From NCBI GenBank assembly GCA_030390025.1, contig CM059432.1, forward strand, positions 30,320,001-30,384,000: DNA of 64,000 bases, read 5' to 3'. Under the pieces are notes generated by a model. It was not told the DNA's origin, made no database searches, and saw only the letters and a list, made by a program, of their open reading frames with translations. Within the stretch, counting starts at the first letter, position 1. Each line of letters starts with the position of its first letter. Made by a program: the position numbers and the translations under genes. This document shows, in pieces, positions 1-64,000 of this stretch. This DNA is from Squalus acanthias. Its lineage: Eukaryota.

Positions 1-1339
1 AGGGCCACCCTCAGTAGTCCAGCTCACCCCCTGGGAGGATGCGGTCCTGGAGATCGTGGGAGTGGAGGATGATACGCAAGTGGGGGACGGACAGACGGGT
101 GCATCACAGCAAGCTGGTGACAGAATAGTTTTCCATCTCTCTCATTGACATGGCATGAGTCGCTGATAATGAATCTGAAGCTCTAACAGATGGATTTATG
201 ATCATCTGCAATATGCAATGTGCATGTAACCTTGGCATCACATCTCTGACTCTTTCCTTTACTCCCCACAGAACCATCGCAAGCACCCATCCCCACTAGC
301 CAGGAGGAAGAGCCTGAGCATCCAGACTCCTCAGAGGAAGCTGCAACCTCTGAGGGTGCAGCGTCAGCAGAATTCAGCGCACCCAGCACCAGCGCAGTGA
401 CTCACACCTCGGTGGGAACCTCGGGACATAGAGTAGTTTTGTCACCTGGTGTATCACAGCTCACAAGTGAGCATCAGCAGATGGTGGAGACAGAGACAGC
501 AGTGGAGAGTCCTAGTCAGAGGGCGCAGGACTCTCCTAGCTCGGCTCAGCTGCATGTCGACCCTCTGCCTCTGGGGCCATCCATAAGATCAGTGGTGCTG
601 GAACTCCAGGAACAGATGCAGGAGTCTCTGACAAGTTTTGTCTCCAGGGTCGCTGCAAGTGTGGAGCGAATGGAGGAGTCCATAGCGAACATGAGCAGAG
701 CTTTTGTGGAGTCATTGGCGCATGAACGCATCACCATGGAAAGGATGGCAACCTCCATGCAAAGGATGGCTACAGTAGAGGAGAGGATGGCTACGGCTAT
801 GGAGGAGATAAGTCGCCAGAGTGTAGAAAACATGGTCGTTGTTCAGAAGAGACTGGCATCTCTTGAGGAGCGATGGTCATCTATTGAACACAGAAACCAG
901 ACCTTCATGGAAGTCCTTCTGAGTAGGACTTCCAGTGCAGATACAGGTCCCCATGGCCCCCCCTGATGTGCAGCAAGGTGCTCTCAATCCACTTGCAAGC
1001 GCTGAGGTGGACCTGACCCATGAGATGGATGTTGGTGGCAGACAACAAGGAAGTGGGGGCTCCTCTCCAAGCACTCACACTTCCATTCCACTGACAAGTC
1101 ATCGGTCAGAGCCCCACCAGAGTCCGCACCCAACTGAGATCAGCGTCTCAACCCCTGCCCAGCCACAGGAGCAGCAGACTGTTGCCGAGCCTTCGCAGGT
1201 TCGCAACCCCAGACGACGCCCGCCAAAGGTGTCAAGACAGGAGCAGCAACAAACTGAGCAGGGGGCCGCCACCTCTGCTGAAGCCACAGGGGAAGCACCA
1301 CGTAGGAGCATGCGTAAGAGAAAGATACTGCACAAATAG
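1..1339 (+). pseudogene. Harbinger Myb/SANT accessory gene, copy A: end of exon 2 (to 116), intron 117-271, exon 3 (272-1339), frameshifted
   Basis: GT donor at 117, polypyrimidine-CAG acceptor at 269-271. ORFs 397-966 and 935-1339 join into one coiled-coil protein ending RRSMRKRKILHK, colinear with copies B and C. Confidence 0.85.
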
Positions 1340-1596
1340 TCACAAGGGTAGTCACTTGGGTGAAATTTGATGTTTAATGTAAAAAAGCCATCAGATGTTA
1401 AGTGTAAATAAAAACTCTGATGGCTACAGCTGCAGTTGTGGCGTCTGTCATTTCGCTAACGGGACTTCCACAATGAGGCCTCAGGATAACTTGCAATTGT
1501 CAGTATGGTGGTCAAATTGTTAGGGATCCGCTGGGTCTGGGCCATTGTCGTAGCTCTGGTAAAAAGCTGCGAAGCAAAAGTGCTTGATTGTCTAGG

Positions 1597-2837
1597 CTAA
1601 GCAAATCTGGCCAAGATGAGTGCGTTCCTTGCATTCCGGGCAGCTATGGTCTCGCGTAATGCTGCCGCTGGTTGATGGGCCTCTGCAAGATGTTCGTTCT
1701 CTCTCTCCTCCTCCTCCTGCACCTCCTCCTCCTCATCTGAGGAGGATATGTGAGGAGCCACTTGGTCCTCCGGCATCTGCAAGCCACGACGCTGTGCCAT
1801 GTTGTGAAGTGCACAGCAAACCACGACAATTCCAGAGACCCTGGCTGCTGAGTATTGCAGGGCTCCACCTGATCTAGCCAGGCATCTGAAGCGCATCTTC
1901 AGCATACCGATGGTTTGCTCGATTATGGATCTGGTGGAAATGTGGCTGGAGTTGTAGCTCTCCTCAGCTGCGTTGGATGGGCTCCTCAATGGTGTCATTA
2001 GCCACGTCTTCAGGGGATAGCCCTTGTCTCCAAGTAGCCATCCGTTAAGTTGGTCTGGCGGACTGAATAGCGGAGGCACACTAGACTGGCGCAGTATGAA
2101 GGAGTCATGGCAACTGCCAGGGTACTTGGCACAAACATGCAAAATTTCCTTCTTGTGGTCACACACCAGCTGAACGTTGAGGGAGTGGAAGCCCTTGTGG
2201 TTGACAAAAATACCTGGATTGCGATGGGGTGCCTTAAGGGCCACATGTGTGCAGTCAACGACGCCCTGCACCCTTGGAAAGCCTGCCAGATTAACTAATC
2301 CAACTGCACGCGCCGTGACACTTGCTCGATCCTTGGTGAAATGGATGTGATTGTGCGCGATGGCAAAGAGAGCATCGGTTACCTGCGTGATGCAGGTGTG
2401 TGCGGCCGCCTGGGAGATGCCGCTGATGTCTGCTGCTGATCCCTGGAATGAACCTGAAGCAAAAAAGTTGAGTGCGGTGGTGACTTTGACGGCCACTGGT
2501 AAGGGGTGTCCACCTGGTCCTCTGGGCTCCAGGTCTTGTTGCAGCATTGCGCAGATGTCACCCACTACCGGAGCCGCCTTTGGCACTGCTGCTCAGACAT
2601 GTTGAGGTAGCTGACCCTGTGTCTGTAGACCCTGTTTGGTGGGTATCTCCTGTGCCGACGGCCTTCCATGCGCTGGCCCCTTCTGTCCTGTGCAGCTTCA
2701 GGCGGGTGAGCAGCAGCTTGGCGCTCCTGTTGTTGCTGCTGCTGTTCGTGCTGCTGTTGTTCATGGTTCTGCTGGTGCTGCGGCTGGTGTTCGTCCTCAT
2801 CGGATACCCAGGAGGGAAGGAAATAAATGGCTCCCAT
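1597..2837 (-). pseudogene. Harbinger (HARBI1-like, DDE_Tnp_4) transposase, copy A, one frameshift near 2575
   Basis: MGAIYF start, poly-Q tract, HTH region ([10 protein letters not shown]), catalytic motifs VVDCTH, LLGDKGY and [21 protein letters not shown], acidic tail. Confidence 0.93.
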
Positions 2838-3410
2838 GCTTCTGGTATATGCCTCAGTTGAGGAAGCGCTCAATGAAGGTGACGAGAGGGGTTTCCCAGG
2901 AGGTCACACTGGAGTTGGGTGTCAGGCTCCAAACTTTCAGAGCTGTGGTTATGCCTTCTAAAAGTTCCCCCAGACCTGTGACAACAAAGTTCTGCCACCC
3001 GCAAATGATGGCTGATCAAATCTCCTATTTAATGGTTGAGCTGCAGCTGATAGCAGAGGCGGCGGACCTGGGTGCAGCGACAGCGGCGAGGCAGCGGCCA
3101 TAAAAGGCAGCAGTGACCAGGTAGGCCCACAGAGGCGGCAGCGACCAGATAGGCGACCAATCTAAGCTCCGAGAGCGGAAGAGAGAGAAGTAAAAAATAA
3201 TCAAAGTGTGACGTCACCAGAAAGCAGGTAAGTGATTGGTTGGTGAGTATTTCTCTTTTTCTCCTTTTTCCAAACTTAAATTTTGTGGTTTAAAGTTTCT
3301 AGGGTCTCTGTGGTGTAGCGGGGAAAGTTGGTAAACAAGGGCCATATATCATTTAATTATAGTATAATTGGTGGGATTGATTTGATTTAATTTAAGTTCA
3401 ATTAATTAAA

Positions 3411-3654
3411 GCGGAGAGCGGCTGGAGAGCGGCAAACCTCGGGAGATTTCAAAGGTGAGCGAGAGCGGCTGGAGAGCGCCAAACCTCGGGAGATTTCAAA
3501 GGTGAGCGAGAGCGGCTGGAGAGCACCAAACCTCGGGAGATTTCAAAGGTGAGCGAGAGCGGCTGGAGAGCGCCAAACCTCGGGAGATTTCAAAGGTGAG
3601 CGAGAGCGGCTGGAGAGCGCCAAACCTCGGGAGATTTCAAAGGTGAGCGAGAGC
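3411..3654 (+). repeat. Five 47-bp tandem units in the CR1 5' UTR
   Basis: Near-identical copies of GCGAGAGCGGCTGGAGAGCGCCAAACCTCGGGAGATTTCAAAGGTGA. Confidence 0.95.
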
Positions 3655-3815
3655 AAAGTTTTCCATACTTAAATTCTGTGGTTTATAGTTTCTAGAGTCT
3701 CTGTGGTGTAGCGGGGACTGCTGTTAAGCAAGGGCCCTTGAGTATATCATTTAATTGAAGTGAAATTGGTGGGATTCAATTAGTTTATTTTAATTAATTA
3801 ATTAAAGGGTAAGTC

Positions 3816-4766
3816 ATGGCAGGAGAGCTCCACCTCGTGACATGCTCCTCCTGTTATATGTGGGAAATCAGGGACGCTTCCTGTGTCCCTGATGACCGTG
3901 TGTATGGGAAATGTATCCAGCTGCAGCTACTGACAGACCGCATTGCGGCGCTGGAGCTGCGGATGGATGCATATTGGAGCATTCGCGACGCTGAGAACGT
4001 CGTGGATAACACGTTTAGCGAGTTGATCACACCGCAGGTAAAGGGTGTACAGGCAGGAAGTGAATGGGTGACCACCAGGCAGAGTAAGAGGTGCAGGCAG
4101 GTAGTGCAGGGGTCCCCTGTGGCCATCCCCCTCTCAAACAGATATACCACTTTGGATGCTGTTGGGGGGGTTGACTTATCAGGGGAAGGCGGCAGCAGCC
4201 AACTTCCTGGCACCATGGGTGGCTCTGCTGCACAGGCTGGGAGGAAAAAGTGTGGAAGAGCTATAGTGATAGGGGATTCAATTGTAAGGGGAATAGATAG
4301 GCGTTTCTGCGGCCGCAAACGAGACTCCAGGATGGTGTGTTGCCTCCCTGGTGCAAGGGTCAAGGACGTCTCAGAGCGGCTACAGAACATTTTGGAGGGG
4401 GAGGGCGAACAGCCAGTTGTCGTGGTGCACATAGTCATCAACGATATAGGTAAAAAACGGGATGAGGTCCTAAAAGCAGAATATAGGGAGTTAGGAGGTA
4501 AATTAAAAAATAGGACCTCAAAGGTAGTAATCTCAGGATTGCTACCAGTGCCACGTGCTAGTCAGAGTAGAAATAGGAGGATATTTCAAATGAATACATG
4601 GCTAGAGGAATGGTGCAAGGGGGAGGGATTCAAATTCCTTGGATATTGGAACCGGTTCTGGGGGAGGTGGGACCAGTACAAACGGGACGGTCTGCAACTG
4701 GGCAGGGCCGGGACCGATGTCCTAGGGGGAGTGTTTGCTAGTGCTGTTGGGGAGGGTTTAAACTAA
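3816..4766 (+). CDS. CR1 ORF1p (zinc finger, leucine zipper, SGNH esterase), open frame
   Basis: CSSCYMWE zinc-finger start, LTDRIAALELRM zipper, LSNRY, IVIGDSIVR and CCLPGARV motifs. Confidence 0.9.
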   Translation: MAGELHLVTCSSCYMWEIRDASCVPDDRVYGKCIQLQLLTDRIAALELRMDAYWSIRDAENVVDNTFSELITPQVKGVQAGSEWVTTRQSKRCRQVVQGSPVAIPLSNRYTTLDAVGGVDLSGEGGSSQLPGTMGGSAAQAGRKKCGRAIVIGDSIVRGIDRRFCGRKRDSRMVCCLPGARVKDVSERLQNILEGEGEQPVVVVHIVINDIGKKRDEVLKAEYRELGGKLKNRTSKVVISGLLPVPRASQSRNRRIFQMNTWLEEWCKGEGFKFLGYWNRFWGRWDQYKRDGLQLGRAGTDVLGGVFASAVGEGLN

Positions 4767-4939
4767 AGTGGCAGGGGGTTGGGAACCTGAGCAGGGAGAC
4801 AGAGGAAAGGGAAACAAGGATAAAAGCTAAAGACAGGAAGGAGAAAAACAAAAGTAGAAGGCAAAGAACTCAACGGTTTAAATCAAACATTGTCACAGTA
4901 AATAATAATTCATATAGGTCTGAGAGCGTTAAAAAAACA

Positions 4940-7749
4940 AGCCTGAAGGCTTTGTGTCTTAATGCAAGGAGCATTCGAAACAAGGTGGATGAATTAGCTG
5001 CGCAAATAGAGGTAAATGAATACGATTTGATTGGGATTACAGAAACATGGCTCCAGGGTGGCCAAGGCTGGGAACTCAACATTCAGGGTTATTCAATATT
5101 TAGGAAAGATAGGCAAAAAAGAAAGGGAGGTGGGGTAGCATTGCTGGTTAAAGAGGGGATTAACACAATTGAAAGGAAGGATATTAGCTCTGATGATGCA
5201 GAATCTGTATGGGTAGAACTGAGAAATAACAAGGGGCAGAAAACGTTAGTGGGAGTGGTATATAGACCTCCAAACAGTAATACGGAGGTTGGGGACGGCA
5301 TTAAAAGGGAAATTAGAGAAGCATGCAGTAAGGGCACAGCAGTCATCATGGGTGACTTTAATTTACATATAGATTGGGCTAACCAAATTAGTAAAAATAC
5401 TGTGGAGGAGGAATTCCTAGAATGTGTACGGGATGGTTTTCTGGAACAATATGTCGAGGAACCAACCAGAGATCAGGCCATCTTAGACTGGGTATTATGT
5501 AACAAGAAAGATTAATTAGCAATCTTGTTGTACGAGGCCCCTTGGGTCAGAGTGATCATAATATGATAAAATTCTTCATTAGGATGGAGAGTGAAGTAGT
5601 TGAATCAGAGACTTGGGTCCTGAATTTAAATAAAGGAAACTACGATGGTATGAGGTGCGAATTGGATAGGATTGATTGGGGAATGTCACTCAAGGGGTTG
5701 ACGGTGGATAGGCAATGGCAAACATTCAAAGACTGCATGGATGAACTACAGAATTTGTTCATCCCAGTGTGGCATAAGAATAAAACAAAAAGGGTGACTC
5801 AACCGTGGCTAACAAGGGAAATTAGGGATAGCATAAGATTCAAGGAGAGGGCATATAAATTGGGCAGAAAAAGATGAAAACCCGGATGATTGGGAGCAGT
5901 TTAGGATTCAACAAAGGAGGACAAAGGGATTAATTAAGAAGGGGAAAATAGAATATTAATGTAAGCTTGCTGGGAACATAAAAACTGACTGTAAGAGCTT
6001 TTATAGATATGTGAAGAGAAAAAGATTAGTGAAATCAAGTGTAGGTCCCTCACAGTCAGAAGCGGGGGAAGTTATAATGGGGAACAAAGAAATGGCAGAC
6101 CAATTAAATGCATATTTTGGTTCTGTCTTCACAAAGGAGGACACAAATAAACTCCCAGAGATGTTGGAGAACATACGGTCTGATGAAAGGGAGGAACTGA
6201 AAGAAATCAGTATTTGCAGGGAAATGGTGTTCGGGAAATTGATGGTATTGAAGGCCGATAAATCCCCAGGGCCTGATAATCTACATCCTAGGGTACTTAA
6301 GGAAGTGGCCCTAGAAATAGTAGATGCATTGCTGATCATCTTCCAACATTCGATGGAATCTGGAACTGTACCCATGGATTGGAGGGTAGCTAATGTTACC
6401 TCACTATTCAAAAAGGGTGGTAGAGAGAAAGCGGGGAATTACAGACCGGTAAGCCTGACATCGGTAGTGGGGAAAATGCTAGAGTCCATTATAAAGGATG
6501 TAATAGCTGAGCACTTGTAAAACAGTGACAGGATCGGACAAAGTCAACATGGATTTACAAAAGGTAAATCGTGCTTGACTAATCTACTGGAATTTTTTGA
6601 GGATGTAACTGGGAAAATAGATAAGGGAGAACCAGTAGATGTGGTGTATTTGGACTTTCAAAAGGTTTTCGATAAGGTCCCGCATAAGAGATTAGCGTGT
6701 AAAGTTAAGGCACATGGGATTGGGGCAAGGTATTGACTTGGATAGAGAACTGGTTGGCGGACAGAAAGCAGAGAGTAGGAATTAATGGGTCTTTTTCCGA
6801 GTGGCAAGCAGTGACTAGTGGGGTACCGCAGGGATCGGTCCTTGGACCCCAGCTATTCACAATATACATTAATGATCTAGATAAGGGAACTAAATGTAAT
6901 ATCTCCAAGTTTGCAGATGACACAAAGCTGGGTGGGAGTGTGTGCTGCAAGGATGATACCGAGAAACTCCAGGATGATTTGGACAGGTTGGGTGAGTGGG
7001 CAGAAGCGTGGCAGATGCAATATAACGTGGATAAATGCAAGGTTATCCACTTTGGTGTCAAAAACAGAAAGGCAGACTATTATCTGAATGGCAATAGATT
7101 GGGAGAAGGGGAAGTGCAACGAGACCTGGATGTCCTTGTGCACCAGTCGCTGAAAGTAAGCATGCAGGTGCAGCAGGCGGTGAAGAAGGCAAATGGTATG
7201 TTGGCCTTCATAGCGAAAGGGTTTGAGTATAGGAACAGGGATGTCCTGCTGCAGTTGTACAGGGCCTTGGTGAGACCACACCTTGAGTACTGTGTGCAGT
7301 TTTGGTCGCCTTATCTGAGGAAGGATGTTCTTGCCATGGAAGGAGTTCAGCGAAGATTCACAAGGCTGATACCTGGGATGGCAGGAATGACATATGAGGA
7401 GAGATTGGGTCGATTGGGCTTATACTCGCTGGAATATAGAAGAATGAGAGGGGATCTCATTGAAACATATAAAATTCGGACAGGTCTGGACAAACTAGAT
7501 GCAGGAAGAATGCTCCCGATGGTCGGAGAGTCCAGAACCAGGGGTCATAATCTAAGGATAACGGGTAAGCCATTTAGGACAGAAATGAGGAAGAATTTCT
7601 TCACCCAGAGAGTGGTGAACCTATGGAATTCTCTACCACAGAAGGTAGTTGAGGCCAAGTCATTAAATATATTCAAGAATGAGTTAGATATATTTCTTAA
7701 AGCTAAAGGTATCAAGGGATATGGGGAGAAGGCAGGTACAGGGTACTGA
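4940..7749 (+). pseudogene. CR1 ORF2 (APE endonuclease + reverse transcriptase), several stops and frameshifts
   Basis: CLNARS, ITETW, MGDFN, SDHN, NYRPVSLTS, PQGSVLGP, FADDTK and RPHLEYC motifs split over four ORFs. Confidence 0.95.
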
Positions 7750-8292
7750 GTTTGGATGATCAGCCATGATCTCATCGAATGGTGGAGCAGGCTCGAGGGG
7801 CCGAATGGTCTACTCCTGCTCCTATCTTCTCTGTTTCTAAGTTTCTATAGTCAGCTATCCACTTGTGCTCCCGCCAGGTTTCACCAGCATGTTTCAGATC
7901 AGGCGTGATTCACGTGGGAAAAGGGTTAAACTAGCAAATAACTATCAAAATGGCATTACAGAGGCAATTTAGGGCTTGTTAAGGGCATTAACAGCCTCTC
8001 CCGCCTCTTGGAGGCGGGACGGAGACGGGACCAGTAGACACGATTCCATCAAAATTGCGTGGAGGCGGGATGGAGGCGGGATCGGGCCTGCCCGCCAGTT
8101 TCTGCAATTTTAACACCCCAGATGCCTCCAATCCCGCCTCAACGGCCCTATGAAAATCCAGCCCTACTTCCTCTGACCTTTATTCTACTGCTTTGGCTAT
8201 GTAGTTCAACATCCTATTGGTTTTATTGATTGCTGCTCTTCATTTGTTGGACATGTTTAGCATCAAGTCGATTAATACTCCTCAGACTCTTT

Positions 8293-9255
8293 GGCCAGAA
8301 TTTCCCCCTGAAAGAATGGGTGGGCTTGGAGTGTGGGGGCAGTTAAAGTGTTAAAAATGGGATTCCCGACCTGATCCCACCTCCAACCCACCCACTTCTG
8401 GTATACTGGAGGTGGGACGGGGCGGGACGGGGGGGCTGGCAGCCAACCCGCTGCCAGGAGCGATACCTCAATTTAAATATTGTAATGAGGCTGGAAGCCT
8501 CTTTTTTCCCCTCCATTTTGTGTTTAACTGTCTGTGGACGGGTTTCACACAATTGATGAAACCCGGCAGTTAAACAGAGGCAGCGACTGCTGCATCCAGA
8601 AGGTAAGTGGCTTTATACCTACCTGCTGGATCCAGGGTCCTGACCATAACCACCACCCGCAATCGGAGACCCCACCATGAGGCCCTCGATCGCCTTCTCA
8701 GGCTTCCGCCCGCCCCCGCCCCCCAGGCCTCCCCCAGCAACAATGATGATGAGGCTGGCCCCAATCCTCTCTCCTCCCCGCTGATCCCTGGCCGACCCCA
8801 CCACCGCCGATCCCTGTCGGAACCCCCACCCCAATCCCCAGCTGACCCCCACCGCCACCCCCCCTGTGATCCCCGGCCGAACCCCACCCAATCGCTGGCC
8901 GACCCGCACCCCCCCGATCCCTGGCCGACATCCCTCTCCCAATCCCCGACCCCTGTCGATGCTCTCTCTCCCTGCCCCGCGATCCCCGACCCCTGCCGAT
9001 GCTCTCCTTCCCTCTCGATCCCCGACCCCTGCTATTTGCCGATCCTTCTCCCGCGATCCTTCCCCCGGACTGGTCCCTCACTTCTGAGGCCTAACCGCCC
9101 GCAGCCAGCCAGCCTCTCAAGCTGGCTGGCTGTGGGCGGTAATCCGAGGCCTCACAGTCAAATCAGGCCCTGCCGTTAAAATCGGCCTACTGGGTTTCCT
9201 GCCCGCCTCAGAGGCCCCACGCCCCCAACTCACCTGCCGAGGGAAAATTCCGGCT
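8293..9255. mobile_element. Harbinger-type MITE with C-rich internal repeats
   Basis: Imperfect TIRs GGCCAGAATTTCC / GGAAAATTCCGGCT, TTT on both flanks, internal (CCGATCCC)-like repeats. Confidence 0.75.
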
Positions 9256-9496
9256 TTTCAGTTTCATCCTGACCTATTTCAATAGCATTCATGAAGTACC
9301 TTTTTGTTCTTTTTTCTTTCTATGTGCAGCAATTTACACTTGTCTGTATTAAATTTCATCTGCCCAATTACATAACTTGTCCAACTCATTATATCATTTT
9401 GAGCTGTCTCTTTCAATTCCACTGCCCCTCCTAGTTTGGTATCGTCTGCAAATTTGACCACTTTACATTGAGTTTCAGAATCCAGGCCATTTCATA

Positions 9497-9645
9497 CAAT
9501 CATAGAAATTTACGGCACAGAAGGAAGCCATTCGACCCATCATGTCTGTGCCGGCCGAAAAAGAGCTATGCAGCCGAATCCCACTTTCCAGCTCTTGGTC
9601 CGTAGCCTTGCAGGTTATGGCACTTCAAGTGCATATCCAAGTAAA
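9497..9645 (-). mobile_element. CR1 3'-end fragment
   Basis: AATCATAGAAATTTACGGCACAGAAGG matches the 3' terminus of the CR1 at 14136. Confidence 0.8.
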
Positions 9646-10061
9646 TTTATGTAAATTAGAAACAGTAGTGGTCCCAGCACTGAGCCCTGAGGCATCCCAC
9701 TCAGAATTTCCTCCCACTCTGGTGGAACTCCTCTTATGAGTACTCGTTGCTTCCTATCCTTCAGCCGATTTGTTATATATTCCCAGAGTTTACCTGAATT
9801 CCCACAGCTTTGATTTTAATTAGTAGCCTTTCATGTGGACCTTTATCAAAAGCCTTTTGGAAGTCAAGGTACACCAGCTCATTGAGCTTACCACAGTCCA
9901 TTTAGGTTGTCTCTTCCTCAAAGAAATTGAGGAGGTTGTTCAGGCAAGTTCTTCCTCTTCTGAATCTGACTGCTATTAATTAGATTATTGTTGTGCAGAT
10001 GATCCTCAAGTTTACTCCTGATAATTCAGTTATTTTACATGAACTGGAAGTAAGACTTATA

Positions 10062-10742
10062 GGGGGAAAAATTGGCTCGCGCCCCGTTTGGGGTGATAAC
10101 TTCGCTGGGGCAGTACTTTTAGCATCCTGAAAAAGTTAGCACCCCCGCACCCGAAATTCAATGGTAGTGCCCCAAGCAGGAGGCGGGGCGCTACTGGAAG
10201 CACTCCCCCTCCCTCTTGGGGCACTCCCATTGAATATTGCGGCGCTACGTGCAGCAGCACCACGCGCGTCGGCACGTAGCGCCGCAGTACTGCAGGCCTC
10301 CCGCCCCTGATTAAAGGGGAGGGGCCTAGCACCGGGGCCCTGCTGGACCATCAGGGAGCGGGGTGCTGGCAAAGAGCCCGGCACTCAAGATGAATGCCGG
10401 GCTGATGGATCGCAGCCAGCACCCCGCAGGAGGAGGCCAGAGGGAGCAGGTGCTGGCAGGCGGCCCCCCAAAAAAATGGCCGCCCAGCTCCTGCCCTTTA
10501 ATTATCGCCACCCTGGCCGCAAAAACGCCACCCTGACCATGTCAGACAGATTGCCCGGTGGTAGGTCAGGGGCGTGAGCCAAGTTTGCGGCTGGGGCGCG
10601 AGCGGGGTGCTGCGCACGGCATTGACGTCATCGCTGGAGGTGCAGCGCCATGGGGCGCTATCGGCTACCGCTGCCGCTAACCTCCCGCTGAATTTCGCAG
10701 ACGGTGCTAATGGGAGGCGCAAAGCAATTGAATTTTTTCCCC
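10062..10742. mobile_element. Harbinger-type MITE (same family as 49842-50572)
   Basis: TIRs GGGGGAAAAATT / AATTTTTTCCCC, ATA TSD, GC-rich interior colinear with 49842-50572. Confidence 0.88.
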
Positions 10743-11455
10743 ATAGGTCTGTAGTTGCCTGTGTCCGTTTTGTCACCCTTTTTCAATATGGGGATGACAT
10801 TAGCCTGTTTCCTGTTTCCAGTCTATGGGTACTTCCCCATTGTCAATCGATTCTATTATAATGATTGTCAGTACCTCACAAATCTCCTCCTGGTCTTACT
10901 CAGCACTCTATCCCATTTAGCCTGTCTCGGCCTTCTATCTCATTAATAATGAAGCTCTTGATTTTACCAGGTATATCTTTATTTGGGGAGGGCATAATGA
11001 TAGCAATAATGTAGTCCCACATTCTGGTTGCTGAAACTATTCTTCCTGCTGGCTCTGCGTGACAGATACTGGAACATGGGTGCACCAGCAAATCCTGTCT
11101 AAGAGTTCTTAGTTGCAAGCAGAACAACAGAGAGGGCCTGTTGGACTCCTAAGTAGACTGCGCGTGAAAAAAATGTAAAGGTTGGAGGCTTGAGACTTGT
11201 TACAGTTCAGTTTTAGAAAAACATTTGAAGAAGAAAATGTCTAAAGGGATAGAGCAGAGATGCGAACCAGCACGATGGGCTGAATAGCCTCTTCTGTGTT
11301 GATTCTATAATCATTTTGCAGATACCTTCAAAGAAATTTTCAAAAAAAGAAGCCGATATATTTTACAGCACTCAAAGTACTCCCGTATATGTATTTGAAG
11401 AAGAGCTGTAATAGAATCATAATGGAATCATTAACCCATTTATTTTAAACATTTT

Positions 11456-12349
11456 GGGGGAAAAATTCAGTATCGCCCCATTTGGGGCGTAATTATCGGC
11501 CGGGCGCAAAGATTAGCGCCTGGCGCTAATTATCGCCACCGACTGCAAACTTGACTTTTATCGCCCCTGGAGGTGAGTGGAGCGCTAAATCAGGCGCTTC
11601 GCACCTGTCTTAAGGCGCAAAGGCCGAGGAGCGAGGCACTACCTCAGAGCGCTGGCGAAGCTCATGTGATGTCAGTCAGCAATGGAACACAGACACAATG
11701 GCGTGGGCCAGTTCTTAAAGGGAAGGGCTGATCTTGCTTTCCATCCACATCCTGCTCATTGCAGCCTTGAATCTCGGCCTGGAGAGACCTGTACATCAAA
11801 TCTGCTGGAAAGAACAATGGAGAGTACCAGGGAAAGAGCTCAGAGTGCAGCCCCCACAGTCTCTTCTAAATCGTTACAAGGAAGGGCAAATCAAAATGAA
11901 CCTGCAAAGTGCTGCTCAGTACCCAAAACTCCTTCACACAGCGTTGAATCTCTCCAGAAGTCTCTCTCTCTCTCTCTCAGAATGCGTGGTTCTACAATGT
12001 CGCCAACAATAAAAGGCAGGAAGCGGTCACCTGTAAATAGCGCTCCCCCAGTCCCTTCGTGACTGCAAAACGCTCCCCTCAACCTGTCGTTGCTAGCGGC
12101 AGGCGGTAAGGCAGGGGGCGCCACTCAATATCCGCTCCGGGGCGATACTGGGGCGTTGCGCACTCGACTGACGTCACGATCTGCCGGCGCAGGAGATCGT
12201 GGCGGTAGTGTTTAGCGCCGCCGCAAAATGTCTAGTTAATTTCGCAAGCGGCGCAAACATCGCTGTGCCCGGGCGCTAGCTGCTTTGCGCCCCATTAGCG
12301 CCCTCTTAAGGCACTAACTGGGAGGCGCAACCAACTGAATTTTTTCCCC
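11456..12349 (+). mobile_element. Harbinger-type non-autonomous element (~0.9 kb)
   Basis: TIRs GGGGGAAAAATTCAG / CTGAATTTTTTCCCC, TTT TSD, reverse-complement copy at 22207-23101. Confidence 0.9.
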
Positions 12350-12409
12350 TTTACCTCTCTATTGAAATGGTGAATGGATGAATGCCATGGTTTTGCATTA
12401 AGCAAATAA

Positions 12410-12782
12410 AGAAGGAAGAACCTGCAAAAATTGCCTTTAAGAACCTCAGGATGCTCCAAAGCACTTGAGAATCAATAACTTACTTTTGAATTTTAGTCAC
12501 TGTTGTAATGTAGGAAGCACGGAAGCCAGTTTGCACGCAGCAACCTCTCACAAGCAGCAATGAGATAATGACCAGTTAAGCTGTTTTAATGATGTTGATT
12601 GAAGGATAAATACTGGCCAAGATACTGGGGAGAACTTCCCTGCTTTTCTTTAAAATAGTGCCATGAGATCTTTTACATCCACCTGAGAGGGCAGACAGAG
12701 CCTCGGTTTAACGCCTCATCTGAACAATCGCACCTCCGACAGTGCAGCACTCCCTGAGGTGTCAGCCGAGATTATGTGCTCC
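12410..12782 (-). mobile_element. Deu-domain SINE (SacSINE1/AmnSINE-like)
   Basis: CCTCGGTTTAACGCCTCATCTGAA...CACCTCCGACAGTGCAGC core shared with the other copies in the window. Confidence 0.8.
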
Positions 12783-13849
12783 TAATAAGAATTTATTGGC
12801 TCGTATGACTGTGCTCTTATTGTGATCAATAATTCTGGGGATGAAAGTATTCCTTAAATCTGAATCTGATGAAAGAATATTCCTAAACTGATGATTGTCC
12901 GTCCAACATTTTGATTCAACTATTATCCTTAAGCTACGATATTACTGAAACGTTTGTGCGAGGCATGATTAGGATTTTATTTTCAATTTACTAATTAAAA
13001 GATTAATTTTTAAATAAATGAATGCTGTCATCCAATCTTGTATGGTGTGTGTAATTAACTTTGTGCACCTGGCAGACGTGTTTTGATCATTTTTTGATCA
13101 GTTATCCCCGTGCTTGTTTCGATTTAACCAAATTACTATTCTCTGGTTTAGGTGCTCTAAGGCCTATCTAATGCATTACTTTGCTGGATAAATCCCCTCC
13201 ACTGCACAATAGTTTTTCTCTGTGTTTTTATAAATTGCACATAACTTTCTCTGCAGAGTTGGAAATGTGGATTAGAGGGAGAGAAGCAGCGATCGGGAGA
13301 GGGAGGTGACGATTGCAAGAGGGAGGGGTGCGATCGGGAGGTGGGGAGAAGGGGGTGCGATTGGGAGGTGGGGGGAAGGGGGTGCGATCGAGAGGGGGGG
13401 TGAAGGGGGCGCGATCAGGAGGTGGGGGGGAAGGGTGTGCAATCGGGTCAGGAGGAGCGCTCCTGCACCTCCCAGCTCCACATTCAGGTAAGTATTTTTA
13501 GAAGCTTACCTTTTTGGTGGCGGCCTGAAGGTTGCATGTAGACCACGTTTTCCTAAATGCAGCAGGCCCTTTTCCTCTCTCTCTATTTCTAACTCTTATT
13601 GCAGTATAGATTCCTAGCTTTTCTGCTTCTTGTATCTGTACAGAACTTATTTCTGGCATGTTTGCTTGGCTCAGTTGGTAGCCCTCTCACCTCTGAATGA
13701 GAAGATTTTGGGTTGAAGTCCCATTCAAGGACTTAACCATATAATATACCATCAATGATCCTCTAGTGCAGTGCTGAGGGCATGATGCATTCCCAGAGAT
13801 ACTGCATGCATATAACGAAAGCCATGCTGCCACATGGAATCTGAAAAGG

Positions 13850-16800
13850 CAGACTTTGGCGTGCTTAAACCACGCTTCCGCTGCCTAGACCGCTCTGGAG
13901 GAGCCTTGCCATACTCGCCAGAGCGCGTCTCAAGATTTGTCGTGGTCTGCTGCATGCTCCACAACCTCGCCATCACGAGGGCACAGCCCTTGCCACCACG
14001 TATACGCCGAAGAGCTGAGGATAAGGAGGAGGAGCAGGAAGGGACGAGGCAACCCAGACAGCCCCTTTTTGGCCGGGCTGTCCGTGACTCATTTGATTAC
14101 GGTACCAGTGAACCCAACTCCAATTTCCCATTCACAGAATCATAGAAATTTACAGCACAGAAGGAGGCCATTGCCGGCCGACAAAGAGCTATTCACCCTA
14201 ATCCCACTTTCCAGCACTTGGTCCGTAGTCTTGTAGGTTACGGCACTTCAAGTGCATATCCAAGTACTTTTTAAATGTGATGAGGGTCTCTGCCTCTATC
14301 ACCCTTTCAGGCAGTGAGTTCCAGACCCCCACCACCACCTGGGTGAAAAAATTTCTCCTCAATGCCCCTCTAAACCTCCGACCAATTACTTTAAATCTAT
14401 GCCCCCTGGCTATCGACCCTTCTGCTAAGGGAAATAGGTCCTTCCTATCCACTCTATCTAGGCCCCTCATAATTTTATACACCTCAATTAGGTCTCCCCT
14501 CAACCTCCTCTGTTCCAAAGAAAACAACCCCAGCCTATCCGATCATTCCTCATAGCTAAGATTCCCCAGTCCAGGCAACATCCTCGTAAATCTCCTCTGC
14601 ACCCCCTCTAGTGCAATCACATCCTTCCTGTAATGTGGTGACCAGAACTGCACGCAGTATTCTAGTTGTGGCCTAACTAGTGTTTTATACAGTTCAAGCA
14701 TAACCTCCCTGCTCTTATATTCTATGCCTCGGCTAATAAAGGCAAGTATCCCGTATGCCTTCTTAACCACCTTATCTACCTGTCCTGCTACCTTCAGGGA
14801 TCTGTGGACATGCACTCCAGTGTCCCTCTGATCTTCTGTACTTCTCAGTGTCCTACCATTTATTGTGTATTCCCTTGCCTTGTTAGCCCTCTCCAAATGC
14901 ATTAACTCACACTTCTCCAGATTGAATTCCATTTGCCACTGTTCTGCCCACCTGACCAGTCCATTGATATCTTCCTCTAGTCTTCATTATTAACCACACA
15001 GCTAATTTTTGTATCATCTGCAAACTTCTTAATCATACTTCCTACATTCAAGTCCAAATCATTGATATATACCACAAAAAGCGAAGGACCCAGTACTGAG
15101 CCCTGCGGAACCCCAGGAAACAGGCTTCCAGTCACAAAAACACCCTTCGACCATTACCCTTTGTTTCCTGCTTCTGAGCCAATTTTGGATCCAACTTGCC
15201 ACTTTGCCTCGGATCCCATGGGCTTTTACTTTCGTGATCAGTCTGCCATGCAGGACCTTATCAAAGGCCTTGCTAAAATCCATATAGACTACATCAAACG
15301 CACTACGCTCATCGACCCTCTTTGTTACCTCCTCAAAAAATTCAATCAAGTTAATCAGACATGACCTTCCCTTAATAAATCCATGCTGACTGTCCCTGAT
15401 TAATCCGTGTCTTTCTAAATGAAGATTTATCCTGTCCCACAGAATTTTTTCCAATAATTTTCCCACCACCGAGGTTAGGCTGACTGGCCTGTAATTACTC
15501 GGTCTATCACTTTCTCCCTTTTTAAACAACAGTACCACATTAGCAGTCCTCTGGCACCACACCTGTTGCCAGAGAGGATTGGAAAATGATGGTTAGAGCC
15601 TCCGCTATTTCCTCTCTTACTTCTCTTAACAGTCTGGGATACATTTCATCTGGACCTGGGGATTTATCCACTTTCAAAGATGCTAAACCCCTTAATACTT
15701 CATCTAATATTTCACACTCCTCCTCCCTGATTGCAATGCCTGCATCATCCCTCTCCTTTGTGAAAACAGACACAAAGTATTCATTAAGAACCATATCCAT
15801 GTCTTCCGCTTCCAAACACAGGTTACTTTTATGGTCCCTAATCGGCCCTACTCTTACTTTAATTATCCTCTTGCTCTTAATGTATTTATAAAACATCGTT
15901 GGGTTTTCCTTGATTTTACTGGCCAATATTTTTTCATGCCCTCTCTTTGCTTTCCTAATTTTCTTTTTAATTTCACCCCTGCACTTTCTATACTCCTCGG
16001 CTTTCTGCAGTATTGAATCCTCGGTATCTGTCATAAGCTTCCCTTTTTTTCTTTATCCTACCCTGTATGCCCCTTGACATCCAGGGAGCTCTAGATTTGT
16101 TAGTCCCACCCTTTTGCATTAAGGGAACATACTTGTTCTGAACCCTCACTATCTCCTCCTTGAATGCCTCCCACTGCTCCAACACTGATTTACCTTCAAG
16201 TGTCTGTCTCCAGTCCACTTTGGCTAAATCACCTCTCAGCTTAGTAAAATTGGCCTTTCCCCAATTGAGAACTTTTATTCCTGGTCTATCCTTGTCCTTT
16301 TCCATAATTATCCTAAATCTAGCTGAATTATGATCACTACCACCAATATGCTCTCCCACCGATACCCTTTCTACCTGCCCAGCTTCATTCCCTAAAACTA
16401 GGTCCAGAACCTCCCCCTCTCTTGTTGGGCTTGCTATGGACTGGCTAAAAAAGTTCTCCTGAATGCATTTTAAGAATTCTGCTCCCTCTATGCCTTTCAC
16501 ACTAATTTTATCCCAGTTAATATTAGGGAAGTTGAAATCCCCTACTATTACTGCCCTATTTTTGCACCAACAATCCCACATCTTACCTTCCCTCTGTTAC
16601 TGACCATCACAGCGTCCTCTTGGCCACAATGTTACAATAAAAGGCACCACAAAACAACATTCCAAACCAAATTTATAAATCAGCTCATCCAATATTACAT
16701 ACCAAGTCAACTAATCACCTTTGTGCATTCCCTTAGTGCCTGTCTTCCATGTGCCTTTGCCTGTCCCAGTGCTCTTACGCAGTGCTACCCCAGTGGCTGC

Positions 16801-17260
16801 AGCATGGCTGGTACAAGGCTGCTGACTTTCAGTGGGGGAGACTGCAGATGGCCTTGGAGGACGATCTCAAGCAGCTCTGGGCCTAGAAGGCTCGGCTGCG
16901 GACTACACCACCTCGGCATGGGCAGCAGCAGTCTGAGCTGGCTGGCTGACAGGCAAAAACAAGGGCACTGGCAGAGTGGTAGTGGTGGAAGGACGAATGC
17001 TCTCTTCCTGAGAGAGGATAGCAGGATCGTGCTACATGGAGTCACTGCCACTCCCCCAGGGCGGCGCCTCAGCAACCCATGTAATTTGTTGGAGGAAAGA
17101 TTGCTGGACTGCTGTGACACCCTGTAAGCCTCTTTCAACACTGGTAAACGCAGCCATAATGGCAGCAGTCTCTGCTTGTGTGGCAGCAAACTGCGCTTGC
17201 ATGGCAACAAGCTGAGCTTGCATAACTTCAGTCAGCTTCCACTGCAGCACTGATGGAACG
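13850..17260 (+). mobile_element. Internal fragment of a second Harbinger family (transposase 3' end on +, Myb gene 3' end on -), split by a CR1
   Basis: [38 protein letters not shown] at ~13860-13975. 16565-17260 aligns with 19900-20600. Confidence 0.85.
14136..16564 (-). mobile_element. 5'-truncated CR1 LINE (ORF2 pseudogene)
   Basis: VGDFNFP, GGSDHN, KSPGPD, NYRPVSLTS, DFSKAFDKV and RPQLEYC motifs; 3' tail at 14136. Confidence 0.93.
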
Positions 17261-17815
17261 GGCGTGGCCTTCGAGACACACGACAACGCAAAATCATCGA
17301 GCAGAAACTGATAGCCAAGTTCCGCACCCATGAGGACGGCCTCAACCGGGATCTTGGGTTCATGTCACGCTACATGTAACCCCACCTGACGTAGAGTCAT
17401 CCAGACTCGAGTCGTCGTTGGCTTGTTCACAGATGTGATTTCCAGTAAAAAAAAAGTAAAAAGTTTAAAGTTTTTGGTTTTCCATACAGACTGCAGCCTC
17501 TGCCACGTTAGACCCCCTGTGACCCCACCTCATTGTCTTTGTTGTATTTTGCTATCGTCTTTGATGTAATGTCTTCCTGACTGACCTGGTTGTATTTGAT
17601 TGCCGTGATTGTCTCTCTGCCGAGTTGTGATAAAGGGCAGTCAGAAAGATTAACTGGTAGTCGTCTGGCATTGTTCTCTGCACAGGCATTGTTCTCTGTC
17701 TATATATGCTGTGCCCATTTGTATTTCTTCACTTCACCTGACGAAGGAGCAGCCGCTCCGAAAGCTTGTGATTTCAAATAAAACTGTTGGACTATAACCT
17801 GGTGTTGTGCGACTC
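17261..17815 (+). mobile_element. Penelope-like element 3' end / pseudo-LTR
   Basis: Encodes GLRDTRQRKIIEQKLIAKFRTHEDGLNRDLGFMSRYM* (GIY-YIG C-terminus, stop 17377-17379), followed by hammerhead motifs and AATAAA. Confidence 0.85.
17734..17771 (+). ncRNA. Minimal type I hammerhead ribozyme motif
   Basis: UCAC-CUGACGA-A-GGAGC-AGCC-GCUCC-GAAA-GC-UU-GUGA: core boxes, paired stems I and II, palindromic AAGCUU stem III. Confidence 0.8.
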
Positions 17816-18529
17816 ATCTCATGGATGTGTGTGACATCTGTGTGCAAAATGGCTGCCTCATTTGCCTAGCTAAAAATTTTGTAAATTTATTACAATTGGG
17901 ACACTTTAAGATGTGCTGTTAAAGTGTAAGTCTTACTTTCAATGCAATAAATCCTGTACTTAAAGGAGATTGTGAAATAGAATAGTAGTGGAATAAAAGT
18001 GTGTAATTAATGTAGATGTTAAATAATGTAGTTGTTCCAGCACAGTTTAAAGAGTGCGTCTCTCCATCAGGAACCCTGTTTGGAAAAAATCAAGCAATTA
18101 CAAAACAATACAATCAAGTGTAACATCTTCAGGGGGATTTTATATCTTTTTTTCTGTTGAATTTTTAGTCGTATTTTTTGTTTTGCGTAGTGTGCACCAA
18201 GAATATTATATGGGTACTGGCTTCGGGGAGTTTCTGAGGCCAGCAGTGCGAGGGAGTTGAATTAATGTGCACACAATTGAAATGGCATGATTGATGAATC
18301 ACATTGGGTGACTGTACTTCTAATGATGTTAACTTGACTCACACCCACTGTCAGGCTCAGCAACTCCTTTGAGCCTCAATTATATAATTTGAAGAAACTT
18401 TTTACAGAAAAGAGTTTTAATCGGACAAAATAGGTTATTAGACCCAGAAGACCATTCTCGTTTGATTGATCTAAATCCCCATCTGCCACTTTCTCAGCAT
18501 CACTTTTCTCATGAAGCCATCCAAAAGGA

Positions 18530-18970
18530 AGAAGGAACTTGCATTTACATAGCACCTTTAAATAACATCCCAAAGCACTTTACAGTAATTCTGAAGTGTA
18601 GTCGCTGTTGTATTACAGGAAGCACAGCAGCCAATTTGTGCACAGCAAGCTCCCGCAAACGGCAATGAAATAAATGACCAGATCATCTTTTTTTAAGTGT
18701 TGGTTGAGGGATAAATGTTGGACACCAGGAGAACTCCCCTGCTCATCTTCAAATAGTGCCGAAGGATCTTTTACATCCACCTGAGAGGGAAGATGGGGCC
18801 TCGGTTTAACCCCTCACCCGAAAGGTGGCACCTCCGACAGTGCAGCAACTTCCTCAGTACTGCACTAGGGTGTCAGCCTAGATTTTGTGCTCAAGTCTCT
18901 GGAGTGTGGCTTGAATCCACAACCTTCTGACTCAGAGGGGAGAGTGCTACCACTCAGCCAAGGCTGACAC
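18530..18970 (-). mobile_element. Deu-domain tRNA SINE, near full length
   Basis: TTGCATTTACATAGCACC tail, Deu core, tRNA-like head (18900-18960). Confidence 0.85.
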
Positions 18971-19184
18971 GATCTGCATTTGCTTCAATGGCCTTCCCTG
19001 GCAACTTACTTCACAACTGTACTAACACTTGGAGAAAATCATTTCAAACTGATTTCCCTTCTTATTCCTAATTTTAACCTTTTTGGCCCTGGTATTTAAA
19101 TATTTTGCCACAATGAGCAAAAAAAAGAAACTCTTTCAGAAACATCTCGAGGCACTTCACATACAATTAATTATTTTGAAATTC

Positions 19185-19612
19185 ATGACCACCGGACGTC
19201 TCAAAGCGCTTTACAGCCAATTAAGTACTTTTTGAAGTGGAGTCACTGTTGTAATGTGGGAAACGTGGCAGCCAATTGGCGTACTGCAAGCTCCCACAAA
19301 CAGCAATGTGATAATGACCAGATAATCTGTTTTTGTTATGTTGGTTGAGGGAGAAATATTGGCCAGGACACCAGGGATAGCTCACCTGCTCTTCTTCGAA
19401 ATAGTGCCATGGGATCTTTTACGTCCACCTGAGAGAGCAGACGGTGCCTCGGTTTAAATCTCATCCGAAAGACGCCACCTCCGACAGTGCAGCACTCCCT
19501 CAGCACTGCACTGGCGTGTCAGCCTCGCTTTATGTGCTCAAGTACCTGGAGTGGGACTTGAAACCACAATCTTCTGACTCAGAAGCGAGTGTGCTACCAA
19601 CTGACAAGCTGA
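19185..19612 (-). mobile_element. Deu-domain tRNA SINE
   Basis: Same architecture as 18530-18970. Confidence 0.85.
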
Positions 19613-21969
19613 CCACTCGGGAGGAGCCCTTCAGTACTCGCCGGAGCGGGTGTCCCATTTCATCATGGTCTGCTGCATGCCCCACAATCTGGCCATCATG
19701 AGGGCCCAGCCATTGCCAGCAGGATTGTGGGACCACCTCAGGAGGAGGAAGAGGAGGAGGAGGACGAGGAGGAAGAGGAAGATGATGATGAGGAGGAGGA
19801 GGAATAGGAGCGAGGGAGGAGGCAACCACTCAATCGGCCTGCTAGAAGGGCGGTCCGTGACCGTCTCATCAGACTGTGGTTCCAGTAAATTCAGCCTCAG
19901 ATCCCCGTTGCTCACCACATCCCCATCATTCCATCCCTGTCGCAGGCCATATCACAGCGCACAGCTGAAATGAGAGACAGTGCAAAATTATCCGAAGTGA
20001 ATTAATAAATTTCTCAATAATCAGTGAACACATCTTTACAACAACAATATTTACTATTCACCCTTGTGCAATTACTTAGTGCCTCTTGTTATTGTGCCTT
20101 TGCCTACTTTAGTGCTCCTATGAAGTGTTGGCCCAGTGGCTGCAGCATAGCTGGTGGAAGGTTGCTGAGTGTCCGTGCGGGAGACTTCAGATGGCCTTGC
20201 AGGACGCCCTCGACCAGCTCTGGGCCTGGAAGGCCCGGCTGTAGACTGCACCACCTCAGCACGGGCAGCAGCAGTCTGGGCTTGCTGGATGATAGGCAGC
20301 GACAAGGGCAATGGCGGAGTGGCAGTGGTGGGAGCAGGAATGCTATCATCGTGAGAGAGGTCAGCAGGTTCCTGCTCCACTGACCCACTGCCACTCCTCC
20401 GGGGCAGCACCTCAGCATCCCTAGCAATCTGTTGGAGCACAGATTGCTGGCCTGCTGCGACACCGTGAAAGCCCCGGTCGACGGTGGTAGACCCAGCCAC
20501 GATGGTAGCAGTCAGAGCTTGTGTGGCATCAAGCATAGACTGCATTACAGCACTAAGACGTTGCGTCGCTTCCGCCTGTGCTGCAATGGAAGCTGCCAGA
20601 TCACCCATCACACGTGGCATCAGGTCTGGGTCAGCACGGTCTCTCTGGGAGTCCACCATCCTTTCAAGACTGGAAATGATGGGCTCCATGGTGTGCGTAG
20701 AGGTTTGTGCAATGTTGCAGGTGGACTCCTCCACGCTCCTTACCATTGCCGACAGGCTCTCAGACACTCTTGCCATTGCACCTATGATCTCCATGTGCAT
20801 GCCCATCACCCTTCTTCCAAAGGCCTCCCCATCGAAATCCTCATCTGAGTCCTGTGCAGCAGAACTCACGCACGAACTTGCCCTCCGGGGAGCTGGCCCC
20901 CGAGCTACCCTTTCCCCCTGGCCTTGCTGCAGCCCACTCGTTCCTGGTGCCTCACCCTGTGCAGATCCCGCTACTATACTAGCCTCTAAAGAATGCGTAG
21001 TGCCAGTATCTGAGCTGGTGGCTGCGGGTGAGACATGCAGTGACGCGGTGTGCTCTTCCTCCTCCTCTTTTCCCGCATCGCTCTCAATGGTGCCCTCAGT
21101 GACAGGCTGCTCTGGTGCTTGCTCATTATTTGAAAGCATAAAAGCACAAGAGACGGGTTAAGGTGAGGGCAGGGGATCAGGAAGGGAGAATTGCATGCAT
21201 GCAACATGATTAGCTGGAAAGTGCAAAAGGCTTGTGGGGTGAGGGGGAAGTGGGATGTGAGAAGAAGGAGTAGGGATGAACATACCGTTGTTGTCCCCAA
21301 GGGGGTCAACGTCGCTGGTGGCCACGGCGCCCACCACCTGGTGCCTAATAATCTCCAGCACTCTATTTTCCATCGCAGACAGTGGTTGGGTGTCGGCTTT
21401 CCTGCACTGTGTGTGAGTCCTGGGGACCACAGTGCTGCCCGAGACATGCAGCACTACCCCCCTCCACATGGCGCGGAAGACTTGTGGCGAGGGCCTCCTG
21501 CCAATTGTCGGGTAGAGCACCGCCCTCCGTCTCTCCACAGCAGACACCAACTCCTCCAATACTTGGTCCGAAAATCTGCGGGCTCTCTCCCTGGGGCGTG
21601 GATCTGCCATGAGTACAGCTGGTTGACTCATCTGGCACCTTGGACTTGGCCTGCTCCTGCTTGCTGACACAGGTTCACAGCCAGCAATGCTGAGAATGAG
21701 GTTCTGCAGCATGAATGAACCTCCCCTTTAAGAACTGGAAAGAGCCTGTGGCAATGATGACTTGCGATTAGACTGCAGCTGATATTGGTTAGCGCTTTGA
21801 GTGCAACACCACTGAGCTAGGCCGTTAGCGCTTGATTTAGCGCTCCCATCCTTTCTTTGAGCGATGACAATGAATTTTGTGTGCAGCGAGATTCATTGGT
21901 GCCTGCTGCTAAATCTCAAACTTTTCCAAAGTTACCGCCCATTCCTGGGCTATAATGAATTTCTCGCCC
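19613..21969 (+). mobile_element. Right portion of second-family Harbinger (transposase C-terminus plus Myb gene and one TIR)
   Basis: GGALQYSPERVSHFIMVCCM and a poly-E tail on +. On -, RERARRFSDQVLEELVSAVERRR...W...RTHTQCRK (Myb/SANT) and a 355-aa last exon. Ends GAATTTCTCGCCC then TTA. Confidence 0.87.
20072..21631 (-). pseudogene. Myb/SANT-like DNA-binding gene of second Harbinger family (internal deletion near 21395)
   Basis: Myb/SANT N-terminus fused directly to exon-2 sequence; GT donor near 21285; long open last exon ending in a basic tail. Confidence 0.75.
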
Positions 21970-22206
21970 TTACACTTTGACCAAGCTTTTGATCAGCCCT
22001 CTTAATATCTCCTTAGGCTCAACATTCATTTTCACCCCTCACACCTCTGTGAAATACTTGGGGTCATTTCTCGACATTAAAGGTGCGATATAAATGCAGG
22101 TTGTTTGTTTTGTTAATTTTTTTGTGATGCTGCTTTAAGGAGGAACATGAGTCGAAAATCCAGGCCAATTCTCTGCTCTTGTTCAAATAGTACCACAAGG
22201 TCTTTA

Positions 22207-23101
22207 GGGGTAAAAATTCAGTTGGTTGCGCCTCCCGTTAGTGCCTTAAGAGGGCGCTAATGGGGCGCAAAGCCGCTAACGCCCGGGCGCAGCGATGTTT
22301 GCGCCGCTCGGGAACTTAACTTGACATTGTGCGGCGGCGCTAAAACTTACCGCTGCGACCACCTGCGCGCGCAGATTGTGACGTCATTCCATGGTGCAAC
22401 GCCCTTGTGGCGCCCCGGAGCGGAAATTGAGTGGCGCCCCCTGCCTTACCGCCTGGCGCTTCCAACGACCAGAAGACTGGAACGCTATCAATCGCTGTGG
22501 GGCTGGGGGGGGGGCGCTATTTAAAGGGGGCCTCTTCCTGTCTTTTATTGTTGGTGGCATTTTTGAACTACGCATTCTGAGAGAGAGAGGGAGAGACTTC
22601 TGGAGAGATTCAACGTTGTGTGAAGGAGTTTTGGGTACTGAGCAGCACTTTGCAGGTTCATTTTGATTTGCCATTCCTTGTATCGATTTAGCAGAGACTG
22701 TGGGAGCTGCACTCTGAGCTCTTTGCCTGATACTCTCCATTGTTCTTTCCAGCACATTTGATGTGCAAGTCTCTCCAGGCCGAGATTCAAGGCTGCAATG
22801 AACAGGATGTGGATGGAAAGCAAGATTAACCATCCCCTTTAAGAACTGGCCCGTGCCATTGTGTGTGTGTTCCATTGCTGACTGACATTACATGAGCTTC
22901 GCCAGCGCTCTGAGTTAGCGCCTCACTGCTCGGCCTTTGCGCCTTAAGACAGGTGTGCAGCGCCTGCTTTAGCGCTCCACTCACCTCCCGGGGCGGTAAA
23001 AGTGAAGTTTCCAGTCAGTGCCGATAATTAGCGCCAGGCGCTAATATTTGCGTCCAGACGATATTTGCGCCCCAAATGGGGCGCGACCTAATTTCTACCC
23101 C
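22207..23101 (-). mobile_element. Harbinger-type non-autonomous element, inverted copy of 11456-12349
   Basis: TIRs GGGGTAAAAATT / AATTTCTACCCC, TTA TSD. Confidence 0.9.
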
Positions 23102-23901
23102 TTAGTCTTAGTTTAACATCTAATAATACAGCACCCCCTCAATACTTCACTTAATTGTCAGCCAAGATAAAATAATCAAATCTGTTGTGGGGCTTGAATA
23201 CATGACCTTCTGATTCTGACAATGGTACATGAGTGTATAAATTCTGGCAACAAAGTACAGCAGGATCTCTATTGAACTGTTGATGGAGATTGTTTCCCCA
23301 AAGTTCCGGATCAGCCCCAGATTTTAGCCCTCAAGGATTCCGCCAGACTCTCGCTGTAACTCTGGTGCGTGTTCAGCGGAACCTACCATAAAAAGGCTGG
23401 AGACCCAGTAACTCTGGGAATTCCTTGCTGACCTTGTGAGGGTCAGAACCTCTTCCTATCCTTCACAAGGCCAATGATGTAAAGGGAGGGGAAATGGGAG
23501 CGTGGACTCTCTACGCCAGGAGTTTCCATATCCCTGGCCCATAACACTGGAAGTTGGTATGATTAGAGAAAATGCTTATCAGCTTCCAGAGGGGCAAAAG
23601 TGGGCCCCATACAGGGTGGGCGTCCAACTGAGCGGAGCAGCTTGTACACCAAAGAGCAGCTTTGGTAATTTTTCTTTCGATAATTTGGATAAGCCCCTAG
23701 GCTGATGGAGAGCTGGATATGGCCTGGGCACCCTTCCCTCAATAGCGGGTAGTTACCGTACTTTCTGGCCACACTGGAGAAATGCCCCATGTGCTGCCGA
23801 TGAGTACTGGCCCCATGCAAGAACCTTGCTCTCCTGCTGACCCTGTGAACTCTGGTGGAGTAAGCACTGGAGAGCATTGGTGGGCATGAGCCCAGCATAA
23901 C

Positions 23902-24251
23902 TTTTCTTTAAATTCATTCTCGGGATGTGGGCATCACTGGCAAGGCCAATATTTATTGCCCATTCCTAGCTGCCCTGAGAGAGTCGTGGTGGGTCAACTA
24001 AATGGCTTGCCAGGCCACTTCAGAGGGCAGTTACGAGGTAACCACGTCGGTGTGGAACTGGAGTCAGATACTGGAGCCAGACCAGGTAAGGACGGCATGT
24101 TTCATTCCCTAAAGGACATTAGTGAACCAGTTGGGTTTTTAATGACAATCCGCTAGCTTCATGGTCTCTTTACTGATACCAGCTTTTTATTTCCTGATAC
24201 CTTTTAAACTGAATTCAAATTCTCAAACTGCCATAGTGTGATTTGAACTCC
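23902..24251 (-). mobile_element. tRNA-type SINE sharing both body and tail with the LINE at 60522-63678
   Basis: B-box GTTCAAATC on minus (~24240-24248). Body 23997-24180 matches 63501-63675; tail 23911-23992 matches 60531-60612. Confidence 0.85.
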
Positions 24252-24342
24252 CATGATAGAAGTATGGCAGGAAATCACTGATCCTATAAATTGGGGATTG
24301 GGGACTCGGGATAAAATAGAGAGTCACAAAAAATGGTTGGAT

Positions 24343-24660
24343 GGGGCTGGGTGATGAAGTGAGTTAGACATTGGCCTTTCAGCTCTGGGATCTAGGTCTG
24401 TATCCCGTTCAGACTGATGGTAATAAAGTTTTATTCTGTCTGTTGGCTATAACGGCTCAATATGAATGAGTTTGGCGTAGACTCAGTTAGCTTCCTAATG
24501 TACAAAGGCCCACAGCACCAAATTGGCACTAAAACTGGCAATCTCACTCAAGAGAGGCTGTTCTGGTGTGGGGAGTGAAAAGATTCAAATTGGTGCTGCA
24601 GGTTGTCCTCTTCTGATTTGGGATATAAGACGCATGAAGGAAGATTTTCACTGTCTGCTA
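24343..24660 (+). mobile_element. LF-SINE-like element (degenerate)
   Basis: tRNA-like head GGGGCTGGGTG...GCCTTTCAGCTCTGGGATC, then ATGAGTT, TTCCTA, AATTGGCACTAA and GAGAGGC in the order recalled for LF-SINE (from memory, not aligned). Confidence 0.6.
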
Positions 24661-25867
24661 TTAGCAGTAAAATGAGAAATCATTTTTTTGCACTCGCATT
24701 TGTCCTTTTGCCACAAATAGCAAACATGGGGAATCTTCCCCCATGGTCCCATGGTTGAAGCAGAAGTTTTACTCTGCAGCTGATTGCTGTACCTGACTTG
24801 TACCTGACTTGATATTGAGTGACAAATACGGAAAAGGTGTTTCACTCGCCGTCACTGACATTTATTTCCAATTTTCTCTTTAAAGGTTAATGATAACTCT
24901 CTAAAGCCATAGAAATTCACAGCACTGAAGGAGGCAATTTGGCCCATTGTGTCTGTGCTCTCTGCTAGAGCAATCTAAAATTAATTCCACTGCCCCGCTC
25001 TTTCCTGCCAGCCCTAATTTTTCCTCTGCTTCAAATATTTATGCAATTTTTCTTTAAAAAGTGCAAAAATGTTTGTATTTTAGATGGATTACTGAGGGTA
25101 ATGTAATATGTAAAGTTATAGTTGTTGCTCTACCTCTGCATCAGCCATATGAAGTAGTTGTAGTACTGAGGGTGAGATGCACTGTTTAAAACCTTTGATG
25201 TAGATGGTGGAAAAACAATCTCCTTGAGATTAGTTCAGCTTCCACAAGTGGACTGCTCTTTTATTACATCCTTTAGTCCGAATTAATGTCTTTTTAGCTT
25301 CAGTTCTGCCTGAAGTGTCAGAGAACGAATGAATTTAACATTGATCAGTGCTCTGCTGGAACAGCATATGCCAGTTAACATCCAGAACCCCTACAGAAGA
25401 TCTCTGGGTAGGAAATGGCTGGAAGAAAGTACTAAAATCTTAAGACAGTTAACCTTGTGTAGGAGATTTCTATTCTTGTCAACTGACTGTTGCATCATCT
25501 TCCATGTTTCAATGTTTCTCAATCAATATCAGGCTTTAGCTGAGAATTAAATAGACCATAATGGCTTCTATTTTTTCCTATAGAACTAGTGAAAGTTCAC
25601 CTATTTTTGTCCACGAGTGTCACCTGTTAATCGGGAGCGAGCCTTTGGCTTAGTGGTAACATTCCCAGATTGTGCAGGATTTGAACCGTGCTCCAAATAG
25701 CCCCGGTGAGAGGAGACCAGAGCTCCAGCTCTGAATTCTGGGTTAACATCCAGCGGGATACCTGGGTGTGGAGGGCCTTCCTTCATCGTATGCAGTGTGG
25801 CAGTCCGTAAAATCATCCGCCGTATAGGACTAACCATCCTATTAGCTGCTTTAAAGATTTTTTTTCC

Positions 25868-26750
25868 TGACGTCCAGTCCTGGATGATTTGCAATTTTCT
25901 CAAATTAAGTATTGGGAATACCAAAGCCATTGTCTTCGGCCCCTTCCATAAACTCTGTTCCCTCACCACTGATTCCATTTTCCTACCTGGCCACTAACTC
26001 AGGCTGAACTAGACTATTTGCAACCTCGGCGTTCTATTTGACCCGGAACTGAGCTTTTGACCCCATATCCACTCCGTCACAATGACCACTTACTTCCACC
26101 TCTTTAATATCACCCGTCTCTGCCCTTGCCTCAGATCATCTGCTGCTGGAACCCTCCTCCATGCTTTTGTTACCTCCAGACTGAACTATTGCTATATGCC
26201 CTTCTGGCCGGCCGCTCACCTTCCACCCTCCATAAACTTGAGCTCATCCAAAATTCTGCCGCCTGTTTTCTAACTTGCATCAAGTCCCATTCACCTATCA
26301 CCCCTGTGCTCGCTGACCTACATTGGCTCCCGGTTCACCAACGCCTCAAATTTAAAATTCTATCCTCGCGTACAAATCCCTCTGCGGCCTCATCCCTCCC
26401 TAGCTCTTTAACCTCCTCCAGCCCGACTACAACCCTCCGATAATTCTACGGTTCTCCAACTCTGACTTCTTATGCATCCCCCACTCCCTTCACCCCACCA
26501 CTGGCAGTTGTGCCTTCAGCCATCAAGGCCCTAAACTCTGAAATTCCCTCCCAAAACCCCTCTGCCTCTCCTCTGTCTGTTCCTTAAGACCCTGCTTAAA
26601 ACCTACCTCTTGGATCAATCACCGCTCCACCCCTGCACCAATGTCTCCTTCTTTCCCTCGATGTGAATTTTTGTCTGATAACGCTCATGTAAAGCGCCTT
26701 GGGACGTTTTACTACATTAGAGGCATTATATAAATGCAAATTGTTGTTGT
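25868..26750 (+). mobile_element. L2-clade LINE 3' fragment
   Basis: LKLSIGNTKAIVF, HAFVTSRLNY, IQNSAA and LADLHWLPV motifs; ends ATATAAATGCAA(TTG)n. Confidence 0.88.
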
Positions 26751-27267
26751 CTGTATACTGATGTTGTATGTGCACTGTTGCTGTCACTGTATTGTGTTGT
26801 CCATATACTGGCATGGACAATGTACTGGTATTGTCCCTGTACTGATGCTGTCCATGTACTGGTGCTATTCATATGGCTGTAACTATTTCTAACACCAAAG
26901 TTCTGATCGGTCCCAATGGAGGACAAGACAAGGTTTCTGATTGGTCCCCTTGGCGGACAAGGCACACACAGTTTGTCTGGAATGTGTAATTAGATCCTGC
27001 CTGCCTGAGTAATCAAGATCTTTGCAATGTGTCATTTGATCCATAACACTACTGCTTTCAGAGAACAGACAGGGCTCACCCTCTTGGGTTAGGAGCACGC
27101 ACACTGCTGAGTTCAGATGGGAAGGGATGAGACCATGGAGGGATTTTAACATAAGGATGAGAATTTTAAAATCAAGGTGTTGGTGGGCAATGTTCCCCCG
27201 AATTTTTTTTTTTAACGGGCTGCACGGGACCTCCAGGCAGCTGCATAGGGGTGATGGGTGAATGGGA

Positions 27268-28775
27268 CATAAGAGCATAAGAAATAAGAGCAGGAGTAAG
27301 CCTACAGCCACTCAAGTCTACTCCGTCATTCAATAAGGTCATGGCTGATCATCGACCTCAACTCCACTTTCCCGCCCGATTTCCATATCCCTTGATTCCC
27401 CTAGAGTCCAAAAATCTATCTCAGCCTTGAATATACTCAAAGACTCAGCATTCACAGCCCTCTGGGACAGAGAATTCCAAAGATTCACAACCCTTTGAGT
27501 GAAGAAATTCCTCCTCATCTCAGTGGCCTACCCCTTATCCTGAGACTATGCCCCCTAGTTCTAGACACTCCAGCCGGGGGAAACAACCTCTCAGCATCTA
27601 CCCTGTCAATCCCCTTCAGAATTTTGTATGTTTCAATGAGATCACCTCTCATTCTTCTAAACTCCAGAGAGTATAGGCCCATTCTGCACAATCTCTCCTC
27701 ATAGGACAGCCCTCTCATCCCAGGAATCAATCTAGTGAACCTTCGTTGCACCGCCTCCAAGACAAGTGTATCCTTCCTTAGATAAGGAGACCAAAACTGT
27801 GCACAGTACTCCAGGTGTGGTCTCACCAAGGCCCTGTACAATTGTAGCAAGACTTCCTTACTCTTATACTCCAACCCCCTTGCAATAAAGGCCAACATGC
27901 CATTTGCCTTCCTTATTGCTTGCTGTACCTACATGCTAGCTTTCTGTGTTTCTTGCACGAGGACACCCAAATCTCTCTGAACAGCAACATTTAAAAGTTT
28001 CTCAACATTTAAAAAATATTGTGTTTTTCTATTCTTCCTACTAAAGTGAATAACCTCACATTTCCCTTCATTATACTCCATCTGCCACCTTACTGTCAAC
28101 TCACTTAGTCTATCTATATCCCTTTGCAGACTCTTTGTGTTCTCCTCACAGCTTACTGTCCCACCTAGCTTTGTATCATCAGCAAACTTGGATACATTAC
28201 ACTCGGTCCCTTCATCTAGGTCATTAATATAGATTATAAATAGCTGAGGCCCCAGCACTGATCCTTGCGGCACCCCACTAGTTACAGCCTGCCAACCTGA
28301 AAAAGATTTGTTTATCCCTACTCTCTGTTTTCTGTCCGTTAACCAATCCTCTATCCATGCTACTAGATTACCCCCAACCCCGTGAGCCCTAATCTTGTGT
28401 AATAACCTTTTATGTGGCACCTTATCAAATGCCTTTTGGAAATCCAAATATACTACATCCACTGGTTCCCCTTTATCTACCCTGCTAGTTACATCCTCAA
28501 AAAGCTCTAATAAATTTGTCAAACACAATTTCCCTTTTATAAAACCATGTTGACTCTGCCTAATCATGTTATGATTTTCTAAGTGCCCTGATACCACTTC
28601 CTTAACAATGGATTCCAGCATTTTCCCGATGACTGATGTCAGGCTAACTGGCCTGTAGTTCCCTGTTTTCTCTCTCCCTCCTTTCTTGAATAGCGGTGTT
28701 ACATTTGCGACCTTCCAATCTGCTGGGACCGTTCTAGAATCTAGGGAATTTTGGAAGATCAAAACCAATTCATCC
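27268..28775 (-). mobile_element. 5'-truncated CR1 LINE inserted in an L2 fragment
   Basis: RT ORFs 27929-28786 and 27515-27898; (CATAAGA)n tail. Flanks rejoin as the L2 sequence GAATGGGACTTG.TGC..GTTAGGATA. Confidence 0.93.
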
Positions 28776-28903
28776 ACTTGTTGCATGTTAGGATACCTGC
28801 AGCAGGGTTTTGGATGAGCTCAAGTTCAGGAGAACATTGGAATAGTCGAGTCCGGCAGAGTGTCCATAACTAACAATAAAAATTTTTAAATTAATTACAT
28901 AGA

Positions 28904-29857
28904 ATGGAGCAGGTGATGTGTTACTGTTGCGAGATGTGGGAGCCGGTGGACCCCATTGAGGCTCACGGTGATTACATCTGTGACAAGTGTCTGCTGCTAC
29001 AGGAACTTCAGCTCCGTATTGATGAGCTGGAGTCTGAGCTTCAGACACAGTGACACATCAGGGTGGGGGAGAAGTACCTGGACTTTGTGTTTCAGGAGGT
29101 GGTCACACCTATGAAGTTAATTAATTCAGATGTAGCCCATGGTCAGGGACAGGACGGTGTGACTACGAGTGAGGCAGGTACGGGGATCCAGGAGGTAGTG
29201 TTGGAGGAGCCGCAGCCCTTGCTCTTGTCCAACAGGTTCGAGGTTCTTACTCCCTGTGGGGACAGGAGCAGGGACTGCAGGGAGGATGAGCAACCTGGCC
29301 ACAGCACCGTGGAACGGGGGGCCATTCAAGAGGGGGGAGTAAATAAAAATGTTGTAGTGGTAGGGGATAGTATTATTAGGGGGATAGATAGAGTTCTCTG
29401 CAGCCGAGAGCAAGAGTCCCATAGGCTGTGTTGCCTGCCCGGTGCCAGGGTTAAGGACATCTCCTCTGGGCTGGAAAGAAACTTGCAGTGGGAGGGGGTG
29501 GATCCAGTTGTCGTGGTCCATGTTGGTACAAACGACGTAGATAGGACAAGGAAGCAGGTTCTGTTAAAGGAGTATGAGCAGCTAGGGGTCAAATTAAAAA
29601 ACAGAACCTCAAGGGTATTAATCTCTGGATTATTACCTGAGCCACGAGCGAATTTGGCTAGGACAAATAAAATTAGAGAGTTAAATGAGTGGCTCAAAGA
29701 CTGGTGTGGGAGAAATGGGTTTTGCTTCCTGGGACACTGGCACCAGTACTGGGGCAGGAGGGAGCTGTTCCGTTGGGACGGGCTTCACTTGGCCAGTGCT
29801 GGGACTAGAGTCCTGGCGGATCATATAACTAGGGCTGTAGAGAGGGCTTTAAACTAA
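28904..29857 (+). pseudogene. CR1 ORF1 (zinc finger + SGNH esterase), disrupted near the N-terminus
   Basis: MEQVMCYCCEMWE start; LSNRF, VVGDSIIR, HVGTND and DGLHL motifs. Confidence 0.88.
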
Positions 29858-29895
29858 CTAGTGGGGGGGAGGTTCCTAGAGAGCAAATAATAAAA

Positions 29896-32847
29896 ATGAC
29901 AACAGAGAAGGTCATAGACTTAGGTAGCGGTGGGGAAATTAAAAACCAGAGTGTGTCAGGAAGGGGCAGAAGGTATGGAGTAAAAGGTAAAGTAATAAAA
30001 AGGGCAAAAGCAGGAACTAAGTGTCACAAAACATATTTGAAAGTTCTCTATCTGAATGCACGTAGCATTCGTAACAAAATAGATGAGTTAATGGCACAAA
30101 TAACTACATATGGGTATGATCTTGTGGCCATTACAGAAACATGGCTGCAGGGTGACAATGCCTGGGAATTAAACATACCAGGTTATTTAACGATCAGGAA
30201 GGACAGGCAGGAAGGAAGGGGAGGTGGGGTGGCTATGTTAATAAAGGAAGGAATCACTGTAATACAGAGAAATGATATTGGGTCAAAAGATCAGGATAAT
30301 GAAACAGTTTGGGTGGAGATAAGGAATAATAAGGGGAAAAAAACATTAGTGGGCGTAGTCTATAGGCCTCCAAACAGTTGCAACTCTGTTGGACGGAGTA
30401 TCAATCAGGAAATAGTTGAGGCTTGTAATAAGGGAACATCTTTAATTATGGGGGATTTTAACTATCATATTAATTGGACAAATCAAATTGGGCAGGGCTG
30501 CCTTGAAGATGAGTTCATTGAGTGTATTAGGGATGGGTTTCTTGAGCAGTATGTGACTGAACCGACCAGGGGGCAAGCAACCTTAGATCTGGTCCTGTGT
30601 AACGAGACAGGATTAATTAAAAATGTCTTAGTAAAGGATCCCCTTGGAATGAGTGACCATAACATGGTTGAATTCCATATTCAATTAGAGGGTGAGAAGG
30701 TTGGATCTCAAACAAGCGTGCTAAGCTTGAATAAAGGAGACTATGAAGGTATGCGAGCAGAATTGAGTAGAGTGGATTGGGAAAATAGATTAAAGGGTAA
30801 GACGATACATGATCAGTGGTGTACATTTAAGGAGTTATTTTACAACTTCCAAAAAATATATATTCCACTGAGAAGAAAAGGGTGTAAAAGAAAAGACAGT
30901 CATCCATGGCTAAGTAAAGAAATTAAGGATAATATTCGACTAAAAACAAGGGCTTATAAGGTAGCAAAATCTAGTGGGAGGATAGAGGATTGGGAAAACT
31001 TTAAAAGACAGCAAAAAATAGCAAAAAGATTGATTAAGAAAGGGAAGATAGATTATGAAAGTAAATTAGCAAAAAATATAAAAACAGATAGTAAGAGTTT
31101 TTATAGTTATATAAAAAGAAAAAGGGTGGCTAAAGTAAATGTTGGTCCCTTAGAGGATGAGACCGGGAAATTAATGGTGGGAAATATGGAGATGGCAAAT
31201 ACACTGAATGAATATTTTGTATCAGTCTTTACAGTAGAGGACACTAAGAATATCCCAACACTGGACAAATAGGGGGCTATAGGGGGGGAGGAGCTAAACA
31301 CGATCAAAATCACTAAGGAAGTGGTACTCGGTAAAATAATGGGACTCAAGGCGGATAAATCACCTGGACCTGATGGCTTACATCCTAGGGTCTTGAGGGA
31401 AGTGGCGGTAGGGATTGTGGATGCATTGGTAATAATTTTCCAAAACTCCCTGGACTCAGCAAAGATCCCGGCAGACTGGAAAACTGCTAATGTAACACCC
31501 TTATTTAAAAAGGGCAGTAGACAGAAGGCTGGAAACTATAGACCGGTTAGCCTAACATCTGTGGTAGGTAAAATTTTGGAGTCCATTATTAAGGAGACAG
31601 TAATGGGACATTTGGATAATCATAATTTAATAGGACAAAGTCAGCATGGTTTTATGAAGGGGAAGTCATGTTTGACAAATTTGCTGGAGTTCTTTGAGGA
31701 AGTAACACACAGGGTGGATAAAGGGGAACCAGTGGATATGGTGTATTTAGACTTCCAAAAGGCATTTGACAAGGTGCCACACAAAAGATTATTGCTTAAG
31801 ATAAAAAATCACGGGATTGGGGGTAATATTCTGGCATGGATAGAGGATTGGCTATCTAACAGAAGGCAGAGAGTTGGGATAAATGGTTCACTCTCAGACT
31901 GGCAATCAGTAACTAGTGGTGTTCCGCAGGGGTCAGTGCTGGGTCCCCAACTCTTTACAATCTATATTAACGATTTGGAGGAGGGGACAGAGTGTAACAT
32001 ATCAAAGTTTGCAGATGATACTAAGATGGGAGGGAAAGTAGTGAGTGAGGAGGACATAAAAAATCTGCAAGGGGACATAGACAGGCTAAGTAAGTGGGCA
32101 GAGATTTGGCAGATGGAATACAATACTGGAAAGTGTGAGGTTATGCACTTTGGCAGGAAAAATAGTAGAGCAAGTTATTATCTAAATGGCAAGAAACTGG
32201 AAAGTACTGAAGTACAAAGGGATCTGGGGGTCCTGGTGCACAAAACTCAAAAGGTTAGTATGCAGGTGCAGCAAGTGATTAAGAAGGCCAATGGAATGTT
32301 GGCTTTCATTGCTAAGGGGATAGAATATAAAAATAGGGAGGTATTGCTTCAGTTGTACAAGGTATTGGTGAGACCGCACCTGGAATACTGCGTACAGTTT
32401 TGGTGTCCATACTTAAGAAAAGACATACTTGCTCTCGAGTCAGTACAAAGAAGGTTCACTCGGTTAATCCCGGGAATGAGGGGATGGACATATGAGGAGA
32501 GGTTGGGTAGATTGGGACTCTACTCATTGGAGTTCAGAAGAATGAGAGGCGATCTTATTGAAACATATAAGATTGTGAAGGGGTTGGATCGGGTGGATGC
32601 GGGGAGGATGTTCCCGATGATGGGTGAAACTAGAACTAGGGGGCATAGTCTTAGAATAAGGGGCTGCTCTTTCAAAACTGAGATGAGAAGGAACTATTTC
32701 ACTCAGAGGGTGGTAGGTCCATGGAATATGCTGCCCCAAAAAGCTGTAGAAGCTACATCATTACATAAATTTAAAACAGAAATAGACAGTTTCCTAGAAG
32801 TAAAGGGAATTAAGGGTTACGGGGAGCAGGCAGGAATTTGGACATGA
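29896..32847 (+). pseudogene. CR1 ORF2 (APE-RT), single in-frame stop at 31270-31272
   Basis: ORFs 29896-31272 and 31321-32847 are in the same frame; all EN and RT motifs present. Confidence 0.95.
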
Positions 32848-33704
32848 GTCTAGGTTCGGATCGGTCATGGCCCTGTGGGTAGCGTAGCGGGCCCAGGGGC
32901 CGTGTAGCCTGATCCTGCTCCTATTTCGTGTGTCCAATTCTGTTAGGTTCAGGAGATGGTTCTGTGATAGTAGATTGGCGGTTAGGATCAGATCAGCCAT
33001 GATCTTATTGAATGGCGGAGCAGGCTCGAGGGGCCAATTGGCCTACTCCTGCTCCTAGTTCTTATGTTCTTATGTTCTTATGTAAATAACACGTCAATGT
33101 AATGTTATGCATGTTGTAGGACCAACACAGAATATGCTCTCATTTTTTAAAATTCATTTATTTATTGCCCATCCCTAGTTGCCCTTGAGAGGGTGGTAGT
33201 GAGCTGCCTTCTTGAACCACTGCGGTTCGGGTGGGGGAGGGGGGTGGGGTAGGAAAGGGAGAACATGGTGCAGATGTAATGGGGGTGGGGGTGGAAGAAG
33301 GTGATCCAGGCCTAACAGAGGGCAGGAGAACGTGACCTATCTTCCATCTGGATCACGTCCTTGTTCTCATCCCCCCCCATCTCCTTTAGACCTGGATCAT
33401 GTTCTTCACCCCCTCCCCACTGTTCTCACCGCGCTCCCTCCGCCAACAATTTCCTGACTTTCTCTCCCCGAGATCCTGACCTCCTCCCGAGCTCCTGACC
33501 TCCTCCCGAGCTCCTGATCTTTCCCCTCCCCCCTTCCCCCAAGCTCCTGACCTTCTCCCCCCGCCCGAGTTCCTGACTTTCTCCCCAGTCTCCAAGCTCC
33601 TTTCTCCCCCTCCTCTCCCCCTCTGATCCGCGCTCTCCCCCCCTTCGATCCTCTCTCCCCCCTTCGATCCTCTCTCCCGCTCCAAACCTCTTTCTTCCCC
33701 CCTT

Positions 33705-34073
33705 CATAAGAACATAAGAACATAAAAATTAGGAGCAGGAGTAGGCCATGTGGCCCCTTGAGCCTGCTCCGCCATTCAATAAGATCATAGCTGATCTTCG
33801 ACCTCAACTCCACTTTCTGACGTGATCCCCATATCCCTTGATTCCTCTAGATTCCAAAAATCTATCTATCTCAGCCTTGAATATACTCAATGCCTAAACA
33901 TCCACAACCCTTTGCGGCAGAGAATTCCAAAGATTCACAACCCTCTGAGTGAAGACATTTCTCCTCATCTCAGTCCTAAATGGTCGACCCCTTATCCTGA
34001 GACAATGCCCCCTAGTCCTGGACTCTCCAGCCAGGGGAAACAACCTCTCAGCATCAATCCTGTCAAGCCCTCT
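33705..34073 (-). mobile_element. CR1 3' fragment
   Basis: (CATAAGAA)n tail; closely similar to 27268-27620. Confidence 0.9.
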
Positions 34074-34303
34074 TAAAAAAAGCCAAATTGTCTGTTCCAG
34101 CTTGGTATTCTCAGCTTAATGCTGAGGCCAATGGAGGGACGGGAGGGCTGAGGCAGAGGAGCAGAAGAAGAAGGTTGGTGAGCATTGTGACCAAGGTTAG
34201 TGAGGGAACAGAAATTGGTGATGACGTGAGGCTGAGGGTGGAAGAAGAAGTGGACCTGGGAAGTGAATGGCTGCAGTCATTCAGAGAGTGAGGGCGCATT
34301 GGC

Positions 34304-35970
34304 AACAACAACAACAACTTGCATTTATATAGCACCTTTAGTGTAGTAAAATGTCCCAAGGCACTTCACAGGATCAAACAGAAATTGACACCGAACCACA
34401 TAAGGAGATATTAGGACAGTGTAGAGATTCACGTATCTCTGGTAAACAGGATCAAGTGCAAACCAATATGTTGGGTATATTGTGTTTAATCGGAGTTTAG
34501 GATGGAATATAACACACTAGTTATACAGCAAAAACATACGACCGTGACAAATAGCTGATACCGGACCCGATCAGACAGACGGCTGGCGTGCACAAACATC
34601 TCTTCTTATGCGTTCTCCTTCTTGTCTCACGTGCCTCTCTCTCTCTTTCTCTGAACTACCCAAGAGTGTTAGACTAGGGTCCGCATGAGTCCACTCTCTG
34701 AAGAGTATTCGACCACCGTTTCCACTCTTGGGAGCCCCTTGCTCCATGGTCTGAGCTGAGAGTTCTTTAGCTCTTCCTTTTATTCTCTTTTTAGGGGTGG
34801 GCCTGAGGTAGAATAATGGACAAGACCATTTAACCTATAGAGGTTCCCCTTAAATCAAGGTGCCCAATGGCATGTCGAGTTCTTTGTCTCAACTTACCAA
34901 TGAAGACCCTCCCTCAAGGGGTCTTCATAACCATTACACATGCTTTCTGTACTTGACCAATCATGGCCTTACAGCATGTTGAGGACTGTCTTCCCTTATC
35001 TCATCCAGCCCTTTCTTCCAAAGCAATAGTCTCTTATCTCATCCTGTCTTGTCCCCCCTGGTGCAGCCAGTGCGTGTACCAGGCACAGCTTTGGGCCATT
35101 AAATCAGAGGCCCAAGCCAGAGCTGTCTTACTCAACCAGCTGCCATCCAAACTATCACCCCTTAATCTAACAGACTATTCCATCCTGAGATGGTACCTTA
35201 ACTCCCATAAATTCTTCTATTCTATGTCCTTTATACTAATTAACTTTTAATTATCCTCGCAAGCAGTTCTGTTAAACAAACTTCAAATTCTATCTCAGCA
35301 TTATAATATGGTTATTAGTAATAATGGAAGAAACATAGGTTGGGCCTTCATTGGCCAAATTAAAGATACATTAACAAAGTCAAAACCCTAACTTATAAAC
35401 AACAGATAGCTAGCCTGGCAGGGCAAGGCCATGCTCTGGGTCCCGGTGTGAAATGTTATGCCTTATCTAATCTAACTAACTGAAGATATTTTGTCTCAAA
35501 GTCTGATACAAATCTCCAGGAAAACAAAACCTACACAGTTCCAGTAAGACACAACTTATACATTAGCCTCTTATTTGTCTTGAACAGAAATATACAATCA
35601 TTTAAACAGAGTATTATTCACGTTATAGTTTCATTCGCATAACCATATATATTTTTAGGCACCCCTAATTTCTAACAACAGATATCCAAAAGCTTGGTCA
35701 AAGAGTTATGCTTTAAGGAGCGTCTTAAAGGAGGAGAGTGAGATAAAAAGGCGGAAAGGTTTAGGGATGGAATTCCAGATTTAAAGGCCGAGGCAGCTGA
35801 AAACATGGCCGCCAATGGTGGAGCAATTATAATAGGGGATGCGCAAGAGGCCAGAATTGGAGGAGTGCAGAGATGTCAGAGGGTTGTAGGAGGAGGTTAC
35901 ACAGATAGGGAGGGGCAAGGCCATGAGGGATTTGAAAACAAGGATGAGAAATTTTAAATGGACAGTGAGG
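34304..35970 (-). mobile_element. L2 3' fragment interrupted by a solo LTR
   Basis: (AAC)n-TTGCATTTATATAGC tail; continues after 35681 as CCAAAAGCTTGGTCAAAGAG. Confidence 0.85.
34420..35677 (-). mobile_element. Solo LTR (1258 bp)
   Basis: TGTAGA...TCTAACA termini; ACAG TSD (34416-34419, 35678-35681). Strand inferred only from a minus-strand AATAAA near 34780. Confidence 0.85.
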
Positions 35971-36377
35971 TAGTGAGGGTAGAAGATCCACAAAGCAACG
36001 AGGGTGGGGAAGGGAGCAAGGGTGAGTTTTGTTCAGCAAAATACTGTATAATTTGAAAATATTAAGTTTTGTGAAGACTGGCTGTGGATAAAGCTGGATT
36101 TGGACTAGGCAACATCAGCTAATGTTGGAAGACCTAGAAGGTAAGTAGCAGCAAGAATGCAGTTTAAAACCATTCCTAGGCAATTTAACAGTAATGATTT
36201 ACCTAGGCACTACAACAAGCCTGACAAAAGTGTGACAAGATCATGACTAGTAATGTATATGTACTGTTGCTATCTGTGTACTGTTGCTGTGTGTATATTG
36301 GTGCAGTATCTCTGTTGGTGCTGTATATGTAATGGTGCAGTGCATGTACTCCCAATCCTCTGTTCTGGAGGAGCACA

Positions 36378-36780
36378 GGGACTTAAACACATAAAGCTAG
36401 GCTGACACTCCAGTACAGTGCTGAGGGAGCGCTGCACTGTCGGAGGTGCCATCTTTCGGATGAGACATTAATCCGAGGCCCCGTCTGCTCTCTCAGGTGG
36501 ATGTAAAAGATCCCATGGCACTATTTCGAAGAAGAGCAGGGGAGTTATCCCCAGTGTCCTTTCCAATATTTATCCCTCAACCAACATAACAAAAAACAGA
36601 TTATCTGGTCATTTTCACATTGCTGTTTGTGGGAGCTTGCTGAGCGCAAATTGGCTGCCGCATTTCCCATATTACAACAGTGACTCCACTTCAAAAGTAT
36701 TTCATTGGCTGTAAAGCACTTTGAGACGTCCGGTGGTCGTGAAAGACGCTATATAAATGCAAGTCTTTCTTACTTTCTTT
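36378..36780 (+). mobile_element. Deu-domain SINE
   Basis: GCACTGTCGGAGGTGCCATCTTTCGGATGAGACATTAATCCGAGG core; TATATAAATGCAAG tail. Confidence 0.88.
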
Positions 36781-37010
36781 CATGAATGTTGTCTGACAAT
36801 AGATGACTTTGTCAGCATAAGGCCAATTTAGTGAGACCATTTTTTTAATACAGTTGTCTTCAATTGTATTCTGCTGTTGCGGAACACAATAAATTCACTC
36901 TTGTAGTGTATGTCAGTTTGTCTAAGTTGGTAGTAATCGAGACTCTGAGTCAGAATGTTCTGGGTTCAAGTTGCACTATGAGCTTGAGCTCATAATCTAA
37001 TATAATACTT

Positions 37011-37618
37011 CAACAACAATAATAACAACAACTTGCATTTATATAGATCCTTTAATGTAGTAAAGCATCCCAAGGTGCTTCACAGGAGTGTTATTAGACA
37101 AAATTTGACACCGAGCCATATAAGGAGATATTAGGACAGGTGACCAAAAGCGTGGTCAAAGAGGTAGGTTTTAAGGAGCATCTTCGAGGCGGAGAGAGAC
37201 ATCGTGAGGCGGAGAAGTTTAGGGAGGGAATTCCAGTGCTTAGAGCCTAAGCAACTGAAGGCACGGCTGTAATGATAGGGCGAAGGAATTTGGTGATGCA
37301 CAAGAGGCCAGAATTGGAGGAATGCAGAATTCTTGGAGGGTTGTGGGGCTGGAGGAGGTTACAGAGGTAGGGAGGGGCAAGGCTATGGAGGGATTTGAAC
37401 ACAAGGATAAGAATTTTAAAATCGAGGGGTTGCTGGACCAGGATCCAATGTAGGTCAGCGAGCACAGGGGTGATGGGTGAATGGGACTTGGTGCGAGTTA
37501 GGATATGGACAACAGGATTTTGGATGAGCTCAAGTTTATGGAGGGTGGGAAGCCAACCAGGAGAGCATCAGAATAGTTGAGTTTGGAGGTAACAAAAGCA
37601 TGGATGAGGCTTTCAGCA
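37011..37618 (-). mobile_element. L2 3' fragment inserted in an older Deu-SINE (~36912-37900)
   Basis: LADLHW ORF and (AAC)n tail; SINE head upstream, SINE core downstream. Confidence 0.82.
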
Positions 37619-38974
37619 GTACTGCATTACTAAGGGAATGCTGTATTGTCAGAGGTGAAGTCCTTCAGATATGACATTAAACTGAGGCACGATCTGTTTG
37701 CTCAGGTGAACGTAAAAGGTCTCATTAGAAGAGCAGTGAATTCTCCCAATGTTCTGTTCAGCATCCCTCCCTCAACCAATAGACTCAATGATAGATTATC
37801 TGGTTATTCATCCCATTTGCTGTTTGTGGGACCCTACTTTGTACAAATTGGATGTTGCGTAACAACATAACAACAGTGACTGCAATTCAAAAGTAATCCA
37901 TCACCTGTAAGTCATGACAAGCTGTTTCACCTTCTCCATAACAGTAGAACCAGAGGTCACGGCCTGCACTTGATCTGCGGAAACGAGTGAGCACATGGTA
38001 AATCTACGGAACAGGCTCCTTCGGGAAATGGTGTAAGCAGATTGTGTTGACTTCCTCAAATGCAAATTAGATACATTTCTTTCAGAAAATAATATTTTGA
38101 GATATATATCATATGAGCAATTTGAGGCATGACATATGGTAAGTGCAGCATGCTTGGGAGGGACAGGTGACATTGAAATCTATGGCTCCCAAAGCTTTCC
38201 ACCACTGGGATTTTCCTCGCCTCCTGTCTGGGTCAGTTGTGGACTAATTGTTGGAGATTGAGTGCTATGATTAGTCAACAACTCCATTATTGTTGTACCA
38301 TGCGACTACCAGGGTGGTAAAAGGCAAGCGAGATGGACCTTGAACTTTTTTGTCTAGCAATTCCTATGTTTCGAAATCCTGAGGACATGATAAGGTGCTA
38401 TATACATTCAGGTTCTTTCTCTTTGTGATAGACACATCTATCAGATTTAGTATATTCTCCTCCATGTTTTGACCAGCGAGAGTCCAGCTCGAATAGGGAG
38501 AGTATAGAGAGTGTATGAGCTCGGAACACATGCAGGATATGATGGTACATTGAACAGCAACACAGTATATCTGAAAAATTTCCAACAGCCACTCTCCTCT
38601 TCAATTCTACAATACTAACTGTAGAATCCTAAATATTGTTTTAAGTTGTTCAACTCTGTCCTTCTCTCATGAAGGGAAAATTCTAAAAGTTAAAATATTT
38701 TTAAGAAAATGAACAAAAGTATTCCAAGCAAAATATGATTGGAAGTTAATTTTTGACAATGTCTTCTTGGCTTATGTTTATTTAATTTACTAGCTCTCTG
38801 CTACAGTAGCAGTGCTGGGGTCATGGGAACGTCACCTGTGGAATGCAATGTTAGATTGACATGCTGGAGGTTAGCTCTAATTCCTTTGGGGCATCAGGAA
38901 GAAACTAATAAGGATTTATCTTCTTCTGCAAATACCCAACCCCCTCATGAGATTGGGGAAACTCCGTGACAATA

Positions 38975-39405
38975 CAAGAAAGACTTGCATTTATATAGCG
39001 CCTTTCACAACCTCAGACATCCAAAAGTGCTTTACAGCCAATGAAGTGCTCTTGAAGTGCAGTCACTGTGGCAACATAAGGAAACGTGGCAGACAATTTG
39101 TGCACAGCAAGGTCCCATAAGAGCAATGAGATAATGGCCAGATAATCTATTTTAATGATGTTGGTTGAGCGATAAATATTGGTTAGGGCACTGAGGAGAA
39201 CTTCACGGGATCTTTTAATTTTATCTAAGAGGGCAGACAGGACCTCGGCTTAACGTCTCATTCAAAAGACGGCACCTCTGACAGTGTAGCACTCCCTCAG
39301 TACTGCACTGAAGTGTCAGCCTGGATTATGTGCTCTATTGTGGTCTTGAACCCACAGCCTTCTGACCCAGAGGCAAGAGTGCTACCACTGAGCCACAGCA
39401 GACAC
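38975..39405 (-). mobile_element. Deu-domain tRNA SINE
   Basis: Tail, Deu core and tRNA-like head all present. Confidence 0.85.
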
Positions 39406-39864
39406 CAAGGGAAGCAGTATCAAGAAGGTCTCCAGGCCGAAAGTTCCATGGGAAGGCTGGAAGATTAAGACAACGTACTCCTCTCCCACCCCCGCCCCCC
39501 CCTTAGATCCTACAGTCTGAGGGAAGTCCAGGCACAAGGCTTAACACCAACTCTTTGGGTGTCCCTGTGTCTGGGCAACCTTCCGATGAACTTTCAGGTA
39601 TATGAGGTAGGAGGACTGGAAAGTTACCTCCTGCTTTATTTAATTGATCAAGCTTTGCCTCTTCCTACTCTCCATAGCACCCCATCCCCCGCCGCCCCCC
39701 TCCATCCCATGAAAAGCACTGGAAATCCTAGGGCAATTTAAAGAGGCTGAAAAATGGCGTAAAATGTTTCCGCTCCTATTTCATGTGCTTTGCGCATGAG
39801 GCAAATGATTCCTTGTGCGTAAACTACAGAAAATTTGGTCCCACCATCTTAACGCAATATGACA

Positions 39865-40200
39865 GGAAGATTTCTTCCTGTCGCTGTGTATTATCAACAC
39901 TGTAAACAAAGCAGGAAGTTGTGTGTTATCAGCACTGTAAACAGAGTGGGAAGATTTCCTCCAATCACTGTGTACTATCGACTCTATAAACACAGTGGGA
40001 AGACTTCCCCTGGTCGCTGCATCTTGGAGACACTGTAAATGCAGCGAGAAGATTTTCTCCCTCTGCTGCATCTTAGAGACACTATAAATATAGCAGGAAC
40101 ATTTTCACCCACCACTGCGTCTTGGAGACACTGTAAATGCAGCTGGAAGATTTTCTCCCTTCACTATCTTAGACACCGTAAATGCAGTACCAAGATTCCC
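39865..40200 (+). repeat. Minisatellite, about seven degenerate ~49-bp units
   Basis: Recurring GGAAGATTT...CACTGTAAA period. Confidence 0.8.
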
Positions 40201-41404
40201 AAGGCAACCGTTTCCTTTGGGGCGTCAGGGAGAAACACTGCTTCTATTAAAATAGTATGGGGGGGGGGGGGGCGCGAAATGTCATTGGAACATGTGATTT
40301 GTTTGATGCTCGCATCGCCTTCAGTAATTTCCAGGCTATAACGACGACAGGACTTCTTCCTGCCATATGTATGATGTTCTAATGGATGGAACTCTTCCCC
40401 TCATCCCCTCCCCCTCCTTGCCATGTCTCATTTTTATCACAGCGTTGTCAAGCTTAAGAGGATGCTTAATGTCATGATGTATTTCACAGTAACACATTTC
40501 CAAGCAAACAAAGAACAATTTGGAGAGCTCTTCTTAAAAAAAATCAAGATGTGGCCAATTTAAAATGGGCTCTTCAATTTATCTTACCTCTTTGACAATT
40601 CAATTCACAGCCTTTGGTGTACAGAGCTATTTGGAAGCAATAAATTGCCATACGTTCCATTAGTTCTGTCATGTTTTTGCTGCTACTGTATTGCCGAGAT
40701 TCGGTTTGAAAATTAATAATTGGAACCCTACCACCTCAGTGTGTTGTACCTCTACACTTTAAGCACATCTAGAATGTCAAAGGAAACACAATTTTCTATG
40801 TATTACGAAGAGCAAAGTGACAATGAATCCCGATTTATTAAAAAGAATCGACTGCTTGCACAAGCTCCCTGTTGCTTTCCTGTTACTGATTCCTTGTCAT
40901 TACTTCCTCAGTGTGTGAAACTGATTGCTTCTGTACCAGGCACATCGGGGTTTTTTTTGTGCGTTCTTGCTTGACAACAGCTAGGGCTTTGTTTGACTAC
41001 GTGCATTCATTCTGCTCAGCATCAGAAAATTAGACCTATTTGCAATTACATGTGTGGGCGCTTTCTGCCTCTGCTATCATCAACCACTGTGTTAGTGTCA
41101 CAAAGGCTGTGCTGCTGCAATTTGTGGTGATGTGGGGCACAGCAGCCAGCAGTTTTTCTCTCCGCCGCCCCCCCCCCCCCTTTTCTCAACATTGATTAGA
41201 GTGTGGAGTTGCTAAGGCTGGAGAGTGCAACATTTTACCATTTCCCCTTTGTTGATAATTCTCGGTGCTAACGGTTGGTATTGTCTAAATGCTGATAAAT
41301 CTATTTTCATGGCTACTGGTTCCCACTGATAGAACACTGTCATGGTCCAGACGACACCTTTTATGGTGCTTGTAACTCAGGTTGCATTTATCGCCATTCT
41401 GTAG

Positions 41405-41955
41405 GGAAAGAAAGAACTTGCATTTATATAGCGCCTTTCACAACCTCAGGACGTCGCTGTTGTAATTTAGGGAAATGCGGCAGTCAATTTGTGCACAGCA
41501 AGGTCTCACAAACAGCAATGAGATATATAACCAGATAATCTGCGTTGGTTGAGGGATACATTTTGGTCAGGCCTTCCCTGCATCAAAATAGTGCCATGGG
41601 ATCTTTTACATCCACCTGAGAGGGTAGATGGGGCCACAGTTTAACATCTCATCTGAAAGGTGCACCTCCAACAGTGCAGCACTAGAGGGTCAGCCTAGAT
41701 TAAGGGCTGGATTTTGTCTTGGGGTCGGGTTGGGGTCATGTCATCCGCATTTCGTGTTCCCCCCCCCCCCCCCCGACTCCAGATTAATGATGCAATTTTC
41801 ACTTAATTGGGCAATTGAGTTCCAGCATGTGGGAACCCATGAACTAATTAGTGGTTTCAGTCTGAAAGTCGCCTCTGATGATGTCATCATTGCTGACTGC
41901 CTGGCCTCAGAGACTGCCTGGCTTTTGATGTGAGTGGACCTGAATGCAAAATGTG

Positions 41956-41986
<31 letters not shown>

Positions 41987-42540
41987 AGAGAAGAGAAGAG
42001 AAGAGAGAGAGAGAGAGAGAATTTTTTGCATCCAAGTCCTCTCACAGCAAAGGCCACGCAGTCTCTGAAGACATTCAATGCAGCAGCATCAGAGGCAACT
42101 TTCTTCTTCATCACATCTCCGTTGTAATAGTGGACCTGCAGCTGATAGTCAGCTATCCACTTGTGCTCCTGCCAGGTTTCACTGGAGTGTTTCACATTAG
42201 GCGTGCTTCACGTCAGAAAAGGGTTAAACTAGCTAAAACATTTCAAAATGGCATTACAGAGCCAATTTAGGGCTTGTTAAGGGCTTTAATGGCCTCTCCC
42301 GCCTCTTGGAGGCGGGACGGAGTCGGGAACCCCGCGACTGATTTTGTCAAAATTGCGTGGAGGCGGGATGGAGTCAGGATGGGGTCGGGACCCCCGACCC
42401 TGCAAATTTAACCCCCCACACGCCTCCAAACCCAACTCCATGGGTCATTCAAAATCCAGCCCTTAGTCTCTGGAGGGGACTTGTACCCACAACCTTTTGA
42501 CCTTGAGGCAAGTGAGCTACCACTGAGCCATGGTTGATAC
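41405..42540 (-). mobile_element. Deu-domain SINE interrupted by a Harbinger MITE
   Basis: SINE runs to GTCAGCCTAGAT (41700) and resumes AGTCTCTGGAGGGGACTTG (42465). Confidence 0.8.
41704..42462 (-). mobile_element. Non-autonomous deletion derivative of Harbinger family A/B/C
   Basis: Perfect TIR GGGCTGGATTTTG / CAAAATCCAGCCC. Left arm matches the reverse complement of 54700-54885, right arm matches 7851-8164; (AG)n interior. Confidence 0.9.
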
Positions 42541-42886
42541 CTGCAGGTCACATCTCTCTCTGGCTGGCACAATAAATCAACTCAGCCCTGTGAAACACAG
42601 GAAGCTGAAAATCCAGGTCTCACCATAAACAGGTGTTTATCTTTCCACTTTTCTCCTCTTATCTCCTGAAGGTGGTGACTAGTGCTGGAGTGCAATGAGA
42701 CCCTCTGGCAACTTCACTTGTAAGGGGCACGGGCTGTGAGGGGCTTCTCAACCGGACTGCTCCTTGCCGTGCTTGATAGCGATACATGTGCACTTTCTGA
42801 CACTATTCGGTGATCAGGAGTGGGAATCCTGTGTGATTTTTTATTCTCCTTTGCACCCTGAAACCAACTAATCTGTCCTCTACACG

Positions 42887-43189
42887 AAAGCAAAATACCG
42901 CAGATGCTGGAAATCAGAAATAAAAACAGAAAATGCTGGAAATACTCAGCAGGTCAGGCAGCATCTGTGGAGAGAGAAACAGAGTTAACGTTTCAGGTCG
43001 ATGACCTGTCATCAGAACTGGAAGAAGTTAGAGATGTAACAGTTATTAAGCAAGTACAGAGGCAGGGAAGTCAGGGGGGTGTGGAAAGGGGAGGAAAGAA
43101 CAGAAGGGAAGGTCTGTGATAGGGTGGAAAGCAGGAGTGATTAAATATTAAAAGGGATGATGGTGCAGGGCAAAAGGGGGGGGTAATGG
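42887..43189 (-). mobile_element. Penelope pseudo-LTR fragment (last few bases resume at 45962)
   Basis: CAGATGCTGGAAATC...CAGCAGGTCAGGCAGCATCTG terminus and a hammerhead motif. Confidence 0.78.
42983..43019 (-). ncRNA. Minimal type I hammerhead ribozyme motif
   Basis: Minus strand AGUU-CUGAUGA-C-AGGUC-AUC-GACCU-GAAA-CG-UU-AACU; palindromic AACGUU stem III. Confidence 0.82.
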
Positions 43190-45957
43190 TGTGAAGGAAT
43201 AAGCCATATAACCTATTCAGAAAAATACACCATTCTATGAAAGAATTCTGGCCTTATTAAAACATGACAAACTGGGTTTGGAAATCTGGAAGCCTCAACA
43301 ATCTAAAGCTGTGATAGAATTCTCCTATAGAGATAAGATAGTTGTTGACACTGAATCAATAACCTTATTGAAACAGAAGGTTAAAGGCTCCCGACAGTTT
43401 GAACCTTTTGGAACAAAACAAAGGTTCACCCTGTATAAGGTGTTCTAATTTACACTTCGTAAAGAGGCACAAACAGAAGGCCTTCGTAAAAATGACATCA
43501 AATAAATAGCACCTGCTGTTACACCGTTTTTTATGGTAAGCTTAGAATACCTAGAGGAGAGACTGTAAGGGTTTCTGACCGTCTCTCAGCCTGTGAGATT
43601 CGCGTGGCTCTGTGCAACCTGTATGTCAGTGCGGGTTTAGGCCTTGTTGCCTGTTCTGGTCTCCAGCCAGTCTGGGAGCACTAGACACACCTGTGAGTGG
43701 TTCGAATCACTCGCCCTTATGGTTCTAGACACTGGACTTAGATGCGAGAGCAGTAATGGAGATGAAACTCAGGTAGATTCGGTTGAATGGTACGAAATGG
43801 AAAATCTTTATTGCATAATACTTAAGATTACGAAATACATGTCATAAGCACAGATTAATGACAGTACAATCTTACACGCAGTTATGTAACTAAATTCAGG
43901 GAAACGAGGAACGAACGACACATCGTAAATGGGGGCACACATTACAATTATCCTTAATACTTGAAACCCTCCCCTATCAATATCTGTCCTAGCTAGATTC
44001 GTAGGATTCGAGACTCATGCTCACCACTCGTGATAACTCGGAGAAATTCCGAATAGCTGATCGGATGTTTTTCACCGCAGCACCCACGTGTCGATCAGGG
44101 GGTCTCCTGGCCCCACTTGTTTACTTGTTTCTGCTCCGGCTAGCAGGCTGGAACGTCTGCTGTCATGAAGATCTGTGTTGGTGGCTTTCAGAGTCCGGAC
44201 AATACTCAAAAAAAAAGAATCTTCCTGTGTCAGTTCTGTAAAGTTCGAAGAAGTCTTCCTGGCAAGGAAAATGTCAATTTGACCTACAGGCGCGGTCGGG
44301 GCTTACTGACCGTGGCGATAAGTATGGTCTTCTTCTCTTCTCATCTCATCTCATCTCATCTCATCTCATCTCATCTCGGGCCTTTGGTTCCGATACCGTT
44401 TACCGACTTATCGGAATGGTGCGCCCGCTTCAAGGCTTCAGAGCCCAGCTCTACACAGGTCTTCGCGACACGACACGAGGTAGATCCGAACGGATCATAA
44501 AGTTCAACAGTCTTTTGAAAAGAGACACGAGGCAAGCAGGAACAAGACGGCGAGTCAAGAGCACAGGAGCAGCCACGAGGATAAGAGAAAGATGGACGGT
44601 TTGGAGCTTGTAATTATAGTACAAAATCTTCCGTTTCCCGCCCAACCTCAATGTCTTTTCCTTTGTTAGGGCCCGGCGCTCAAATGTCTTGCATAAGGTG
44701 ATCTCCGTTTTTAAAGGGTTTCGGGGCTACTCGTAAATGTCTGAGTACCTGTTAATATTTCTCCCATTGTTTAATCGGTCGGTGTTCCCCCTGGAGGGGT
44801 TTTGGGGCTTCCAAGTGTTTTCTGTAACTACCCGCTAACGGCTCTCTCATCGTAGAGTCGTTGGGATTTTACATATTAATGTCTTTGGATGGGCTCTTGA
44901 TTACTTGGTACAATAGCTTTTATTCGTACCTGGGAGACCGATTTCAGTATTTATGTGTATACTGTAAACCCATGATGTCTCGTGTATTATCTTCAATGTG
45001 CTGAATCTTAATCGATCTTGCACAAATGTTTATTGGAACGCCATCTTGTCTGCCTGTCGAAAAGTCTAGAATGTTCCGCCACGAGGTGCGGTGGCCATTT
45101 TACAAGCTGCTTGTGTCCACTTTGAAACCTGACAGCATTCTGCTGAAATAAAAGCTGTTTGAACGAAACTCTGTGTTTTTCTCCTTATTAATAAAATCGT
45201 GATATATTGCGAATTCTACAAGACACGAGTCTGTATTGCTACCAGCTGAGGTGACGAAGAATTGCAGAAGTCAGCAGAAAAATGACTAGAGGTAATTAGC
45301 TTACATCATCAGAAAACCTTAAAGGGAATACTACTGGAAAAGGGTATAAATATTGAACTCTCAAATAGGATAATAGATTCGCTGTAAAGGGGCAAAATGA
45401 TTCTCAGGCTTCAGAGGCAGGCTCTGCAAGTCTACAACTCTTTGTACCTCGGGGATCAACGGTACTGTATTTGATTTTGGTGGATATCCTGAATAAACTA
45501 AGAACTGTAAAACTGTAGCGAAGTTAAGATTTGAGAGTAAGGATCTCTGATAATAGAATTGTAAGCTTTCTGTTTTTGGAACTGTTAATGTTATGATTGA
45601 CTCACCAACTGTAAAATACATGTCGGTTCTTTAATAAATCTATATATTTTTAGAATTGTCTCACATAATACTTCTGTATCAAACTCGCGAACTCAATCTC
45701 TGTACACTCTTTGGTGAGGAGTTGCAGAATTCTGGGGGAGTTTTCCGGACCTTCATAATATCATTACAGTCTAGCTAAACTTATTAAAAGTGCTATCTGG
45801 AGGTTGTTCCCTTCCTTTAGGGAGAGATGGTCCTTTAGACCCAATTAAGCGTCTTTAGGATTCGGCTACCTCAAACTTTAGTTGAAAGTGAACGTCTGGG
45901 GAATACGCCTGATCTGGGGTAGCCCTAAAGGAGCTAGGACTAGTAATTATCCCTTCA
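43190..45957 (+). mobile_element. Solo LTR (~1.1 kb net) containing a second solo LTR
   Basis: TGTGAAGG...CCCTTCA termini; ATGG TSD (43186-43189, 45958-45961); TATAAA near 45345 and AATAAA near 45633. Confidence 0.83.
43564..45220 (-). mobile_element. Nested solo LTR (1657 bp)
   Basis: TGTAAG...CTACA termini; AGAC TSD (43560-43563, 45221-45224); CpG-rich; (TCATC)n at 44340-44376. Strand inferred from a minus-strand AATAAA near 43808. Confidence 0.85.
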
Positions 45958-46449
45958 ATGGGACAAGTAACGACCTGCTCTCTATCTTTGCTCCAACTGA
46001 AATTATTAACTCAGCAGAGGCCAGGGATGGAAGATCGCACTGCATTACACCATGCACTTACCTGCTGAGCTGTCGGAGGATATCTGCAAAGGGTTCTGGT
46101 AGTGAGCAGCATGTTGCATCAAAGACTGGTAGAACTGGGTTTATCCACATGAATGTGCCTATGTTTAGTCCTTCAACTTTGCTAGGTTATTGAAGGGAAG
46201 CACTGAATGAAAATGAGACATGTCGCTATGGATACAGAGCAAATCAAAATCACAGACCACGCACCAATCACCTATTGGTGGGTACATTCTACAAGCAAAT
46301 GGCTTATATATTGCAGTGAAGCACAAGTTGCACATACTGGATAGGCCTTCAAGTAAAATTATTGTTGTCAATGGTTTATGAGCTGCAGTTCATAGGCCAC
46401 AAAAATCTGCATGTCAGTCAGGCTTATGTATCAGATTTCTAGATAAATG

Positions 46450-48430
46450 AACAACAACAACAACAACTTGTATTTATATCGCGCCTTTAACATAGTAAAA
46501 CGTCCCAAGGCGCTTCACAGGAGTTTTAAAAGACAAAAAATTGACACTGAGCCACATAAGGAGAAATTAGGGCAGATGACCAAAAGCTTGGTCAAAGAGG
46601 TAGGTTTTAAGAAGCATCTTAAAGGAGGAAAGAGAGGTAGAGAGGTGGAGAGGTTTAGGCAGGGAATTCCAGAGCTTAGGGCCTAGGCAACAGAAGGCAC
46701 GGCCACCAATGGTTGAGCGATTATAATCAGGGATGCTCAAGAGGGCAGAATTAGAGGAGCGCAGATATCTTGGGGGGTTGTGGGGCTGAAGGAGATTCCA
46801 GAGATAGGGAGGGGCGAGACCATGGAGGAATTTGAAAACAAGGATGAGAATTTTGAAATCGAGGCGTTGTTTAACCGAGAGGCAATGTAGGTCAGCACAG
46901 GGGTGATGAGTGAACGAGACTTGGTGCGAGTTAGGACACGGGCAGCCGAGTTTTGGATGATCTCAAGTTTACGTAGGGTAGAACGTGGGAGGCCAGCCAG
47001 GAGCGCGTTGGAATAGTCAAGTCGAGAGTCAATATTTAATTGGAGAAAATTTCTGCTCATCCAGAACTGGATGTCAGACAACTAGTCTGACAATTTAGAG
47101 ACCGTGGCGGGGTCGAGAGAAGGGGTGGTGAGGTAAAGCTGGGTGTCATCAGCATACATGTGGAAACTGAGACTGTGTTTTCGGATGATGTCGCCAAGGG
47201 GCAGTATGTAGATGAGAAAAGGGAGGGGACCAAGGATAGATCCTTGGGGGACACCAGAGGTAACAATGCGGGCGTGGGAAGAGAAGCCATTGCAGGTGAT
47301 TCTCTGGCTACAATTAGATAGATAAGAATGGAACCAGGCGAGTGCAGTCCCACCCAGCTGGACGACGGTGGAGAGGCGTTGGAGAAGGATGGAGTAGTCA
47401 ACCGTGTCAAAGGCTGCAGACAAACCAAGAAGGACAAGGAGTGATAGCTTACCTTTGTCACAGTCAAAAGGATGTCATTTGTGACTTTGAGAGCTGTTTC
47501 AGTACTGTGGCAGTAGCGGAAACCCGATTGGAGGGATTCAAACATGGAGTTCCGGGAAAGATGAGCACGGATTTGGGAGGCGACAACACGTTCAAGGACT
47601 TTGGAGAGGAAAGGGAGGCTGGAGATGGGCTGGTATTTTGCAAGGATGGAGGGATCAAGGGTTAGTTTTTTGAGGTGAGAGGTGATGACGGCAGTTTTGA
47701 GGGAGAGGGGGACAGTACCTGAGGAGAGAGAACTGGTATCAATGTCAGCTAACATGGGAGCCAGAAAAGGTAGTTGGGTGGTCAGCAGTTTGGTGGGAAT
47801 AGGGTCGAGGGAGCAGGAAGTGGGTCTCAGGGACAAGATGAGCGTGGAGAGGTCATGAGGAGAGATCGGAGAGAAACTGGAGAAAGATGTGAGTTCAGGG
47901 CTAGGGCAGGGGGGGAACCTTAGAGGAAGTTTGGCCCAGTGGGCTAGGGGAAGGAAGGGAAGTGGCAGAGGCAGCTGAACAGATGGTCTCAATCTTAGAG
48001 ACAAAGAAGTCCATGAGCTCCTCACACTTGTTGTCAGAGGTGAGGGTGGAGGAGACAGGGGAGAGGGGTTTAAGAAGTTGGTTAGCAGTGGAGAATAGGA
48101 GCCGGGGTTTATCTTTGCATTCCGGAATGATTCTGGAATAGTGAGCAATTTTGGCAGACGGGAGTAGGACCCGATAATGCTTTATGTGGTCCAGCCAGAT
48201 CTGGTGGTGAATGGCTAAACCAGTTGTCCGCCATATCCGTTCAAGTCTGCATCCCTAGGACTTAAGGGAGCGAAGATGAGGGCCGTACCAGGGCAAACGG
48301 CCAGGGTGAGAGAGAGAGTAATTATTTTAATGGGGACTAAGGCATCAAAGGTGGTGGTGAGGGTGTGGTTGAGCAGATCGGTAGCTGCAGAAATGTCGCG
48401 GTGAATGGAGGGCCAAAGGCTGGACAAAGT
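46450..48430 (-). mobile_element. L2 LINE, ~2 kb 3' part with RT pseudogene
   Basis: TSCSLDPIP, LQSGFR..HSTETAL, SAAFDTVD, PQGSILGP and YADDTQLY motifs; (AAC)n tail; internal deletion near 47030. Confidence 0.92.
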
Positions 48431-48604
48431 TAAATGAAGCATATCTATTTCACATGTTGGGAAAACCAAAGTGATAAGCGATGAAATCAATTGTGGTTTC
48501 TTGCCTCTAGGAGTAATTCCATGATTCCATGCTCCAGTGGAAAGCTGCCCACTGAACGCTATTCCCAGTCATGATCTCATTGAGTGAAGTTCAAGGGGAA
48601 ATCA

Positions 48605-49560
48605 CAGATCATCATAGTTACGGATGAAGAAGGCCATTCAGCCTCTCTAAATTCATCCATCTGGAGTCTCTGCCTTGCAGCATCCAATTGATTCTTAAAT
48701 AATTCCAGAGATTTTGCCTCCATTACTTAATCTGAAGTCTATTCTATACACTGACCATTCTGTGTGTGAATAATGAATCCTAAATTTACCCTATACTACT
48801 CAGAAATTATGTCATCTTGTCTCTCACAATTTAATTTAAAGTATTATGCCAGATTTACCTTTTCCATTCCCTTAACTATCTTATATACACCTATAAGATC
48901 ACCCCTCAGGCGCCTTCTTACTTGGTTGAAAAGCTCAAGTTTCTCCAGTGTTTATGTAGAACTCATACCAGCTGGATTGTTCTCTTCACAGCGGTATCAT
49001 GGCGGGGTGGGGCTTCTGTTCGACGCAACCCCGACTCGTTTTTCCTGAGGCCTATAAAGATAAATGGAAGATTGGATTGCATGGGGAGGGGGCCTCTACT
49101 TGGTCCTCTCCCTCCATTTAGAAAAATCAGGACCATTACTGCTGCTTCCTCAAGTCTGCTGCCACCTTTCTCCAGGCGGCCCAGGGGCACGGTGTTAAGA
49201 CAGACGGATGGCAGGAAAATCCGCACTTACATACAGCGCGTGGGGGAGGGGAGGCCAGAAGTGGTCCCAACGAGGGTGGCTGAGGGACGATAATTTAGCT
49301 TGGCGCTGTAACCCAGCAGCAGGCCCTTACTGCCCAATTTTGCCCCTTTCCCTCCGAGTTCAGGTGGTATTGCAGAGGAAAATCCAGCCCTAGCCATCAG
49401 TATTGTGGCTCTTCTCATCTGATGGTCTCCTTTGTGTCTCGGTGACCAGAACGGGTCACAGTACTCAAGGTGCAGTCTGACCAGAGTACAGAACAGTTTG
49501 ATCGCCACTTCTTCAGACTTATATCGTACTCTTTTGGCTACGTAATTCAACTCTATCGGC
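48605..49560 (-). mobile_element. Old CR1 3' fragment with a Harbinger-type MITE inserted (~48970-49390)
   Basis: LVRLHLEYC..FWSP motif; insert bounded by GCTGGATTGTTCTC / GAGGAAAATCCAGCCC. Confidence 0.7.
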
Positions 49561-49841
49561 TTTGGTGATTTCTACTCTGGATTGGTTGGGGTTAGAATTA
49601 CTCAGGTTAATTTACAAACTTAGGTAGTGAAATGTTATTGATCTCTGAGGCTGACAAGATGGATCAAATTGGTCTTCTGCAGTGCTTTGTTTGCAAAGGT
49701 TTTCTCTGGTATTTTGAGTCAAACCTTCAGTGTGTTCTAGAAGAACATGATTCTGATTTTGCTATAAACAAAAAGAATCTACACAAACACAATCACAATG
49801 TCACTACACAGGGCAACCCGAGTGAGGTCTACTCATACATT

Positions 49842-50572
49842 GGGGTAAAAATTGGGTAGCGCCCCCTCTACCTTCGCCGGGGTGCTAATTTTAGCGCCCT
49901 GAAAAATTTAGCGCCCCCGCGGCCGATTTTCCCAGGTAGCGCCCCGAGAGGGAGGAGGGGCGTTACTGGAAGTGCCCCGCATCCCTCTTGTGGCGCTGTG
50001 AGCCAATATCGCAGCGCTATGTGCCGCGGTACTGCAGGCCATCCTCCCCTTATTAAAGGGGAGGGGCCTGGCGCAGCACGTCCCGGCACCCAGCTGGGCC
50101 ACCAGGGATCAGGAGTGCCGGCAAACAAGCCCAGCACTCAAGAGGAGTGCCGGGCTCATGGAGAGCAGCCGGCACCCCCCGGGGGGGCTTCACGGTGGCC
50201 GAGGACAGCAACGGGGGCAGGTGCTGGCAGGCGGCCAGCAACAAAAATGGCCGCCAGCCACCTCCCCTTTAACTAGCGCCGCCCCAGCCGCAGGTAGGCC
50301 CCCCTGACCCCAGCGAGCATAGCGTCTGGCAGTAAGTCGGGGGACGCCACCCAATGTTACAGCCGGGGCGCGAGTGGGGTGCTGCCCACGGCGATGATGT
50401 CATTGCCGGCGCGCAGCACCGCGTGGCGCTAATGTTAGCGCCACTGCTAACCTCCCGCTGAATTTCGCGGGAGGCGTTAGCAGCGCTGTGCCCAGGCGCT
50501 AGTTGATTTGCGCCCTGTTAGCGGCCTTTTAGGGCACTAACGGGAGGCGCAAATCAACTGAATTAAGCCCTC
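49842..50572. mobile_element. Harbinger-type MITE (family of 10062-10742)
   Basis: Starts GGGGTAAAAATTGG; colinear with 10062-10742; probable ATT TSD. Confidence 0.85.
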
Positions 50573-51125
50573 ATTCTCTCTAACTCAGAGTTATAGGGCT
50601 GGATTTTGCCAGGCCCGAGGAGGAGGGAATGGAGGCGTGTGGGGTGTTAAAATAGCAAAAAATGGCGGGCGAGCCTGACCCCGCCTCCATCCCGCCTCCG
50701 AGTAATTTTCCCCAATGCGTGGTTTCTGATCCCGTCTCCGTCCCGCCTCCAAGAGGCGGGATACGCCTTTAAGGCCCTTACCAACAACTTAATTGCCTCT
50801 ATAATCCCATTTTGAGAGGCCTTTCTGATTTTAACACTTTTCCCACGTGATGCACGCCTCCTCTGACACACGACGGTGAAACCTGGCGGTAACAGAATTG
50901 GATTGCTGAGTATCAGCTGCAGCTCCACCATTAAAAAGGAGATTTGATCAATCATCATTTGCAGGTGGCAGAACTTTGTTGTCTCATGTCTGGGGGAACA
51001 TTTAACAGGCCTAACCATTGCTGTGGAAGTTTGGAGCCTGACACCCATCTCCAGTGTGACCTCCTGGGAAACCCCTCTCCCCACCTTGAATGAGCGCTTC
51101 CTCAACTGAGTCATATACCAGAAGT

Positions 51126-52341
51126 ATGGGAACCATTTATTTCCTTTCCTCCTGGACATCAGATGAGGACGAACACCAGCCATGGCAGCAGCAGAATCCT
51201 GAACACCAGCAGCACCAACTGCAGGAGCAACAGCAGCAGCTCCAAGCTACTGCTCACCCACCTGAAGCTGCACAGGCCAGAGGGTGCCAGCGCATGGAAG
51301 CACGTCGGCGCAGGAGATACCCCCAAAACAGGGTCTACAGACAGAGGATCAGCTACCTCAGCATGACTGAGCAGCAGTGCCGAAGGCGGCTACGACTTTT
51401 GCAAGAGATAGTGGGTGACATCTGCGCAATGGTGGAGCAAGACCTGGAGCCCAGAGGAGCAGGTGGACACCCCTTACCAGTGCCCATCAAAGTCACCACC
51501 GCACTCAACTTTTTTGCCTCAGGCTCATTCCAGTGATCAGCAGCAGACATCAGCGGCATCTCCCAGGCGGCCGCACACACTTGCATCACGCAGGTAACCG
51601 ATGCCCTCTTTGCCATCGCGCACAATCACATCCATTTCTCCAAGGATCAAGCCAGGTTTGACAATCTGGCAGGCTTTCCAAGGGTGCAGGGCGTCGTTGA
51701 CTGCACACGTGGCCCTTAAGGCACCCCATCACAATCCAGGTATTTTTGTCAACCGCAAGGGCTTCCACTCCCTCAACGTACAGCTGGTGTGTGATCACAA
51801 GAAGGAAATTTTGCATGTTTGCACCAAGTACCCTGGCAGTTGCCATGACTCCTTCATCCTGCGCCAGTCTAGTGTGCCTCCACTCTTCAGTCCGCCAGAC
51901 CAACTTCACGGATGGCTACTTGGAGACAAGGGCTATCCCCTGAAGACATGGCTAATGACACCGTTTAGGAGCCCATCCAACGAAGCTGAGGAGTGCAACA
52001 ACTACAGCCACATTTCCACCAGATCCATAATCGAGCAAACCATCGGCTTGCTGAAGATGCGCTTCAGATGCCTGGATAGATCAGGTGGAGCCCTGCAGTA
52101 CTCAGCAGCCACGGTCTCGAGAATCGTCGTGGCTTGCTGTGCACTTCACAACATGGCACAGCGTCATGGCTTGCAGATTCCTGAGGACCAAGTGGCTCCT
52201 CACATATCCTCGTCAGATGAGGAGGAGGAGGAGGGTGAAAACGCTCATCTTGCAGAGGCGCATCAACCAGCGGCAGCAGTGCACGAGAATATTGCTGCCC
52301 AGAATGCAAGGAACGCACTCATCTTGGCCAGATTTGCTTAG
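51126..52341 (+). pseudogene. Harbinger transposase, copy B (stop at 51534-51536, deletion and frameshift ~51640-51710)
   Basis: Colinear with copy A; GDKGY and [15 protein letters not shown] motifs. Confidence 0.92.
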
Positions 52342-52598
52342 CCTAGCCAATCAAGCACTTTTTCCTCGCAGCTTCTTACCAGAGCATCGACAATGGCCAA
52401 GAACCAGCGGAATCCTAGCACTCTGACCACCATACTGACAATTGCAAGTCATCCTAAGCCCTCAATGTGGAAGTCCCATTAGCGATATGACACATGCCAC
52501 AACTGCAACAGTTGCCATCAGAATTTTTATTTACAGTCACCAACTGATGGCTTTTCAACATTAAACATCACATTTCACCCAAGTGACTCCCCTTGTGA

Positions 52599-54606
52599 CT
52601 ATTTGTGCAGTATCTTTCTCTTACGCGTGCTCATACGTGGTGGTTCCCCCTTGGCATCAGCAGATGTGGAAGCCCCTTGCTCACTTTCTTGCTGCTCGTG
52701 TCTTGACACCTTTGGCGGGCGTCCTCTGGGGTTGCAAACCTGTGAGGGCTCGGCAACAGTCTGCTGCTCCTGCGGCTGAGCAGGGGTTGAGACGCCGATC
52801 TCAGTTGGGTGGGGACTCTGGTGGGGTTCTGACCGAGGGCTTTGCAGTGTCATGGTCGTGTGAGCGCTTGGAGAGGAGCCCCTACTTCCTTGTTCTCTGC
52901 CACCAACATCCCTCTCATGGGTCAGCCCCACCTCCGAGCTAGCAAGTGGCTTGACAGCACCTTGCAGCACCTCAGGGGGGCCATGAGGACCCGGTTCTGC
53001 ACTGGAAGTCCTACTCCCGAGGACTTGCATGAAGGTCTGGTTTGTGTGCTCAATAGCTAACCATCGCTCCTCAAGAGATGTCATTCTATTCTGAACAATT
53101 ACCATGTTTTCCATACCCTGGCGACTAAGCTCCTCCATGGACATAGCCATCCTCTCCTCTACCGTAGCCATCCTCTCCTCTACGGTAGCCAGCCTCACCA
53201 TGGAGGTAGCCATCCCTTCCACGGAGGTTGCCATCCTTTCCGTGGTGATGCGTTCATGCGCCAACGCCTCCACAAATGCTCTGCTCATGTTCGCGATGGA
53301 CTCCTCCATTCGCTCCACACTCGCAGTGACCCTGGAGACAAAACCTGTCAGAGACTCCTGCACCTGTTCCTGGAGTTCCAGCACCGCTGTTCTTCTAGAT
53401 GGACCCAGAGGCAGAGGGTCGACATGCAGCTGAGCCGAGCTAGGAGAGTCCTGCACCCTCCGACTAGGACTCTCCACTGCTGTCCCTGTCTCCACCATCT
53501 GCTGATGCTCACTTGTGAGCTGTGATACACCAGGTGACAACACTACTCTCTCTCGCGATGGTCCCACCGAGGTGTGAGTGTCTGCGCTGGTGCTGTGTTG
53601 GCTGAATTCTGCTGACGCTGCGCCCTCAGATGTTGCAGCTTCCTCTGAGGAGTCTGGAGGCTCAGGCTGGTCCTCCTGGAGAGTGGGGACGGGTGCTTGC
53701 GATGGTCCTGTGGGGGAGTAAAGGAAAGAGTCAGAGATGTGAGGCCAAGGTTACATGCACAGTGCATATTGCAGATGGTCAGAAGTCCATCTGTTAGAGC
53801 TTCAGAATCATTATCAGCGACTCATGCAATGTCAATGAGAGAGATGAAAACTCTTCTGTCACCAGCTTGCTTTGATGTGCCCGTCTGTCCGTCCCCCACT
53901 TGCGCATCGTCCTCGACTCCCACGATCTCCAGGGCCGCCTCCTCCCAAGGGGTGAGCTGGGCTACTGAGGGTGGCCCTCCTCCTGTCCTCGCTCTTTCCC
54001 TCTTATTGTGAGCTCTCTTTTCCTGCAATGAGGGAGACAAGTGGAGTTTGAGTGAGAATGAAGGAGTGAGTGTAGAGAATCCATAGCATAGATGCTTAGA
54101 AGGAGTCAAAGATGGAGTGAGGTGGCAGGACCAAGGGCCCTCCCTGTGTGTTGTAAGTTGTTTTCATAGCATCACAGCGATAGGGAGTGTGAGGGCTGCA
54201 TAGTCAATAGTTAGGTGAATGTGAACATACAGAGAGAGGGATTGGGTAAGGGTGCAGGGATGTCAGTGTCAAGTGGGATGTGGAGGAAGAGGTTGCTAAA
54301 GCTGAGTGCTGGTGAGGAGAGGCAATGGGGATCAGATTGAGGGTGATGGGAAAGTCACACTCACTTTTCCAGTGCGCAGAAGGTCATGAAGCCTCTTCCT
54401 GCACTGAAGCCAGGTTCTGCGGATCAGTAACAACGAGTTGACCTCCTGTGCCACCTGGACCCACACAGCCTTCGTCTGCTGGGGAGGCTTCTTCCTCCCT
54501 GAAGAAGGGAATAGAGCACCTCCTTATTAACTCTTGTTCCCTCCACCAAAGCATGCAGGGCGACGTCATCAAATCTGGGAGCAGACTTAGGTCTCCTGCT
54601 GCTCAT
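52599..54606 (-). pseudogene. Harbinger Myb/SANT coiled-coil gene, copy B: exons 54606-54365, 54022-53863, 53707-52599; one frameshift in exon 1
   Basis: APRFDDVALHALVEG...W..VA.EVN...RTWLQCRKR..DL Myb/SANT motif; TGGGPP linker; GT-AG introns; exons 2 and 3 splice in frame. Confidence 0.88.
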
Positions 54607-56335
54607 TTTGCCTCCAGGTCCCTCTCACAGCAAAGGACAAAAGGTTGGCAGTCTGCAGAAGAAGCAAGGCTTCTTGCAGACCTTAAATGCAGCAGCAATG
54701 ATGACGTCATCGGAGGCAACTTTTACACTGAAAAAACTAATTGGGTCATGGGTTCCCACACGCTGGAACTCAAGTGCCCAATTAGGGGAAAATCGAATAA
54801 CTCTCCCTCCTCGACTTGGAGTCGGGTGGCTAACACGAAAAGAGGATGACACAACTCCAGCCCGCCCCATGACAAAATCGAGCCCAAAGAGTATAACACA
54901 CAAGAAGAGTTGGCTAAGAGTCAGTAAGAAGTTTACTGATGCACTTTATAAAATATCACATAATGTAACCATTCAGTAAAATGTGCCGCTCATTTGAAAA
55001 ATCTGATATAAGTAAAGGATGAAGCCTTCAGGTACAACAAGCCCAGCTTTAAAAAAAATTAAATCAGCCCTTCCTTCTCACCATATTCTTCAATCACTCC
55101 TGTCATCTAATTGTCTCCTAAACCCATTTATAATGCCAGTTTGCCAACCTTCCCTGGTAACATAATCAGTAAGTTGCTCATCCTTTGTGTGAAAAGATTC
55201 TGCCTGACTTCCCTTCTTATACCTAACTTCCTGATTGCTGACTTTCAGCTGTGGTGTGTGACAGCGTAGTGCCCTTTCCCTTTGAAACACACCCTTACCA
55301 GCCAAACCCTTCCCACCCTCTCCAGCATTTCTTACATGCCGATTGGTGAATTGACCCTCCCTGCCTCATCTCTGTAGTCTTGCTATTGGTAACTTTCAGC
55401 TCTGTGTATCTTAGCAGAATGCTTGCGTTGATTGGGTTGGACGCTGGGTAAAGCTAATGGGAAACACACACAGTTCCTCATGAGTGTAATCACTAGTGGT
55501 TTGTGTGATTGATTCTACTAACACCAAAGCCAACTGAAGGTTGTCAAAATCACATCATTTGATCTGTGACACAAAACATGTCATTAAAATGAAAGTAGTG
55601 GACTCGGTTTTTAAAATGCAGGAGACGTTTGACAGGTTGCGGCTGAGCGGATGACTATTCATCAATGTCGCCTTTGAAATGCGCTTGAGTTGGATGGTCC
55701 GGTGACAGGATGGGAGGGGAAGAATGGTGTATGCTTAGTGCTGATATTCACAGTGCACCTTATTTGGAGCATTGTGAGACCAGTCTGTGAGTCGGCCTGC
55801 AGTGATAATGGGCTTGATTTTACCAGCCCTGAGGAGGCAGGTTTGGAGGCGGGTCAGGTGGTAAAATGGCTAAAATGCCGGCGCGTTCCGATCCCACTGT
55901 CAACCCACCTCCGTGCAACTTTGCCAAAGGTGGGCTTGCAGACTCCCGTTCGGTCCCGCCACCAAGCTACGGGATAGGCCCTTAAGGCAGTTAACTGCTT
56001 GTTAACTGCCTGTGTAATCCTATTTTGCCTGCCCTTTTAAATTTTACCACATTTTCAGCATGTTCCACGTCGTTTCCAAACCACGCCAGCTAATTGTGTC
56101 GGGTTCACAAGTGGCTGCCTTCTTGACAGCTGCAGCTCCAGCATAAAAACTGAGCTCTCAACAAGGCTCAGTTGCAGGTGGCAGAACTTTGTTTCTTCAG
56201 GTCTTGGAAAACCTTTTGCAGGTCTACTGATCTTGGAAGTGATGAAGCTGAGATCCATCTCCACTGTGACCTCCTGGGAAAACCCTCTCCTCACATTGAC
56301 TGAACGCTCCTTCAACTGAGATATCTACCAGCAGC

Positions 56336-57557
56336 ATGGGAACTATTTATTTCCTGTCATCCTGGTCCTCAAATTCGGAGGAAGAGCAGCCAGCGGCAGC
56401 AGCAGAACCAGGAACAACAGCAGCACCAACAGCAGGAGTGCCAACCTCCTGTTCACTCACCTGATGCTGCACAGGGCAGAAGGTGTCAGCGCAAGGATGC
56501 ACGTCGCCGCAGGAGATACCCCCAACACAGGGTTTACAGGCTGAGGATGACCTTCCTCAAAATGACTGAGCAGCAGTGCCAAAGGAGGCTGAGACTTTCA
56601 CGAGATGTAGTCAGTGACATCTGCGCAATGCTGCACCAACACCTGGAGCCCAGAGGAGCAGGTGGACACCCCTTACCAGTGGCTGTCAAAGTCACCACCA
56701 CCCTCAATTTTTTTGCTTCAGTTTCCTTCCAGGGCTCATCAGCAGACATCAGCGGCATCTCCCAGTCGGCCGCACACACTTGCATCACGCAGGTAACCGA
56801 TGCCCTCTTTGCCAAGGCGCACAATTACATACACTTCTCGACGGATCAAGCAAGGGGAACCGCGCATGTGGTTGGCTTTGCAAATATGGCAGGCTTGCCA
56901 AGGGTGCAGGGTGTCGTAGACTGCACACATGTGGCCTTTAGGGCACCCCATCACAACCCAGCTGTTTTTGTCAACCGCAAGGCTTCCACTCCCTCAGCTG
57001 GTGTGTAACCACAGGAAGGACATTTTGCATGTTTGAGCGAAGTACCCTGGCAGTTGTCATGACTCGTTCATCCTGCGCCAGTCTAGTGTGCCTCCGCTCT
57101 TCAATCCGCCAAATCAACTTTCCAGGTGGCTCCTTGGAGACAAGAGCTATTCCCTGAAGACGTGGCTGATGACGCCGTTGAGGAGGCCATCGAATGAAGC
57201 TGAGGAGCGCTACAATGCCAGCCACATTTCCACCAGATCCATTATCGAGCAAACCATCGGCTTGCTGAAGATGCGATTCAGATACCTTGATAGATCAGGT
57301 GGAGCCCTACAGTATTCAGCAGCCAGGGTCTCCAGAATCGTCGTGGTCTGCTGTACACTTCACAACATCGCACAGCATTGTGGCTTGCAGCTGCCTGAGG
57401 AACAAGTGACTCAGCGCATAGCCTCCACAGTGAGGAGGAGGAGGAGGAGGAGGAGGAGGAAGACATTGCGGAGGCGGATGCGCCAGTTCCAGCATCTCGC
57501 GAGCACATTGCTGCCCGTGATGCAAGGGATTCACTAATCTTTGCCAGATTTGCTTAA
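56336..57557 (+). pseudogene. Harbinger transposase, copy C (several frameshifts)
   Basis: VVDCTH, LLGDKSY and IEQTIG motifs over ORFs 56547-57008 and 57088-57537. Confidence 0.9.
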
Positions 57558-57832
57558 GCAGACGAATCAAGCAAATGTGGCTGGCACCTTCTTAACACAC
57601 CATAGACAATGGACAAGAACCTGTGGGTTCCTATCACTCTCACCACCACCATTACAAATGCAAGTCGCCCTGAGCCCTCAATGTGAAACTTCCATTTCCG
57701 AGATCACATAGGCCAGAACTTCAACTGTTTGCCATCACTTCTGTTTAATCCATTCACAAAAGGATGACAATGTCAAATATTAAAGAAAACAAAAGACAAC
57801 AGAACAGAACACCCAAGTGACTACACTTGTGA

Positions 57833-59772
57833 CTAATTGTGCTTTATCTTCCTCTTATGCGTGCTTCTACATGGTGCCTCCCCTGTGGCTTCTGCAGATG
57901 TGGAGGCACCTTGCTCACTTTCATGCTGTTCCTGCTTCAACACCTTTGGCGGGCGTCCTCTGGGTTTGCGAACCTGTGAGGGCTCGGCAACAGTCTGCTG
58001 CCTCCTGCGTCTGTGCAGGGGCTGAGACGCCCATCTCAGTTGGGTGAGGACTCTGGTGGGGCTCTGACTGAGGACTACTCAGTGGCATGGGAGTGTGAGC
58101 GCGTGGAGAGGTAGCCCCCTACTTCCTTGTTGCCTGCCACCAACATCCCTCTCATGGGTCAGCCCCACTTCAGTGCTAGCAAGTGGCTTGACAGCACCTT
58201 GCTGCACATCAGGGGGGCCATGAGGACCCGTATCTGCACTGGCAGTCCTACTCAAAAGGACTTCCATGAAGCTCTGGTTTCTCTGCTCAATAGCTGCCCA
58301 TCGCTCCTCCAGAGATGTCAGCCTATTCTGAACATTCACCAAGTTTTCCTGACTCTGGCGACTTATTTCCTCCATGGCCATAGCCAGCCTTTCCACGGAG
58401 GTTGCCATCCTTTCCGTGGTGGTGCGTTCATGCACCATTGCCTCCAAAAAGGCACTTCTCGTATTAAACATGGACTCCTCCATCCTCTCCACACTTGCAG
58501 TAACCCTGGAGACAAAACCTGCCAGAGACTCCTGCATTTGTTCCTGGAGTTCCAGCACCGCTCTCTTTCTGGATGGACCCAGAGGCACAGGGTCCACATG
58601 CAGCTGAGCAGAGCTGGGAGCGCCCTGCGGCCTCCGACGAGGACTCTCCACTGCTGTCCCTGTCTCCACCATCTGCTGATGCTCACTTGTTAGCTGTGAT
58701 ACACCAGGTGACAACGCTACCCTATCTCCCGAAGGTCCCACCGAGGTGCGCGTTTCTGCGCTGGTGCTGGGTGCACTTAATTCTGCTGACGCTGCGCCCT
58801 CAGAGGTTGCAGCTTCCTCTGAGGAGTCTTCTGGCTTTGCTTCTTCCTCCTGGACAGTGGGGAGGGGGACTGTCGATGGTCCTGTGGGGGAGTAAAGGCA
58901 TGAGTTAGACATGTGATATTAACGTAGCAGGCACATGGACTTGTGCAGATGATCATAAGTCAATCTGTATGAGCATCAGAAGCCATATTAGTTACTCATG
59001 CAATGTAAATGAGAGAGATGTAAAACTATTCTGTCACCAGCTTGCTCTGATGCGCCCGTCTGTCCGTCCCCCACTTCCAGATCCTCCTCGGCTCCCACGA
59101 TCTCTAGGGCTGCCTCCTCAGCGCTGGTGAGATGGGCTACTGAGGGTGGCCCTCCTCCTGTCTTCGCCATTTCTCTCTTATTGTGGGCTCTCTTTTCCTG
59201 CAATGAGGGACACAAGTGGAGTTTGAGTGAGAATGATGGAGTGAGTGTAGGGAATTAATAGCATAGATGCTTAGAAGGAGACAAAGATGGAGTGAGGTCC
59301 CAATACCAAGGGCCCTCCCTGTGTGTTGTTGTTATTGCATAACAGTGATAGGGAGTGTGAGGGCAGCATAGTCGAATTGTGAAGTGATTGTGTACATAGA
59401 GAGAGAGGGATGGTTAAGGGTGCAAGGGATGTAAGGGTAAAGTGGGATGTGTAGGAGTAGGTTGACAATGCAGAGTGCTGATGCTGAGAGGATATGGGGA
59501 GCAGAATGAAGGTAAAGGTGATGGTCTACTTACTTTTCCTGTGCGGAGAAGGTCATTGAACCTCTTTCGGCACTGCAGCCAGGTTCTGCTGCACAACGAT
59601 CTGGAGCTTACCTTCTGTGCCACTTGTAGACACACAGCTTTGGTCTTCTGGGGAGATTTTTCCTCCCAGAGGAAGGAACGAGCACCTCCTTTTGAGCTCT
59701 GGCTCCCTCCACCAGAGCATGGAGGCAGTCATCATCGAAGCGAGGTGAGGCCTTGGGCCTTGAGCTAGACAT
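57833..59772 (-). pseudogene. Harbinger Myb/SANT gene, copy C: exons 59772-59534, 59197-59038, 58881-57833
   Basis: MSSSRPKASPRFDDDCLHALVEG...RTWLQCRKRFNDLLRTGK; same intron positions as copy B. Confidence 0.87.
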
Positions 59773-60521
59773 TTCAGGAGTATCAAACACTTAGCACAGT
59801 AGTCACTCTGGAAGTACAGAGGGAGAAAATGAACCAAGGCTGCTTGGAGCCCTTAAAAGCAGCTGGATAAATGACGTCAGCAGAGGCGAGTTTCAGACCC
59901 GAACGACTAATTGGGCCAGAGGAGCGCACACGCAGCGAATCAATTGCCCAATTAGGGCAAAATCGCAAATTTATCCCGCCTGACAGTGGAGGCGGGAGCG
60001 GCACCCAACCCGCCTCCATTAGTAAAATTGCGGCCAATGTGTCAAATACAGACACCATTTCAACCATTGGCTTAATTTAATAATTAATAATTCTTTAATC
60101 AAATCAGCTGAACTGAAAATAACAATTGGAGCAGACTTGATGGGGCCGAGAGTCTTTCCTCACCTTTCTTTTCATATGTAATAGTGTTGATGATTGGAAT
60201 ATATCACATGACCTCCTTGAATAAGTCTGTGAATTTAGTGCAGCTAGAATTTAACTTGGATGGTTCTATACTGTGGACCCGTAGCTGCTAAGAATTGGGC
60301 TGAGTCTGCCCTAGATCATTTTAAAATAGGACCATTTGAGCCTACAGAGAAATTTTTTTTTTCATCTAGCAGTGTCAACTGGGCTTGAACTCAACACGCA
60401 GAGGTGCGAAGACAGTGCTACCCATTTGAATTCTCCTTTGAATCTGTAAGCTTTCTTTTACAACAACAATAACAACATACTTTATTTAGTGCATATAACA
60501 TAGAAAAATATCCCAAGGTGC

Positions 60522-63500
60522 TTTTTTTTATATTCGTTCCTTGGATGTGAGTGTCGCTGGCAAGGCCAGCATTTATTGCCCACCCCTAATTGCCCTTGAG
60601 AACGTGGTGGTGAGCCACCTTCTTGAACCGCTGCAGTCCTTGTGGTGAAGATACTCCCATCAAGCTGTAAGGGAGGGAGTCCAGGATTTTGACCCAGCGA
60701 CGTTGAAGGAACAGCGATATATTTCCAAGTCAGGATGGTGTGTAACTTGGAGGGAACTTGCAGGTGGTGGTGTTCCCATGCGCCTGCTGCCCTTGTACTT
60801 CTAGGTGGTAGAGATCCCGAGTTTGGGAGGTGCTGCTGAAGAAGCCTTGGCGAGTTGCTGCAGTGCATCTTGTAGATGGTACACACTGCAGCCACGGTAC
60901 GCCGGTGGTGAAGGGAGTGAATGTTTAAGGTGGTGGATGGGGTGCCAATCAAGCGGGCTGATTTGTCCTGGATGGTGTCGACTTTCTTGAGTTTTGTTGG
61001 AGCTGCACTCATCCAGGCAAGTGGAGAGTATTTCATCACACTCCTGACTTGTGCCTTGTAGATGGTGGAAAGGTTTTGGGGAGTCAGGAGGTGAGACACT
61101 CGCCGCAGAACACTCAGCCTCTGACCTGCTCTTGTAGCCACAGTAGTTATGTAGCTGGCCCAGTTAAGTTTCTGGTCAATGGTGACCCCCAGGATGTTGA
61201 TGGTGGGGGATTCGGCGATGGTAATGCCATTGAATGTCAATGGGCGGGGGTTAGACTCTCGCTTGTTGGAGATAGTCATTGCCTGGCACTTGTGTGGCGC
61301 GAATGTCACTTGCCACTTATCAGCCCAAGCCTGAATGTTGTCCAGGTCTTGCTGCATGCGGGCAGGAACTGCTTCATTATCTGGGGAGTTGCGAATAGAA
61401 TTAAACACTGTGAAATCATCAGCAAACATCCTCACTTCTGACCTTATGTTGGAGGGAAGGTCATTGATGAAGCAGCTGAAGATGGTTGGGCCTAGGACAC
61501 TGCCCTGCAGAACTCCTGCAGTGATATCCTGGGGCTGAGATGATTGACCTCCAATAACCACAACCATCTTCCTTTGTGCTAGGTATGAATCCAGCCAGTG
61601 GAGAGTTTTCACCCCGATTCCCATTGACCTCCATTTTACTAGGGCTCCTTGATGCCACACTCGGTCAAATGCTGCCTTGATGTCAAGGGCAGTCACTCTC
61701 ACCGCACCTCTGGAATTCAGCTGCTTTGTCCATGTTTGGACCAAGGCTGTAATGAGGTCGAGAGCCGAGTGGTCCTGGCGGAACCCAAACTGGGCATCAG
61801 TGAGCAGGTTATTGGTGAGGAAGTACCACTTGATTGCACTGTCGACGACACCTTCCATCACTTTGCTGATGATTGAGAGTAGACTGATGGGGTGGTAATT
61901 GGACGGATTGGATTTGTCCTGCTTTTTGTGGACAGGACATACCTGGGCAGTTTCCACATTGTTGGGTAGATGCCAGTGTTGTAGCTGTACTGGAACAGCT
62001 TGACTAGAGGTGCGGCTAGTTCTGGAGCGCAAGTTTTCAACACGACAGCCGGGATGTTGTCTGAGCCCCACAGCCTTTGCTGTATCCAGTGCTCTCAGCT
62101 GTTTCTTGATATCACGTGGAGTGAATCTAATTGGCTGAATACTGGCTTCTGTGATGGTGGGGACCTCAGGAGGAGGCCGATATGGATCATCCACTCAGCA
62201 CTTCTGGCTGGAGACAGTTGCAAACGCTTCAACCTTGTCTTTTGCACTCACGTGCTGGGCTCCACCATCATTTAGGATGGGGATATTCACAGAGCCTCCT
62301 CCTCCTCCTGTTAGTTGTTTAATTGTCCACCACCATTCACGACTGGATGTGGCTGGACTGCAGAGCTTTGATGTGATCCGTTGATTGTGGGATCACTTAG
62401 CTCTGTCTATAGCATGCTGCTTCACTGATTAGCATGCATGTAGTCCTGTGTTGTAGCTTCCCTAGGTTGGCACCTCATTTTTAGGTACACTTGCTGCTGC
62501 TCCTGGCATGCTCTTCTGCACTCCTCATTGAACCAGGGTTGGTCCCCTGGTTTGATGGTAATGGTAGAGTGAGGGATATGCTGGGCCATGAGGTTACAAA
62601 TTGTGGTGGATTCAATTCTGCTGCTGCTGATGGCCCACAGCGCCTCATGGATGCCCGGTTTTGAGCTGCTAGATCTGTTCTGAATCTATTCCATTTAGCA
62701 CGGTGGTAGTGCCACACAACACGATGGAGGGTGTCCTTAGTGTGAAGACGGGTCTACATCTCCACAAGGATTCTACAGTGGTCACTGCTACCAATGCTGT
62801 CATGGACAGATGGATCTGCGACAGGTAGATTGGTGAGGACGAGGTCAAGTAGGTTTTTCCCTCGTGTTGGTTCTCTCACCACCTCTCGCAGGCCCAGTCT
62901 CGCAACTATGCCCTTTAGGACGCGGCCAGCTCAGTTAGTAATGGTGCTGCTAAGCCACTCTTGGTGATGGACATCGAAATCCTCCACCCAGAGTACATTC
63001 TATGCCCTTGCTACCATCAATGCTTTTTCCAAGTGGTGTTCAACATGGAGGAGTACTGATTCATCAGCTGAGAGAGGGCAGTAGGTGGTAATCAGCAGGG
63101 GGTTTCCTTGCCCATGCTTGACCTGAAGCCATAAGACTTCATGGGGTCCGGAGTCAATGTTGAGGACTCCCAGGGCCACTCCCTCCCGACTGTAAAGCAC
63201 TGTGCCGCCACCTCTGGTGGGTCTGTCCTGCCGGTGGGACAGGACATACCCAGGGATGGTGATGGAGGAGTTTGGGACATTGGCTGAAAGGTATGATTCT
63301 GTGAGTACGACTGTGTCAGGCTGTTGCTTGACTAGTCTGTGGGACAGCTCTCCCAATTTTGGCACAAGTCCCCAGATGTTGGTGAGGAGGACTTTGTAGG
63401 GTCGACTGTGCTGGGTGTGCCGTTGTCATGACCGAAGCCGATGGCAGGTGGTCCGTCTGGTTTTATTCTTCTTATTGTTTTTCGCAGCGTTTTTTTTACT

Positions 63501-63678
63501 ACTGAGTGGCTTGCTAGGCCATTTCATAAGGCAGTTAAGAGTCAACCATATTGCTGTGGGTCTGGAGTCACATATAGGCCAGACCAGGTAAGGACTGCAG
63601 ATTTCCTTCCCATTAGTGAACCAGATGGGTTTTTATGACAATCTGATAGTTTCATGGTATCACCATAACTGAAACTAA
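60522..63678 (-). mobile_element. Non-LTR retrotransposon with a single APE-RT pseudo-ORF (~63400-60700) and a SINE-like 5' leader; clade not assigned
   Basis: EN start KVLLTNIWGLVPKLGEL, VLTESYL, RGGG; RT NYHPISLLS, QFGFR, DIKAAFDRVWH, QGSVLGP, FADD; A-rich 3' tail at 60522. Confidence 0.9.
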
Positions 63679-64000
63679 GGGCTGGATTTTGTCAATGGGG
63701 AGCTTTTGGAGGCGGGACTCCCACTTGTCGGGTTTCAGTCCCGCCTCCATCAACTTCTGGCCAACCCATGCTATTTTCCCTTGATTGACCTTGTTAAGCC
63801 CACCCAGCGGGCTTAGCAGGCCAATTAAGGGAAAGTCGGTTACAGAGAATGTCAGTGGATGACGTTCCATCTGTCAAAAATTTTTGACAGATGAATTGTC
63901 ATCGTTTGACAGCTCTGTGAAGACCTCATCAAACACTGACATTCTCTGTAGTTTGATGAGGTCTTGAATTCAAGACTCATCAAACCTCTTTCTTTAGCAG
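63679..64000. mobile_element. Harbinger-type element, left end (runs off window)
   Basis: TAA then GGGCTGGATTTTG TIR and GGAGGCGGG subterminal motifs as in copies A and B. Confidence 0.8.

Follow-up and report, generated by a model that had tools for sequence, protein, structure and literature searches.

What kind of element is a LINE that runs from a SINE-like leader almost directly into its endonuclease, and which polymerase would transcribe it? The question is raised by a decayed non-LTR retrotransposon at 63678-60521 (minus strand) of the window, by which we mean the whole 64,000-nucleotide stretch of DNA that was analyzed. The element is a single-ORF LINE encoding an APE endonuclease and a reverse transcriptase (RT), and it ends in poly-A. 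A first-pass annotation of this DNA had described the leader as the body of a tRNA-derived SINE and had pointed to the lack of a first open reading frame (ORF1), and what it observed was confirmed here. The endonuclease motif LLTNIWGL (63389-63366, minus) follows the leader block at a distance of 111 bases, and there is no room for an ORF1 between that block and the endonuclease. The RT motifs AFDRVWH (61672-61652), QGSVLGP (61507-61487), and FADD (61426-61415) were confirmed, and the block does resemble the body of a short element elsewhere in the window, 63661-63501 matching 24168-23997 in 134 of 172 aligned columns (78%, E 1e-35).

Read along the minus strand, the copy consists of a 5′ leader block (63678-63501), which in its family lies downstream of a tRNA-like head, an A-rich linker together with the start of the coding region (63500-63426), in which comparison of the family consensi by eye reveals no conserved in-frame ATG, and the single ORF (63425-60586), with the APE endonuclease beginning at 63425 and the RT at ~61924-61178. 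Pfam RVT_1 matched the RT with an E value of 1.4e-35, and the APE family PF03372 gave a weak match (E 0.006) on a 141-aa piece. Five in-frame stops and at least five frameshifts interrupt the ORF, and the frame that matches the C terminus of relatives ends with the stop at 60586. The 3′ UTR of 65 bases (60585-60521) contains a 7-bp hairpin, an AATAAA at 60577, and an A8 tail at 60529-60522; loose ends at the A tail (60543) were found in 582, 1046, and 50 contigs of three sequencing runs. A 3′ stub of the same family is present at 33160-33234 (minus) and is 84% identical over 75 bases to 60645-60571. At the other end, only ~250 bases separate the endonuclease from position 63679, where a palindrome-rich, noncoding Harbinger-type insertion (63679-64000, plus strand) begins and then leaves the window. 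That this insertion cuts off the head of the LINE, as the first-pass annotation held, is supported by its first 14 bases, which equal the terminal motif at 41704 and differ by at most one mismatch from that at 50596, where an element whose ORF matches DDE_Tnp_4 begins, and by the TAA to the left of 63679. By eye, the interruption falls ~140 bases into the family consensus.

The LINE is almost certainly a dead copy of the elasmobranch Zenon family. Zenon is a CR1-group lineage reported from sharks, rays, coelacanth, and hagfish; it is described as always without ORF1 and as unique in having a poly-A tail (Stuart et al., PMC13343379). We compared the Zenon consensi in the supplement of that paper over the first 400 bases of each, the matching consensi having been assigned to Zenon by its authors. 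By eye, the leader at 63658-63501 is identical to SquAca_Zenon-1 at 152 of 158 bases (96%), plus one 8-base gap, a run of 49 consecutive bases at the start of the endonuclease is that of SquAca_Zenon-3, and the window copy picks up at about base 141 of the consensus. The published elasmobranch elements (SquAca_, CarCar_, RhiTyp_, ScyCan_, and HypSab_Zenon) are thus the same family, ~3.3 kb long with a single APE-RT ORF and poly-A, and the window copy likewise has a poly-A tail, one ORF with APE and RT, and no ORF1. The missing ORF1, which had been taken as odd, is already known and ordinary, because the element is a Zenon and Zenon is a clade without ORF1 (PMC13343379).

A phylogenetic tree of 117 of 127 RT pieces, which contained no labeled Zenon, placed the element in a 31-leaf clade (support 0.98) made up, besides the element itself, of 28 proteins and two loci (~49% identity at best), and apart from the CR1 copies of the window (26-32% identity). 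A canonical CR1 assignment, for which an esterase-type ORF1 or grouping with elements that carry one would be expected, does not fit the absence of ORF1 and this separation from the window's CR1 copies, and membership in RTE, Ingi, or Vingi is unlikely, given the DNA match to Zenon. The closest named protein match, at 67%, is to a fragment within a gene model of Heptranchias. ESM Atlas returned nothing beyond generic RT clusters for the LINE, and Rfam produced six weak matches in the window, far under the cut-offs, none of them on the LINE.

The head of the window copy is hidden; ARAGORN detected no tRNA in the 64-kb window, and no complete tRNA head is visible anywhere in it. The published elasmobranch consensi, which were extended automatically and then curated, and for which the legible counts give 59 to 2,313 long copies, do include this region (PMC13343379). 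By eye, an A box of the pattern TRGC-N-TAGTGG is found in all seven of them, representing five species (white shark, whale shark, catshark, stingray, and, with three consensi, dogfish). The box begins at base 6-11, with the consensi starting 5-10 bases ahead of it. The exact B-box decamer GTTCRAATCC follows ~45-55 bases beyond the A box in six of the seven, also by eye, and the B box of the stingray (HypSab) is degenerate. The expectation of the first-pass annotation that copies begin with an A/B-box head therefore holds for the consensi, the corresponding part of the window copy lying out of sight. Six variants of the B-box decamer were searched over the supplement table (1,003 elements by the paper's text; first 400 characters each, printed strand only), and all six matches were shark Zenon, no other element of the table having the decamer in its first 400 bases. 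Neither the two hagfish nor the one coelacanth Zenon has such a head or block in its first 400 bases. By eye, most consensi show AGT in the anticodon-like loop, the corresponding arm is apparently present twice in the dogfish head, and no acceptor stem is preserved in the heads. Independently of the consensi, the whale shark gene model P0048 has the block running straight into the endonuclease.

Judged from these sequences, the tRNA-like head is very probably a family feature of elasmobranch Zenon, and we lean toward the reading that the lineage gained a putative tRNA-derived type-2 promoter as its 5′ end. No A/B-box pair was detected upstream of relatives at 28 metagenome loci with at least 200 bases upstream, of which only one (L003) falls in the clade of the element; the pattern used likewise failed on the short element of the window, whose B box is decayed, and ARAGORN at a lowered threshold gave scattered noise on the metagenome loci. 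Within the literature searched, the head appears not to have been remarked upon. The words tRNA, promoter, and Pol III do not occur in the main text of PMC13343379, nor tRNA, promoter, and polymerase III in its preprint, as far as these texts were covered. Among the matches listed, titles and the starts of abstracts gave no Pol III-driven or tRNA-headed autonomous LINE, with Repbase, Dfam, and subscription journals lying outside the search, and nothing was found in the literature on shark tRNA SINEs with Zenon.

Were Pol III to produce a 3.3-kb transcript from such a head, the coding strand would have to be without terminators. The listed Pol III terminators are T4 or longer and TCTTT (PMC10572872), and the coding strand of the LINE has no TTTT and no TCTTT in 3,158 bases, with two TTVTT present; zero TTTT stands against 18 A4, 11 C4, and 6 G4 runs on the same strand. 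For TTTT alone, base shuffles gave an expectation of 4.7-5.1 (P 0.004-0.007), dinucleotide shuffles 2.4 (P 0.08-0.09), a synonymous-codon null 3.25 (P 0.026, with three of eight control loci also at P 0.02-0.04), and a null based on the element's own codon usage 2.2 (P 0.087). TCTTT joined the test only after TTTT had been tested; for the two motifs together, 6.1 were expected in base shuffles (P 0.001) and 3.5 in dinucleotide shuffles (P 0.019), against none observed. All of these values refer to one copy with low T (21%).

When both strands of the 64 kb are scanned, the interval without TTTT that extends furthest runs for 3,367 bases from 63875 to 60509; it covers the LINE and ends 12 bases beyond its tail. 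The next, on a Harbinger strand, measures 2,550 bases, which counts against the argument. None of 460 segments of the LINE's length elsewhere in the 64 kb contains fewer than three TTTT; TTTT density is 2.2-6.4 per kb in five further LINE copies of the window, and every one of 39 metagenome LINE stretches of at least 2 kb contains the motif. Where contigs of the sequencing runs differ by majority from the copy, none of the 39 differences tested would create a TTTT (469 more exist). Transcription by Pol III would be consistent with the absence of T-runs, which is no proof of it; taken with the head, this absence makes synthesis of a putative full-length Zenon RNA by Pol III, in our estimation, somewhat probable.

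Alternatively, Pol II might transcribe the same LINE, head included, using a promoter that lies within or upstream of it, and C-rich codon use would then account for the lack of T-runs. The head would be a passenger, a TFIIIC-bound helper, or a 5′-end processing signal, and would act as a Pol III promoter only in short derivatives. LINEs in general are Pol II transcripts (PMC5786205; PMC10886601), the AATAAA ahead of the poly-A tail of the window LINE fits Pol II equally well, and codon use does favor C endings (Phe TTT/TTC 5/12, Tyr 2/16), the conservative nulls lying near P 0.09. Such a promoter is harder to reconcile with consensi from five species whose first base lies 5-10 bases ahead of the A box and in which the boxes are kept, or with a TTTT-free stretch that coincides with the span of the element, and the heads without an acceptor stem (by eye) speak against tRNA-style processing. 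We consider transcription by Pol II a credible but doubtful explanation.

Pol III RNAs are uncapped and poorly translated. The sole in-frame ATG in the leader of the window copy (63527) is CTG in all seven consensi, and the next in-frame ATG, at 63017, lies well within the endonuclease. Six of the seven consensi retain an ATG beyond the A-rich linker, at a place where the window copy reads ATA. In the stingray consensus, examined by eye, this conserved ATG opens a short frame that overlaps the start of the endonuclease out of frame, and the same relation of frames exists in the window copy, where the short frame has ~45 codons (63466-63330, minus). Several relatives have an ordinary Met immediately ahead of the endonuclease. 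A non-AUG start, a frameshift, or a supply of protein from other transcripts may each explain how the protein is obtained.

The short element that shares the leader block occupies 24253-23901 (minus) and is a noncoding, 5′-truncated assembly of a B-box remnant, a linker, the LINE 5′ block, and the 3′ 100 bases of the LINE. Directly after the 5′ block, positions 23999-23901 match the LINE 3′ end (60620-60521) in 77 of 100 columns. A B-box-like remnant with one mismatch is kept at ~24248-24239, and no A box was found in this truncated copy. The 3′ tails of the LINE and the short element form the same hairpin (z about −2), and their 5′ blocks fold no better than shuffled sequences (z 0.4 and 0.2). 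A search for a target-site duplication flanking the short element was negative, the best candidate being 6 bases. The claim that the leader of the LINE is a SINE body is probably the reverse of what happened: the short element is composed of the LINE's own 5′ leader and 3′ tail, so that an internal-deletion derivative is a better reading of it than a donor of the leader.

Joints of the 5′ block to the 3′ tail were found in three of four sequencing runs and at several breakpoints. Run X1 has the joint 60582-63501 in five contigs and 60596-63503 in three, run X2 has each of the two in seven, and run X15 has the former in one; further breakpoints in X1 lie at 60625-63530 and 60659-63474 (among 15 joints listed; 4,968 more exist). 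Joined short forms also occur in P0045, P0047, and P0054, as judged by their translation. In X2, 436 contigs have loose ends at 63658, which do not separate LINE copies from SINE copies; they lead into sequence that resembles the linker of the short element and not the Harbinger insertion. In the raw DNA run X23, the one taken from X19-X24 (runs with small word shares), 91% of 149 reads continue into unlike sequence. No contig in the runs spans the whole LINE. PMC13343379 gives sequences but, in the text covered, no short derivative. Pieces of the LINE or of a short derivative also lie inside the predicted shark protein models P0044, P0047, P0048, P0050, and P0054, where they are probably annotation errors or products of exonization.

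An older tRNA-SINE could also have come first and have given its head and body to a 5′-truncated Zenon ORF by template switching, an account of origin only, which is compatible with Pol III drive. The hagfish and coelacanth Zenon, which have neither head nor block in their first 400 bases, imply that the head was gained from somewhere; the short element of the window is just 78% like the LINE block, and SINEs commonly exchange modules (PMC4824008). However, the short forms join the LINE tail at several different points, as repeated deletion would give, and searches for the block among SINEs were negative. Exact block motifs are absent from the supplements of three SINE papers (including PMC11481361 and PMC4824008, with one file outside the search), and no match was found in the main texts of the literature searched. 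For the central domains of the conserved-domain SINEs (Meta, Deu, V, and CORE), the comparison was by these exact block motifs in the supplements searched. Five of the ten protein matches to the translated block are named, four of them from whale shark and one a weak repeat match in salmon. The breakpoints favor repeated deletion from a headed LINE, and we regard prior existence of the SINE as unlikely; the head may ultimately derive from a tRNA gene or from an older SINE. A 19-base pattern of the block had no match in viral contigs or prokaryote genomes, and the protein matches gave no support to an occurrence of the block in invertebrates.

That this LINE is a one-off, inserted in or fused with a SINE, and that the published heads are artefacts of extension from an abundant SINE, is very improbable, since, for all that the head of the window copy is hidden, no contig spans the element, and the consensi were extended automatically before curation, the block is 96% like the LINE consensus and 78% like the local SINE, the same order recurs in five species with species-specific heads, and P0048 agrees independently. 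The first-pass annotation had raised two objections to its own reading: a chance insertion into a SINE falls away with the layout and head shared by all seven elasmobranch consensi, and the single-ORF family did prove to be described already, its head apparently without remark.

Comparable short elements are known from other lineages. Persaeus in Lepidoptera (PMC6740152), as here, consists of a Zenon 5′ end joined to a 3′ end that includes the end of the ORF, possibly with several origins; it is stated to be without tRNA homology and without a Pol III promoter, whereas here the parent LINE itself bears the head. Bov-tA with Bov-B, AfroSINE, and SINE2-1_ACar with Vingi (PMC5786205) also have a tRNA head followed by a LINE 5′ part and a LINE 3′ part, a layout that the short element of the window matches with a B-box remnant in place of the head. 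These bipartite LINE-derived SINEs are reported only from RTE and Vingi, the head having been added after the deletion, whereas here the parent belongs to Zenon in the CR1 group and no step beyond deletion would be needed. RTE-1_DAn and elements related to it, known by description only, are LINEs containing tRNA-like sequence and thus a possible precedent; they belong to the RTE clade and are treated in the same paper as a source of spurious matches, with no position or function stated (PMC5786205).

We tentatively propose that Zenon of sharks and rays is an autonomous, protein-coding retrotransposon read over its full length by Pol III from a captured tRNA promoter, that its 2.8-kb ORF has been purged of T-runs and is translated without a normal in-frame AUG, and that it sheds tRNA-SINEs by deletion, a composite reading drawn from sequence comparison that we hold with less confidence than its polymerase component. 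Pol III would start 5-10 bases ahead of the A box and read the whole 3.3 kb, because the coding strand offers no T-run terminator, and would stop at a T-run in the genomic flank. The endonuclease-RT protein might be translated from the Pol III RNA through a nonstandard start, or other copies might supply it when Pol II reads through them; if Zenon behaves as other LINEs do, the protein would bind the 3′ hairpin and begin reverse transcription, primed at the A tail. Ready-made tRNA-SINEs would arise, presumably more than once, when an internal deletion spares the head, the leader, and the tail; the joined forms show the structure of leader and tail that this would leave.

The textbook division assigns LINEs to Pol II and SINEs to Pol III (PMC10886601). 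If Pol III drives Zenon, of which sharks and rays carry hundreds to thousands of long copies per genome, that division would be broken, and Zenon would be a natural example of a long coding Pol III RNA, raising the matter of how such an RNA is translated. Deletion from a headed LINE would be a one-step route to new SINEs, and a CR1-group clade would join RTE and Vingi as sources of SINE bodies from 5′ ends. If Pol II drives Zenon, the finding reduces to a head that has gone unremarked and a SINE family without a name.

The window contains several other repeats. The 3′ flank of the Zenon LINE (60460-60523) corresponds to the terminal part of a different repeat family (37013-37080, 46451-46515, and 26691-26750), and the LINE therefore seems to have inserted in an older element. 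A CR1-type LINE at 29355-33082 (plus) has a nearly intact second ORF with one stop in 899 codons (30052-32748), and older relatives of it lie at 4264-7843, 27267-28778 (minus), and 14249-16551 (minus); the label CR1 for these LINEs rests on layout and motifs. At least seven copies of another repeat of 300-450 bases, 66-91% alike and probably a different SINE, were found at 12433-12781, 18524-18970, 19182-19604, 36376-36776, 37623-37910, 38976-39405, and 41408-41708. Three related Harbinger-type transposons, 79-88% alike, occupy 1-3052, 50596-54885, and 55810 to about 60030; among their ORFs, one matches DDE_Tnp_4 (E 2.7e-36) and another has a weak Myb/SANT match. Short copies with the same terminal motif are present at 41704, 42462, 8164, and 49390, and the insertion that cuts the LINE contains, at 63707-63985, a chain of palindromes of 36-78 bases.
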